Of a DNA stretch of 64,000 nt, positions 1 through 64,000 are shown piece by piece. Within the stretch, counting starts at the first letter, position 1. Each line of letters opens with the position of its first letter. The translations under genes and the position numbers were made by a program. Below the pieces are notes generated by a model. It was given only the letters and a program-made list of their open reading frames with translations. It searched no databases and was not told where the DNA came from. The stretch comes from Schizochytrium sp. TIO01 (Eukaryota > Protista > Bigyra: Labyrinthulomycetes), in the NCBI GenBank assembly GCA_004764695.1, contig SMSO01000035.1:3112040-3176039 (forward strand). Reading direction: 5' to 3'.

Positions 1-472
1 TAGCCGGGAGTTTGGAATTATCTCGTTCCTTTCGTATAAAAACTTACCGCCTTCTGTGATTCGTCAACATCATATGAATGTGTTCATTTCCCCCTAGTAC
101 TGACGTCACAAACCAGACATCAAATGTTCTATTGGTGCTATTTGCACGGCCTTCTATGAGACCTTCGCTTTCTGCACAGCTAACTATCCTTAAATTCGAC
201 AACCTGAACACTCATGAATTTTATTATACACTACCTGTTCAATGTAATAGTTAGGAAGTACATAAGCTAAATTATAGGATCGTAAATGTTGGCGAAAACA
301 GAAGGAAAAAGATTTTTCAATAAAAAATGAACAAAGAAAAACGTATCCACACAAACATGCCAAACGAAGTAAAGTAAATCAAAACTGGCAAACGTGCCAG
401 GCCAACGCTATATCACAGTTCGGCCTGCGTGAGGACTGTGCATCTTGGTGAGCTCTTCGCGAGTCTGCCTTG

Positions 473-2869
473 ATGAGTGTTGTTACATCGTCTCCTGGAG
501 GGGATGCCCTGGCGATGGCTTCGCGCTTCGCAACGGTTGGCATGGTGGCCGCGGTTTACCTGAAAACTGCCTTTGCATCCATCCCAGGAGGCGATAGTGG
601 AGAGCTTGTCGCGGAATCATGTACACTGGGGCACGCGCATCCTCCGGGATACCCTCTTTTCACAATGCTATACCATGTTGCGATAAAAATTTTGCCGTGG
701 GATGCGTCTATATCACCTGCCTGGAGAGCGAACGCAACAACGTCAATTCTCGGCGCTTTGACAGCAGGATTGGTACAGAGTTCTATTCTGGAGCTCTTTA
801 AGATCTATGGTCTTGGCGAAAGCCCTTCCTTGGAGCAGAATCTTCTTGCATCGGGAGTCGCGGCTGCATTTGCACTCTCACCGCTCACGTGGATGTACTC
901 AACAGGCGCAGAGGTCTTTGCGCTCAACAATTTTCTTGTGGCGGCTCTTGTGGTAGTTTCACTGCAGTACTTTGCAGCCAGATCGGAATCTCTACGACGG
1001 AGATGGATCCATAATGGCGCCTATATGGCCGGCTTGGCGCTTTGTAACCAGCATACCGCTGTACTCTTTGGTGTACCCCTCGTCGCCTGTGTCATCCTTC
1101 ACGAGTTTCGCGAGAAAAGGATTTCTGTATTAACTTTCGTACGCTGGGCATTTCTCTTCGTTCTGAGTTTGCTTCCATACTTGTATCTTCCGTGGACTTT
1201 GCTGACGAACCGCCAACCCGGATCCTGGGGCGACACTACTACTCTAACAGGCTTCATTCATCACCTTCGTCGTGGAGACTATGGTACTTTTCGACTTTTC
1301 AGCAGGAACAAATCAGGCGATATGGGTATGTGGGGTCGTATTGGATTGTACGTCAGCGATTTATGCGCGAATCAAGGCGCGATCGTCCTGCCATTTTTTG
1401 CTCTGCTCGGTGCTGTCATGCTCATGAAACGCTGGTATCAGGTTGCTTTTGTTGGTCCATCCAAGGCTAAATCAACAAGACCCCCTCGTGGATTGTTTAA
1501 GAGGCGACGGGATGGAAAGGACGAGGTAGAAGAACTTGAGGTACGCCCCACTGCTGCAAAAGATTCTGAGCTTCGTCGTGCCCTTGCTGGACCTGCTCTT
1601 GTCGGTGCATTCTTATTCTATATCTTAGTCTTTCACTTTCTTAGTAATATGCCTATGGATCAGGATCTTTTGCGAGGTATACAGGCGCGCTTTTGGATGC
1701 AACCGAATATTGTTGTTTTCATTGTGAGTGCGTTATTCCCAGCATACCATCTTAACAATTTACGATCGCAGGGACATCGATTTCTCGCTATTTTGCTCGG
1801 CGCCACTCTCGCTTGCATTCTGCCCGCGTACCAATATCACATGTACGAAAACGTTTCAGATCAGTCCAACAACTACTACATGGAGAACTATGCAAAGGCT
1901 ATTGTAGCAGGGCTCCCGGCAAATTCAGTGCTAATGGTAGGCTATGACCAACAATGGACGTCTTTGAGATACCTTCAGCAGTGTGAAGGCTTCCGCCCTG
2001 ATCTTGCGATTGTCAATGGCCCCATGTTGACCTATGAATGGCAGGGATCATACTATGAGGCTTACCAGAGTTGGTCAAAGTGTGCTCGTTTCCCACCTGG
2101 TTATTGGGTCCATAGCCATTCTCAACCTTACATAGATAAGGAAGGCTTTTCAACGACTGAAATGTTTGCGATGAACCTGGAATCATGTCCTGGAGGTTTT
2201 TACTTCACCGGGAAATTAAATCACGCTACAGACACTGCCTACAATGACACCTATATTCTTCAAAGTATGGGTTTCGTGACCCAAGTTTTACCTCGTCAGC
2301 AGGAGCCCAGCTTCGAAGGTTGGCTTGCACGATCAGTTGAGGTATGGCATCGTGCTTTTGAGGTTCTTCATGGTGACTTGCCACCCTTGAAAAAATATTC
2401 ACCTGAGACATGGGAGTGGACGGTGCGTCGCGACCTGTTTGACAAGACCTGTGCGGACGCTCAGCTCATCTTGGAAAAGGGAATACAGCAGAACAATGTA
2501 GATATGATGATTTACGCTGCCACCACATTCAGAAATGCTTATGAGAGTGATCATAGTGGTTTCTCACCTGACAATATTAAAAATCTAGGTTTGGCGTACG
2601 TGAGTCTTGCCCGTGCACTGCCGCAACCAGATGCTGAAGGCAACATTGCATTTGCCCGCCATCCTGCACTGAAGATTATGCAAGATCAGCATGTGCATCT
2701 ACTTTTCAAAGATGTACCGGGCACTCATTGGCATACGATTTGCGCAAAAAACACAATTCGCTTTTGGGAAGAGTACATGTTGACGTCTCACGGAAGGATG
2801 GATTCTCAGAGGAATACTATTGCTGATACACTTGTCGCTTTACGCAAAATAGTTGAGCGTCACGGCTAA
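473..2869 (+). CDS. TMEM260: TMEM260/DUF2723-family multi-pass protein O-mannosyltransferase
   Basis: Motifs GGDSGELVAESCTLGHAHPPGYPLF, AEVFALNN, CNQHT, PGSWGD, HHLRRGDYGTF and RFWMQP, with many TM segments. First ATG is at 473; the ORF track starts at TTG 470. Confidence 0.88.
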   Translation: MSVVTSSPGGDALAMASRFATVGMVAAVYLKTAFASIPGGDSGELVAESCTLGHAHPPGYPLFTMLYHVAIKILPWDASISPAWRANATTSILGALTAGLVQSSILELFKIYGLGESPSLEQNLLASGVAAAFALSPLTWMYSTGAEVFALNNFLVAALVVVSLQYFAARSESLRRRWIHNGAYMAGLALCNQHTAVLFGVPLVACVILHEFREKRISVLTFVRWAFLFVLSLLPYLYLPWTLLTNRQPGSWGDTTTLTGFIHHLRRGDYGTFRLFSRNKSGDMGMWGRIGLYVSDLCANQGAIVLPFFALLGAVMLMKRWYQVAFVGPSKAKSTRPPRGLFKRRRDGKDEVEELEVRPTAAKDSELRRALAGPALVGAFLFYILVFHFLSNMPMDQDLLRGIQARFWMQPNIVVFIVSALFPAYHLNNLRSQGHRFLAILLGATLACILPAYQYHMYENVSDQSNNYYMENYAKAIVAGLPANSVLMVGYDQQWTSLRYLQQCEGFRPDLAIVNGPMLTYEWQGSYYEAYQSWSKCARFPPGYWVHSHSQPYIDKEGFSTTEMFAMNLESCPGGFYFTGKLNHATDTAYNDTYILQSMGFVTQVLPRQQEPSFEGWLARSVEVWHRAFEVLHGDLPPLKKYSPETWEWTVRRDLFDKTCADAQLILEKGIQQNNVDMMIYAATTFRNAYESDHSGFSPDNIKNLGLAYVSLARALPQPDAEGNIAFARHPALKIMQDQHVHLLFKDVPGTHWHTICAKNTIRFWEEYMLTSHGRMDSQRNTIADTLVALRKIVERHG

Positions 2870-4296
2870 CCAAACCGATCATCTCTCACCCCTCCCTCTT
2901 TCGTATAACCTGTTACTTTGAGTAGATCGTATCAGGTTGAGACACCATTATAGTCAGTAACTTTAGTAATTCTCCCTTTAATGAAATTGATCGCCATGAT
3001 CGTCCTTTCTTTGATTATGATTTATCTTGCCGCACTCTCCAGCTGAGTGATTCCACGGATCGGTAATGCCACCCATCTCGCATCACTGCTTTGAGACAAC
3101 TTCAATATAAATTAAGTTTCATGAATACGAAACAAGCAAGCTGAAATCAGGAGTACGCCACGCTCTCATCTCTGGTTGCTCGTGTTGTTTCTCTTCAAGT
3201 TCAACCAGCGAACCAGATTTTTCGCTCGCTTAAGTCGGTTCAAGACACCCCGAGTCTGGTATTCAGATCAGTTCGATACTACATACCTCCCTAACAACTC
3301 TACCTACCTACCTACTTATTTTGTACAGAGTGAACTTTGATCACGGCTGGGAAGTTCAGGGATATTTGCCACGCGCACACACGATCCGGCAAGACTAGCG
3401 TTCTTCACAGCCAGACCCTATCTGCATGGCGCACACCCTGCTGCTGTTGCCTTCTCTAGCACCTCCATAAAGTCTAGCTAGTCAATCAATGATGCTTTTC
3501 GTGCCTTTCAAGGACAGTCTTTACTTACAGTTTACAAAACGAAATTAAAACAGGAATTAATTAACCAATTAATCAGGACTCGCTCAAGAACCTCTTCTCA
3601 AGCCTCGTAATTGTGTCCAAACGATCGCTGGCACGCACGCCTACGTTGGACGGAGCCTGTCAGACCTAACAGAACTACGATATCATGGCTCGACGGTGGC
3701 GAGCAGAGTCCTTGATTTGCTTTACGATTTGCACAAACAGCACATGCAAGCAAGAGTGTGTTTGCGCAACCCGCAACTTCCGCGCAACCCAGAATTGTGA
3801 CCCTGAGCTACATATTCAAGCCGTGCACGTGCTTGAGGCCAATGGCAGCACTGACCAGGTCGGTGACAAGCGGCACGGGCTGCTCGACTTCGAGTTCTGC
3901 TCTTTGGATGGGTCTTGCCTGGCTGCCTAGCGGAGAGATCCTTGAGCGAGATGATCCAGGTATAGATGGTGTCAGGAATTGCATTTTCACTCACCAAGCT
4001 TTGCTGTGCTACCTACAATGTTATTTGTAGCACATTCATTCATTCTATTTCGAGTTGGTCGAAGCGAGCGACTCTTGCGAAGGGTGTTCCTTCAAGCTGG
4101 TGAACATAAAGCTAGGGTGGATTGCTAAATCCAGCATCCCTCCACGAGAATTTGCGAGCAGAGCAAAATTGGATCTACACGTGCTGAGCATGGCGCCCGC
4201 ACGTCCTGATACTTGAGATACAATGCCTTCAACATCACAATTATTCGAGTTGTTTACCTGGTTAGGTGCAATCTTAGCAGCGGCTCTCACTTTTGG

Positions 4297-4317
4297 GATG
4301 ATGATGATGATGATGAT
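4297..4317. repeat. (GAT)7 microsatellite
   Basis: Read directly from the sequence. Confidence 0.9.
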
Positions 4318-5021
4318 GGACGATCTTGATCACACTCAATCATTGGGGAAGGAAAGTCCTATCCTCTACATTACGCATTGCAAGTTCTGACGAATCAGAA
4401 GGCCTTTATCCTTTGGATGTGGCAATGTTGAGGTCGGCAACTTGCTTGAAAAGCAGTATGATGCAGCGCATGTCCTGTTACTTACCTGGCTAGACTCTAG
4501 AGGAAGGACTTGAAAGTGAAAGGTTCCGAGTCTTGGGTTGCGGCGGGTTTTTGACTTTACGAAAGGCATAGGGAGATAATTAACCACATTGCCTAGAAGT
4601 GGGAAATACCGGACCACGATCAACACGTGCAAAGTCTGAGGATGGGGAGACTCGGAACATTACCTTCCATAGTTTGATGATCGTCAGCTGCTAGCGAAGA
4701 GGACGAACAGTGCCAAGCTTCTGACGAGCAGGGAGCCTCGCTGCTTAGGCTTTACTCTACTGCACCAGAGGTGCCAAGGCCAGTTGCGCATGAGTTGCGA
4801 CAAAATTGCCATTCTAGTTAAAGTAGATGCTACTAGGCATTGCAAAAACTTGAAGGTAAAAAGTATTAGGTAGAAGGGCACATTTGACAACCCTAGTAGT
4901 AGGAGTGTACTGTTCGGAGACGCCCGGATCGAACGCGCTTGCAGCAAATCATTAATTGATCATCGCTTGAGGATTGCCGTGTTTGAGCTGGGGCGCAGGG
5001 CCACAAACACGCAGGGAAAAC

Positions 5022-6245
5022 ATGTCGCTCTGTGGCAACACTGCAGCTTACTTGCCTCGATTTGCGGCCTCCTACTACGATGGTCCAAGCAAGGAGTGCA
5101 ATGGACATGGAGACTGCATTGACGGCTTGTGCGTATGCTACTCAGGGTGGACGGGGAAAAGCGATTTTATCAGCACAGATGGCATTACTTGTGATAGCAG
5201 CATGGTAACCTTGCATGTGTTTTGGGGGATCAATCTGGCCTACATGTTATATTGTCTCTTCATCACAAGATATGCAATAAAGGCCAAGTTTGAACAGCAT
5301 CGTGAAATGGTGCAACGTCGGGCCGCTGGTGGAGAAAAATATACGATATTGGATAACAAGGGATTCGCTGCAGTCTTGGCCTATCTTATCGTCTGTGTAC
5401 CGTCTACGATTTGCATGTGTGCTTTAATGATTGCTCGTGATGACGAACGTCTTGGATTTACCTGGGGAATGACCATTCTTTTTGCAATCTCACGTATTGG
5501 GTTCTATTTTATGATGTACTTTTTCGAGCCGCAGCTGCTGGCAACAATTCTTCGCGGTTCAAGTACACGCTCGATGATCGTTAGTTTCGCGACGCTTTGG
5601 GGAAAGGCAAACTTTATCTTGTCTGTCGTGGTCAGCCTTTTGCCTTTTATTACGCTCTTAGCCAGTAAGACCGGACGCGACGCCACGGCACAATGGATTT
5701 ACATTTCATATTTCCTTGGCTCCGGTATCTCCCTGATTATCTACGCGTCTCAAGCGGTTCTTATTCAGCGCCGTTTCAACAAACTTACACAGTCTATGGC
5801 TAGTACTGCTGCGAGCGCCCCTCGCAACGATACTATGCGCGAGATTAAGCGCAAGTTAATGACATTTCAGATCGATACACTTACTCGCTCCGTCGTAGAA
5901 GGCTGCGTATATATGATCTTTCTCTTTCTTCCGTTCATGTACAACAAACATGACTACTTTCTGCCTATCATGTGGCTGGCGATGCATTCTATTTACAAGC
6001 AATTAGCTACTACAACAGTGACAACTAGTCGCGTTGGCGATGGGTCAACTGAAGACGGCATGGATGGTACCTTCGAGCACTCCAAATCTACAGAGCATGG
6101 TACTGGAGTATGGGCTACAGCGACATCAGGCCCGCCTTCGTCTATGATATCGTACAACCCTACGGTTCGCAAATTTAAAGAAAGGGCAACTATTTATCAA
6201 GAGGCACACGACTCAGACGAAAGTGACAGTGACGAGTATGTTTAA
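5022..6245 (+). CDS. Orphan 7TM GPCR-like receptor with N-terminal EGF-like 6-Cys domain, paralog 1
   Basis: ATG 5022 gives MSLCGNT, aligning with the starts of the other paralogs. Cys knot CxxxGxCxxGxCxCxxGWTG...C, seven hydrophobic segments, Ser/Thr-rich tail ending SDEYV. Confidence 0.8.
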   Translation: MSLCGNTAAYLPRFAASYYDGPSKECNGHGDCIDGLCVCYSGWTGKSDFISTDGITCDSSMVTLHVFWGINLAYMLYCLFITRYAIKAKFEQHREMVQRRAAGGEKYTILDNKGFAAVLAYLIVCVPSTICMCALMIARDDERLGFTWGMTILFAISRIGFYFMMYFFEPQLLATILRGSSTRSMIVSFATLWGKANFILSVVVSLLPFITLLASKTGRDATAQWIYISYFLGSGISLIIYASQAVLIQRRFNKLTQSMASTAASAPRNDTMREIKRKLMTFQIDTLTRSVVEGCVYMIFLFLPFMYNKHDYFLPIMWLAMHSIYKQLATTTVTTSRVGDGSTEDGMDGTFEHSKSTEHGTGVWATATSGPPSSMISYNPTVRKFKERATIYQEAHDSDESDSDEYV

Positions 6246-9200
6246 GCATATCTCGGGCCTCCTTGTCCTAACCTCTTTGTTTCTAAAAGTACATTTTGTT
6301 TAACGTGGGAGATCGCCGTATCGGTTTGCTGTTTCTCCCAAGAGTACTTTTTCTTTTTCTCTTCCTGTCCGGTAATGCGAGCGTCTGTGAAAACATTAGC
6401 TGGGTGATGCCGTTTGACTTTTACTGGTATACTTACGTTCTACTACCCATGACGCTCGTATATTTGTTTGCTTTTGATGATCTTTGACATCATCATTTTC
6501 TTTGTAATAGATAATCCCTCATATTATTTTTTTGTGTGCATGCTGAAAAGCCCTGTCTAGCCTTAAAACCAAAACGAGATAAGAAGTTTATTGGCAGTAG
6601 TACAGACTACAAAGTTCAGCTCATCAAGTTCTGGTTAAATAGAACATACTAATTCACATAGGCAGACTCGAATTTATAAACCTTCAGTTTCCACAAGGCC
6701 GTCGAGATGGACCGGATTCGGTTTGCTTATCAGCTTCAAACAACAAAAAAAGTCAAGTCCAAACGATCACCATGCTCGAGTTTACGCATCAAACTTTACT
6801 ATATGAGAATTTTCGATCTCTTCTTTGTATGGACGGAGTGGTAACAGCAAATGCCCTGGTTTCTACATGCCCTTTAAAGTTATTGGGAATCCAGCTTCAG
6901 GCATATATTGATAATCATATGTGTATTTACTTGAATTTTCACCCAGCTGAAAGGATTGCTACGAGTACCTTTGGATATTTAAAGTGGATTCCAGGGGAAT
7001 CCTGGCTTGCTCATTCGTACATTACCTAAGGCACCTACCTACCCCTAATTGTTGCAAAAATTATTTTGCTAATATTAACTACCTACTCATATCTAGTGAG
7101 CATCCTGCAACGACGTGCTGCTTTCTTAAGTTAGAGCTGAGAGGTGATGCTTTTCGTCCGGAGGAACGTCCCCGTAGCGCAGTTTGCGGCTTATTGTAAA
7201 ATGTGATAAGGAGGTACACAATAATTAATGGATCAACTCATGCCTCGCAGATCCTTTAACCTTGTATGAATCACTCCACGCACGCACTTTGCTAGCCCGG
7301 CACGTTTTCCCTCACTTTCCAGGTTCGGTAAGGCCGTTCGATGCCCATCACAGTATTTGCTGTCTTCAAAAAAGACATCAATTAGCATCATGAGAAGACA
7401 AATATATGCCCGCCTGCTGCTCAATGTGCACGTGCGAGACTGCGTGTTACCAAAACATCGCATAATGATGATCTGTGGTCTGTTGGTCGACGACATTCGC
7501 GGGACCCTCCTCAAGGCGTGCACCTGCCTAGGAGAAGCCGCATCAGTAGTAGTTCTAGTAACGGGCACGTCCAAGGGCCAAGTGTCCGCACATGAGAACG
7601 TCACCTCTATGAATTGGGTCAAATACCTGCGATTCTGATAACAGACGCTGCTCAATTTGAAGGCATCGCGGTCGTCACTTATAATAAAATGACACGCTTC
7701 ATTTTATAAGGTAGACGAGTGCAGCAAGCTTATGAAGCAGATTGTTAAAGCTGAAGCAGGATGTGCTACCACAAGGCGGCTTCGAGTTCAGAGCCTTTTT
7801 TGAGCCTCTGTTATTTGGTCGGCCAACTTGCAGAATTTACCCAAGCCTAGTGGATACCTGGTACGCAGCACTCATTACCCAGTGCCTACTAGTACTTGTA
7901 GCGTGGCAGAACTTCTTTGAGGAGTTTGCATCGCAGGAATTCATGAAAGTGTAATAACAAACAAATCAATAATGGCTTGTCTAAACAGTAAAATGAATAG
8001 AGATTTGCGCGTTAAGAGTTCCTGTGACACGAATAGTCCCAAAATTGCAACCTCAAAACTTCTACTGCCAAACCTACAATCGTCGTTATATTGTGTGCAA
8101 AATAGTGTCAAATGATTAGTGTCTTTTGCTTTTACCCTCATAATTCGTAGGAGCTTGCTGAGCTGTCCCGTGCCATGGAATCTAATGCGAGTTGGTGGCG
8201 GAGCCAGACGCAGAAGGATCCGTGTTTTAGCTCACGCTTACGTCAAGTTACGTGCTCAGCATTTGGAATGTCAAGTTGGAAAGTTCAAGCATTCCATCAT
8301 CATGTTCATGTTATTATGCCTGGGCATCTTAATTGTAAAATACACTACTACCACCCATGGTTTTAGTAGGTGCAGATAGCTACATAGACGTCATCAACTT
8401 TTAACACAATTAAAGAAGGAAGCAATCGAAAGGTGCGCAAGCCCAGCTTTGCGTCACTCGCTCTTGCTGCCTTCGAGTGTGTCCACGGGGTTGCACCTTG
8501 GCGTTCCTAGTCAGCTGGTCACCACTCCCACTTCTTTTGGACGCATGAGGCCAACCAAATACATCAGTGCTCTCGATGAGCTTGAGGCATCAGTCTAAGA
8601 ACCTTGCAGCACATCCCGCTGACAACATATGTGGGAAAGTTGTCAACTTCATGATATATATGACGATGATCAGCATGCAACCCAGGATGATGTCCAATCA
8701 TCCATCCTATAGTTCATTCATTCATTCATTCATGCAATCGTGGGATGCGAGATTTTGAGGTCTTCAGGCTACAGGGCGTCTGATCTGCAGCTCTACGGGT
8801 GACGCTCATGAATCATTCGACCTCGGTGGCGTCCTCTGAATGGGCAATTTTTTAGAGCAAGCTTTCTTGGCCATTCTTCGAGTGGTGCAAGTTTCTGAAG
8901 TTTCTGGGCCTTTCGTGCGACTTTGGGAATGAGCAAACACTTGTTATGTACCCCATCTAGGACACGTGCTTCTTAGGAGTGTATGGGAAAGGGGGTGTTG
9001 ACTGGGAGTCCTCCATCTTCACTTGCGACCGCCCTAAATAAAATGTTTTTAGATTGAAACTATCTCTTTGGTGAAAGTCTTTAGCTGCTAGAACGTGATT
9101 TCAAGCTACTATCTTAAAGTACCTAGGTGGCGGTCTTTACATTGAATTATCCACAATCGCACCAACAGTTTATTAGCCTAACCTCTCCTCACGGTAAACC

Positions 9201-10018
9201 GCAATGAACAGAACCAACAACTAACTTGTGCAAGATTCACTCGATACGCCAACTTGAAGTCGAAATGGTGAGTTCGAAAAACTTGTAAAATCAGTTGTGC
9301 TATTTCGAAGCAGAGCTGAGCACAACACTCTCGGACTTGTGCTTAAAGAGTTGAATACACCGCCTGCAAGTGATTCTGGTTGCCCTCCTAACAGCCACGC
9401 CTGTGGTTTTACTCGCTTCCCCTCAGTTTTATTCTTCTCTAGGATGAAACGCCAAATAAATACTATTCGCAGATAATGTTTCAATTTGACAACGATGACG
9501 AGCAAAGCTCAATAAAAAGAGGTTTCTAAGCCCAGGGATGTTCTAAGTCTCTACTGCATTGCTCGAGATGTCAAAGCGCATGCCTTAACCTTTGAAGAGT
9601 TAAGCTGATTTGAAGCCCCTTTTGCTTTTTCATGACACTCTTCTTTGGTAGAGTGTGTAAAGGACAGGGCCATTGTTTGGCAAATTTCCCTTGCAAGTAT
9701 CTTCAGCCCAGCAACAAATGCACATCTTCAGAGCGGTCTACTATACGGCGGCGTTAGGTACTCCATATGACTTTAGACTTCGGCGAGCCTCCAAACAAAG
9801 AATGGAGTAGGACCCCAAGCTCACAATCCCGAAATCCTGGAGACTCGGACGTCTAAAATTACGACTGGATTCATTTTTATTTGTAAATAAAACTTTCTAT
9901 TTTGCAACATGAAAAACAAAGTTCTCTTCTTTTTCTTTTCCTTTCTCCTTTTCCATATAATCGAGCTAATAGGAGATCCGAGCTTAGATTTTTTTAATTT
10001 ATTATTTTTTTAGAATTG

Positions 10019-10037
10019 AAAAAAAAAAAAAAAAAAA
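10019..10037 (+). repeat. Poly(A)19 tract in an AT-rich intergenic patch
   Basis: Read directly from the sequence. Confidence 0.85.
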
Positions 10038-13007
10038 GGAGAAACATCTCGGAAATGGAGAACACAATTAAACTTAAAAGGCACCCAGCAATCGCTCGCT
10101 CGCTCTTTGGGCGCGTGGTCTGCGTTTCTGTATCGGACTGCCAAATACCTGGTGATTGTGTGGCTAACTAGCTATCCAACTGGATTTGGCCAAGCTGTGC
10201 ATCAAATGATCCATATTCCGGGTTGAATGGAGATCTTGCTGGTGACGATCATGAAGAAGATGGAAAAAGTCTCTTCCTCAGCCCTTTAGTACTACCTTAG
10301 AAGCATCTGCATATTATTGTTTCATTGAAAAAGTTAATCTGAGAGTGCCTGAGAGCAGGTCAACAAGTCCTCTTGATCATCCATAATTGACCAATCATAT
10401 TTCACTCTTGTCCTTTCTGAGCAAGCAAGCAAGCAAGCTAATCCTATTCATGATTGAGCGAAGTATATAAACGTGGGAATCAAGACTCAAGAATCATGGC
10501 TATCAGTCAACCTTTTAGTCCTTTCGTTTCATGTTTAAACTAACACCGATTTCTCTTTTTCTTTTTTAAATATAGTAGTACTATGCATCCTTCTTCTTTC
10601 AAAGTTTTAGGGTAGTACTACCAGTAATTATAATGTCTCGAAATTGACTCATGAAAGTATAAAACCATTAGGTCCAGCATGACAAAAGCGATAGAGTAAT
10701 TCGCAAAAGGTCCAGCTTGAGCACCAAGTAGAAACACTGCACATGAACAGACAGAGAAGATAGCAGGATTTCATGGTTCGAGCGATGATTATTACAAATC
10801 GGAGATTGTGTGCAATCGTGAGAGCTTTGCAAGCGAGCTTTTAAACAAAAAATGAGTGTCAATAAATCAATTTTTCTCCGAGTCATGCTTGTTTTCCATA
10901 AAGACTGATAACCCATCCATAGGGTAAACTTAGACGATGAATGTTTCATTGTTATTAAAGAGAAACGAAAACAAAAGTCAAGTTGAACGAAATCTCCAAA
11001 TAAACTTGAAGCACGTGTACACCTCCACTCTATTCCAAAGTAGTAGTCAAAAGCTAAGATTACCGGTACTCGCACACTCAACAAATGAGGATTTTGTTGA
11101 TTTATTGTAGGCCTCTAGGCTAGATGAGTGAATATAATATCAACACTGGCGGCTTCCGTAAAGTGCACTACTGCAGAAGAATTATTATTGAGCAGACTCT
11201 TAAGATGGTTTCATGAATAAGCAATACCTGCCTTTCAACGGGTGTTCGAGTTAAAGCTGTCCAAGGCCTCGAAACCACCTCGGCACATGTCAGTCAAAGA
11301 AGGTTACAGACTTAACAATTTAATCAACCCTCGGCTCCATTGCAATTTACTGCACGTCCTGACAACTGGACGCCGAGAATAGCAGCCAATAGTATAATCG
11401 TAGTAGCAGCGAGTGCTTGCTGCCAGTTATCTTTTATAAATATTCTGCCTCCCCGCGAAGCAAGCAGCGAGGGAAGACTGAGAAGAGCTAAGAATTTGAA
11501 TACCAGCTAGCGAAGCAAGCAAACAAGCAAGCACACACACAAGTTAGTTGCTCATCGCTGGCATCATCGAGCTTGATTAAGGGTAACTTGAAGAGGAAGA
11601 ATAGAACCTGGTGAATGTGAATGGCAAAATCAACAAAAGAAACAAAACTATAAAAAACTCACTCGCTCACGCCACACACGGCACAGACTGCGTCTGGTTT
11701 CTAAGCACTTAAGTTCATCATATGTTCAATAATAATTGAAATCATAATACCTACATTAAAGGATCAAGAGTATCTTGGTCTTGTTATCGTCCGAGCGACT
11801 CATAGTTACTTTTAATATATATATTTTTTAAGTTTTTATTTTTTTAAAATTAAAATAAGGAAAAGTAAGAAGTAAAATGATAATATCACTGATAGTACAA
11901 TGAGTAAGACTTTTTAGTTGTAGTTTTTGTTTTAAATGTTTTATTTTCATTTTTTTAATAATCATGATGTAAGAGGTTTTAGGAATTTTTTCGTTTTGTT
12001 TCATTACTATTTCGAGACATGTTAATTATTATATTCATATCTATAAATGATAAAGCGTGTGTATATATAAAAGACCAAAAAAAGTATTAAGCTTTGCGGA
12101 AGGAGCAAACAAAATGGAAAAGGCACGAGCTGCAGCAACAAACTCGCCAGCTGAGCAACCTCAAGCGAGCGAGCTAAACTTCGAAAACAGTGAAGGCAGA
12201 CCCCAAGCTGCTGATTCCTTTGAAGCACACAATATCGGCTATCCTTGTGACTCTACTGTCAGGTTCGTGTGCTGGGTTTATCATTTTAGAACGAGTGCCA
12301 CTAAAAAGACAGATACATTCGCTCTTCGTGTGAGCCCTTGTCCCGGGTTCTCAACCTTAGTAAACATCGACCCACCAACCTTTCAGAAACAGATCCCTTG
12401 TAGACTTGCGAATCGTGAGCACGATCGGCAAAGTACTTGAAGGAACATCACGCTTAAGCCCTCTCTCTGCACGACGAGTGACACATAGTACAAGTTTGCT
12501 CGTAGCAGTACTATCTGCGCAGCAGAGAAAACGTGCCGAGATATAAAAGAATATAACACTCTTCCTGCAAAACTCCATACTCCAAATTCACTCTTCCTCA
12601 TTCGACCTCCTCCCTTCAACGTCAGAACCTTAAGGCACAGCAAAAGCAAGCAACAGATCTGCATCGGAGGGGTGTAGTGGTTCCGATTTGGGATCGCGTG
12701 GGTAAAGAAATAGCTAGCTGGCTCAGGGAGGTCCCTCGCTCCACGCGCTGTTCTAGAGCTTTCGCAAGTTTGCAACAGTGCTCTCGATAGTCCAGGCAAA
12801 ACCCAAAGGAGGGAGTGTTTCACCAATAGCTTACGGGAGACTGCAAGGTTGATCGGTGTGGCTGCCACGGGGAGAAAAGGAAACCACCCTGCTGTTGTTG
12901 TAGACTACGTTGGCATAAGGGTCATAGTGCAGTAGCAATAGAAGGACAGCGTCAAACAGCTTTCACCTAGCAGTAGTTCACGAAGGGAGAAAGCTCGTAC
13001 TGACACC

Positions 13008-14222
13008 ATGGCAAATGAATGCGGTAACACATCTCTGTTTATGCCAGACTTCTTCTCCGACTATTACCCACGCCCATGGTTGAGTATCTGCGGACAAGGT
13101 GAATGCACAGACCAGGGTGTCTGTGAGTGTGACCCGCATTGGACTGGCAAAGCTGATTTTCTCTGGACAGACGGCATTGAGTGTCAGGTAAATAACATTG
13201 CCATCAAGATCCTTTGGGCTTTTAACCTGATTGTGCTCATCGGAAACATAATCTCTGTCAAAGATGATGTCATTCTCAAACGAAGGCAGCACCATGAGGT
13301 TGTCCAGCAAAAGGGCCTTCAAGGCAAGAAATACACCCTGTGGGACAACAAGGGATATGCCGCTATCATTGTTTGGCTTGCCTTGTGTGCTCCAGGAACG
13401 TTTATTCTTGGAATCATCAAGATCTCTACCAACTCATACCGCCTTGGCCACTCCTGGGCCATGAATTTCCTATTCTTTGTCGCTAAAACTGGATTCTACT
13501 TTGGTACTTATATGTACCAGCCTCAGCTCTTGGCTACGATTCTCAAGGGTTCGCGTTCTCAAATTCGAATTGTTGAGCTTGCTAGAGCTTGGGGTCTCTT
13601 CAACTTTATTCTCTCTGAGATTGTTGCATTCCTTCCATTTCTCACCTCTGCTACCACTTCTACTGGTATTGACCACGCTGCCCAAGCCGTTTACCTCACA
13701 TACATGGTCGGCTCTGTCCTCTCAATGTTCACCGTTGGTCTTCAAGGTTTGGTTATCACCCTCAAGTTTAAAAAGATTATGAGCGGATCTCTCACGACCA
13801 AGAGTAAGTCCGCAGCTGAGGAAATCCAAAAGAAGCTCTACGGCGTGCAGAGGCAGACATACCTGCAAGCCTCTGTGCAAGGGTTCATCTATCTCTGCTT
13901 TATTTTCATCCCGTCCCTTTGGAACAAGCACGATTGGTTCCTCCCTATTAGTTGGCTTTCCTTTCACGCCCTTTTTCGGATCATGGCCAAATCTACAATT
14001 ACCACCAAGCGTCTTGGTACCTCCAGTATGGACAGCAGCAACGAGGGCTCCAAGGAGTCTTCCTTCTCTAGCTCCAAACGTGTTGATGCGTCATCCTTCG
14101 TGGTATCGCGTAACCCGCAGAGCACACAGCCTCTTACTGACTTTCATGATTTTCAAGAGAAGGCTTCAAGCTTCCATGAAGTTGTTGAGCACAAGGGGCA
14201 CGAAGAGGAAGACTACGTCTGA
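13008..14222 (+). CDS. EGF-like + 7TM receptor, paralog 2
   Basis: MANECGNT start, 6 Cys, DNKGYAA, QPQLLATILKG, NKHDWFLPISW; ends EEEDYV. Confidence 0.85.
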   Translation: MANECGNTSLFMPDFFSDYYPRPWLSICGQGECTDQGVCECDPHWTGKADFLWTDGIECQVNNIAIKILWAFNLIVLIGNIISVKDDVILKRRQHHEVVQQKGLQGKKYTLWDNKGYAAIIVWLALCAPGTFILGIIKISTNSYRLGHSWAMNFLFFVAKTGFYFGTYMYQPQLLATILKGSRSQIRIVELARAWGLFNFILSEIVAFLPFLTSATTSTGIDHAAQAVYLTYMVGSVLSMFTVGLQGLVITLKFKKIMSGSLTTKSKSAAEEIQKKLYGVQRQTYLQASVQGFIYLCFIFIPSLWNKHDWFLPISWLSFHALFRIMAKSTITTKRLGTSSMDSSNEGSKESSFSSSKRVDASSFVVSRNPQSTQPLTDFHDFQEKASSFHEVVEHKGHEEEDYV

Positions 14223-17200
14223 AATTCTGGAATATATATATACGCCGCTCGTCAACGGCCTGCTTGAAATACGTTATCAACCTCAAAACTCGCAACCTCT
14301 TTTACTGATGCTGCCTTTTGCTTTTACGTGCGCTATGTCGTCACTTATTTTACTATCTCTGCCAATTACCCTACCAATTTGTTTAAAAGCAGTACAACCT
14401 GATGTTAATCTCTGTTTATTGATCATTTTTATTCGAAATCGATTGCATTCCCTTTCTTCTTACTTAAACCCAAATGTACCTAGCAGGCCTTTGTTTTTAT
14501 ATATATTCTTTGAGGTCTTCTGCGACTCCTGCGAGAGACTCCTCATATATTTAACTAATCCCTACACATAAGTTGCAACATTATCATAATAGCTTCTGCG
14601 TATAAAACGAATAAATCAAAAATGCTTCAAGTCATCCGATTTGAACTATTGAGGCTCTCTTAGTTTTGGACTGTTCCGGAAGACACATAAATATGCGTAA
14701 CGCAAAAAAAGCAATTATCCGGGCGTGTGTTTCGCCCCCTTTTCAGAAGTTTGGTAATTCTTTCATACGACAGATTGCAAGCATGCCAGACGAAATGCTT
14801 CATCATTTGTTTATTCCATTCATAGTTCGGAGGCCATTATGTCAACATTTCGTTCCTTTGGAAACACATGTGCTCTCATCTACACGTACCAGGGTAGGTA
14901 CAAAGGTGCAACTGCTCTTGAAAGTACCTCGAATTTTTTTTCACTATGATGTAGCATGAGGGCACTCCGCCGCCAGTCGAGAAATTGTCGCATCAAGAGT
15001 TCTTAAACACAAGATCCAGGTCGCCATTCGGGTCCTCTCTGAAACCTCAAACTTCTCCTAAACCCCTGCCTGCCAAGCTGCCATTGCTGCTGCTCGGTAG
15101 TTTCCTTTTCGAAAAGGTAAGTACGAGGTACTGCCAGCCCTAAAGTCTTTGAAACTGAACCTGCCAAACCATCCATTTGTCTCATCGTTTCTCCTTCCTA
15201 GACTAAGAGAAAGCCGCATTTTGAGATGTGCACGGGTACGACATACCCTGAGAATGATGAGCGCCGCGCACTCTTGAGCTTGGGTAATTCTCCACGCTAA
15301 AACAATCACTGAGCAACATATACATATCCCGAGCATAACATCTCACGATGGCCTCCTCAAACGCAGATATATCGAAGCTGCTTCTAAAGAGTACCCTGTT
15401 CTTAAAAGTTCAAGTCGCAGGATCGTTTTGCACGACACTGTCATAGTTTTACCATACACCCTAGCCTGCGCGTGCTCTCGTATTTTCTGTATTTAAAACT
15501 ATGTAGTCCTAGTTTGTGAAGTATGTATTATGGGAGTTGGTGGTTGTGTCTCTCACCTTACTTGACCACCATGATAAAAACAACGAAGGAAGAAACCATC
15601 CCATTCCCACGTTTGGCTTTTGTAGCCCAAGTAACTTGCCCATCTCAGTTTAAAACCGGCAAGACATAGATAATGTGATGCTGCTGGGCCTAGCCAAAGT
15701 ATTAAAAAAGTAACTTTTCGTCATCATCGTGATAGTTTGCCTTTACTTTTCATTCATAATAATAATAAAAGACGTACTCTCAAATTGATCGTGATCAATT
15801 CCACCCCTTCGACGGCGATATGCATGCATCCCATCCATGTAGTTTTCGTAGCATCATTCAAACCCGAAGCTTTCCATAATGGGTTCTCGCCTCGGTCCCT
15901 TCCCCTCGCCCAGCCCATCCAGCTCCTCTTGATTTATACTTTGTGGGAGCATCTTCGATATCTGTCGTGCACACTTTATTTAGCTTGCACCCAAGTTCAG
16001 ACTCCTAGCTTAGGCCGGTTGCCTGACTGCCTCATTGGCAGGTCGCACGCTCAATATGAGACAAGGTAGACGCTACTAGTTCCCATTGCGCTGCCGTCGC
16101 AAGCCCCGCGTCGAAGGGCAGTCAAGCTATTATAGATCGGCGCGTCTAATCTGTGCAGCACGTGCACACTAAAAAGTAATACCAGCTTTGACTTCCTCCG
16201 GGTCATCAGGCTCATGAAGAGACAAATCAAAAGCGCCACACGTCCACTGATTTGCTATCATGATCACCAACATCACCACAACCTTCATCATCTCGCAAGA
16301 ACCCCGGTGGATGTTAAAACTTATTGAGGGTTCACGTGCACCTTTTCAACAGTCGCTTCACTTGAGGCGTGCGCCACTTCTTTAGAGTTGAATTCTATTG
16401 CAATAAAGTGTTCTCTTAATCTCTCTGCTCACTGGCAGCTTTCCTTTTGGTTATTCGTTCGGCTCTTCATGCACAACGGAGCGAAGAAGTGTTGGCGACT
16501 TGAAGGTTTTCTGTATCAACATTCATTTGTGACGGATAGATAGATGAGCTTGTACCTTTCCGTGCTACTCGACCAATGCCGTTTAGGGTCTGCTGCTGGC
16601 AACTTGTTTATAATAAAAGGGAGCCTGTGACCTTTCAGGTTCAAGCAACTAGACCTCGACTGCAATAGGAGTTGTTGTCCCGTCCAGTGGCAGCTTATAG
16701 AAGAGGTCTGGAATCCATAGATTCCACCAGAGTGACACAACTAAAACTATGGCGTTTGCCATCACCCTGAAATTATGATGTGTGTTGATCAGCTCGTTCG
16801 TTCGTTTGGTTGGTTGCTTGGGTCCACTCCAAGTTGATCAATTAACCTGTAAAACCAAAGGTGTGTTTGTGCGTGTGTTTGGTTTTCAGAGTATTTGCAG
16901 CTTGACGCAGAAGTGACTTCTGAACTTCTAAACGCCTGCCAGAGTAGCTAAATAGCTTGCTCAAATCATAGACCTCATAAAAAAAGCAATATATTGTTTC
17001 TAAGCTGAGCTTGAAGGAGGCTCAAGACATGACAGAGTCCAATGGTGTGAAGCTTGACTCTTTACGGATTGGTGCAACACTTTAACTCTTTGACAGATCT
17101 TATAAAAAACAAAAGAAACCTGGTACTCCTAGCAGTCATCATACTCATACCCCCGGTTTCTTTTTTTTTTTCTCCCTCTCTTTATCATCCAGTATTAATC

Positions 17201-18900
17201 TCCATGACATAAATTACCATCAAGAAATAAGTCTTGGTAGCAATGTTCCAAGTTAATCGTGATCTTCCACGGATGGCCCGGTTGCGCCACAAAGCAAGGC
17301 ATCTTGTCGCCCAATATGCATGCCCGATGAGCAATTTGAGCGAGTTTTCCGTAGACAACGCACGCACATGTCGAAGGGCTTTCATTGTCTAGTTCACAGA
17401 AACAATCCTTCCTTTCCACTTTTATTTTATATCATAGTTTCTTAGTTTTTAAGTATATATATGTGTAAAGTCTTTAAATGTTCTTTGTGGATGTTCCTCC
17501 ATCAAATCCATTCATTTAACATAAACCGATCAACATCTACTGATATAATACCTTTAATGAATCAAGACATCAACTTGTGCAATCAGGCCTAGAGCATCGT
17601 GTTCCAGCAGAGAAGTAATACCTAGTACTTTCTGAATAGAGTTACTTACCTCGAATACTTCTCCAAAACTGTACTTCACTGGGATGGATGCTTTCTTACT
17701 TCCTTCTTTTGCTAATTTCCTTTCTTCTTATTGGCTTTCTATTGAAAAACATGCCGGTTCAATAATCAAAAGTGCTAGGTTTATCCTAATAGCTCTACAG
17801 ATGCAAAACAGAAATCAAATACAGTACTATAGTGTGAGTCGTCACCAATCCTAATTCTGCATTGCCTCAAACAAAACTTTAACGGGAGCGCACGAGCCAT
17901 CTCGCGAGCAACACAGCTACTTCTTGGCGTCGTTTGCCACATACGCGGAGACCACTAAAGTTTGGCGTAGAACCTTGTCGAGTTGCCTGCAACGAGAACC
18001 GCGCTGCGTTCTCTCGCATTGCACAAAAGCAGATTCACTTTGGTTGTACCTCCTTGCACGTGCAAGGTCCTCTAGAAAGCTACCGGGTGCAACAAAGCGC
18101 AAACCAAAGCTCACAGCAAAGTTTGGAGTTGAATACAGCAGTCAGGAGCTAAACCACGACATCTCAAGGAGCTGGAGATCAACAGTGCTCTTACTCTTGC
18201 TTCGGGACACAAGAAGAGGAGGAAGTTAATATTTGCTATTGAAGTTCATAGTCACATGTGCACAACCATCACTCTCCATTGAACTCGAGAGCACCAAAAG
18301 CTAAAGACCCACCACCAAGACGCAGGTAGCAGCTGGTGCATACCACAGAATATCTGAACTCTTGATCATTTTTTTCGTTTGTTTATGCAAGGTAGGCATT
18401 GAAGAATAGGCTATAGGGTAAAGTAGTATCATTGAATAGTAGGACATTGCTGCCAAAATTGATTGTGGTAGAGCTGAGCATCTTGGCCGTGGAGAAGGTC
18501 AGCACCATACTTGCTTTAGAAAGACCGCGTTCTCGCCGAGCAGAGATCAGGCGAAGTTCCTAAAGTGAAGGCTTCGGAAATTCACTGCGCTTGCCTGTAC
18601 ACGAGATTGGCGAGGCACATCTGAAGCAGCAAACTCAGAGCATTGAAGCGTGTTCCATGCAATCGTTTGTATCCAACTAGTAGAAAAGGAAGGTAAACAA
18701 AGGCTACATCGGAGGAAGTCGAAGCAGAGGCGAAAAAAAGCAAGCAACACGGATACAAGGTTGTCTGATCGGGCGTTGGGCACGTCCGTCGATTACACGG
18801 CAGACAAGGAAAGCAAAAGTCTGGTTTTGGGCGCAGCAATATCCTTTCTCTCAAGTCAGCAGATCTTAATTAAGGTAAGATTGCAAATAAATCAGCAGGC

Positions 18901-20115
18901 ATGGTGGACTACTGTGGCAACACTGCAGAATTTCTGCCTGATTTTTTTTCTTCATACTATGAGGAGCCTTGGCTTGGGCAATGCGCCAAGGGAGCATGCG
19001 AACTTGGTGTTTGCGTTTGCAATGACGGATGGACAGGTTATGCAGACTTCATTAATACCGAGGGCATCGAGTGTCAAATCAACAATATCGTTATCAAGAT
19101 TCTGTGGGCCTTCAATCTAGTTTTTCTTCTCGTGACGGTCTTTAGCGTGCGACATGATATTGCTACCAAGCGCAACCAGCATCTTGATGTTGTCAATCAG
19201 AAAAATCTTCAAGGGAGAAAATACACTTGGTGGGATAACAAAGGTTATGCTGCAATTGTCGTTTGGCTTGCTCTGTGTTTTCCGGCTAACCTGATTCTTG
19301 CCATCATCAAGCTGGCAACCAATAACCAGCGTGTCGGTCATACTTGGGCAATGACCATTTTGTTTTTTATTGCGAAAACAGGCTTTTACTCGTCTGCCTC
19401 TATCTTTCAGCCTCAGCTTCTTGCCACCATTCTCAAAGGTTCTCGCTCTCAAACTGCTCTCGTCACAAGCGCGCGGTACTGGGGACTTGCAAATCTTATC
19501 ATTTCTGTTGTTGTTGGCATTTTACCTGTGATCACAGCCGCCGCCTCTGTTGATGGCCGCGATGCAGTGGCCCAGGGCGTCTATATTGGTTATATGGCTG
19601 GATCAGTTTTTTCCATGTTTGTCTTTGGCCTTCAAGCCATTGTGATTCACGTCCAGTTCAAGAAAATTATGGGCAGTGAACTTGCCTCCAAGTCAACGAC
19701 TCGTGCAGGTGAGATCCAAAAGAAATTGTTTCATTTTCAGAGACAAACATATTCACAGGCGGCAGTGCAGGGAGTCATCTACGCGATTTTCCTCTTTATT
19801 CCTGCGCTTTGGAACAAGCACGACTACTTTTTGCCGATTAGTTGGATCTCCTTTCATCTTCTATTCCGCAAAATGTCCACTTCAACGATTACTACAAAGA
19901 ATATTGGTGAATCTACCACTGATAGCTTGAGTAAATCCAAAGACGACAATTCTTTCTCTACCTCCAAAGTTGGTAAGGCAGAGTTTTCGTCCTTTGTCGC
20001 TACACATGGCGCACCTAGCGTTTCCTCGCCCCCCACCGATTTTCGTAGCTTTCAAGAAAAGGCCGTCAGTTTCCACGCCCCCATTCATTCTGACGATGAA
20101 GAAGAATATGTCTAA
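18901..20115 (+). CDS. EGF-like + 7TM receptor, paralog 3
   Basis: MVDYCGNT start; same length (404 aa) and motifs as paralog 2; ends DEEEYV. Confidence 0.85.
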   Translation: MVDYCGNTAEFLPDFFSSYYEEPWLGQCAKGACELGVCVCNDGWTGYADFINTEGIECQINNIVIKILWAFNLVFLLVTVFSVRHDIATKRNQHLDVVNQKNLQGRKYTWWDNKGYAAIVVWLALCFPANLILAIIKLATNNQRVGHTWAMTILFFIAKTGFYSSASIFQPQLLATILKGSRSQTALVTSARYWGLANLIISVVVGILPVITAAASVDGRDAVAQGVYIGYMAGSVFSMFVFGLQAIVIHVQFKKIMGSELASKSTTRAGEIQKKLFHFQRQTYSQAAVQGVIYAIFLFIPALWNKHDYFLPISWISFHLLFRKMSTSTITTKNIGESTTDSLSKSKDDNSFSTSKVGKAEFSSFVATHGAPSVSSPPTDFRSFQEKAVSFHAPIHSDDEEEYV

Positions 20116-21789
20116 AGGCAGATGTACATGGGCCTGAGAGATCGGCAATTTACATTTTTTTTCTGATTACTTCTAGCGTGTTGATAGATTTTGAGGCTTC
20201 CTAGCCAACGTGCAAATATACTATGATGTTTATGTGTTTTCCTCCTTCTAGTTCTCGTACCTTGTTTTATTTTGGTTTTCTAGAAATAGTGCAATGCACA
20301 CATTGTTGAGTCAGCTAGGATACAGCCAGAGATGGATGATAAGTCTGTTTTTGACTCGAATTTCGAAAGGGCGGATAAGTTGGCATTGACTATAGATCAA
20401 TATCTGGGAAGTACAACTTTGTACAAACCACTTTTGAGTGCAGCATCACGGAATGGACATTCATAGGCGGGGGAAATGATGTTTCTTTGAATGTGAAGGT
20501 CGCGCGATCTCTGGGCGGCTTGCATTCGCGACGAAGATATTCTGAACTGACTCTGAAAGCACTGGGCGATAATATTTGTTCTGAGAAAATGTTTAGATTT
20601 ATGTGTTGACACGCGTTTGAGTAGTTGTGTATTCTGTAAATCTACTCTCGATTCCCTATTACTCGATCCATCCTTCCCTTATTGCTCTGGAACTATAAAC
20701 TCACCCTGCTCACGCTGCTCTTTGGAATGTCAACTGGCGAACGCTATCTCCCAAAACTATGCAAAGCTGTTCGGCCCATGGAATTGATTTGAGTTCTAAC
20801 GACTATCCTAAGTTGTAACATGTTGATGGTCTTGGCTCTGTTTTGAAGTATATTCTGCCCAAATCTTCCACCGAAAAGAAGATATTATATTCAGAGGAAT
20901 TAGTCCTCAATTGAGTACTAGTAAGAGTTAGCGTCCATCAGTGGAGATGCTGAAGACGAGCATGAGCAAGGCAAGCGCAGAGACATCGACAAATAAAAAA
21001 AGAAAAGATTAAAAAAATGGATGTAGATCGCGTGTTGATGATAAGTTTGGATTCATGCAGTACCGCAGCCAGTAACTTGGTTTCCTCTAGTTTGGTATAA
21101 AGGGGCATAGCACCTTAGATTAAGGTGGTGTCGTACTAATCCAGTTCTGGCTTTAATTGCAAGTTAATGATCACCAAGAGTTAACGTCGGTAGAGAGATT
21201 AAGGGAAAAAATAATCAGAATAAAAAAAACAATTCATTGAATAATTTGCAGTAGAGTTATGCTTAAGTTATATTTGTCCAGTTTGTAACCAACTCATTGT
21301 TCGTTTTCCCAGTACTATCTTTCTAGGTGTTGGTTCTAACGAAGTAATTGATCAAATAATTTTTGTTGTAAGTACATATTGTGAACCCTAGGAGAAAGAG
21401 AAAGAGGATAATATTATGTTATTTGGGTTTCGGGTCTAGATACAGGCAAGATGAATGTATCATCTCTGACTTAAGAATAACAGACAGGAGAGCTAGGTGA
21501 GGTGAGGTTAGACACTTAGCTTTATATTACTCCACTAGATATCAACACGATGCCTTGGCCATATCAAGAAAAATAAATATCCAACTTAAACTCTAGCTGC
21601 AAAATGACTCAACGAGAATATTTCAAAATGGACGAGTGAACTCTGCCTTCGCCTCGAGTCAAGAGTCCATTTGCCTCATAATTGACTCCTCTTATCTCAA
21701 TTTCACTGAGAGTCAACTTCACCAGCATAAGTACTTACTTGTGTTACAACAGGCTAGACCACAGTTACGGTCGTTTACGGTCAATCTGG

Positions 21790-21808
21790 GCGCTCTCAGG
21801 AATTGATA
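21790..21808 (+). promoter_or_regulatory. Conserved upstream element GCGCTCTCAGRAATTGAT of FG-repeat gene A
   Basis: The same motif recurs at 25617-25636 and 29651-29671, upstream of genes B and C. Confidence 0.5.
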
Positions 21809-22355
21809 CTACTATCTGCTAGTAGTGTTCAATAGTGTGCAATACTTATTAGACTATGAAGTTAAAGTTTTTATTTAAAAAACTGAAGATCGTGATACTA
21901 GTAGGAAGATGAAAAGATGGACCAGCTCTTCTTATTTAAGGCTTAGAATACCTTCTAAAAGCGCGGCTCATCACGAAACAGCTTTGAGAAGCAAACACCC
22001 AACTCCTTGACAGACACACAGAAACTAAGATAGTAAGATAAGGTTAAAGGTTGGAGAGGCAAGAAGATTGTTCTAGATAAATAATTGCTTAGATCCGGGG
22101 GAAGGTTTCTAGAGGACAACTTTTGTTTTCTAGATTAAAGTGATCGACGTGGGTAAGATACCATTCAAGGGTATCTTACTACAGAACCAAGGAAGAAGAT
22201 TAATCAGAGTATATCTGACTCGACACGTATCTACGACTCGAAGACGTCTAATCTGAAAGCCGTGGTCAGCTAGGCTTGCAATCTGCATTTTTCCTTTTCT
22301 GAGTTCCTGACACTTTGTAGAAGAATTAGAATCGCAGAACCTGGATATAAGTATA

Positions 22356-24213
22356 ATGATTGCTCAAAACGAAAACCATTGCTTCAGCACTGGACAAAAG
22401 AAGGTTATTCCTACGGGAAAAGCGTGTATTGAAAAGCATGGTAGGATCAAGTTAGTTCCTTCCAGTTTTCCATCTGAACAGCCATCTAAGTCTGAGCTGG
22501 AAGTGTTGAGAACCCCATCTAAGATAGCAAGCTTCACAGATGGGCATCCAACCGAGACTAAACTAGTTTCATCTAAGCCTCCGAGCTTCCCGCTTGAATT
22601 TTCGTTTGAGACTAAATCAGTCCTATCTGAGACATCAAGCCTTTTTTCAATTGGAAAGTCTGCAACTCCGTCTAAGTCTACATCTGGAAATTTACTTAAA
22701 TCTGGAGGCCCTATACTCGCAGGATCCCAGTTTGGACTATCTCCATCTGGACATTCATCCAAGAGTACATCAGTTTCCATCTGAGACGTCGGGTTTTTCA
22801 TTTGGGGAATCCCAAAGTTCGCCTAAGACGTCTAACTTTTCGTTTGGCGAGTCCAAATCCCAGTCTATGTCTTCGAGTTCTGCATTTGGATCTTTGTCCA
22901 AGACTACACCTGCATTATTTCAAAATTCAGGTTTCTCGTTTGGTGAGTCTAAACTTACACCTGAGCCTTCGTGCTCTACATCTGGACATTCATCCGAGAG
23001 TACATCAGTTTCATCTAAGATTCCGGGTTTTCCGTTCGTGGAATCCAAAACTTCGATGAAGCCGTCTGGCTCTTCGTTTGATAAGCTCAAAGCTCCATCC
23101 AAGCCTTCGAGCTCTGCATTTGGAGCTTTGCCCGAGCCTACACCCGTCTTATCTAAAACTTCAGGTTTCTCATTTGGTGAGTCCAAACCTCCACCTGAGC
23201 CTCCGTGCTCTATATCTGGACAATCGTCTGAGACTGAAGCAGTCCCTTCTGAGACTTCGCGTTTCTCATTTAGAGTATTCGAAGCTCCATCGAAACCGCC
23301 GGGCCTTTCAATTGGAGAGTCTAAAACCTCCCCTAAGCCGTCGGGTTTCTCATTCGGGAAATCCAATAGTTCGCCTAAGACGTCTGGGTTTTCGTTTGGC
23401 GAGTTCAAAGCCCCGTCTACCCCTTCGAGCTCTGGAGCTGAACCTTTGTTCAAGACTACACCCGTCTTATCTGAGACTTCAGGTTTCTCATTTGGTGAGT
23501 CTAAACTTACACCTGAGCCTTCGTGCTCTACATCTGGACATTCATCCGAGAGTACATCAGTTTCATCTAAGATTCCGGGTTTTCCGTTCGTGGAATCCAA
23601 AACTTCGATGAAGCCGTCTGGCTCTTCGTTTGATAAGCTCAAAGCTCCATCCAAGCCTTCGAGCTCTGCATTTGGAGCTTTGCCCGAGCCTACACCCGTC
23701 TTATCTAAAACTTCAGGTTTCTCATTTGGTGAGTCCAAACCTCCGCCTGAGCCTCCGTGCTCTATATCTGGACAATCGTCTGAGACTGAAGCAGTCCCCT
23801 CTGAGACTTCGCGTTTCTCATTTAGAGTATTCGAAGCTCCATCGAAACCGCCGGGCCTTTCAATTGGAGAGTCTAAAACCTCCCCTAAGCCGTCGGGTTT
23901 CTCATTCGGGAAATCCAATAGTTCGCCTAAGACGTCTGGGTTTTCGTTTGGCGAGTTCAAAGCCCCGTCTACCCCTTCGAGCTCTGGAGCTGAACCTTTG
24001 TTCAAGACTACACCCGTCTTATCTGAGACTTCAGGTTTCTCATTTGGTGGGTCCAAGTCTCAATCTAAGCATTCCTGTTCTACATCTGGACATTCATCCG
24101 AGAGTACATCAGTTTCATCTGAGACTTCGGGTTTCCTATTTGGGAAACCCCAAAGCTCGCCTAAGCCGTTAGGTTTCTCATTGGGTAAAAAAACTTCTAA
24201 TAAGGTGACATAA
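22356..24213 (+). pseudogene. FG-repeat gene A (GFSFG repeats), split by a 1-bp insertion; no RING visible
   Basis: ORFs 22356-22784 and 22594-24213 join if one C is removed at ~22777 (cagtttCcatctgag vs cagtttcatctgag in the sister repeat at ~24110). N-terminus MIAQNE..ACIEK..PSSFPSEQPS..LRTPS resembles the 71-aa repeat of gene C. Confidence 0.65.
22926..24049 (+). repeat. Near-perfect 552-bp (184-codon) tandem duplication inside gene A
   Basis: Units start at ~22926 and ~23478, with a partial third at ~24030; only a few substitutions seen by eye. Confidence 0.92.
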
Positions 24214-25616
24214 AAGAGGTGCGCTAAGTAGGGATTGTGAAGACTCGGGAAAGCGACTACTTCCTTAAATTGATGTTAAAATGTACAGCTCGGAGGCTTA
24301 TACTCGGTTTGGGTCATCCCAGATTGAGCATTAACTGCTGTAAGCTCTACATTAAACGTACTGGAGTACTTTGTGTCTTCAAAGATTTTGTTGACGGGTA
24401 GTCTTATAATAAGATTAATAAATTCATTAGAAATCTTGTATCGCATGCCTTGAATACTGTTTAGGTCTAGACCAGTGCTGCTAATTTTAAAAGCTTGGTA
24501 GAGCTATTGCAAAAGCAACTTTAAAAAAATAGACGCGGCTGCGCAGTCTAATCTGGGCAGTGCTGACTGTGACCTGTTTCAAAGCTCACATAGTAAGTGG
24601 TCATCAACAGTGGGACAGGGCGTGCATGTGCCTCGCTCCATCTGTGTGCGGTGCACTTTCAGGCTCACTTCAAATTCAACAAACATATAGGTTAGATTAA
24701 ATTAGGAATCATAGCTAATAAATCATGAAACATAGTTCGAACTATTTCGCCTTGATGCTCCCTTTTGAGATAAGGCGTTTGGCTCACTCGTCTACTTCTT
24801 TTTTACTTTCATCACAACGCCTTATCGTGGAAACTGACCAGGGTCTCTCTAAGACTGATATTTCTATTACTGCGAGGTAAGTTTTAGGAGATGATTTTAC
24901 ATGTCCTGATGCACGTAGAAATACCTATAAGACAATCTCTATTATGTAAACAACAGATATTTATTATATTTTTTCAATCATTGCGATTCTTTGGTCTCTG
25001 CTTTCTTCGAAAAGCTCTCCCCTAAAGTGCTTGGGCCATACAATTTATTGTGTGTATTTCTCAATATCTCGGCCTTTTCCGTACTAAATCGCTGTCATTT
25101 GAATTCCAATCTTTTGAGACCTACCTTTTTCCTATTTCCGAAACAGTCATAACTACTATTTCTCTCGTCACTTTGTTCCATCTCTTCCTGCAATATAGTC
25201 TCCAGATATATAAGCTAAGGGCAGAGGGGCCATTCAAGCAGAGAACATTTGGCTCAAAGCAAATAAACAATGCTGTGCAGTTGCCTTCTTTTCTTATAAC
25301 AATTAAATCCACTTTCTAACTTCCCCCGTCCAGTTTAGAAAGATTAGATTAATGGAAGTTTCAAACAGTTAGTCATAAAAGTATCACATTCAAGATATTT
25401 TATAAAAGCTCTCCCCAGTGCAGTTAGCGCTGTTTTAGAAAAAAAATAGTTCTTGAACTATTACTATTACCTCTTGCTCGGGTCGCAAAGCCATCTCTTA
25501 TAGTTTTACACCACCACTGAATTCACTCTCTTAGTTTATTCAATCACTTGATGAATCCATTTAATCAGAACTGGTACTTGCATCGCTGCAGTTTATGATC
25601 AATCAAGCTGTTCTTA

Positions 25617-25636
25617 GAGCGCTCTCAGAAATTGAT
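25617..25636 (+). promoter_or_regulatory. Conserved upstream element of FG-repeat gene B
   Basis: gagcgctctcagaaattgat, identical to the copy at 29651. Confidence 0.5.
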
Positions 25637-26203
25637 GCACCTTGCTAGTAGTATATAGTACGTAGGTACTTTATTGGATTAAAAAAATATATTTAAAAAA
25701 ACAAAAAAAAAAAACAAGTTGATCCACTAATTTGTGGCGCGGATCATTATGAAACGGTTTCCTCATGACAGACAAGCAAATATAGAGGATCTGGACGAAG
25801 ATTACAGAGACATAAGTTTTACTCTGCAGAAATACTCGCTCAGAACCGTACGGAAGAAGCTAGAGAACGACGAGTTTTTGTTTTCTGGGATACATAATAC
25901 TCTATTATTAGAGGAGAAGTTTAATTGAAATACCTCTGCCTGGACAGACGCGATAAACTAGAATTACCTTGACCTGAAAGTTGAAGCAAAGTAGCATTTG
26001 CAAAGCCCTCTCGAGCACGTTTGATCTATCAGCGCAGCAGCTTTAAAAGAAAGTGGAAGAACTGCATTCGGGTGTAATCTTCGGTTACCATGAGACGTTT
26101 GGCTCTAGGACAAGACAAGAGAGAAGAATCTCAGCAAGGATCGTCAGAGGAACAAGCAGCCTGAATGGATTTAATTTTAATTTTAATTTTAATGATGAAC
26201 AAC

Positions 26204-27957
26204 TGTGAGTGGAGCTTCTGCGTCAACAGATACTTTATTTGGAGACCCCCCAACTCAGTGTCTACCTTCGAGCTTCTCGTTTGGACGTCTATCCGAGTCA
26301 TTCCACGCCCATTCTAGCACTACGGGCTTCTAATTTGGAGGTGCATTAGAGAGGGTCAACGACTCGCCTAGCATGGCTTTCTGATTTATAGGTGCATCCA
26401 AAATAGACGGTGTCCCATCTGGCCTTAAAGGCGGATCTCAGGCTAGCTCTTCAGGCGGTTCGTTATTGAGGAACATCATCTAGCTCTTCCGGTGACGGGT
26501 TATTTGGAGGAACATCAGTGAGGGTCAGCGCCTCGCCTAGCAATACGGGCTTCTCATTCGGAGGTGCATCCAAGAAAGACGGTGTTCCATCTGGCCTTCC
26601 AGCCGGATCTCAGACAAGCTCTTCTGGCGGTTCGTTATTTGGAGGAACACCATCTAGCGCTTCCAGTGGCGGGTTATTTGGAGAAACATCATCTAGCTCT
26701 TCCGGTGGCGGGTTATTTGGAGGAACATCATCTAGCTCTTCAGGCGGTTCGTTATTTGGAGGAACACCATCTAGCGCTTCCAGTGGCGGATTATTTGGAG
26801 GAACATCATCTAGCTCTTCCAGTGGCGGGTTATTTGGAGGAACATCATCTAGCTCTTCCGGTGGCGGGTTATTTGGAGGAACATCATCTAGCTCTTCAGG
26901 CGGTTCGTTATTTGGAGGAACACCATCTAGCGCTTCCAGTGGCGGATTATTTGGAGGAACATCATCTAGCGCTTCCAGTGGCGGATTATTTGGAGGAACA
27001 CCATCTAGCTCTTCCAGTGGCGGGTTATTTGGAGGAACATCATCTAGCTCTTCCGGTGGCGGGTTATTTGGAGGAACATCATCTAGCTCTTCAGGCGGTT
27101 TGTTATTTGGAGGAACACCATCTAGCGCTTCCAGTGGCGGATTATTTGGAGGAACATCATCTAGCTCTTCCAGTGGCGGGTTATTTGGAGGAACATCATC
27201 TAGCTCTTCCGGTGGCGGGTTATTTGGAGGAACATCATCTAGCTCTTCAGGCGGTTCGTTATTTGGAGGAACACCATCTGGCCCGCCAGGTTCCATCTTT
27301 GTGTTTGGAGAATGTCAACCTAACACTGCAGGTAACATATTCGGAGGAACCCCAGGTAACATCTTTGTGTTTGCAGGACATCCACCTAGCACTTCAGGTA
27401 GCTTATTCGGAGGGTCTCCACCAAGTACTCGAGGTAACATCTTTGTGTATGGAGGACCTCCACCTGGTACTTCAGGTGGCATGTTTGTAGGACCTTCCTT
27501 TCAGAATTCAGGCGGTTTATTTGAGAGATCCGGTTTTAGGAATGCCGTCTTAGAGCAGAGAATCACTCGTTTAGAGGGCCAAGTGACACTCTTGCAAAAT
27601 CAAATCGAAAGCCTTCGAAATTTTGCCGAAGAGCTTATTCCAGACAAAGCCAACGCTGGTATGTCCCGAGATCAAGAAAAGTCCTCAGCAGAGGAGGAGA
27701 GTAGTCCTATAACTTGTCCCGTCTGCCTCGATGAGAACCTGGCCCCAGAGATTTTATTGCTACAGCCTTGCCAGCACATCTTGTGTAATGCGTGTCATAA
27801 GAAGCTATTTGTTAAGGAATGTCCATTATGCCGAGGCCCTATTGAATCCACTCATGTACCTTCAATACTACTTCATACGGAACAAGATTATCAACATTAC
27901 AAGGAAAGCAGAACAAGGAGAGTGCCTTACAGAGATCGGAGAAGGAGAAGAGTCTAA
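26204..27957 (+). pseudogene. FG-repeat gene B: GLFG repeats + coiled coil + C3HC4 RING, with a decayed 5' end
   Basis: Open frame 26470-27957 encodes 17 LFG units, LEQRITRLEGQVTLLQNQIESL and CPVC..PCQH.LC..C..CPLCR. Upstream FG-coding sequence has TAA at 26331, TGA at 26382 and a 2-bp deletion at ~26466. First in-frame ATG is 27481. Confidence 0.7.
26620..27280 (+). repeat. 17 x 39-bp coding minisatellite (GGLFGGTSSSSSG)
   Basis: ttatttgg recurs every 39 bp from 26635 to 27259; a 4-unit higher-order pattern is visible. Confidence 0.93.
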
Positions 27958-29038
27958 AATTTGCTTGCTACAACACTATTTCTCGAATTACGGCTATTGC
28001 ATATTTACTTGGGTTGAGATCATCTTATTGTGTTTTTGGTCCTCTTATACCTCAGAACCATTCTAAGTGACTACACATTCCATGAAGCAGCAACCAATGT
28101 AGCAGCCTTTACAAGTGTCCAAGAAATAACGCAATACTTCAGGCCAAAATCGTTCATGAAGTGACAAGTTTGACCAGCCCATGAGATGAACAATATCAAA
28201 GCTTGAGCGGTAACTAAGCTCAACTCAAGTTTGAATCTAACTAACCACAAACCAAAGATAACCTCTGAATACCCTCTGTGATTAAATTGCTATGCTTCAG
28301 TATTGCCTTTCCAGAATGCAGCATGACCTGAAAATCGATCAGGCTTTCTTTGTATATAAAGGAAGCATTAATGTGGTGAACTCTACAGCAAAAATAGCGG
28401 TACCATGAATTTTTGAAACGCTGATCTTAATATGGGTAGGTTTGAATCAGATTTCGAAACTTAGTGGTATTATAGCTACTACAATGCTTTCTTGCAAGCC
28501 TATTATATACATAATGGTTCAGCAAACGTTCGAGAGACTATCTTTTAAACACCCTTTGATTATTACCAGCAAGCCGCTGGTGTTAAAAGTTAAATGAAGT
28601 GCTAAACCCCCTGGATACCGTTTAAAACCCGAACTTGAGACAGTCTAAAGCGCCCCGAGCTATTCTTTGTCAAAAAATGAGGACCTTTTGCAGTGCTATT
28701 CAGTTTATCGCGATTTACTGCTCATGTACGATTTGAAAAATTGTCTCAAATATAAAATCAGCAATGCTACTAAATATCCCCCCTGTTTCGCAGAAGTCCA
28801 AATGCTGGAGTCACCAAATCAAGGAATAAATAACTCATTATTTTAAGTCTTTGATCTGAGTTTATCTCGTATGAATTTTTGGCTCTCTCCAATAGGTACA
28901 GTTTGGAAGAATTGTCGCAATACAGTAAGTAAAAGCTGCCTCTTACTTGACCCTGGTGACCGGATGACGCAAGCTTCATGGGGCAGAGCGCCAGATTTGT
29001 AACATCATTATTAGTGCAACAATTCTTGATGTTGTCTT

Positions 29039-29175
29039 TTAGAAAACATGTTCACGAAGCTGATATGCTTGATGAGATGACAAAAGCTATGCTGCAAACG
29101 TAATTCGGCTGCTTTTCGGTTGATCTCGTCATGTCTACCCAAACTAATGGCCAACCTACCGGCCTCACCGTAGCA
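29039..29175 (+). repeat. 137-bp dispersed repeat, candidate donor copy
   Basis: Matches 49348-49484 with 4 mismatches counted by eye. Confidence 0.9.
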
Positions 29176-29650
29176 ATGAATGTTCGCGTTGCATTGTAAC
29201 AATGTCTTTAGATAGAAAGTCCATTCGAGGAAGAATAATTAGCTCATCATAAACAAACCAAACGCTCGATTGTCTGTTCTTTTTCCCTTGGCATGAAGTT
29301 TCGTGGTATGGTGTCACATTGTCCTGAGTGATTGAAATAGTGAAAGCGCGTATTAGAAAATTTAAATGCATGATATTCATGAAGCATTGTTCATTTTTAT
29401 TAATGGAAACTGAACTTAGTCAATTTCTATACACAACCGTTCCCTAGTGCTCAATGTTCTTCAAGTAACCATTGAGTAAGTCTATCTCTATTAGACCCTA
29501 GCCAACCCATCATTGGGCTCAAACTGTGTGTCTGTCTCTATTATCTTTATTACAACCAATTAAAATGTCAGCACAAGTGAGTTTCGCCAATCTATCCATT
29601 ACCTTACATCACACGTGGGCGCATTCTAGGATTACTCTGGTGTATTCTCA

Positions 29651-29671
29651 GAGCGCTCTCAGAAATTGATA
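29651..29671 (+). promoter_or_regulatory. Conserved upstream element of FG-repeat gene C
   Basis: gagcgctctcagaaattgata, about 580 bp upstream of ATG 30229. Confidence 0.5.
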
Positions 29672-30228
29672 CCATATTGGGCATAGAAAAGTCAATTTTG
29701 TGCCCACCTTAAATATCTTTTTCCTCCTGTTCATATGTTTTACATTAATTGAGAAACAATACGTGCAAGGAATTCTTTATTTCAGGATTAAGGTGTTATA
29801 CAGTAATAGGATATTCGTGAAGCAGTTTCGGAGGCACAAACACCCAAGCCCTGTAGCAGATCCACAGACAAGAAGGGTCTCGAACTGAAGGTTGCAGAAG
29901 CAGAGGGTTCAGCCTGAAGTATTAATCACAGTCTTTGTCTTTTAGGTAAAGAAATCGGCAGGGGAGGACATTATATATAGGAATTCATTTCAGCGTTAAA
30001 AAAGAAAATTTGGTGTGGGTCTGTCTGGCCAAGGGAGGCCGTAGGTGAAGCTTCAACTCGAGAGCTAAGGATATACAGTACCTGTAAACCTGTTTCAGAC
30101 TCACCTGGCTCGCCAGCGTGGTACCTCATACAATAAATTATAGGGGCAGTACTTTGATGCAATAGGCACTTGAACGTCTGTGCGCAGAGACAAGGTGGGA
30201 GCTTGACTAGTGGAATTAGGGCGATAAG

Positions 30229-33063
30229 ATGACAGCCTTAAATATTCATTCTTCTTTACAGAAACTCGTGACCAAACCAGGTTCATTTCCACGTCCACCG
30301 ACTCGAAGAGGTTTTAGACTTTGGCCTCTCCTTTTAAGTTTATTGCTTCTCAAGGCCTGCGCTCTGGGTGGTTGGTATTTCGGCACTGATTACATCTTTA
30401 TTGAAAAACGATTCTGGGTTTACTTCAACTTAATATGGGCAACTTTAGTATGTGCATATAAAATGGGTTTATTGCCCTCTGGGGAACCATTCCATGTTGT
30501 GACACGTACTGGCCGTACGCCTGCACTGTGCCTCGAGGTAGATATGGTTAGTGAACAAAATGAACCAAACATAACTTCAAGCTCGAGAAGGATATCGCTG
30601 CAGATTTGTGCTTCTTTACAGAAATTTGCAACTAGTCCAACTTCGTTTCCAGGTTCTCAACCTAGCTTTGTCGAACAATCCAATGTTGCAACATATAACG
30701 TTGGTCGCACGCCTGTTTCTTGTCTCGAGGATGAAAGTTCAACACATGCTACAGACGTTATTGGAGTACAGGATCAATCAAATAGAATTTCAAGCTCTAG
30801 AGGAATATCGCTGCAGATTTGTGCTTCTTTACAGAAATTTACCACTAGCCCAACTTCGTTTCCAGGTTCTCAACCTAGCTTTCTCGAACCATCCAATGTT
30901 GCAACATATAACACTGGTCGTACGCCTGCTCCTTATCTCGAGGATGAAGGTTCAACATATGTCATAGACGAATTTGGAGTACAGAACGAACCAAACATAA
31001 CTTCAAGCTCGAGAAGGATATCGTTTCAGATTTGGGCTTCTTTACAGAAATTCAAAACTACACCAACTTCATTTCCAGGTTCTCAACCTAACTTCGTCGC
31101 CCAACTCAATGTTGCAACATGTAACGTTGGTCGCACGCCTGTTTCTTGTCTCGAGGATGAAAGTTCAACACATGCCATAGAGGTTATTGGAGTACAGGAT
31201 CAGCCAAATAGAATTTCAAGCTCTAGAGGAATATCGCTGCAGATTTGTGCTTCTTTAGAGAAATTTACAACTAGCCCAACTTCGTTTCCAGGTTCTCAAC
31301 CTAGCTTTCTCGAACCATCCAATGTTGCAACATATAACACTAGTCGCACCCCTGCTCCTTGTCTTGAGGAGCGAAGTTCAACACACGGCATAGAAGTAAT
31401 TGGATTACAGAACGAACCAAACATAACTTCAAGCTCGAGAAGGATATTGCTCCAGATTTGTGCTTCTTTACAGAAATTTGCAACTAGTCCAACTTCGTTT
31501 CCAGGTTCTCAACCTAGCTTCGTCGACCAACTCAATGTTGCAACATATAACGTTGGTCGCACGCCTGCTTCTTGTCTCGAGGATGAAAGTTCAACACATG
31601 CCATAGAGGTTATTGGAGTACAGGATCAACCAAATAGAATTTCAGGCTCTAGAGGAATATCGCTGCAGATTTGTGCTTCTTTAGAGAAATTTACAACTAG
31701 CCCAACTTCGTTTCCACAGTCTCAACCTATTCCCAAGAAAGAGTCGATTGGTATATCAAGAACCTTCACAGGTAACCCGTCTTGTCAGTCTGGACCTGCG
31801 TTTACATTCATGTTTCAAACTGAGTCATTTACATCAACAGCTATATTCGTGACATCTGGCCCCTCATTTGCACCTTTGTCAGAGACTGGTGCATTAGGGG
31901 CTTCTGCTAAGCCGGTCACACCGCAATTTGAAGCCTCATCATTTCGATTTGGAGCCTCGTCAGAGACTGGCGCATCGGGGGCTTCTGCTAAGCCGGTCAC
32001 ACCGCAATTTGAAGCCTCGTCATTTCGATTTGGAGCCTCATCAGAGACTGGCGCATCGAGTGCTTCTGCTAAGCCGGGAACAACGCAATTTGAAGCCTCA
32101 TCATTTCGATTTGGAGCCTCATCAGAGACTGGCGCATCGGGGGCTTCTGCTAAGCCGGTCACACCGCAATTTGAAGCCTCGTCATTTCGATTTGGAGCCT
32201 CATCAGAGACTGGCGCATCGAGTGCTTCTGCTAAACCGGTCACACCGCAATTTGAAGCCTCATCATTTCGATTTGGAGCCTCAACTGAGACTGGCGCATC
32301 GGGTGCTTCTGCTAAGCCGGTAACACCAGAACCCGGAGCTTCATCCGAGACTGAAATAACTCCATCTGGTTTGTCTGGCTTCGCATTTGGATCCACGTCA
32401 TCTAGGAATGGAGGTTTAGAGAAGAGGATCATTCACCTAGAGAACCTAGCAGAGCACTTGCAAAAACAAATTGAAAGCCTTCGGGGTTTCGCGGGGCAGC
32501 TCATTCCAGATGATGCATCAACAACAGCTCAAGTTAGAGAGCCCGCATCTTTATCTAAGCGGTCAGCACCCTTGTTTGAACCTTTATTCGAGACTGATGC
32601 AGGTTCAACTGGAACATCTAGATTCACACATGGATCCAGGTCATCTAGAAATGATGAATTGGACCAGAGAATCATTTTCCTAGAGGACTTAGTAGTGCAA
32701 CTGCAAAAACAAATAGAGAGCCTTGAAAGTTTTGCGGGGCAGCTAATTCCAGACATTGATGGCGGCTGCTTACTTCAATGTCAAGATATTAAGCAATCCG
32801 CAGCAGAAAACTCCGATGAGCTTGTACTTTGTCCTGTTTGCCTTGAGGAGGACCCTGTGGTGGGCATTATATTGATACAGCCCTGCCAACACATATTATG
32901 TAATACGTGCCTTGAGAAGGAATTCACTCAAGGATGCCCGTTGTGCCGAGGCCCTATTGAATCCAAACATGTACCTTCAAGGCAGCTTCATACTGAACAA
33001 GAGTATCAGGACTACAAAAGGGATAGAAAATCAGCAGCGGAGTTAGAATATGATGGACGATAA
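30229..33063 (+). CDS. FG-repeat gene C (intact, 944 aa): N-terminal hydrophobic segments, 6 x 71-aa repeats, FRFG repeats, two coiled coils, C3HC4 RING; putative E3 ligase
   Basis: Uninterrupted ATG-initiated ORF. RING CPVCLEE..QPCQHILCNTC..CPLCRGPI; two LxxRIIxLE..LQKQIESL..FAGQLIPD modules. Confidence 0.85.
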   Translation: MTALNIHSSLQKLVTKPGSFPRPPTRRGFRLWPLLLSLLLLKACALGGWYFGTDYIFIEKRFWVYFNLIWATLVCAYKMGLLPSGEPFHVVTRTGRTPALCLEVDMVSEQNEPNITSSSRRISLQICASLQKFATSPTSFPGSQPSFVEQSNVATYNVGRTPVSCLEDESSTHATDVIGVQDQSNRISSSRGISLQICASLQKFTTSPTSFPGSQPSFLEPSNVATYNTGRTPAPYLEDEGSTYVIDEFGVQNEPNITSSSRRISFQIWASLQKFKTTPTSFPGSQPNFVAQLNVATCNVGRTPVSCLEDESSTHAIEVIGVQDQPNRISSSRGISLQICASLEKFTTSPTSFPGSQPSFLEPSNVATYNTSRTPAPCLEERSSTHGIEVIGLQNEPNITSSSRRILLQICASLQKFATSPTSFPGSQPSFVDQLNVATYNVGRTPASCLEDESSTHAIEVIGVQDQPNRISGSRGISLQICASLEKFTTSPTSFPQSQPIPKKESIGISRTFTGNPSCQSGPAFTFMFQTESFTSTAIFVTSGPSFAPLSETGALGASAKPVTPQFEASSFRFGASSETGASGASAKPVTPQFEASSFRFGASSETGASSASAKPGTTQFEASSFRFGASSETGASGASAKPVTPQFEASSFRFGASSETGASSASAKPVTPQFEASSFRFGASTETGASGASAKPVTPEPGASSETEITPSGLSGFAFGSTSSRNGGLEKRIIHLENLAEHLQKQIESLRGFAGQLIPDDASTTAQVREPASLSKRSAPLFEPLFETDAGSTGTSRFTHGSRSSRNDELDQRIIFLEDLVVQLQKQIESLESFAGQLIPDIDGGCLLQCQDIKQSAAENSDELVLCPVCLEEDPVVGIILIQPCQHILCNTCLEKEFTQGCPLCRGPIESKHVPSRQLHTEQEYQDYKRDRKSAAELEYDGR
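30553..31728 (+). repeat. 6 x 213-bp coding repeat, alternating A/B types (426-bp dimer x 3)
   Basis: cagattt anchor at 30601, 30814, 31027, 31240, 31453 and 31666. Confidence 0.92.
31879..32325 (+). repeat. About 5.5 x 81-bp coding repeat (SETGASGASAKPVTPQFEASSFRFGAS)
   Basis: tcagagactgg anchor at 31879, 31960, 32041 and onward. Confidence 0.92.
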
Positions 33064-33411
33064 TAAGAATTTATTTGATTTTACTGTTGCCTCACAAAAT
33101 AACTATTTAGTTGATTTACTCGATTCGGAGCCAGCTCGTTGTTTGTTTTCCCAGTTTCATCTTTCACGAAGTCGGCACTAACAAAGTATTTGAATAAACT
33201 ATTTCTATATATTCTAAACCCTGGAGAAGTAACTTCGCTGCAGCTGGTTTCGACAATTTTATGTTTTACCATGGTAGTTGAAGCTCAAACTTTGGTAGCT
33301 ATTGAAGATGATATATCAAAAAATCTGAGAGCTATACTAATTTGTCGTACTCAAACATGCCAATAAGTTTTGACACGTTTCATTAATTGCAAACAACCTT
33401 GCACTGAGATA

Positions 33412-36400
33412 CTACTTGGGTTCTGCATCACTAGGGAGAGTATCGGAGTGCCGAACTCGGGACGGCTTGGAGAAACGGGATTCATTTTCTGTTATCAAAT
33501 TAGGACTTCGCGTAGAGTCAACCATTGACCTACATAGATCCGTACTTTCTTTGGTATCTTCTTTTCTTGAGTCTCGGGTGCCAAGAATTTCGGCGTGTGC
33601 AACCAAAGACGCTTGATCCAAATCACTCTCGGACTTTATACGATGGTGATACCTTTTTAAATACAAAGCAACACCAATGCCTGCGACACAAAAAGCTCCG
33701 GCTGCTTGAGCTGCATGAATTATCGCAGATGTAGCCTTCCCCCCCCCTTCTGCGCTCGAAGAACCATTACTTGTATTTGACATGGCATTCGGTGTCTCTT
33801 CTTCGCCATCGGGCGATGCAGTGTGATAAAATGTGGATGGAATAGTGTAACCGCCAATAGGAAGTAGCTGGTCCCGAGCTGAATTCACCATCTGAGCATG
33901 CTCCTTGGCAGTTGGTAAATTCCATGTTATTCCTTTGCTTCCATCATAATCAACTAAAACTGGTGCAATCATCTCCAAACCAATGTTATCGCTCTGTAGG
34001 CTCCGCGTGTTTTCAACAAGAATTGTATTTGCCAAATTACCTATTAGGTCCATAACCCCTGACATCACAATCCTTACTTTTGTATAGTTCCAAAGTGTAG
34101 CCTCATTAGCACTTTGAAGCGGCAAATGCACCGTCATTGTTGTAAGCAATGGCGTACAGGTAGTGATGGCTTGTAGCGACACACCTCGTTCTTCATCAGT
34201 AATAAAAGCCTCTAAATTTGTTGAGCTACAATCGATCTGTTCATCAAACTCGAATGATGCAATTGGGACCGTGCTAACAGCCCTTTTAACATTATATACC
34301 GGTGTCCATGTTGTTACAGACGGTCCTGTATAGTCCACAAGCCCAAGACGCTGCCCTGATCGTGTTGAACCTTGGACATACCCGTTCTTACTTCTACATT
34401 CAAGGCGTAACTCAAGCAAGTATTTCTCACTATCAATAAAACCTGATTCTTTGCCCGTTAATATTGCCTTATGACTGTCTGTATCGAGCTCTGAAACTTG
34501 AAACCAGTCCTCCATGATTAGTCCATTCTTGTACCTTGCTGCCCATACTGATGCTAGAGTACGAGTTGAAGAACTAGCGGTTCCAGATATCCCAATCACC
34601 TCGAGACTGGGTGTACCTGTAGATAGGTGCCAAGTCGATGTTGGGTCTGCTAACCCTCCCTGCCATTCTATTGATGGACATTGTGCCGCCCAACGAAGTC
34701 TGAATGGAATAGATTTGGCTATGTTCTTGTCACAAGCTGAGGCAACTGTGACGCTCACGGTAGAGGATTGCACCCGACTGTCCAGTCTTTCAAAGAAAAC
34801 GACAACCAAGTGTCTCGTACGACCTTGTACGGTCAACTCAAAGTCTTGATTGGACGTTGCTGACCCAATCCGGTAGGCGATACGCCCCGTAGTACTTGCT
34901 GCATCAACCGAAATAATCACGTTGAGTTCGTCGTCGCTTATAGGCTGCGAAGTGGTGTCGATAAAAAACGAAAACGATCCTTCATCTGTGTCCTTTGACA
35001 GCTCCTCTGCAGGTAGTTCGTCCACAGAGAGGGTGAAAGTCTCCCGTGCATCAGTCCCTACTATGTGTGGGCATCGTGTAATCCCCCCACATACAGAATA
35101 TATGTGAGACCCGGAATGCGGGGACTGAAAAATATCGAGACACACTTTATTCAAAACGTCATTGTTGATTAAGTAGGTAGTCCGAGTCACTTCAGCTTTT
35201 TTGTATTCATTGTCGCGATTTTCCGTTTTGTGCGTCTTCACTGTCGTCCATTTTGCTTTTGCTCCTGCTTGCAGAGTGCTACTCGCACTCACTTTCGCAC
35301 CCCATATAGAAAATGATGCAGATAACGTTGCCGAAATGGAAGCTCCAAATTCGTTGCTGTATTCACGGGTGTCATAGACAGAAGTAAAGTCCACAAGTTC
35401 CTTACTTTCGTAGCTACTTGTTTCCCCAAATTCTATTGCTCCACCTCCTAAGAACCAGTCGATTTGGGGAATTTCCATCAAATGGCGCATCTATCCCCAT
35501 GCCCATTAGGTCTAAGGGATAATTTCGTGCGGTTAAGAAATCATTATCCCAATGTTTTAAGAGGTTCAGCCATTTAAGGCGCCCAACTTGAGCTTGTGCC
35601 AAGAATTCTTGAGCATCGGACGACCCTTTGTGAAGTTCAATACTTTCCTCAATATCTTTCAAGTCCTTTTCACAATTTGCTCGGGAGTAGTAAACTAAAG
35701 AAGAAACAGCTTCTCCCCATAGAAGCGACGGTTCAGATCTTATTGTACAAGTGGAGGAGTCATACGTGAGGGTAATTGATTCAGTGAGATTTGCTGTGCT
35801 GCCCAAAAAGAGAACCATATCTCCAACTTCGCTTGTAGTCCTCAACTCAAAAGTTGTCTCGCGCAGTACTATAGAAGAAGTATCCTCCAAAGATTCAAGA
35901 GAGCTGCTGATTTGGGTGTCATCATGATTATATTCTATTGAGCTACCAATCCCAATATTGACGTTAACGAAAGGGAGCTTTGTACTTAATAACGCTGATA
36001 ATGATGTTTTCGATTGTATGGTTCGCGATTTACTGTTTTCCACTTCAAAATGCATTGTAGACTCCACGGAAAATGAACCTTTGAAACTTGCCCTTGCTGA
36101 AGGTGGTTCATCGGCTGTAGTTGACGTTACAGGCGGCGCATATAGGTAGTAAAGAGGAATGGCATCCTCACTCGGAAAAGAAACCACATCATCTGCGCGG
36201 AGTACTTTGCTTCCAATAACCAGCATCCTCATTTGTAATTGAAGACTTTCACTCATCGATGAAGCCCAATAGGCTTCATTAATGAGTTCCATGTTTACCA
36301 CACGAACAAAGTACGATAAATTTGAATGGAAATCACTATTGCTGCTTATTGGATTTTGCGGTTCGCTACTCACAACAGTTGGCCGAAAAACGGATTGATT

Positions 36401-39400
36401 ATGTGCTGATAAGCCTACGATGATTTCATTGAGAAAACTTATCTCGCATGGTTTGGAAGTACTACACGGAAACTCAAATCCAGGTGAAAGACCGCTAGAA
36501 ACATTCAGACGAGTCAATGCAGGCAAGAAACGACAAACTAGCTCTTGTCCAGAGCGCTTGCTCTCGTACCTTTGGATGGTACTAATTTCTAGTTCAATCC
36601 GTCGATTCCCCTCAACTATGAAGTCAAAAGGTAAGATGTTACTACTGCATCCTGAATATGAAACATAACTTTCCTCTGTAATAGAACCCAATAATTCCGG
36701 TACTGGCTGGTATACGAATCGGAAAGACTTAGGTGATCTAGTCAAGTCGATTTGAAGCTTAGGACTACCACCTGGAAATTGATATTCAAAGCTATTTTGA
36801 GCCTCTTCATCTTCTAAGAAACTAAGATGTATTGAGTAGTTCGTTGCAGGAAGGCTGGTCAGGCTCTTGAATGGCTGATCTAGGGTATTTTGAAGTGTAA
36901 CTGATGAGCACGCGCTAACTGTTAGGGTGATAGTGATATTACCAAGTCCAAACTCACACTCAGTCGCTGCAGCAAAAACGCCAAGGCTTCGAGTTGTGTT
37001 ATCTACAAAATCATAGACATCAGTATCAGCTTTAATTTGAAGACCTGTAGACAGTAATGCGTTTGCACCTGCATCATCTTCGCTAGCTGGCTTGAATGTA
37101 TGATCACCATAAATAAAAGAAAGAGTTATTTTTGAGTTCTGAGGTACACCAAGAGAGAATTGACCTTCGGTGTCTGTGAAGGCACTCGCTATTTTTACGT
37201 TATTTTGTAACGAGTTCAGTGCTCGAACCTCTACACCTCCAATTCCACAAGGCGGATAGATACCTTGGAAAGGAAAAGTGATTCTGCCTCGAACTCTTCG
37301 GCTGTCAAGGTCTACCATGCGAAGATTATGTGCCCTAAGATGAACAAGAGGAATGGTCTGTGGAAGCAAAACTGTGTTACTATTTGTGCACGGCGTATTT
37401 GCTTCTTTGAAAGGACAAAGTCTTATGTCGCTGGAGGAGCTTTGTTTTGACGCACTCAGAATTGTTATGCTCGAATATTCGTCTGTTGCTAATATATCAG
37501 TAACATGCAAAGATGTCTTCCCCTCGAGGTTTGTCATAGTAGAGAATATTTGAGGATCGTCACCTATTGTGTAGGTAATCTCAACGTCGGTCGATGCAGC
37601 ATTTCCATCGAGATTATCAACAGCTATATCCAAGAGAGCCAGGAATGAGACTGTGTGGGAATAGCAATGATATGTCGTCTCCCAGGAAATTTCCGAATTC
37701 GCAGCGCCAAGACTATCCCAAGACTTTGGTCGGTGCCCCTTTACCCATTGAAGCCCCACGCAAATTTGGATAGTATCACCTATTTGGAGTATGTCTAACT
37801 CATCTGATATTGTATCCGAGGTAAATGTGGTATTTTGATTACTACTACAGTTGAATATCGGAGCAAGCTGCTCATAGCTCCCAATCTGAACTCCATCTCT
37901 TGCTACGTGAATCTTGTAATAGTCAACAATGTTAATTCGAATCGCTGTGACAATAACAATTTGAAAACCAATGACAGAGGTGGCAGCGTTCTCTTTTCCA
38001 GCTATAACTTGAGTTACAAACAAGCCTTCAACATTGTAGACTGAGAAGTCAAAGTCATCAGGTTCTTCAAAAGCATATCCAAGTAGATTTATACCTAACT
38101 TAGAATCCCTGCATACTGGATGTTGGCAAGCGACGCCGCTGTATCCGATGTTACATTGGGATTCTGGCCCAGCTGTTTCTGGATTTGTTAGTCCGTTCTT
38201 CACACAAAGTGTACCACCAGGACAATTTATACGCAAATTTTCATGGCAGTAATAACCAATAGGGCATATTGCACAACTATCAGACTCTGAATCTGGGTCA
38301 GTTATGTAGAATCCTGCAAGACATGTAGCACAATATTTTGATCCAAGGTGAATTGTATCCATAACAGGCTCAAATGAACTCAGAAGAGCATCGGATTTCT
38401 TCAGTCTACAGTAATGACGTTGAACATTGAAATGAACCATAATACAATCCGGCTCTTTTTGACAGAGACGCCGACAATCATGAAACGTAAGTATGTCATA
38501 AAAAACTGCAACGTCTGTACCAGATGATCCTAGCCCATTTATAGCGCAACCCTCAGAGTATATCATTTTTGCATAAGTATCTGGAATATCCATATCGTTT
38601 GCGTCATTTGCACAATATAAGTTGCCACTTACGAAAGCAGACCTGGTAGGTGGGTGGAATTTATATTCAGATGCACTTTCGGCAGATATTACTTCATCAG
38701 GATACAAAAAACATGCTTGCATCGACTGGTTATATTGCCAAGATTTGCAAGCAGCTTCCTCGATCAAGTCTGAACCTGGGTCAGACCCAATCATTGAGCA
38801 CATAAGCGGCTCAGTTGCAACTTGTACGTCTGCCACATCAGATCCTGACGAATCGTATTTTGGATTTAGATCACCTGATCTTACCGCTGTACCTGAAAAT
38901 TCGATATCCGCATAGTTGGCTTTTCTTTGACCATCACCAAAGTTCCATGCTTGAAATTTGTAGCATGGCTGAACAGTAGCAAACCACATTGCATCATTGT
39001 AAAAATGATCTTTCCAAATGGTATTGCTAGCTTCTACCCAATCATACGAATCCTTGGCGGTTGGTATAGGAAATTGTTCATATGCATAGGTCAGCAGTTC
39101 ACCAGGCTGCATTGACGTCCCTATGTAAGCAGTGGTTGTTAAAGGTGAAAATGATTTTTTACGAAGTTCTAGATGAATTCCTCTGTACCTTGAAGACGTC
39201 CAACTTCTCATGCATTCGTGATAACACTCTTTTGGACTCTCTACGTCCTGAATCATCTTGATTTTCGAGGGTTGACCTGAAATTATGCCTTGCACCATGC
39301 AGCCAGGAAACAGATCAATTTCATCTCTAGTATCTCTAATTTTCTGATGAACACCGTGCGTACGAGGGATCAAACATAGAACAAACAGAATCCATGTCCA

Positions 39401-39430
39401 AAATACATAGCTCTGAACTAATCGCTTCAT
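33412..39430 (-). pseudogene. Giant PAN/Ig-like type-I membrane protein, copy 1, frameshifted
   Basis: ORFs 35414-39436 and 33412-35490 together match the intact 2006-aa copy. Net 1-bp insertion at ~35451-35457 (cctcctaagaaccagtcg vs cctcctaaaataagtcg). Confidence 0.85.
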
Positions 39431-41163
39431 TGTCAAAGAGGTCTAGCACCTTTTCAAATTTGGGGAATTGCTGATCAAACCAACTTTTTGGCTACTAAGA
39501 ATGATAGTTACTTACGAACAAAAGCACTTCATCATTGAAATATGGATTTTGCTCAAGGTAATGAGTTTTGTACCTTCGCGATGGAGGAGGATTCCTTTGG
39601 AATGCACAAACAAAATAGTAGGGAGTATCACTTACCGTTGATCTATATTTACTCTTAAGTACTTAATACCTGTTCCAGTTATGCTCGTCGAGCATAGCGT
39701 GCACAGCGATAATTGAATTCTACAAGGAACTAAATCAATGAATATCAATGTACGTTGGAATGAAAGCTACCATCCGTTCGCAGATACGTTTACAAATAGA
39801 ACCATAAAATCTGGACCAATTATCAACCAAATAAGTTCAGACAAGCTAGTTTGGCCATCCTTTCTTCTTCTTCTGAAAGAAGCGTACTGCTCTCTATTCT
39901 TTGATGTTGTGAGCAGAAATGTCAAGTTCTTCAACAAATGTATATTAGTGCATATCTAAATGCACAGTTTGGGAGGGGGGGGGGATTTTAAAAAAACATA
40001 AGAAATAACATATATAGGGTCTATATAATTTTTTCAGTAAATTCTGTCAAGCATGACTGACAGCTTACTCAACTGACTTAGAGTTCGTTTCTCAAGCTCC
40101 TATTCGCGCACATTTATATATCCCCCCCTTGAGTGTTCTGCTCGACAAAAAGTGAAACTGACACTGCATATAAAGGTTGTCCGGGGTATCCGAGAAGAAG
40201 AATGTGTACTATAAGATTCTTAGAAATTGATTAAACTACCTTAACTTCTACCAGCAGCGAATTGTCAAAAACTTAAGCTTATGGCTACAACCGTTGCAAC
40301 TCGGTTGAACACGAAAAATCCATGGGAAAAGATGACGAATTGACTTCACTGTAACCATGCGGCGTCAGATTCTGTTAGAAGAGGGATATAAACAAGCACC
40401 TCTACCATGGTATCGTAAAGCATTCGGTATGTTGTTGATGTATAGTTCGTGTACAGCCTCGTTTCATAGAATGAAACATGTAGGTAACGTAGAATAAATA
40501 GTACATGGTCAAACCACATTTGGAATAACTCGTGCCCATGTATTGCACAAGAGTTTCTTCCCATCGTCCCTCATGATAGCCACTCCGGTGGACGGGCGTC
40601 AGCATTGTAGATTTGCACGGTCAGAGAGCGTCTATCGATCTTTATTTTAGAGAACCATATGCTCCTCGCTTCACTCACTGTGTCGAACCGTGCCGTGTTC
40701 GAAAGGCACTTGAAACTGTGACGTAATGTGACATTGAAACGCTGGGATTAATCAAGAAATCTGATGAATCAGAGCAATCACCTCAACGCTTACAGGGTGG
40801 GCAAGTGAAAGAGCTACCCGGTATTATGTATCCAATGTCAAAAAAGCACAGACATCTTTATCTAACATACTAAGCCCAGTCAATAAGATAGATGACTTTG
40901 GCGAAGTAAAGGTTAGAAGAGACAAAGGCAAACGACGACGCAATTTGGTGTGGGGCTGTCTGGCCAAGGGAGGCCGTAGGTGAAGCTTCAACTCGAGAGC
41001 TAAGGATATACAGTACCTGTGAACCTGTTTCAGACTCACCTGGCTCCCCAGCGTGGTACCTCATACAATAAATTATAGGGGCAGTACTTTGATGCAATAG
41101 GCACTTGAACGTCTGTGCGCAGAGACAAGGTGGGAGCTTGACTAGTGGAATTAGGGCGATAAG

Positions 41164-42843
41164 ATGACAGCCTTAGATATTCATTCTTCTTTACAGAAAC
41201 TCGTGACCAAACCAGGTTCATTTCCACGTCCACCGACTCGAAGAGGTTTTAGACTTTGGCCTCTCCTTTTAAGTTTATTGCTTCTCAAGGCCTGCGCTCT
41301 GGGTGGTTGGTTTTTCGGCACTGATTACATCTTTATTGAAAAACGATTCTGGGTTTACTTCAACTTAATATGGGCAACTTTGGTATGTGCATATAAAATG
41401 GGTTTATTGCCCTCTGGGGAACTATCCAATGTTGTGACACGTACTGGCCGTACGCCTCCACTGTGCCTCGAGGTAGATATGGTTAGCGAACAAAATGAAC
41501 CAAACATAACTTCAAGCTCGAGAAGGATATCGCTCCAGATTTGTGCTTCTTCACAGAAATTTGCAACTAGTCCAACCTCGTTTCCAGGTTCTCAACCTAA
41601 CTTCGTCGACCAACTCAATGTTGCAACATATAACGTTGGTCGCACGCCTGTTTCTTGTCTCGAGGATGAAAGTTCAACACATGCCACAAAGGTTATTGGA
41701 GTACAGGATCAATCAAATTGAATTTCAAGCTCTAGAGGAATATCGCTGCAGATTTGTGCTTCTTTACAGAAATTTGCAACTAGCCCAACTTCGTTTCCAC
41801 AGTCTCAACCTATTCCCAAGAAAGAGTCGATTGGTATATCAAGAACCTTCACAGGTAACCCGTCTTGTCAGTCTGGACCTGCGTTTACATTCATGTTCCA
41901 AACTGAGTCATTTACATCAACAGCTATATTCGTGACATCTGGCCCCTCATTTGCACCTTTGTCAGAGACTGGCGCATCGGGTGCTTCTGCTAAGCCGGTC
42001 ACACTGCAATTTGAAACTTCACCATTTCGATTTGGAGCCCCATTAGAGACTGGCGCATTGGGGGCTTCTGCTAAGCCGGGAAAACCGCAATTCGAAGCCT
42101 CGCCATTTCGATTCGGAGCTTCATCAGAGACTGAACCAACTCCATCTGGTTTATCTGGCTTCGCATTTGGATCCACGTCATCTAGGAATGGAGGTTTAGA
42201 GAAGAGGATCATTCACCTAGAAAACTTAGCAGAGCACTTGCAAAAACAAATTGAAAGCCTTCGAGGTTTCGCGGGGCAGCTCATTCCAGATGATGCATCA
42301 GCAACAGCTCAAGTTAGAGAGCCCGCATCTTTATCTAAGCGGCCAGCACCCTTATTTGAACCTTTATTCGAGACTGATGCAGGTTCAACTGGATCATCTA
42401 GATTCACATATGGATCCAGGTCATCTAGAAATGATGAATTGGACCAGAGAATCGTTTTTCTAGAGGACTTAGTAGTGCAGCTGCAAAAACAAATAGAAAG
42501 CCTTGAAAGTTTTGCGGGGCAGCTTATTCCAGACATTGATGGCGGCTGCTTACTTCAATGTCAAGATATTAAGCAATCCGCAGCAGAAAACTCCGATGAG
42601 CTTGTACTTTGTCCTGTTTGCCTTGAGGAGGACCCTGTGGTGGGGATTATATTGATACAGCCCTGCCAACACATATTGTGTAATACGTGCTGTGAGAAGA
42701 AATTCTCTCAAGGATGCCCGTTGTGCCGAGGCCCTATTGAATCCACACATGTACCTTCAAGGCAGCTTCATACTGAACAAGAGTATCAAGACTACATAAG
42801 AAATAGAAAATTAGCAGCGGAGTTAGAATATGATGGACGATAA
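41164..42843 (+). pseudogene. FG-repeat RING gene D (duplicate of C) with an in-frame nonsense codon
   Basis: AGA in C is TGA at 41719-41721; the frame is otherwise open to 42843. Only 2 x 213-bp and 2 x 81-bp repeats. ATG 41893 could yield a 316-aa FG-CC-RING product. Confidence 0.85.
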
Positions 42844-43190
42844 TAAGAATTTATTTGATTTTACTGTTGCCTCACAAAATAACTATTTAGTTGATTGACC
42901 CGATTCGGAGCCAGCTCGTTGTTTGTTTTCCCAGTTTCATCTTTCACGAAGTCGGTACTGACAAAGTATTTGATTGAATAATTTCTATATTTTGTAAACC
43001 CTAGAGAAGCAATTTCAATGCAGCTGGTTTCGACAATTTTATGTTTTATCATGGTAGTTGAAGTTCAAACTTTAGTAGCTATTGAATATGATATATCATA
43101 AATCTGAGAGCTATACTAATTTGTCGTACTCAAACATGCCAATAAGTTTTGACACGTTTTATTAATTGCAAACAACCTTGAACTGAGATA

Positions 43191-46100
43191 CTACTTGGGT
43201 TCTGCATCACTAGGGACAGTATCGGAGTGTCGAACTTGGGACGGCTTGGAGAATCGGGATTCATTTTCTGTTATCAAATTAGGACTTCGCGTAGAGTCAG
43301 CCATTGACCTACATAGATCCGTACTTTCTTTGGTATCTCCTTTTCTTGAGTCCTGGCTACGAAGATTTTCGTCGTTTGCAACCATAGACGCTTGATCTAA
43401 ATCTCTCTTGGACTTTAAACGGTGGTGATATCTTCTCAAATACAAAGCAACAACAATACCTGCGACACAAAAAGCTCCGGCTGCTGGAGCTGCATAAGTT
43501 ATCGCAGATGTATCCTTTTTTTTTCCTTCTGCGCTCGAAGAATTATCACTTGTATTTGATATGTTATTTGGTGTCTCATCTTCGCCATCGGGCGATGTAG
43601 AGTGATAAAATGTGGATGAAATAGTGTAACCGCCAATAGGAAGTAGCTGGTCCCGAGCTGAATTCACCATCTGAGCATGCTCCTTGGCAGTTGGTAAATT
43701 CCATGTTATTCCTTTGCTTCCATCATAATCAACTAAAACTGGTGCAATCATCTCCAAACCAATGTTATCGCTCTGTAGACTCCGCGAGTTTTCAACAAGA
43801 ATTGTATTTGCCAAATTACCCATTAGGTCCATAACCCCTGACATCACAATCTTTACTTTTGTAGAGTTCCAAAGTGTAGCCTCATTAGCACTTTGAAGCG
43901 GCAAGTGCACCGTTATTGTTGTGAGCAATGGCGTGCAGGTAGTGATGGCTTGTAGTGAAACACCTCGTTCTTCGTCAGTAATAAAAGCCTCTAAATTTGT
44001 TGAGCTACAATCGATCTGTTCATCAAACTCGAATGATGCAATTGGGACTGTGCTGACAGCCTTTTTAACATTATATACCGGTGTCCATGTTGTTACAGAC
44101 GGTCCTGTATAGTCAACAAGCCCAAGGCGCTGCCCTGATCGTGTTGAACCTTGGACATACCCATCCTTATTTCTACATTCAAGGCGTATCTCGAGCAAGT
44201 ATTTCTCACTATCAACGAAACCTGATTCTTTGCCCGTTAATGTTGCCTTATGGGTGTCTGTATCGAGTTCTAAAACTTGAAACCAGTCCTCCATGATGTG
44301 TCCATTTTTGTACCTTGCTGCCCATACTGTTGCTAGAGCACTAGTGGAAGAACTGGTGGTTCCAGATATCCCAATCACCTCGAGACTGGGCGTACCTGTA
44401 GATAGGTGCCAAGTCGATGTTGGGTCTGCTAACCCTCCCTGCCATTCTATTGATGGACATGGTGCGGCCCAACGAAGTCTGAATGGAATAGATTTGGCTA
44501 TGTTCTCGTCACAAGCTGAGGCAACCGTGACGCTCACGGTAGAGGATTGCACCCGGCTATCAAGTCTTTCATAGTAAACGACAACCAAGTGTCTCGTACG
44601 ACCTTGTATGGTCAACTCAAAGTCTTGATTGAACGTTGCTGACCCGATCCGGTAGGCGATACGCCCCGTAGTACTTGCTGCATCAACCGAAATAATCACG
44701 TTGAGTTCGTCGTCGCTTATAGGCTGCGAAGTGGTGTCGATAAAAAATGAAAACGATCCTTTATCTGTGTCCTTTGGCAGCTCCTCTGCAGGTAGCTCGC
44801 CCACAGAGAGGGTGAACGTTTCCCGTGCATCAGTCCCTGCTATGTGTGGGCAACGTGTAATCCCCCCACATACAGAATATACGTGAGACCCGGAATGCGG
44901 GGACTGAAAAATATCGAGACACACTTTATTCAAAACGTCATTGTTAACTAAGTGAGTGCTACGAGTTATTTCAGCTTTTTTGTTTTCAAAGTCACGATTT
45001 TCGGTTTTGTGCGTCCTCACTGTCGTCCATTTTGCGTTTGCTCCTTTTTGCAGCGTGCTACTCGCACTTACTTCCACACCAAATATAGAAAGTGATGCAG
45101 ATAACGTTGCTGAAATGGAAGCTCCATATTCGTTGCTGTATTCATGGGTGTCATAGACAGAAGCAAAGTCCACAAGTTCCTTACTTTCGTGGCTACTTGT
45201 TTCCTCAAAGTCTATTGCTCCACCTCCTAAAATAAGTCGATTTGGGGAATTTCCATCAAATGGCGCATCTATCCCCATGCCCATTAGGTCTAAGGGATAA
45301 TTTCGTGCGGTTAAGAAATCATTATCCCAATGTTTTAAGAGGTTCAGCCATTTAAGGCGCCCAACTTGAGCTTGTGCCAAGAATTCTTGAGCATCGGACG
45401 ACCCTTTGTGAAGTTCAATACTTTCCTCAATATCTTTCAAGTCCTTTTCACAATTTGCTCGGGAGTAGTAAACTAAAGAAGAAACAGCTTCTCCCCATAG
45501 AAGCGACGGTTCAGATCTTATTGTACAAGTGGAGGAGTCATACGTGAGGGTAATTGATTCAGTGAGATTTGCTGTGCTGCCCAAAAAGAGAACCATATCT
45601 CCAACTTCGCTTGTAGTCCTCAACTCAAAAGTTGTCTCGCGCAGTACTATAGAAGAAGTATCCTCCAAAGATTCAAGAGAGCTGCTGATTTGGGTGTCAT
45701 CATGATTAGATTCTATTGAGCTTCCAACGTTGACGTTAACGAAAGGGAGCTCTGTATTCAATGACGCCTCACGCAATGTTTTCGATTGTATAGTTCGCGT
45801 TTTACTGTTTTCCACTTCAAAATGCATTGTGGATTCCACGGAAAATGAACCTTTGAAACTTGCCCTTGCTGAAGGTGGTTCATCGGCTGTAGTCGACGTT
45901 ACAGGCGGCGCATATAGGTAGTAAAGAGGAATGGCATCCTCACTTGGAAATGAAACCACATCATCTGCGCGGAGTACCTTGCTTCCAATAACTAGCATCC
46001 TCATCTTTAATTGAAGACTTTCACTTAGTGGTGAAGCCCAATGGGCTTCATTAATGAGTTCTAGGTTTACCACACGAACAAAGTACGATAAATTTGAATG

Positions 46101-49100
46101 GAAATCACTATTGCTGCTTATTGGATTCTGCGGTTCGCCACTCACAACAGTTGGCCGAAAAACGGATTGGTTATGTGCTGATAAGCCTACGATGACTTCA
46201 TTGAGAAAACTTATCTCGCATGGTTTCGAAGTACTACAGGGAAACTCAAATCCAGGTGAAAGACCGCTAGTAACATTCAGGCGAGTCAATTCAGGCAAGA
46301 AACGACAAACTAGCTCTTCTCCAGAGCGTTTGCTCTCGTACCTTTGGATGGTACCAATTTCTAGTTCAATCCGTCGATTCCCCTCAACTATGAAGTCAAA
46401 AGGTAAGGTGTTACTATTGCATCCTGAATGTGGGACATAACTTCCCTCTGCAATAGCACCCAATAATTCCGGTACTGGCTGGTATACGAATCGGAAAGAC
46501 TTAGGTGATTTCGTCAAGTCGATTTGTAGCTTCGGACTACCACCTGGAAATTGATACTCAAAGCTATTTTGAGCCTCTTCATCTTCTAAGAAACTAAGAT
46601 GTATTGAGTAGTTCGTTGCAGGAAGGCTGGTCAGGCTCTTGAATGGCTGATCTAGGGTATTTTGAAGTGTAACTGATGAGCACGCGCTAACTGTTAGGGT
46701 GATAGTGATATTACCAAGTCCAAACTCACACTCAGTCGCTGCAGCAAAAACGCCAAGGCTTCGAGTTGTGTTATCTACAAACTCATAGACATCAGTATCA
46801 TCTTTAATTTGAAGACCTGTAGACAGTAATGCGTCTGCATCTGCATCATCTTCGCTAGCTGGCTCGAATGTATGATCACCATAAATAAAAGAAAGAGTAA
46901 TTTTTGAGTTCTGAAGTACACCAAGAGAAAATTGACCTTCGGTGTCTGTGATGGCACTCGCTATGTTTACGTTATTTTGTAACGAGTTCAGTGCTCGAAC
47001 CTCTACACCTCCAACGCCACAAGGAGGATAGATACCTTGGAAAGGAAAAGTGATTCTGCCTCGAACTCTTCGGCTATCAAGGTCTACCATGCGAAGATTA
47101 TGTGCCCTAAGATGAACAAGAGGAATGGTCTGCGGAAGCAAAACGGTGTTACTTTTTGTGCACGGCGTATTTGCTTCTTTGAAAGGACAAAGTCTTATGT
47201 CGCTGGAGGAGCTTTGTTTTGACGCACTCAGAATTGTTATACTCGAATATTCGTCTGTGGCTAATATATCAGTAACACGCAAAGATGTCTTCCCCTCGAG
47301 GTTTGTCATAGTAGAGAATATTTGAGGATCGTCACCTATTGTATAGGTAATCTCAACGTCGGTCGAGGGAGCATTTCCATCGAGATTATCAACAGCTATA
47401 TCCAAGAGAGCTAGGAATGAGACTGTGTGGAAATAGCAATGATATATCGGCTCCCAGGGAATACCATTATTCCCAACGTTAAGACTATCCCAAGACTTTG
47501 GTACGAACGCATCTGCCCATTGAAGCTTCACGCAAATCTTGATAGTATCACCTATTTCGAGTATGTCTAACTGATCTGATATTGTAGCCGAGATAAATGT
47601 GGTATTGTGATTATTACTACAGTCGAATGTTGGAGCAGGCTGCGTATAGTGCCCAATCAAAACTCCGTCTGTTGCTACTTCAATCCTGTAATAGTCAAGA
47701 ATGTTAGATTGAATCGCTGTGACAATAACGATTTGAAAACCAATGACAGCGGTGGCAGCGTTCTCTTTTTCAGCTATAACTTGAGTTACAGACAAGTCTT
47801 CAACATTATAGACTGAGAAGTCAAAGTCAGCAGGTTCTTCAAAAGCATATCTAAGTAGATTTATACCCAACTTGGAATCCCTGCATATCGGATGTTGGCA
47901 AGCAACACCGCTGTATCCTATGCTACATTGGGATTCTGGCCCAGCTGTTCCTGGATCAGTTAATCCGCTCTTCACACAACGTGTACCACCAGGACAATTT
48001 ATACGTAAATCATCGCGGCAGTAATAACCAACAGGACATATCGCACAACTATCAGACTCTGAATCTGGGTCAGTTATGTAGAATCCTGCAAGACATGTAG
48101 CACAATATTTTGATCCAAGGTGGATTGTATTCATAACAGGCTCAAATAAACTCAGAAGAGCATCGGATTTCTTCAGTCTACAGTAACGACGCTGTACATT
48201 GAAATGGATCATAATACAATCAGGATCTTGTTGACAGAGACGTCGACAATCATGAAACGTATCTATGCCAAAAAAGTTTGCAACGTCTGTGCCAGATGAT
48301 CCTAGCCCACTTATAGCACAACCCTCGGAGTATATCATTTTTGCATAAGTATCCGGAATATTCATATCGTTTGCGTCATTTGCACAGTATAAGTTGCCAC
48401 TTACGAAAGCAGACCTGGTAGGCGGGTAGAATTTATATTCAGATGCATTTTCGGCAGATATTACTTCATCAGGATACAAAAAACATGCTTGCATCGATTG
48501 GCTATATTGCCAAGATCTGCAAGCAGCTTCCTCGATCAATTCTGAACCTGGGTCAGACCCAATCATTGAGCACATAAGCGGCTCAGTTGCAACTTGTACG
48601 TCTGCGACATCAGATCCTGACAGATCGTATTTTGGATTTAGATTACCTGATCTTACTGCTGTACCTGAAAATTCGATATCCGCATAGTTGGCTTTTCTAT
48701 GACCATCACCAAAGTTCCATGCTTGGAATTTGTAGCATGGCTGAACAGTTGCAAACCACATCGCATCATTGTAAAAATGATCTTTCCATGCGGTATTGCT
48801 AGCTTCTACCCAATCATACGAATCCTTGGCGGTTGGTATAGGAAATTGTTCATGTGCATAGGTCAGCAGTTCACCAGGCTGCATTGACGTCCCTATGTAA
48901 GCAGTGGTTGTTAAAGGTGAAAATGATTTTTTACGAAGTTCTAGATGAATTCCTCTGTACCTTGAAGACGTCCAACTTCTCATGCATTCGTGATAACACT
49001 CTTTTGGACTCTCTACGTCATAAATCGTCTTGATTTTTGAGGGTTGACCTGAAAATATGCCTTGCGCCATGCAACCAGGAAACAGATCAATTTCATCTCT

Positions 49101-49202
49101 AGTATCTCTAATTTTCTGATAAACACCGTGCGTATGAGGGATCAAACATAGAACAAACAGAATCCATGTCCAAAGTATATAGTTCTGAACTGATCGCTTC
49201 AT
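43191..49202 (-). CDS. Giant (~2000 aa) type-I membrane protein: signal peptide, PAN/apple domains, Cys-rich GCC2/GCC3-like repeats, prealbumin/Ig-like domains, Big-like domain, TM helix, short cytosolic tail
   Basis: Signal MKRSVQNYILWTWILFVLCLIPHTHG (ATG 49202); PAN DCRRLCQQDPDC..CRLK..GSKYC; CAICPVGYYC..CPGGT; TDTEGQFSLGV; DYTGP..FEFDEQID..GVMDLMGN; TM AGAFCVAGIVVALYL followed by RRYHHR. Confidence 0.85.
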   Translation of the reverse strand: MKRSVQNYILWTWILFVLCLIPHTHGVYQKIRDTRDEIDLFPGCMAQGIFSGQPSKIKTIYDVESPKECYHECMRSWTSSRYRGIHLELRKKSFSPLTTTAYIGTSMQPGELLTYAHEQFPIPTAKDSYDWVEASNTAWKDHFYNDAMWFATVQPCYKFQAWNFGDGHRKANYADIEFSGTAVRSGNLNPKYDLSGSDVADVQVATEPLMCSMIGSDPGSELIEEAACRSWQYSQSMQACFLYPDEVISAENASEYKFYPPTRSAFVSGNLYCANDANDMNIPDTYAKMIYSEGCAISGLGSSGTDVANFFGIDTFHDCRRLCQQDPDCIMIHFNVQRRYCRLKKSDALLSLFEPVMNTIHLGSKYCATCLAGFYITDPDSESDSCAICPVGYYCRDDLRINCPGGTRCVKSGLTDPGTAGPESQCSIGYSGVACQHPICRDSKLGINLLRYAFEEPADFDFSVYNVEDLSVTQVIAEKENAATAVIGFQIVIVTAIQSNILDYYRIEVATDGVLIGHYTQPAPTFDCSNNHNTTFISATISDQLDILEIGDTIKICVKLQWADAFVPKSWDSLNVGNNGIPWEPIYHCYFHTVSFLALLDIAVDNLDGNAPSTDVEITYTIGDDPQIFSTMTNLEGKTSLRVTDILATDEYSSITILSASKQSSSSDIRLCPFKEANTPCTKSNTVLLPQTIPLVHLRAHNLRMVDLDSRRVRGRITFPFQGIYPPCGVGGVEVRALNSLQNNVNIASAITDTEGQFSLGVLQNSKITLSFIYGDHTFEPASEDDADADALLSTGLQIKDDTDVYEFVDNTTRSLGVFAAATECEFGLGNITITLTVSACSSVTLQNTLDQPFKSLTSLPATNYSIHLSFLEDEEAQNSFEYQFPGGSPKLQIDLTKSPKSFRFVYQPVPELLGAIAEGSYVPHSGCNSNTLPFDFIVEGNRRIELEIGTIQRYESKRSGEELVCRFLPELTRLNVTSGLSPGFEFPCSTSKPCEISFLNEVIVGLSAHNQSVFRPTVVSGEPQNPISSNSDFHSNLSYFVRVVNLELINEAHWASPLSESLQLKMRMLVIGSKVLRADDVVSFPSEDAIPLYYLYAPPVTSTTADEPPSARASFKGSFSVESTMHFEVENSKTRTIQSKTLREASLNTELPFVNVNVGSSIESNHDDTQISSSLESLEDTSSIVLRETTFELRTTSEVGDMVLFLGSTANLTESITLTYDSSTCTIRSEPSLLWGEAVSSLVYYSRANCEKDLKDIEESIELHKGSSDAQEFLAQAQVGRLKWLNLLKHWDNDFLTARNYPLDLMGMGIDAPFDGNSPNRLILGGGAIDFEETSSHESKELVDFASVYDTHEYSNEYGASISATLSASLSIFGVEVSASSTLQKGANAKWTTVRTHKTENRDFENKKAEITRSTHLVNNDVLNKVCLDIFQSPHSGSHVYSVCGGITRCPHIAGTDARETFTLSVGELPAEELPKDTDKGSFSFFIDTTSQPISDDELNVIISVDAASTTGRIAYRIGSATFNQDFELTIQGRTRHLVVVYYERLDSRVQSSTVSVTVASACDENIAKSIPFRLRWAAPCPSIEWQGGLADPTSTWHLSTGTPSLEVIGISGTTSSSTSALATVWAARYKNGHIMEDWFQVLELDTDTHKATLTGKESGFVDSEKYLLEIRLECRNKDGYVQGSTRSGQRLGLVDYTGPSVTTWTPVYNVKKAVSTVPIASFEFDEQIDCSSTNLEAFITDEERGVSLQAITTCTPLLTTITVHLPLQSANEATLWNSTKVKIVMSGVMDLMGNLANTILVENSRSLQSDNIGLEMIAPVLVDYDGSKGITWNLPTAKEHAQMVNSARDQLLPIGGYTISSTFYHSTSPDGEDETPNNISNTSDNSSSAEGKKKDTSAITYAAPAAGAFCVAGIVVALYLRRYHHRLKSKRDLDQASMVANDENLRSQDSRKGDTKESTDLCRSMADSTRSPNLITENESRFSKPSQVRHSDTVPSDAEPK

Positions 49203-49347
49203 TTTCAACAAGGTTTAGCACCTTTTCAAATTTGGGTATTGCTGATCACACCAACCTTTTTGGCTACTAAGGAAAGATAGCTGCTAACGAACAAACGCAT
49301 TGTATCATTCAAATACGAGTTCTGCTCAAGGTAATGAGTTTTGTACC

Positions 49348-49484
49348 TTAGAAAACATGTTCACGAAGCTAATATGTTTGAGGAGATGACAAAAGCTATG
49401 CTGCAAACGTAATTCGGCTGCTTTTCGGTTGATCTCGTCATGTCTACCCAAACTAATGGCCAACCTACCAGCCTCACCGTAGCA
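49348..49484 (+). repeat. 137-bp segment present only in duplication copy 2
   Basis: Copy of 29039-29175; absent at the equivalent site 39576/39577 in copy 1. Confidence 0.88.
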
Positions 49485-51483
49485 GAGATAGAGGAGGATA
49501 TCTTTGATACGCACAAACGAAATAATAGGGAGTATCACTTACCGTTGATCTATACTGACTGATAATATCCTTCCAAGTACTTAATACATGTTCCAGTTAT
49601 GCTCGTTGAGCATAGCGTGCACCGAGATAATTGAATTCTACAAGGAATGAAACCAATGAGTATCCATGTGCATTTAAAAGAATGCTATCATCCAAACGCA
49701 GATACGTTTACAAAACCAAACCATGAAGTCTAGACTCATTGGAATTATCAACCAAATAAGTTAAGACAAGCTAGTTTAGCCACCCTTACTTCTTCTTCTC
49801 AAAGAAGCGCAGCGCTCTCTATTCTTTGATATTATGAGCAACAATGTCAAGTTGTCTTTTAGCATATGCATATTAGTGCATATCTAAATGCACAGTTTTG
49901 GAAGGGGGGTATTAAAAAAAAACAAAAAAACATAAGAAATATTATACATAGGGTCTATATTTTCTTTCTGTCAAGCATGACTGAAAGCTCACTCAACTGA
50001 CGTAGAGTTCGTGTGTCATGCTCCTATTTGCGCATCTTTATATAACCCCCCTTGAGTGTTCTGCTCGTCAAAAATTGAAACTGACGCTGCATACAAAAGG
50101 TTGTTTGCGGTATCCGTGAAGAAGAATGTGTACTAGATGACTCTTATGAATAGATTAAATCACCTTAACTCCGCCAATAGCAAATTATCAAAAACTTCAG
50201 CTCTTCTGGCTACAGCCGTTGCAACTCCGTTGAACACGAAAGATTCAAGGAGAAAGATGAATTGACGTCACAGTAAATATGCGACTTCAGGTTATGTTAG
50301 AGGAGGGATGTGAACAAGCACCTCTACTATAGTATCATAAGGATTGGGTGTGCTGTTGATGAGAATGTTCACCCTCGTGCACAACCTCGTTTCTTCGAAT
50401 TAATATGAAATATGTAGGTAACTAGTGCAGCATAAGAACATGGTCACACTCTGATGCCTCACGTTTGGAATAACTCGTGCCCATGTATTGCACAGGAGTT
50501 TCTTCCTATCGTCTCTCATGGTACCCACTCCGATGGACGGGCGTCAGTATTGTAGATTTGCACGGTCAGAGAGCGTCTATCGATCTTTATTTTAGAGAAC
50601 CATATGCTCCTCATTTCACGCACTGTGTCGAACCGTGCCGTGTTCAAAAGGCACTTGAAACTGTGACGTAATGTGACATAGAAACGCTGGGATTAATCAA
50701 GAAATCTGGTGAATCAGAGCAATTACCTCAATGCTTACGGGGTGGGCAAGTGAAAGAGCTACCCGGTATTATGTATCCAATGTCGAAAAGCACAGACATC
50801 TTTATCTAACATACGAAGCCCAGTCAATAAGATAGATGACTTTGGCGAAGTAAAGGTTAGAAGAGACAAAGGCAAATATAACGAAATTCTGCTGTCAGTC
50901 ATCCGGTAATTTTTAGCAGCTTCTGTAATTTAGCTAGTATGAACGTGATTTTTGTAATATCCTTCTGAAACCCATTTCTTAGGTGTGCAGCCTGAGTACT
51001 CTGGGCAGCGTCGGTTCTAGGCATTCTGGCGAGAAAGTTTTGGCACGTACAGGTAACTAACTACTAAGCAACTAGTATCCAATACTTCTCGTAGCTATGT
51101 TTACATCATGCTTAATACCCTGTTAATCGCCAGTACCTACCAGCTGCTACTACAGGGGACTATATATGTGGATGAGAACACTGAGCGAGCAAGAGGGTGT
51201 GTTTCGTAATTGCTCATACTAGTAGACCACAGAAACTGGTTCTGACCTTCAAAAGCACGTGAGAATGGATAAAGTTGGATGCAATTGATTTTTCGGGATT
51301 CTGGCCCATTGGATTTGTGCACATCGACGGGTTCCAGGATTCAGCATGGTACTAGACCCAGGAGTGAGTTGAATGGGAACTGCAGAACTCTTTCGACGAT
51401 TGGTCTTACGCCATTGTTGTTGTTGTTGCTTGAGGGGAAAGTAGCTTCAACAGGTAGCCCGGTGAAAGGCTGGGGTTCTGACA

Positions 51484-52788
51484 ATGGCAGACATGTGTGG
51501 CAATACCGATCTTTACCTGACCCCATTCTTTGAGAGCTATTATCATAAGCCCTGGGGAAATGGGCTTTGTGGTCATGGCTCTTGCGTTGAAGGTCTATGT
51601 GTTTGCGAGAAGGGCTGGACGGGCTTGTCTGACTTTATCAATACTGAAGGCATTACATGCGATATCAATATATACGTTGTGAAAGCTCTGTGGGCGTTCA
51701 ACCTTGCCTTCTCTGCACACCAATTCTGGACAAGTCGATATCGTTTGTTGAACAAGCGAAAACAGCATCACCATCTCGTTCGTATCAACTTAGCCAAAGG
51801 ACGCAAATATACCTTGATTCATAATAAAGGACTCTGCGCGCTAATTATGGCCATATGTGTGTGCATGCCAGCTATTTGGATTGTTGGATTGCTGAGGATC
51901 GGCACCAATACAGAACGTGTTGGCCATACATGGGCAATCACAATATTTTTTGCGATTGCCAAGATAGGTTTCAGCTTAGCTTCATACTTTTTCCAGCCAC
52001 ACCTTCTCTCAACTATGCTTAAAGGCTGTCGCCATGGTGACATCCTTGTCAATCTAGCAAAATTATGGGGTCTCGCCAACGCTACTATCTCAATCATTAT
52101 TGCTATCCTACCTATTGTCACAGTAGCTGCTTCAAGTAATGGGCGTGACAGCGTGGCTCAAGCAGTTTATCTGACGTACATGAGCGGCTCATTGCTTTGC
52201 ATGATTTTTCATGGACTCCAAGCAGTCTTTATCACTAGACGCTTTCAAAAACTTGCAGAGCTTACGGGGAGCTCAGGGAAAACAGACCGCTGGCAGCACA
52301 GCAAACGTCGCGTCTACCGCCTGCAACAGGAAGCATGGATGCAGTCTCTCTTCCAAGGAATTGTGTACACTCTTTTCATTTTCATGCCCTTTATGCACAA
52401 TAAGATGGACTACTTTATTCCAATCGGCTGGCTTGCCTATCACATTTTATATCGTAAAATGAGCAAAGCAACAGCGTCTTCGGATAAAAACAATCTGGAG
52501 CAGCACATTTCGCTAAACAGTATCCCAACCGACTCAACCTCAGACATGGAGGACCAATCTATTGCTTCTTCAAAAAGTGGATCAACTCATGCCTCTCTAT
52601 CCGGACGAGTCTTTACCTCTTTCCTTAATTTTAAAGCTGCATATACCAACCCAGCGATACAACGTTCAGGATTAAATACATATGTCCCTACCACAAGTGA
52701 CGACAGGAAAATTGTCCTCAAAGAAACAGGAGTCAAGGTTGAAGGAGGAGAACATGATCATGATAGTGACGATGAGAACTATGTATAA
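51484..52788 (+). CDS. EGF-like + 7TM receptor, paralog 4
   Basis: MADMCGNT start, 6 Cys, HNKGL, QPHLLSTMLKG, NKMDYFIPIGW; ends DDENYV. Confidence 0.85.
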   Translation: MADMCGNTDLYLTPFFESYYHKPWGNGLCGHGSCVEGLCVCEKGWTGLSDFINTEGITCDINIYVVKALWAFNLAFSAHQFWTSRYRLLNKRKQHHHLVRINLAKGRKYTLIHNKGLCALIMAICVCMPAIWIVGLLRIGTNTERVGHTWAITIFFAIAKIGFSLASYFFQPHLLSTMLKGCRHGDILVNLAKLWGLANATISIIIAILPIVTVAASSNGRDSVAQAVYLTYMSGSLLCMIFHGLQAVFITRRFQKLAELTGSSGKTDRWQHSKRRVYRLQQEAWMQSLFQGIVYTLFIFMPFMHNKMDYFIPIGWLAYHILYRKMSKATASSDKNNLEQHISLNSIPTDSTSDMEDQSIASSKSGSTHASLSGRVFTSFLNFKAAYTNPAIQRSGLNTYVPTTSDDRKIVLKETGVKVEGGEHDHDSDDENYV

Positions 52789-52912
52789 TTTATAAGTATA
52801 TTTAGAGTTATCTAACCTTGCAGCTTCACTAATACGGGATGTGCCGGCGTAAATATGGAAAATTCAGGCACGGGAGTGTCAGGAGGGCCGAGAAGCTGTT
52901 CCTGCAAATGTG

Positions 52913-54274
52913 TTAGTGCGCAACCCGTTCTAGAGAAAACAAATCAAGGATAACTTGATCGTCTTCAGAAAGATGGAAATCAGCAAAGTTAGTTGATACG
53001 AGTGAAGCGATTGCCCGACCTACAGAGAAAGTGCGCACCATTCCATGACCACCGAATCCAATAGCTGCGTACTGCCCTTTTCGCTCGACAAGATGCCCAA
53101 CGAGTGGACGCCGGTCCTCAGTAAAGCACATGAGGCCAGTCCATGTGTTAAGTATCTCAAATGTGGAATCAGGGTAGATTTTAGTTAAAGCTTGAACAAG
53201 GGCATCCTTCACCTGGTCCTCTGGCTCGCCTTCATCTGAATAATTCTCTCCTTCGTTTGTTGCAGCATGTCGACATCCGCCAAATATGATTACATTGTCG
53301 CGTACGCGCTGGATCAGGTATTCCTCATGACTACCTTCGCAACTTTCAAAAGTGAGCGTGCGCGGGGCCACGACGGGTCCTCTCCCTCCAGAAACTTGTG
53401 CGGCAATACATTGACCACGAACACCTTTGCAGTATTTTTGCAGTCGATCTGGTAGCAACTCTAGCCCGAATGCATTTGAGGCGTGGACGACGGTCTCAGT
53501 TAAAACCTTGATTAATCCATTCTCAGCGCTGTTTAAACTGACACTCCATAGCTGCTTTTCATCAACCACGACCTTCTCAATCGAAGTTACTTTGCATGAA
53601 GTTTCGACACGTACACCGAGCTTCCTCGCCTGATCGACTAAGGCAAGTACAAGGCGACCTGGCACCATCTGGCCTGCACCAGGAATAATAACTCCACTTA
53701 AATGTTCTTCATTGCATTGTGGGCTTACGACGCCTTCTGTGCGCACTCCCTGATTATCAAGAAATGTTTGTTGGGTTTTGTTTGCAAAATCTTGCAAGAA
53801 TGGGGCTTCCTTTGGATCCATTGAAAAATGAACACTGCCCGGATGATGTAACTCGATGGCATCGCGCACACTAGAATCTTCAAGCGAAGAAATGAACTTC
53901 CCAACTGCTTCAACATCCGCCTGCTCTATACGCATGTGCTTCTGGCCAATCTCATCTCCAGGCTCAGCAACTTCAGCAAGCTGATGCCCCCCATTGCGGC
54001 CTGTCGCGCCGTCGCAAAGACCTCTTGCCTCTACAACCAGAATGTCCTCTGATGGATTAAGCACAGAGGATTTGGCCAAGTGAAATGCAACTGATGCCCC
54101 TGTCATGCCACATCCAATGACGAGAGCTTTCACCCGATGTTGGACAGACAAGTCTTGAGTTGTAAACTTCGTCGTAAGGTCATGAATTTGGACTGGTTTA
54201 TCCTCTGGAAGACATGAATACCAAAACGGTGAGGTCTTTGTCTCAGAAGTTGAAGATCCAATCGTTGATGTCAT
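52913..54274 (-). CDS. FAD-dependent oxidoreductase, DAO family
   Basis: VIGCGMTG dinucleotide-binding motif, GATGRNGGH, WTGLMCFTEDRRPLVG, GFGGHGM. Confidence 0.9.
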   Translation of the reverse strand: MTSTIGSSTSETKTSPFWYSCLPEDKPVQIHDLTTKFTTQDLSVQHRVKALVIGCGMTGASVAFHLAKSSVLNPSEDILVVEARGLCDGATGRNGGHQLAEVAEPGDEIGQKHMRIEQADVEAVGKFISSLEDSSVRDAIELHHPGSVHFSMDPKEAPFLQDFANKTQQTFLDNQGVRTEGVVSPQCNEEHLSGVIIPGAGQMVPGRLVLALVDQARKLGVRVETSCKVTSIEKVVVDEKQLWSVSLNSAENGLIKVLTETVVHASNAFGLELLPDRLQKYCKGVRGQCIAAQVSGGRGPVVAPRTLTFESCEGSHEEYLIQRVRDNVIIFGGCRHAATNEGENYSDEGEPEDQVKDALVQALTKIYPDSTFEILNTWTGLMCFTEDRRPLVGHLVERKGQYAAIGFGGHGMVRTFSVGRAIASLVSTNFADFHLSEDDQVILDLFSLERVAH

Positions 54275-54895
54275 TATTGATCTAGTTTTCTTGTTGTACT
54301 GCTGAAGTTAGTGTTATAGCGTCGTGCTCGTAATCACTCCCTGCTGCTACTTCAACGATTGACTTAATTGGGCTACTTTAGCGAGCTTGGAAAGCTATAC
54401 CTGGTAGCCTTCGGTTCCTGCGTACGATGGAATGATGTCCTTTACTAAACGAGATGATTGTCTTGTCTTTATTGGACAAAACGGGATGATCAAGTTCTGC
54501 TCAGATCTCAAGAATTCTTTCTCGGAGAGTCATTAGGCGTGATGAGAAAAGAAGAAGATAAGTGTATCACAAAAACTAGGTAGGGTATATCCTTGTCTCC
54601 TGTGTGCACTCGCGCGCGAGTGAGCCATAGGACAGCCCTTTATAAGTTCTCAGGTCACCAAAGACCGGTGCACACTCCTAGTGGGCGCCGCGGAGGAAAC
54701 CCCAAGGTGAGACCCAGGAGTCGCTTGTTATCGAGAGCGACAATGATCATCAGGTTGATAACGAGAATAGAAACCAGAGAGTTGTGATCATTTTGAAGAG
54801 GTCCTTCGACAGCTCGATATAGTTTATGTTTGACTCGGGGAGGAGGCGGTTAGAAGCCAACAGCGTGGAGGCTCGACCTATATGCACAGGTATCA

Positions 54896-57800
54896 ATGGT
54901 AGAACCTCAAGAGTATGCAGGTGCTGAGACAAAAGTTCGACACAGGCCGCCGTCAGGACATTTCAGAACCCAGCAAGCAGCTGAAGTAGAAGCTCCTTCA
55001 TATTTGACAAATAGGGAACGAGGTCAATGGAAACCTCCAAGGCATGGACGAAGGCGCAGCTCTGCAACCTTTGTCGGTCCTGGAAAGGGCTCAGATCGTA
55101 GAAGCAGCAGTCTGCAAGCTGTGGCACGACACTCCCTCAACGCTTCAAATGTATATATTACCAACGCTCAGTCTGGTCGTTCCGGTGACATCGGGAGACG
55201 CTCAAGCATACCTTATTATGGAGGCGTTGTCGGACGAGCACGAATGAGTAGTGTTATGGTAACACCAGATGACGAATTGGAGATCAATCAAAATAGCAAT
55301 AGTATTTTACGAGAAGAAGTTCTTGCCAAAGTACCCTCTGTTCAGGTTCGGCCACCATTATTGCGACCCCATGACGAGCCTGTAAGGTTTCACTTTACTC
55401 TTGCAGATGAGGGAAGTATAGAAAGCGAGCCAGAAACCAACGCAGATGTTTTGTACACTGACTATGTAAAAGTGCATGGATCGCATCGTGCTGCTCTTCA
55501 GCAAAAGTTTAGAGACGAAGAAGCCGAAGTTGATCATCAGGCCTGGCTTGTTAGAAAGGAAGAATTTGAAATATATACGAAGAAAGAAGCTGAGCGTGAG
55601 AAGGAAAGACGATGGACAAGGGGTCTTCCTCGACAAGCTCGGAATGTCAAAGAAGCTATACATCTAGAGAGGTTCAGAAAACTTGAGCGCCTGGAGTTGC
55701 ATATGTCAGAGCGCGATGATGTCGATCAACTTGTGCACCAAGCGCCATATACAAACCGTCTAGATTTGCAAGGAAAGCTAAAAGACAACAACATTGAGCT
55801 CTTCGAGGCTTTGATGCAGGATGAGCGAACTCTCCGTGTTATTGAGGCACGTCTAGCTCGGAACTGCCTACGTGAGGTACCAGAAAAACTACACATCCAT
55901 CTTCCGTTGCTTCAGGTTCTAGATCTCTCTCAAAATTTGTTGGAAAACCTTCCTGCGGACCTCGAAAAGTTAACCAACCTCCAAGAGCTCAACATTCAGT
56001 ATAATAAATTTGAGGAGGTCCCGCAATGCGTGTACAGCCTGCCTAAGCTGAGTATTTTCATTGCAGGGGGGAATACATTTTTGGATCTTCACTATCGCAT
56101 AGCGCGTGCAAAGACTCTAAAGCGACTATCTTTAGACAACAACAAAATTGTTACCTTACCCTTAGCTTTGTCAGAGCTGACACATTGTGAGTATTTGAAC
56201 CTCAATCATAATAATCTTGAGACCCTGGCTCTTTTCCCGCCCCCTGCTTATACGTCGATGACGGTGGAAGAGCTTCGAGATGATCTTAAAAATTGGAAAC
56301 CGATTGTAGATCCACGGACAGGCGAAAAGGGGTTTATACATCAGCATACCCGTAAAGGTCGTCGATCGTTAACAGCTCTTTATGATGAGGCAATGCTTGA
56401 TCAAGACCCAGAACTTGAGGGTTTTGATGTGAATGGAGAAGATGCAATGGCTCGCTTCATCTCAGGAAATTCGGAACCTTCTAAAAATAGTTCAAGCAAT
56501 ACCGTAAACCAGAAGACCTCACCTCCTGACCCGAGTATTCTTACGAAACTTGATTTGTCAAAGATTGTAGATAAAACTCGCATCAACAAGCGGAGGCTGA
56601 AGCAGCGCCAAGCCCTTGCTCAAGCCAAAAAGCCAGAATGGAAATATTGGATCAATGATGAAAATGGGTCAACGGAATATGGTAATTTAGTGACTAATGA
56701 AGTGATACGCCAAGGTATACCAAGAGTTCTAGATCGTTGGAACACACTCGAGCATTTACGAGAGCTTTTCCTTAATTGCAATCAACTCACTGATCTTCCC
56801 GCTAGCCTTGGTAAACTTCCCAGGCTAGAACGTCTTGAAGCTTCGCAAAATCGTTTAGTCTTTATACCAGAGGAAGTCACATTATTGCCACAGCTTCGAT
56901 TCCTCGTTTTGCGCGAAAATAGACTAGAAGTGTTACCCACTACAATAGGTCGTTTATCCCAGCTAGAGCAGCTCGAGCTTTCTGGAAACTGTATTCGAGA
57001 TATCCCAAGCTCAATGCGCCAATGTATAAACCTTCGAATCTTGAATCTGACTACAAACAACATTGAGGAGTTGAATAGTGGAATTGGTGACCTTCCCAAT
57101 CTAACAGACCTTTCATTAATCGATAACCCTCATTTACGACATCCTTCACCTGATGTTGCTCGGCAGGGAGCTGCCGCAATTCTATGGGATTGTCGCAATC
57201 GAGAAAAACTTCGACTCATTGGACCACCTCCACCTGCTGTTCTTCGCGAAAATGTGGGTGTGTCTGGCGAACATCATGTGGTAGAAGGCTTATATCACAA
57301 GAAGTTATCTGTGATCTTCGAGAGAGCGCGAGTTACTGGCATTCTCAAGCTCCACTTCTTTGGACTGCGTGCGCTACCAGATCAAACGTTCTCACTAACT
57401 AGATTGCGGGAGTTGCGTATTTCAGGGCACGCGACGATCAGGGCTATCCCGAAACACGTGTCTCGTCTTCACAGCCTTCAAGTCTTGAGTTTCCCTGCCA
57501 ATGCACTAGAAAGCCTGCCCGAGACACTAGCATTCTGGAAACCTTTACAAGAACTTACTGAGCTAGACTTTTCTGATAACAGAATAGTCAAGCTCCCGGC
57601 AGCTATTCACGTTTTATCCAAACTAAAGGTAATTAACGTCAATGGAAACCTCATCGAAGAAATTGATGGAAAGGTTTTTTCTGGGGGGCTGGCCAAAAGC
57701 TTGCAGAGAATTCTACTAAACAGCAACCGCATAAGGGAACTTCCTAGCGAAATCAGTGAATTGTCTGAGCTCCAGGATTTACAGCTCACATACAACTGTT

Positions 57801-60259
57801 TGAGTGCACTTCCCAAGGAGATTGGATCATTAGAAAAACTGGAAAGGCTATATCTCAGTCGTAATCAAATCCAGAAACTTCCTAGCTCTCTAGGAGATTT
57901 ACCATATCTTCGTTCATTGCAGGTAGCAAGCAACAAATTAACACGTCTCCAACCACGTCTCTGGCGCGGTAAATTGCGATTTAGCTTGGAGATATTGCAC
58001 ATTCAAATAAATGAGATTTGCGAACTTCCTTCCGAAATGCATGAGCTTCAAGCGCTCAAGCAAATCATTTTCGATGGTAATCCGATTATTTCCCCGCCAC
58101 TTAGTCTCAACGGACGGACATGGGCTGCAACAGAGGTTGTAGAATATTGTGCAGAGCGACATCGGCGTCGAAAGATGATCGTTGCGCTTCTCAGGGAAGC
58201 TGCGGAACGAGATAACCACTTTGATGTAGACCCTTTGAAACTTACGCCTGTGTGCAATGGCGCAGTTATTGATAAACATCAGTATTTAGGTCCCGAGGAG
58301 AAGAAAGAAGTGGACCTTCTATTGGACCACTTTCTTAATGGTAGGTACTACCAAAACTCAAAGTCAGGTTTTGATGTGACGCAACGTGTGTGTGACATTT
58401 TTGAAGCATGCCGTAATGCTAAGCTTCGGATCGTTCTAGATGACTTTGTAAGACTTATTGAGGTCCTTCATCAGAATGGATTGCTATTGAAAGAGGACTT
58501 CTACGCAAAGTCGCGTGTCTCTTTTGGTCGAAACCATGATCCAGTCAGCTGTTATGCATTGCGCCTCTCAGCGTTTTATAGAGAGTCTAGAGAAGAGAGT
58601 GCGTCTGACATTGACAATGATGAAGACGACATAAGTGACTTATCTTCCTTGAGTGAGTCAAGTCTTGGTTTTGGTGATGGTGCAGATGCAGGCGACGAGA
58701 GTGATGATGATGACATTGACGCTGCGTTCGAAGCACCTAACCTGGTTCAAGCTGCAGCAGCGTTGCCACGCCAAGTTCGATTTGTGTTTGAGCATGATCA
58801 GACTTTGCTTGAACTTGCTCTACAGACTTATAGAGGCCCATACGGACAGGTTGCATGGCTGAAGGCGCCGTACAATTTCGAAACCAACAAGCTTGAATAT
58901 CGAGAGTACATTGAGGTTCTTGAAGAGGTTATCCCTAAAGAACATCATCAGGAGCATGGTCTGATAGATTCAGATGTCGAAAGCGATGCATCTTCAATTG
59001 GTTCTAATGCTGCAAACTTTGCTCATGGAGAATTAGAGTCCAAATCCGCAGGACCAGAAACTGCAGTAGCCCGATCGCTTCGTTTCGAGTCTCTGGAACA
59101 TCGAGGAAGCACATTACTGAAAAGTGTGAAAGTACAAGAGAGATTTAGCTCATTGCGCAAATCTATTTCAGCGAACGTTAATCTTGCTTCCGCTCAGCAG
59201 AATCTGGTGCTTGCTCAGCAAAATTTTCAAACCGCAAAAGAAAGTGTGAGAGTCGCTCTAGACGAACAACATCGCTCTTTGAGTCTACTTCCTCCCCGTG
59301 CGATGTTTGAAGCCGCGCGAAAAAAGTTGGCTGTCTTTCTGAAGTTCCGCCCCCGATCGCCCTTTGCCCCGCCTTTACCTATCAAAGTGTACAATTTCCA
59401 GCCTTCCTCAAAGGAAGAGCATGAGGACATTCTCTTGCTGGCTCAGTTCTTGTATACCATTGCAGAATCAAAGCGCCGAGAGGCAGAAGAGATCCTTATT
59501 GCTTTTGCGAAAAGGCGAGCTCAAAAGACCTTTTTGGAATGGTGTGGAAGAAATGATGGAAAAAAACGCCTTAACGCGGTTGCGGTTGACCGTATTGGTC
59601 GTGCATCTGAGGTGTATTCTTTTACGAAGGCCAGCCTTCACGATGCGCGAGATAATCTCTCTGTCGCCGAGGGATCTCTACAAGAAGCTCAAGATCGAGT
59701 TAAAGCTTTTGAATCTGGTGCTCCAGTGCATATGCATCGCATCAAAAATCAGAAAAAGGCGCTCAAGCTTATTGCGGATTCAGAAGGAGAGCTTGAAATG
59801 ATGACAAAGCGAGTAGCAACTTTAGAGAAAAAGCTTCAAGCTGCACAGGCTCGCAAGCGCCTTAAACTCAAGCAAATGGTTAACACTACTCGTGAAGAGG
59901 TGTTGGAAATTGTTTTGCAGAGAGCCACCGTTCTCTGCGTTCATGAGCGGCGAATTCAAGCATTACAACAACGCTGGCGAAGACCATGGGATGGAGAAAA
60001 CGGAAGCGATTTTGAGGTCTGGAAATTGACAAGGAAACGTGCAATGGTGGACCAGGGCATTGAAGATCCTACCGCAATGATCACAGATGAGGACATGGAA
60101 GACCCCCCTCCTGATGATATCATCCATGTCATGTTTGACCCGTATGCCTATGACAGCTTCTTTGAAATGCTTGATCAAGAAGGTAGCTCCAATGAAGAGG
60201 CTGACGAAAATGAAGAAGTTGGACAAGAAGATATCGAAGACATAGCAGATGACCCTTAG
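54896..60259 (+). CDS. Large leucine-rich-repeat protein: three LRR blocks, two WW-like inserts, acidic patches, C-terminal coiled coil
   Basis: Many LxxLxLxxNxLxxLP units in an uninterrupted 1787-aa ORF. Confidence 0.88.
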   Translation: MVEPQEYAGAETKVRHRPPSGHFRTQQAAEVEAPSYLTNRERGQWKPPRHGRRRSSATFVGPGKGSDRRSSSLQAVARHSLNASNVYITNAQSGRSGDIGRRSSIPYYGGVVGRARMSSVMVTPDDELEINQNSNSILREEVLAKVPSVQVRPPLLRPHDEPVRFHFTLADEGSIESEPETNADVLYTDYVKVHGSHRAALQQKFRDEEAEVDHQAWLVRKEEFEIYTKKEAEREKERRWTRGLPRQARNVKEAIHLERFRKLERLELHMSERDDVDQLVHQAPYTNRLDLQGKLKDNNIELFEALMQDERTLRVIEARLARNCLREVPEKLHIHLPLLQVLDLSQNLLENLPADLEKLTNLQELNIQYNKFEEVPQCVYSLPKLSIFIAGGNTFLDLHYRIARAKTLKRLSLDNNKIVTLPLALSELTHCEYLNLNHNNLETLALFPPPAYTSMTVEELRDDLKNWKPIVDPRTGEKGFIHQHTRKGRRSLTALYDEAMLDQDPELEGFDVNGEDAMARFISGNSEPSKNSSSNTVNQKTSPPDPSILTKLDLSKIVDKTRINKRRLKQRQALAQAKKPEWKYWINDENGSTEYGNLVTNEVIRQGIPRVLDRWNTLEHLRELFLNCNQLTDLPASLGKLPRLERLEASQNRLVFIPEEVTLLPQLRFLVLRENRLEVLPTTIGRLSQLEQLELSGNCIRDIPSSMRQCINLRILNLTTNNIEELNSGIGDLPNLTDLSLIDNPHLRHPSPDVARQGAAAILWDCRNREKLRLIGPPPPAVLRENVGVSGEHHVVEGLYHKKLSVIFERARVTGILKLHFFGLRALPDQTFSLTRLRELRISGHATIRAIPKHVSRLHSLQVLSFPANALESLPETLAFWKPLQELTELDFSDNRIVKLPAAIHVLSKLKVINVNGNLIEEIDGKVFSGGLAKSLQRILLNSNRIRELPSEISELSELQDLQLTYNCLSALPKEIGSLEKLERLYLSRNQIQKLPSSLGDLPYLRSLQVASNKLTRLQPRLWRGKLRFSLEILHIQINEICELPSEMHELQALKQIIFDGNPIISPPLSLNGRTWAATEVVEYCAERHRRRKMIVALLREAAERDNHFDVDPLKLTPVCNGAVIDKHQYLGPEEKKEVDLLLDHFLNGRYYQNSKSGFDVTQRVCDIFEACRNAKLRIVLDDFVRLIEVLHQNGLLLKEDFYAKSRVSFGRNHDPVSCYALRLSAFYRESREESASDIDNDEDDISDLSSLSESSLGFGDGADAGDESDDDDIDAAFEAPNLVQAAAALPRQVRFVFEHDQTLLELALQTYRGPYGQVAWLKAPYNFETNKLEYREYIEVLEEVIPKEHHQEHGLIDSDVESDASSIGSNAANFAHGELESKSAGPETAVARSLRFESLEHRGSTLLKSVKVQERFSSLRKSISANVNLASAQQNLVLAQQNFQTAKESVRVALDEQHRSLSLLPPRAMFEAARKKLAVFLKFRPRSPFAPPLPIKVYNFQPSSKEEHEDILLLAQFLYTIAESKRREAEEILIAFAKRRAQKTFLEWCGRNDGKKRLNAVAVDRIGRASEVYSFTKASLHDARDNLSVAEGSLQEAQDRVKAFESGAPVHMHRIKNQKKALKLIADSEGELEMMTKRVATLEKKLQAAQARKRLKLKQMVNTTREEVLEIVLQRATVLCVHERRIQALQQRWRRPWDGENGSDFEVWKLTRKRAMVDQGIEDPTAMITDEDMEDPPPDDIIHVMFDPYAYDSFFEMLDQEGSSNEEADENEEVGQEDIEDIADDP

Positions 60260-60518
60260 TATTTGTATTATTTTTTCCTTTACATTCAGATTGTAGAAGT
60301 TCGGGGTTGACCAATCCAAGTTAAAGCTTGGGACAGTCATTAGTCTAAAATGGTGCACGCAATGAAGATACAACAGCTACTACCAAAATTGCGCTAGGTT
60401 GTTATGGGAACTCTACCTTTTATAGGTTTTAGATGCAAACGCGCATGGTCCTTTTTTGTTTCTCAAGAACCGTAAAAGAGAACAAGAGCATATATTTTAT
60501 TGTAAGTTACATGAGTCT

Positions 60519-62048
60519 TTACTGGATTTGTGTTGCTTTATTTCTGAATATTGAGCTCCTGTTGATTGATAGTGCGTCGGGCTTGCTCTTGTCGTGTTTA
60601 AAGGAGTGATGTGATATATTACGTATTCCCATGCACGATAGAAAGGGTGATGATTCATGTCTCTTCAGAGGAGGTGCTGGTTCTGAAAATGGTAGTGTTG
60701 AAGATTTGTTTTGACAACCGAGAAGGCAATTCGAAGACACTTTCACCTCCGTTGAGGCGTTATGCCTAATCCTGAATTCCGGATTTACATCATTCGCAGA
60801 CAATGCTGTTTCACATGTGCTTGATCGCTCAAGGTCAAGTTGTTGTCTAGTGGAAGCAAGCCATTCTTGTTCAACTGTAACCTCGCGTGCAAGACGGACT
60901 AGTCTTCGGGGGTTGTTATCTTCCGAAGCACTTTGCAAGAGTGCTTGGACAAACTCCATGCCAGTTGTCTGGTCCAAACTTGTTCGCACTTCAGAAGCGT
61001 AAGGACTATTATCATGGAGTGATAGTGCATTAAACGCCTCCAAAGCAGCCCTATGCTTGGATAAGAGGGGGCCAGAATGTACCTCAACTAAGGCAAATGT
61101 GATTCTGTGTAAGTTGAGAACGAGCGAATCTTTGCGCGGGTTTTGTGCTTTGGAGTCAAACAAGAAATCCCAGATCTCAAGTGTAGTCTCAAGCGGAAGC
61201 GCGTGAGCAAAGATTGGCAACATCCATTGCACCAAGAGATAGCTCATACAGCGGTGTAGCTCTTCTGGGTCCGTGCCAAGATGTTCAGTGATTACAGGCG
61301 CGTAACGTCCAACAACTTCTTCGAAAAGCTCTACTTCGTCAAGAACAGCACGCTGCAAGAAACCCTCTGGGAGACTTTCTGTGAGATCCACTAGGAACCA
61401 AAAGGCATCATCTATTGACATGTGTGCAAGGGCCATTAATGCAATAAAGTTCATACCTTGTGTGTAGCCCACCTCGGGTTTGTAGAAGCAAAGTGTTATC
61501 AATAAGTCTGTAAGGTCTGCTTGACGCCCCTCGCTCTCATAGTGTGCAAAGTCGTCCCCAAATGACCTCGGCACGTCTTTTAAGATCACATCCACCATAT
61601 CCTCGCGTACCGTACCTTTCACTACCTCAACCCGCGTGCAGTCGCGACAAGATCCACATCCGCACTCATGCTGCTGTGTCTCAGACCCGTGCTGTGGATT
61701 ATCGCAATTTTTACCTTCCTCACCCTGAATCTGTGTAGGTTCCGCTTTGACTTGAGCTTTAAGTGTAGGTTCCGCTTTGACTTGAGCTTTAAGGGATTCT
61801 CTATGCACAAAATCCTTCTCTGCAAGTGCCTCAGGCTGTGCATATTCTGTTTTAGAAGAGTCCGCGTTCACACAGTCTATTGCTGCCACATTTTCTACGT
61901 TCTGATCAGCACGTTGTGGTGCGCCATGGCTATGGATCAAGCACAGCTCGCGCAGATCGGCAAAATACTCTGGCGGAGAAGCAGATTCTGCTAGTTTCCT
62001 CCGTGCAGCACCTCCACCTGCGAGCCACCTCTCACCTCGCGAGGTCAT
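60519..62048 (-). CDS. TBC-domain Rab GTPase-activating protein
   Basis: IxxDxxR (ILKDVPRSF) and YxQ (GYTQGMNF) catalytic fingers, plus DAFWFL and IWDFLF. Confidence 0.92.
   Translation of the reverse strand: MTSRGERWLAGGGAARRKLAESASPPEYFADLRELCLIHSHGAPQRADQNVENVAAIDCVNADSSKTEYAQPEALAEKDFVHRESLKAQVKAEPTLKAQVKAEPTQIQGEEGKNCDNPQHGSETQQHECGCGSCRDCTRVEVVKGTVREDMVDVILKDVPRSFGDDFAHYESEGRQADLTDLLITLCFYKPEVGYTQGMNFIALMALAHMSIDDAFWFLVDLTESLPEGFLQRAVLDEVELFEEVVGRYAPVITEHLGTDPEELHRCMSYLLVQWMLPIFAHALPLETTLEIWDFLFDSKAQNPRKDSLVLNLHRITFALVEVHSGPLLSKHRAALEAFNALSLHDNSPYASEVRTSLDQTTGMEFVQALLQSASEDNNPRRLVRLAREVTVEQEWLASTRQQLDLERSSTCETALSANDVNPEFRIRHNASTEVKVSSNCLLGCQNKSSTLPFSEPAPPLKRHESSPFLSCMGIRNISHHSFKHDKSKPDALSINRSSIFRNKATQIQ
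61733..61793. repeat. Perfect 30-bp in-frame tandem duplication (LKAQVKAEPT x 2) in the TBC N-terminal region
   Basis: gtgtaggttccgctttgacttgagctttaa occurs twice. Confidence 0.9.
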
Positions 62049-62904
62049 GAGACGTTCGCAGCTGCGAAGAAGCGAAACTGATTGTGGGTGTTACAACCTT
62101 GAATAGAGAATACGTCATAAATAGTATAAAATGTCACAAATAAAAGTCTCATAGCTTTTTTGGAAAGGGTTTATTCGAGGTTGCGTACTCAGACATGTTT
62201 TCGTGGGGCGACTCAGCTTTGGTCGTGTAGGTTTTGACGTGTTTTGAGCAATCCGATCTCATTACGGGTGACTTATGTGAAATGAAACTATTTTTGCTCA
62301 CAAGAGCTCTTCGAAAACGAAAGAGAAAGAAGAATTGCAATTTCTGCGTTGCAGTTCAGCCTAAGGCTTCAAAGATACTATTTCTGTGAACTGGAAATGT
62401 GATCATGCAGCTCTTCTTTTTAATTTGACAATCTTCAATCTTCGAAATTACTGGTAGGACAAAAGTAAGGGAAACACGTCTCTGTTATCGCTAAGTCTGC
62501 TGTATTCGCTTTGAATGATGCTGATGAATGAAATAATATTAGAATTTGCTGAAAGGGATTAGAAGCGTCGGAAAGAAGGCGGTAATCCTGCACATATGAT
62601 GCGTTGGACTTCAAAAATGATGCTAGAATGTATGGCTCATTTCATGAACATTGTAGATTATCAGGTAGACATGCATAGGAGAGATAGATTATGAGACTTA
62701 ACTGTTGCAAAGGCTAATGACTAAATGAAAGTAAATGGTTTAGATGGTTATACTAGACTATCAACTTGTTCGAATATAGACCTTCTTCAAACATAAATTC
62801 GAACAATGCCAACAACTAGTTAGAAACTGGGTACTAATAGCACTACTTTGATGAAGAGGACCCTATTTCAACCCCCCACCCCCCCGGTGTAGAAATCCTC
62901 CTCG

Positions 62905-64000
62905 TTACACGGAGGATGTTGGACGCGGAGGATTTGGTGTTGCCGGAAATTTTGCTTGCTCGTCCTGCTGACGCTTATGAACTTGGTGACAAGCAGTCTC
63001 TGTCACTGGCGTAGGAGGACGCCGTGGTACAGCTGTTCGCACACCGGGGCCTTGCTCAGCCTTGACGCTCCTGAGAAACTCGATGACATCATCGTGCATA
63101 TGAGACAATGCGTCATCAAGCGGAGTGTGCCCCCAGCGATCAATGGGATTCATGTTGGCCCCTGCGTTGCACAATATCTTGAGAAAGTGGAGGTTGTTTT
63201 CTGAGGCTGCGAGGTGAGCTGCAGTGCGGCCATCATAATCAGCCGTGTCCAAAGAAACGCCTTCGGATGTACACAGCTTCAAGGCCTTGATGTCTCCACG
63301 AGTAGCTGCCTCCACAAGACGCTGACAGCGACGCTGCAAGTAGAATTCGTTGGAGAAGTCTCTCACATCGAGCTTTTTACTCACGCCTCGAAGAAGACTG
63401 TAGCGATGGATAGTATACTTTTCTTGCATAATCTTGCAAAAGTGAATGCCACGTGCAGAGTTTCCAAGCTTATCGAGACGAGGGGACCATGTGCACATGC
63501 CCATAACATTAGGAATGACAATTAGCAGAGCACCGGCAACACCAGATTTGGCAGGTACACCAATAGAAAATTGGAACTCACCAGCATAATCATACATTCC
63601 AGAGGACGCCATGATTGAAAGACAGTTTCGCACAGTTTCTGCGCGGAAAACGCGTTTCTGGGAAATTGGACAGACACCACCGTTGGCAAGAGTTGCCGCA
63701 ACCACAGAAAGAGTTTCGGCAGTTGCCTCCAGACTGCACATTTGAAAATAAAATTCAAGTACCTCTTCCAAGGCATGTGTTGAATTCACATGCGAGGGGA
63801 ATGCACCCTTCTCCTTCATCAAATAGCCAAGACAGCGATTGCGGTCTGCAGTAAACATCTCGCTGAGAAAGGTCTCGTTGGAGTAGCCAGGGGCTTCACC
63901 GCCAGCCAATTCTTTCCATACTGATGTGACGTAATCAAAGCGGTCCTCACTACTGACTTCGGGGAGAATGAGGGACGCGGTCATAATAGCACCAGCATTG
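62905..64000 (-). CDS. GLS: Glutaminase with C-terminal ankyrin repeats, 5' part outside the window
   Basis: NAGAI is in frame at the window edge; ATLANGG, GMYDYAGEF..GVPAKSGVAG, WSPRLD..GNS; ankyrin DYDGRTAAHLAA and DRWGHTPLDDA. Confidence 0.93.
   Translation of the reverse strand, partial: NAGAIMTASLILPEVSSEDRFDYVTSVWKELAGGEAPGYSNETFLSEMFTADRNRCLGYLMKEKGAFPSHVNSTHALEEVLEFYFQMCSLEATAETLSVVAATLANGGVCPISQKRVFRAETVRNCLSIMASSGMYDYAGEFQFSIGVPAKSGVAGALLIVIPNVMGMCTWSPRLDKLGNSARGIHFCKIMQEKYTIHRYSLLRGVSKKLDVRDFSNEFYLQRRCQRLVEAATRGDIKALKLCTSEGVSLDTADYDGRTAAHLAASENNLHFLKILCNAGANMNPIDRWGHTPLDDALSHMHDDVIEFLRSVKAEQGPGVRTAVPRRPPTPVTETACHQVHKRQQDEQAKFPATPNPPRPTSSV

Follow-up and report, generated by a model that had tools for sequence, protein, structure and literature searches.

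Phe-Gly repeat arrays joined to predicted RING-type ubiquitin ligases in a tandem gene cluster of Schizochytrium sp. TIO01

Phe-Gly (FG) repeat domains are known from hardly any setting other than the selective barrier of nuclear pores, which some viral capsids also exploit. What, then, are FG-type repeats doing in a cluster of genes whose products end in a RING domain? The window analyzed here, a stretch of 64,000 nt from an intron-poor protist, carries on its plus strand four co-oriented units (A, B, C, and D) with different FG types: A carries FSFG between charged spacers, B has GLFG/SLFG between uncharged ones, and C and D contain a few SFRFG motifs. The original prediction treated these as four co-oriented paralogs. 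The arrangement stands, but the units are not four working copies: only C is an intact gene, whereas A, B, and D (three of four copies) are each disrupted.

The part common to B, C, and D consists, as predicted, of a coiled coil, a C3HC4 RING, and a tail with the pattern ES.HVPS..LHTEQ.YQ.Y. The heptad coiled coil is approximately 30 residues long, and the conserved helical tail about 20. In B, whose open frame (26518–27957, plus strand) encodes the FG array and all three elements but has no ATG, the coiled coil lies at 27550–27645 (a heptad pattern of L, I, and V with LIPD at its end), the RING at 27715–27831 (identified by Pfam zf-C3HC4_3 and by alignment), and the tail, ESTHVPS..LHTEQ.YQ.Y with a basic end and the stop codon, at 27844–27957. 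All eight zinc ligands (C-x2-C...C-x-H-x2-C-x2-C...C-x2-C) are invariant in B, C, and D, which score 34.2, 30.4, and 30.0 bits, respectively, against the Pfam profile PF13920 (zf-C3HC4_3; cut-off 27). CPVC and CPLCR of the family RING align with CPIC and CPTCR of RNF4, preserving a hydrophobic residue in the first cysteine pair and an arginine after the last cysteine; in RNF4, the former is an E2 contact and the latter is activating. An AlphaFold2 model contains two long helices (block pLDDT 80–92), a RING fold (62–72), and a tail helix, and the top Foldseek matches are all catalytic RINGs (c-Cbl, BIRC7, IDOL, and RNF4). By their zinc ligands, profile scores, and E2-contact residues, B, C, and D are predicted RING-type E3 ubiquitin ligases.

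The dN/dS comparison proposed for the locus gave a divided result. The coiled-coil/RING module is under purifying selection, with an omega of 0.30 between C and D (one-sided Fisher P = 0.003) and of 0.25 between B and C, at saturated dS. For the N-terminal and repeat part, omega is not distinguishable from neutral and not clearly below 1.

Known RING proteins resemble this core only in part. The best sequence and fold matches, the RINGs of RNF4, the IAPs (BIRC7 and cIAP), RCHY1, and c-Cbl, have in common with it the C3HC4 arrangement, the hydrophobic residue that contacts the E2, and an arginine following the final cysteine; however, the match is generic (E-value of 1e-5 at best), and the family RING is followed by a conserved helical tail of 35–40 residues, whereas theirs lies at the chain end. 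RNF8, a weak fold match, has to our knowledge a helical oligomerization segment directly upstream of its C-terminal RING, as the family does, but the family has a low-complexity array in place of an FHA or other recognition domain. TRIM proteins such as TRIM5alpha are oligomeric coiled-coil RING ligases in which the RING comes first. B, C, and D reverse this order, their C-terminal RING following the coiled coil, and they have no B-box or SPRY match in Pfam and no homology to TRIM; membership in the TRIM family (RING, B-box, coiled coil) is therefore ruled out by the final position of the RING and the missing B-box match. RanBP2/Nup358, a giant protein of the pore filaments with Ran-binding and zinc-finger domains, does combine FG repeats and E3 ligase activity in one polypeptide, but it is a SUMO E3 without a RING and has no sequence relation to the family.

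In front of this core, the units diverge. The array of B (26518–27519, plus strand) begins with one GFSFG, continues with 39-bp units (12 GLFG, 5 SLFG, and 1 LLFG, with uncharged S/G/T spacers), and closes at its 3′ end with older diverged IFVFG/NIFGG/IFVYGG units, in which the hydrophobic-F-G core is kept and the spacers have changed. The predicted count of 17 GLFG/SLFG units is thus exact, and B alone passes the Pfam Nucleoporin_FG cut-off (83.4 versus 32.2 bits). The 5′ end of B (26192–26517) has decayed: two stop codons (TAA near 26332 and TGA near 26383) and the loss of 2 bases near 26467 break up its FSFG-like units, and the ATGATG at its start does not share the reading frame of the FG-like sequence.

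Unit C (30229–33063, plus strand) runs from ATG to stop over 944 amino acids. Its N-terminal hydrophobic anchor (30319–30474) comprises, after a basic stretch, a strong segment at residues 31–51 and a weaker one at residues 62–82; taken over C and D, both of which have the pair, the main segment spans residues 28–51. The mean Kyte–Doolittle value of the second segment is only about 1.1 by hand estimate, and the topology is therefore uncertain. The anchor is followed by 5.5 copies of a 213-bp, S/T/P-rich repeat of 71 amino acids without FG motifs (30555–31729) and by 5.5 copies of an 81-bp repeat of 27 amino acids, each with SSFRFG (31879–32327). Beyond the arrays lie two coiled coils (32416–32511 and 32659–32754) separated by a disordered linker, the C3HC4 RING (32830–32946), and the tail (32959–33015). 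The repeat region of C is thus mostly the non-FG unit, and C is the least FG-like member. The SSFRFG and SPFRFG motifs predicted for C and D are present, five units of the former in C and two of the latter in D, and neither protein has a Pfam Nucleoporin_FG match.

Unit D (41164–42843, plus strand) arose by duplication of C, and its reading frame is interrupted at 41719 by a TGA that replaces the AGA of the C repeat consensus. It has fewer repeats (approximately 1.5 copies of the 71-amino-acid unit) and keeps the anchor, both coiled coils (42196–42291 and 42439–42534), the RING (42610–42726), and the tail. Self-comparison of the window places C and D in two tandem copies of a 10.9-kb unit (30007–40932 and 40942–50876) that are approximately 84–97 per cent identical, depending on the segment, so the two genes are not independent of each other. 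Each copy holds one C/D-type gene and one convergent gene for a PAN-domain membrane protein. A duplicated neighbor gene at the locus is likewise frameshifted. The rapid turnover originally proposed for the locus is borne out. C would be the working gene of the cluster, with B and D probably recently disabled copies.

Unit A (22356–24213, plus strand) differs most. It consists of an ATG-initiated ORF (22356–22784) and an FSFG-repeat frame (22594–24213) whose union requires bridging an insertion of 1 base at about 22777/22778. As predicted, it has GFSFG motifs with K/E/P/S-rich charged spacers; there are 10, set within a 552-bp higher-order repeat. Several repeat units no longer contain FG (e.g. 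GFPFVESK, RFSFRVFE, and GLSIGESK), and the Nucleoporin_FG score (26 bits) is under the cut-off. When a profile of the module was run against the six-frame translation of the window, neither coiled coil nor RING was detected in A or after it in any frame, and we rejected A as a RING ligase; it may be an FG-only relic or derivative.

The original prediction tied A to the other units by its N-terminus and its upstream DNA. The N-terminus does not significantly resemble that of any other unit or any other part of B, C, or D, but the upstream link holds. A 20-bp motif, GAGCGCTCTCAGAAATTGAT, occurs in the window only at 21788, 25617, and 29651 (0.01 matches expected by chance), preserved within otherwise unalignable upstream DNA. 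All three occurrences are on the plus strand. Those upstream of B (25617–25636; 575–578 bp before the ATGATG at 26192) and of C (29651–29670; 578 bp before the ATG) are exact. The one upstream of A (21788–21807; 568 bp before the ATG) has two mismatches, with its GCGC palindrome core flanked as in B and C. D lacks the motif. The conserved distance of 568–578 bp from each start suggests common ancestry of A, B, and C, a relationship that we propose, short of even confidence, as part of the family reading below.

Searches for relatives outside the window returned little. No family members were found among 1.84 billion protein representatives, JGI metagenomes, and viral contigs, and no B/C/D-like protein, transcript-derived or predicted, was found in a 15-billion-protein collection that includes the transcriptome of the same species, its run assemblies, and its neighboring genes. 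With the coiled-coil/RING/tail module of B as the query, the protein collections yielded generic RING proteins only (best E-value 3e-9) and no nucleoporin orthology. Nucleoporin pore-anchoring domains (such as the Nsp1/Nup62-type coiled coil or the Nup98 autoproteolytic domain) had no Pfam match at E-values up to 0.1. The nearest outside relative, P0019, is an orphan of 334 aa that occurs as an MMETSP transcript and in Logan assemblies, and no relatives of its own were found. Its N-terminus contains hydrophobic segments, as in C and D, and it shares with the family a coiled coil, a RING with a PC.HILC core, and a tail that aligns without gaps (pairwise E-value of 3e-14 to B; approximately 36 per cent identity over 74 residues); it differs in having an 8-residue insertion in the RING and no FG or other repeat array. 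The question raised originally, whether FG arrays are consistently attached to the module, thus led to a nearest relative that lacks FG motifs. The possibility, raised in the original prediction, that relatives carry arbitrary low-complexity repeats is partly borne out, as the repeats of C are mainly non-FG and P0019 has no FG. The prediction's remark that no nucleoporin with a C-terminal RING is known agrees with our searches: the fusion of FG-type sequence, coiled coil, and RING has no counterpart in the databases searched or the literature found and is an unreported combination.

We tentatively favor, at somewhat less than an even chance, the reading that the cluster is a small tandem family, restricted to one lineage and shaped by birth and death, of RING E3 ligases that oligomerize and are fitted with hypervariable low-complexity arrays. 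In the mechanism suggested by the domain layout, the coiled coil would oligomerize the ligase and the RING would recruit a charged E2. The repeat arrays may serve as multivalent, low-affinity, Phe-dependent stickers, concentrating the ligase either through cohesion among themselves or through hydrophobic pockets of partner proteins, so that ubiquitination would depend on avidity. In C and D, the N-terminal hydrophobic hairpin could act as an endomembrane tether that leaves the RING on the cytosolic or nucleoplasmic side. Against this reading stand the few FG motifs of C, whose main repeat has none, the survival of only one of the four copies, and the absence of any B/C/D-like transcript-derived or predicted protein from the collection that holds the species' neighboring genes.

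FG density is 4.4 per 100 amino acids in B and 2.7 in A, compared to an average of 0.18 in ten ordinary proteins of the window, an enrichment of 15–24 times over background. Because array units are 80–99 per cent identical in DNA, the arrays are recent amplifications, and the motif counts of such young DNA-level expansions are not independent events. The front end of these proteins is a hypervariable disordered region of young DNA repeats that expand and contract, in which Phe-Gly units are a recurring but not constant theme. These properties could also mean that the arrays are neutral, slippage-prone spacers, with function confined to the coiled coil, the RING, the tail, and the anchor of C, and with FG spread by amplification of one ancestral F-x-F-G unit. 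The recency of the amplifications fits such an origin, as do the FG-free largest array of C, the A units that have lost FG, the near-neutral omega of the N-terminal and repeat part, and the repeat-free P0019. Yet three unit types (FSFG, GLFG, and SFRFG) all keep the Phe-Gly core, the older units of B keep it while their spacers changed, and spacer chemistry follows motif type, FSFG having charged spacers and GLFG uncharged ones, as is the case in genuine FG domains. We therefore regard neutral spacers as unlikely, although they keep an appreciable share of our belief.

A resemblance to genuine FG domains underlies the proposal that the ligases partition into the pore's FG phase, or associate with transport receptors, and ubiquitinate traffic there, or that they are FG decoys that trap and tag FG-binding viral capsids with TRIM5-like logic. 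Selective FG phases form by self-assembly of engineered GLFG repeats of 12 residues without charges (PMC8245513), and B is close to these and to Nup98/Nup116 in unit length, charge depletion, and motif: its 17 GLFG/SLFG motifs are regularly spaced at 13 residues, and its spacers, as in the Nup98 type, are charge-depleted and S/G/T-rich with occasional proline. B differs from Nup98/Nup116 in lacking a GLEBS motif, any autoproteolytic or pore-anchoring domain, and orthology; its array of 17 repeats (versus approximately 50 in Nup98 and the engineered systems) leads into a coiled coil and RING, and the gene is disrupted at its 5′ end. Similarly, the 10 GFSFG motifs and charged K/E/P/S spacers of A recall the FxFG domains of Nsp1/Nup1/Nup2, and Nsp1-type FSFG with charged spacers is among the repeat classes described (PMC8245513), but A falls below the Pfam cut-off, lacks the Nsp1_C coiled coil or any other domain, and is frameshifted. 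An HIV-1 capsid is reported to enter FG phases in the way a transport receptor does (PMC10881386), the tandem duplication and gene loss are of the arms-race kind, and the membrane anchor of C and D is compatible with residence in the nuclear envelope. Nevertheless, no anchoring domain and no nucleoporin homology (B module as protein query) were found, the one intact copy is the poorest in FG, P0019 carries no FG motifs, and the viral contigs hold no relative. Pore entry or decoy function is thus improbable in our view, and we give equally little credence to the idea that an arms race selected the different FG types to reach different clients, with the ligases using genuine nucleoporin-type FG as a targeting module. 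A transmembrane FG nucleoporin of the Pom121 type, considered for C and D because of the hydrophobic anchor and few FxFG motifs, was rejected, as they match no Pfam nucleoporin family and searches of the protein collections, made with the shared C-terminal module, returned generic RINGs only.

That the whole cluster, C included, is evolutionary debris of a dying or never-established orphan family is decidedly unlikely: the lesions in A, B, and D, the frameshifted neighbor gene, the lack of relatives in the collections searched, and the absence of B/C/D-like proteins from the collection holding the species' transcriptome fit decay, but C retains a 944-codon ORF, the module retains every zinc ligand and has evolved at an omega of 0.30 since C and D separated and of 0.25 since B and C did, and the upstream motif has been kept amid unalignable DNA.

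The value of the cluster is limited for now by its one intact copy, the lack of relatives found, and the absence of a B/C/D-like transcript-derived protein from the collection searched. A natural FG–ligase fusion would demonstrate that FG cohesion can be turned to the targeting of an enzyme, and it would offer a simple natural tool to ask what enters an FG phase. If the arrays are arbitrary spacers, the cluster would still exemplify, within one short stretch, the gain, swap, and loss of low-complexity sequence around a conserved catalytic core.

A core of coiled coil, RING and tail is conserved and selected in the cluster, and it is preceded by hypervariable arrays in which FG units are a recurrent theme. 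As originally predicted, all four units (A to D) lie on the plus strand, and B, C and D share a module that comprises, in order, a heptad coiled coil ending in LIPD, a C3HC4 RING and a tail of the form ES.HVPS..LHTEQ.YQ.Y. The coiled coil is present twice in C (30229–33063) and in D (41164–42843). The RINGs of B, C and D each score above the Pfam zf-C3HC4_3 cut-off, and their best solved relatives are RNF4, RCHY1 and IAPs (E ~1e-5), with CPVC and CPLCR aligned to the first and last Cys pairs of RNF4, including the arginine after the last Cys. An AlphaFold2 model of the last 227 residues of C has low overall confidence (mean pLDDT 57) and contains two long helices (block pLDDT 80–92), a RING-like fold (62–72) and a helical tail. 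The top Foldseek matches to this model are all catalytic RINGs, with a best E-value no better than 0.02, and serve only to check consistency. When run against the six-frame translation of the window, a profile of the module detected neither a fifth copy nor any remnant downstream of A.

Comparison of C with D over the two coiled coils, the RING and the tail gives a dS of 0.083, a dN of 0.025 and an omega of 0.30 (one-sided Fisher test; P-value = 0.003), whereas the omega of the N-terminal 216 codons, 0.68, is not significantly below 1. Between B and C, omega is ~0.25 with dS saturated, and all zinc ligands are retained. These results indicate that the core was functional for most of the history of the family and that B and D acquired their lesions recently.

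Because of such lesions, the cluster does not comprise four working paralogs: C alone is intact (944 aa), and A, B and D are all damaged. In D, the AGA of the C repeat consensus is replaced by a TGA at 41719. The open frame of B (26518–27957; 479 codons) has no ATG before residue 325, and FG-like coding sequence extends upstream of it to ~26205, broken by a TAA, a TGA and a 2-base deletion; at the position of the TGA, an in-frame copy of the same unit has TCA. An ATGATG at 26192 is in a different frame from the FG-like sequence of B. Many GT-AG introns could formally bypass the lesions (e.g. GTGAGT at 26205 to AG at 26517–26518), but chance alone would be expected to give as many, which makes this a caveat only. 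In A (22356–24213), the ATG ORF (22356–22784) and the FSFG frame (22594–24213) differ by one base, and a C that is absent from three later units is inserted in the first repeat unit at ~22777/22778. Neither a coiled coil nor a RING is present in A in any frame, and the claimed similarity of its N-terminus to B, C or D is not significant.

The upstream DNA, in contrast to the N-terminus, does join A to the family. A 20-bp motif containing the 8-bp palindrome GAGCGCTC occurs only three times in the window (0.01 occurrences expected by chance), upstream of A (21788–21807), B (25617–25636) and C (29651–29670), at 568, 575–578 and 578 bp from the respective starts; it is absent from D. Because the motif is kept at a fixed distance from the start codon while the DNA around it can no longer be aligned among the units, we suggest that it is a shared, putative cis-regulatory site. 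An older series of tandem duplications with a unit of ~4 kb appears to have given rise to A, B and C. About 1 kb upstream of A, a stretch at 21289–21362 resembles the 3′ flank of C and D after their stop codons (33131–33204 and 42911–42984) at ~75 per cent identity over 74–120 bases. It may be a relic of a lost family member or a conserved 3′-end element; no trace of coding sequence was detected next to it.

The more recent history of C and D does not fit the independent expansion that had been postulated, as both genes are located within two tandem copies of a 10.9-kb unit (30007–40932 and 40942–50876; ~84–97 per cent identity, depending on the segment). Each copy carries one C/D-type gene and one convergent gene for a PAN-domain membrane protein. 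The second PAN-domain gene (43191–49211, minus strand; 2006 aa) is intact, and the first is split by one extra base near 35451 into 35414–39436 and 33412–35490; their mutual omega is ~0.5. No further relics were revealed by tblastn with C and the PAN protein as queries. D has lost repeat copies relative to C, and the proposed rapid turnover is borne out, with copies gained and lost rapidly in the cluster.

The reported motif counts were reproduced in the arrays: 10 GFSFG in A, 12 GLFG and 5 SLFG in B, 5 SSFRFG in C and 2 SPFRFG in D. B and A contain 4.4 and 2.7 FG per 100 aa, respectively, compared with 0.18 in ten ordinary proteins of the window. The spacers of A are rich in K, E, P and S (17 per cent charged residues), whereas those of B consist of S, G and T (3 per cent charged) with a period fixed at 13 residues; by analogy, this is the same chemical difference as is seen among real FG domains. 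B is the only unit to pass the Pfam Nucleoporin_FG cut-off (83.4 versus 32.2 bits); the score of A is 26 bits, and no match was obtained for C or D.

The arrays are young DNA-level amplifications with unit identities of 80–99 per cent and higher-order repeats, and the numbers of motifs in them derive mostly from slippage or unequal exchange. Despite this youth, the Phe-Gly core is kept across three different unit types, and at the 3′ end of the B array it is retained in older, diverged units with changed spacers. Out-of-frame or antisense ORFs of 205–378 codons also run through the arrays (22920–24056, minus; 26564–27490, plus; 26610–27296, minus; 31815–32432, minus), as stop codons are missing from several frames of the repeat units. 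Within the arrays, codon-usage scoring does not distinguish the antisense −1 frame from the sense one, and the strand of A was set by the upstream motif, the ATG ORF and unit similarity to B.

The disordered region of the intact copy, C, consists mainly of 5.5 copies of a 71-aa S/T/P-rich repeat without FG motifs, and its SSFRFG units cover only ~150 residues. At its N-terminus, a hydrophobic segment (aa 28–51; Kyte-Doolittle mean >1.6) comes after a basic stretch and is followed by a second, weaker one (aa 62–82), an arrangement that suggests a membrane hairpin with the RING facing the cytosol or nucleoplasm; A and B lack hydrophobic segments of this kind. The first ~20 residues of C and D (30229–30300 in C) resemble the start of the 71-aa unit (30595–31719; SLQ..SLQKF.T.P.SFP), and the N-terminus of both may be built from the same repeat.

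Relatives of the module are scarce. A word-indexed search with the coiled coil, RING and tail of B retrieved no family member. With phmmer, the B module was compared with all 1.84 billion representatives, the best E-value being 3e-9; the matches examined were generic RINGs, some with a preceding coiled coil, and none carried FG arrays or the LHTEQ tail. Viral contigs yielded no relative, and the JGI metagenomes yielded a single match, a 259-aa protein that combines Sel1-like repeats with a C-terminal RING (contig L001, 649–1428), which was matched via its CPVCLDEN pattern and rejected as unrelated. One orphan 334-aa protein from outside the window (P0019), known from an MMETSP transcript and from Logan assemblies, is the single match with the tail register of the family: its tail aligns without gaps, and pairwise comparison with B gives an E-value of 3e-14. 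No FG motifs occur in this protein, which has three hydrophobic segments at the N-terminus and also contains a coiled coil and a RING with a PC.HILC core. A search for its own relatives returned only P0019 itself, which may represent a repeat-free ancestral form of the family.

The window is eukaryotic and intron-poor, with a GC content of 38–48 per cent and single ORFs of up to 2006 codons; scans found no tRNA and, at gathering thresholds, no Rfam match. Neighbouring genes encode a TMEM260-like protein, an FAD oxidoreductase, a 1787-aa LRR protein, a RabGAP-TBC protein, a glutaminase with ankyrin repeats and four co-oriented EGF-like paralogs (4974–6245, 13008–14222, 18901–20115 and 51484–52788). 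The latter (~400–430 aa, 36–58 per cent mutual identity, a single EGF-like motif near the N-terminus) form a second lineage-specific tandem family on the flanks of the FG/RING cluster. The FAD oxidoreductase shares 99 per cent identity with both an MMETSP transcript product and a Logan-assembly protein, and its next best match is from Hondaea fermentalgiana; the host is thus probably a stramenopile close to the labyrinthulomycetes. The EGF-like copy at 51484 exactly matches a Logan-assembly protein in the protein collection, and the same species is therefore sampled there. That collection, which includes the neighbouring genes of the species, contains no B/C/D-like protein, which weakly argues against expression under culture conditions.

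We rank first a general sticker or avidity role, in which the coiled coil would oligomerize the protein, the RING would recruit an E2, the arrays would serve as multivalent, Phe-dependent stickers and C would be tethered to a membrane. The reading of the arrays as neutral spacers comes second. The nuclear-pore or antiviral roles originally predicted and a fully dead cluster rank lower, with about equal weight. Tests for membership among FG nucleoporins failed on both the anchoring domain and orthology, the latter searched with the coiled-coil/RING/tail module of B. The expectation that relatives would carry FG motifs rather than arbitrary repeats fails in part: in place of the GLFG array of B, intact C is mostly non-FG and the outside relative has no repeats. 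The B array is very similar in form to engineered 12-residue GLFG repeats, which assemble into selective FG phases that admit transport receptors (PMC8245513). The B array, if made, should thus be physically FG-domain-like, which describes what it works like and not what it belongs to.

Our literature search found no described protein joining an FG array to a RING, and nothing relevant on thraustochytrid nucleoporins. Among FG proteins, the closest known case with E3 activity is RanBP2, a SUMO ligase without a RING. The significance of the family is tempered by three decayed copies and the lack of relatives, with C as the one intact copy; the joining of an FG array to a RING is a variation on the RING E3.
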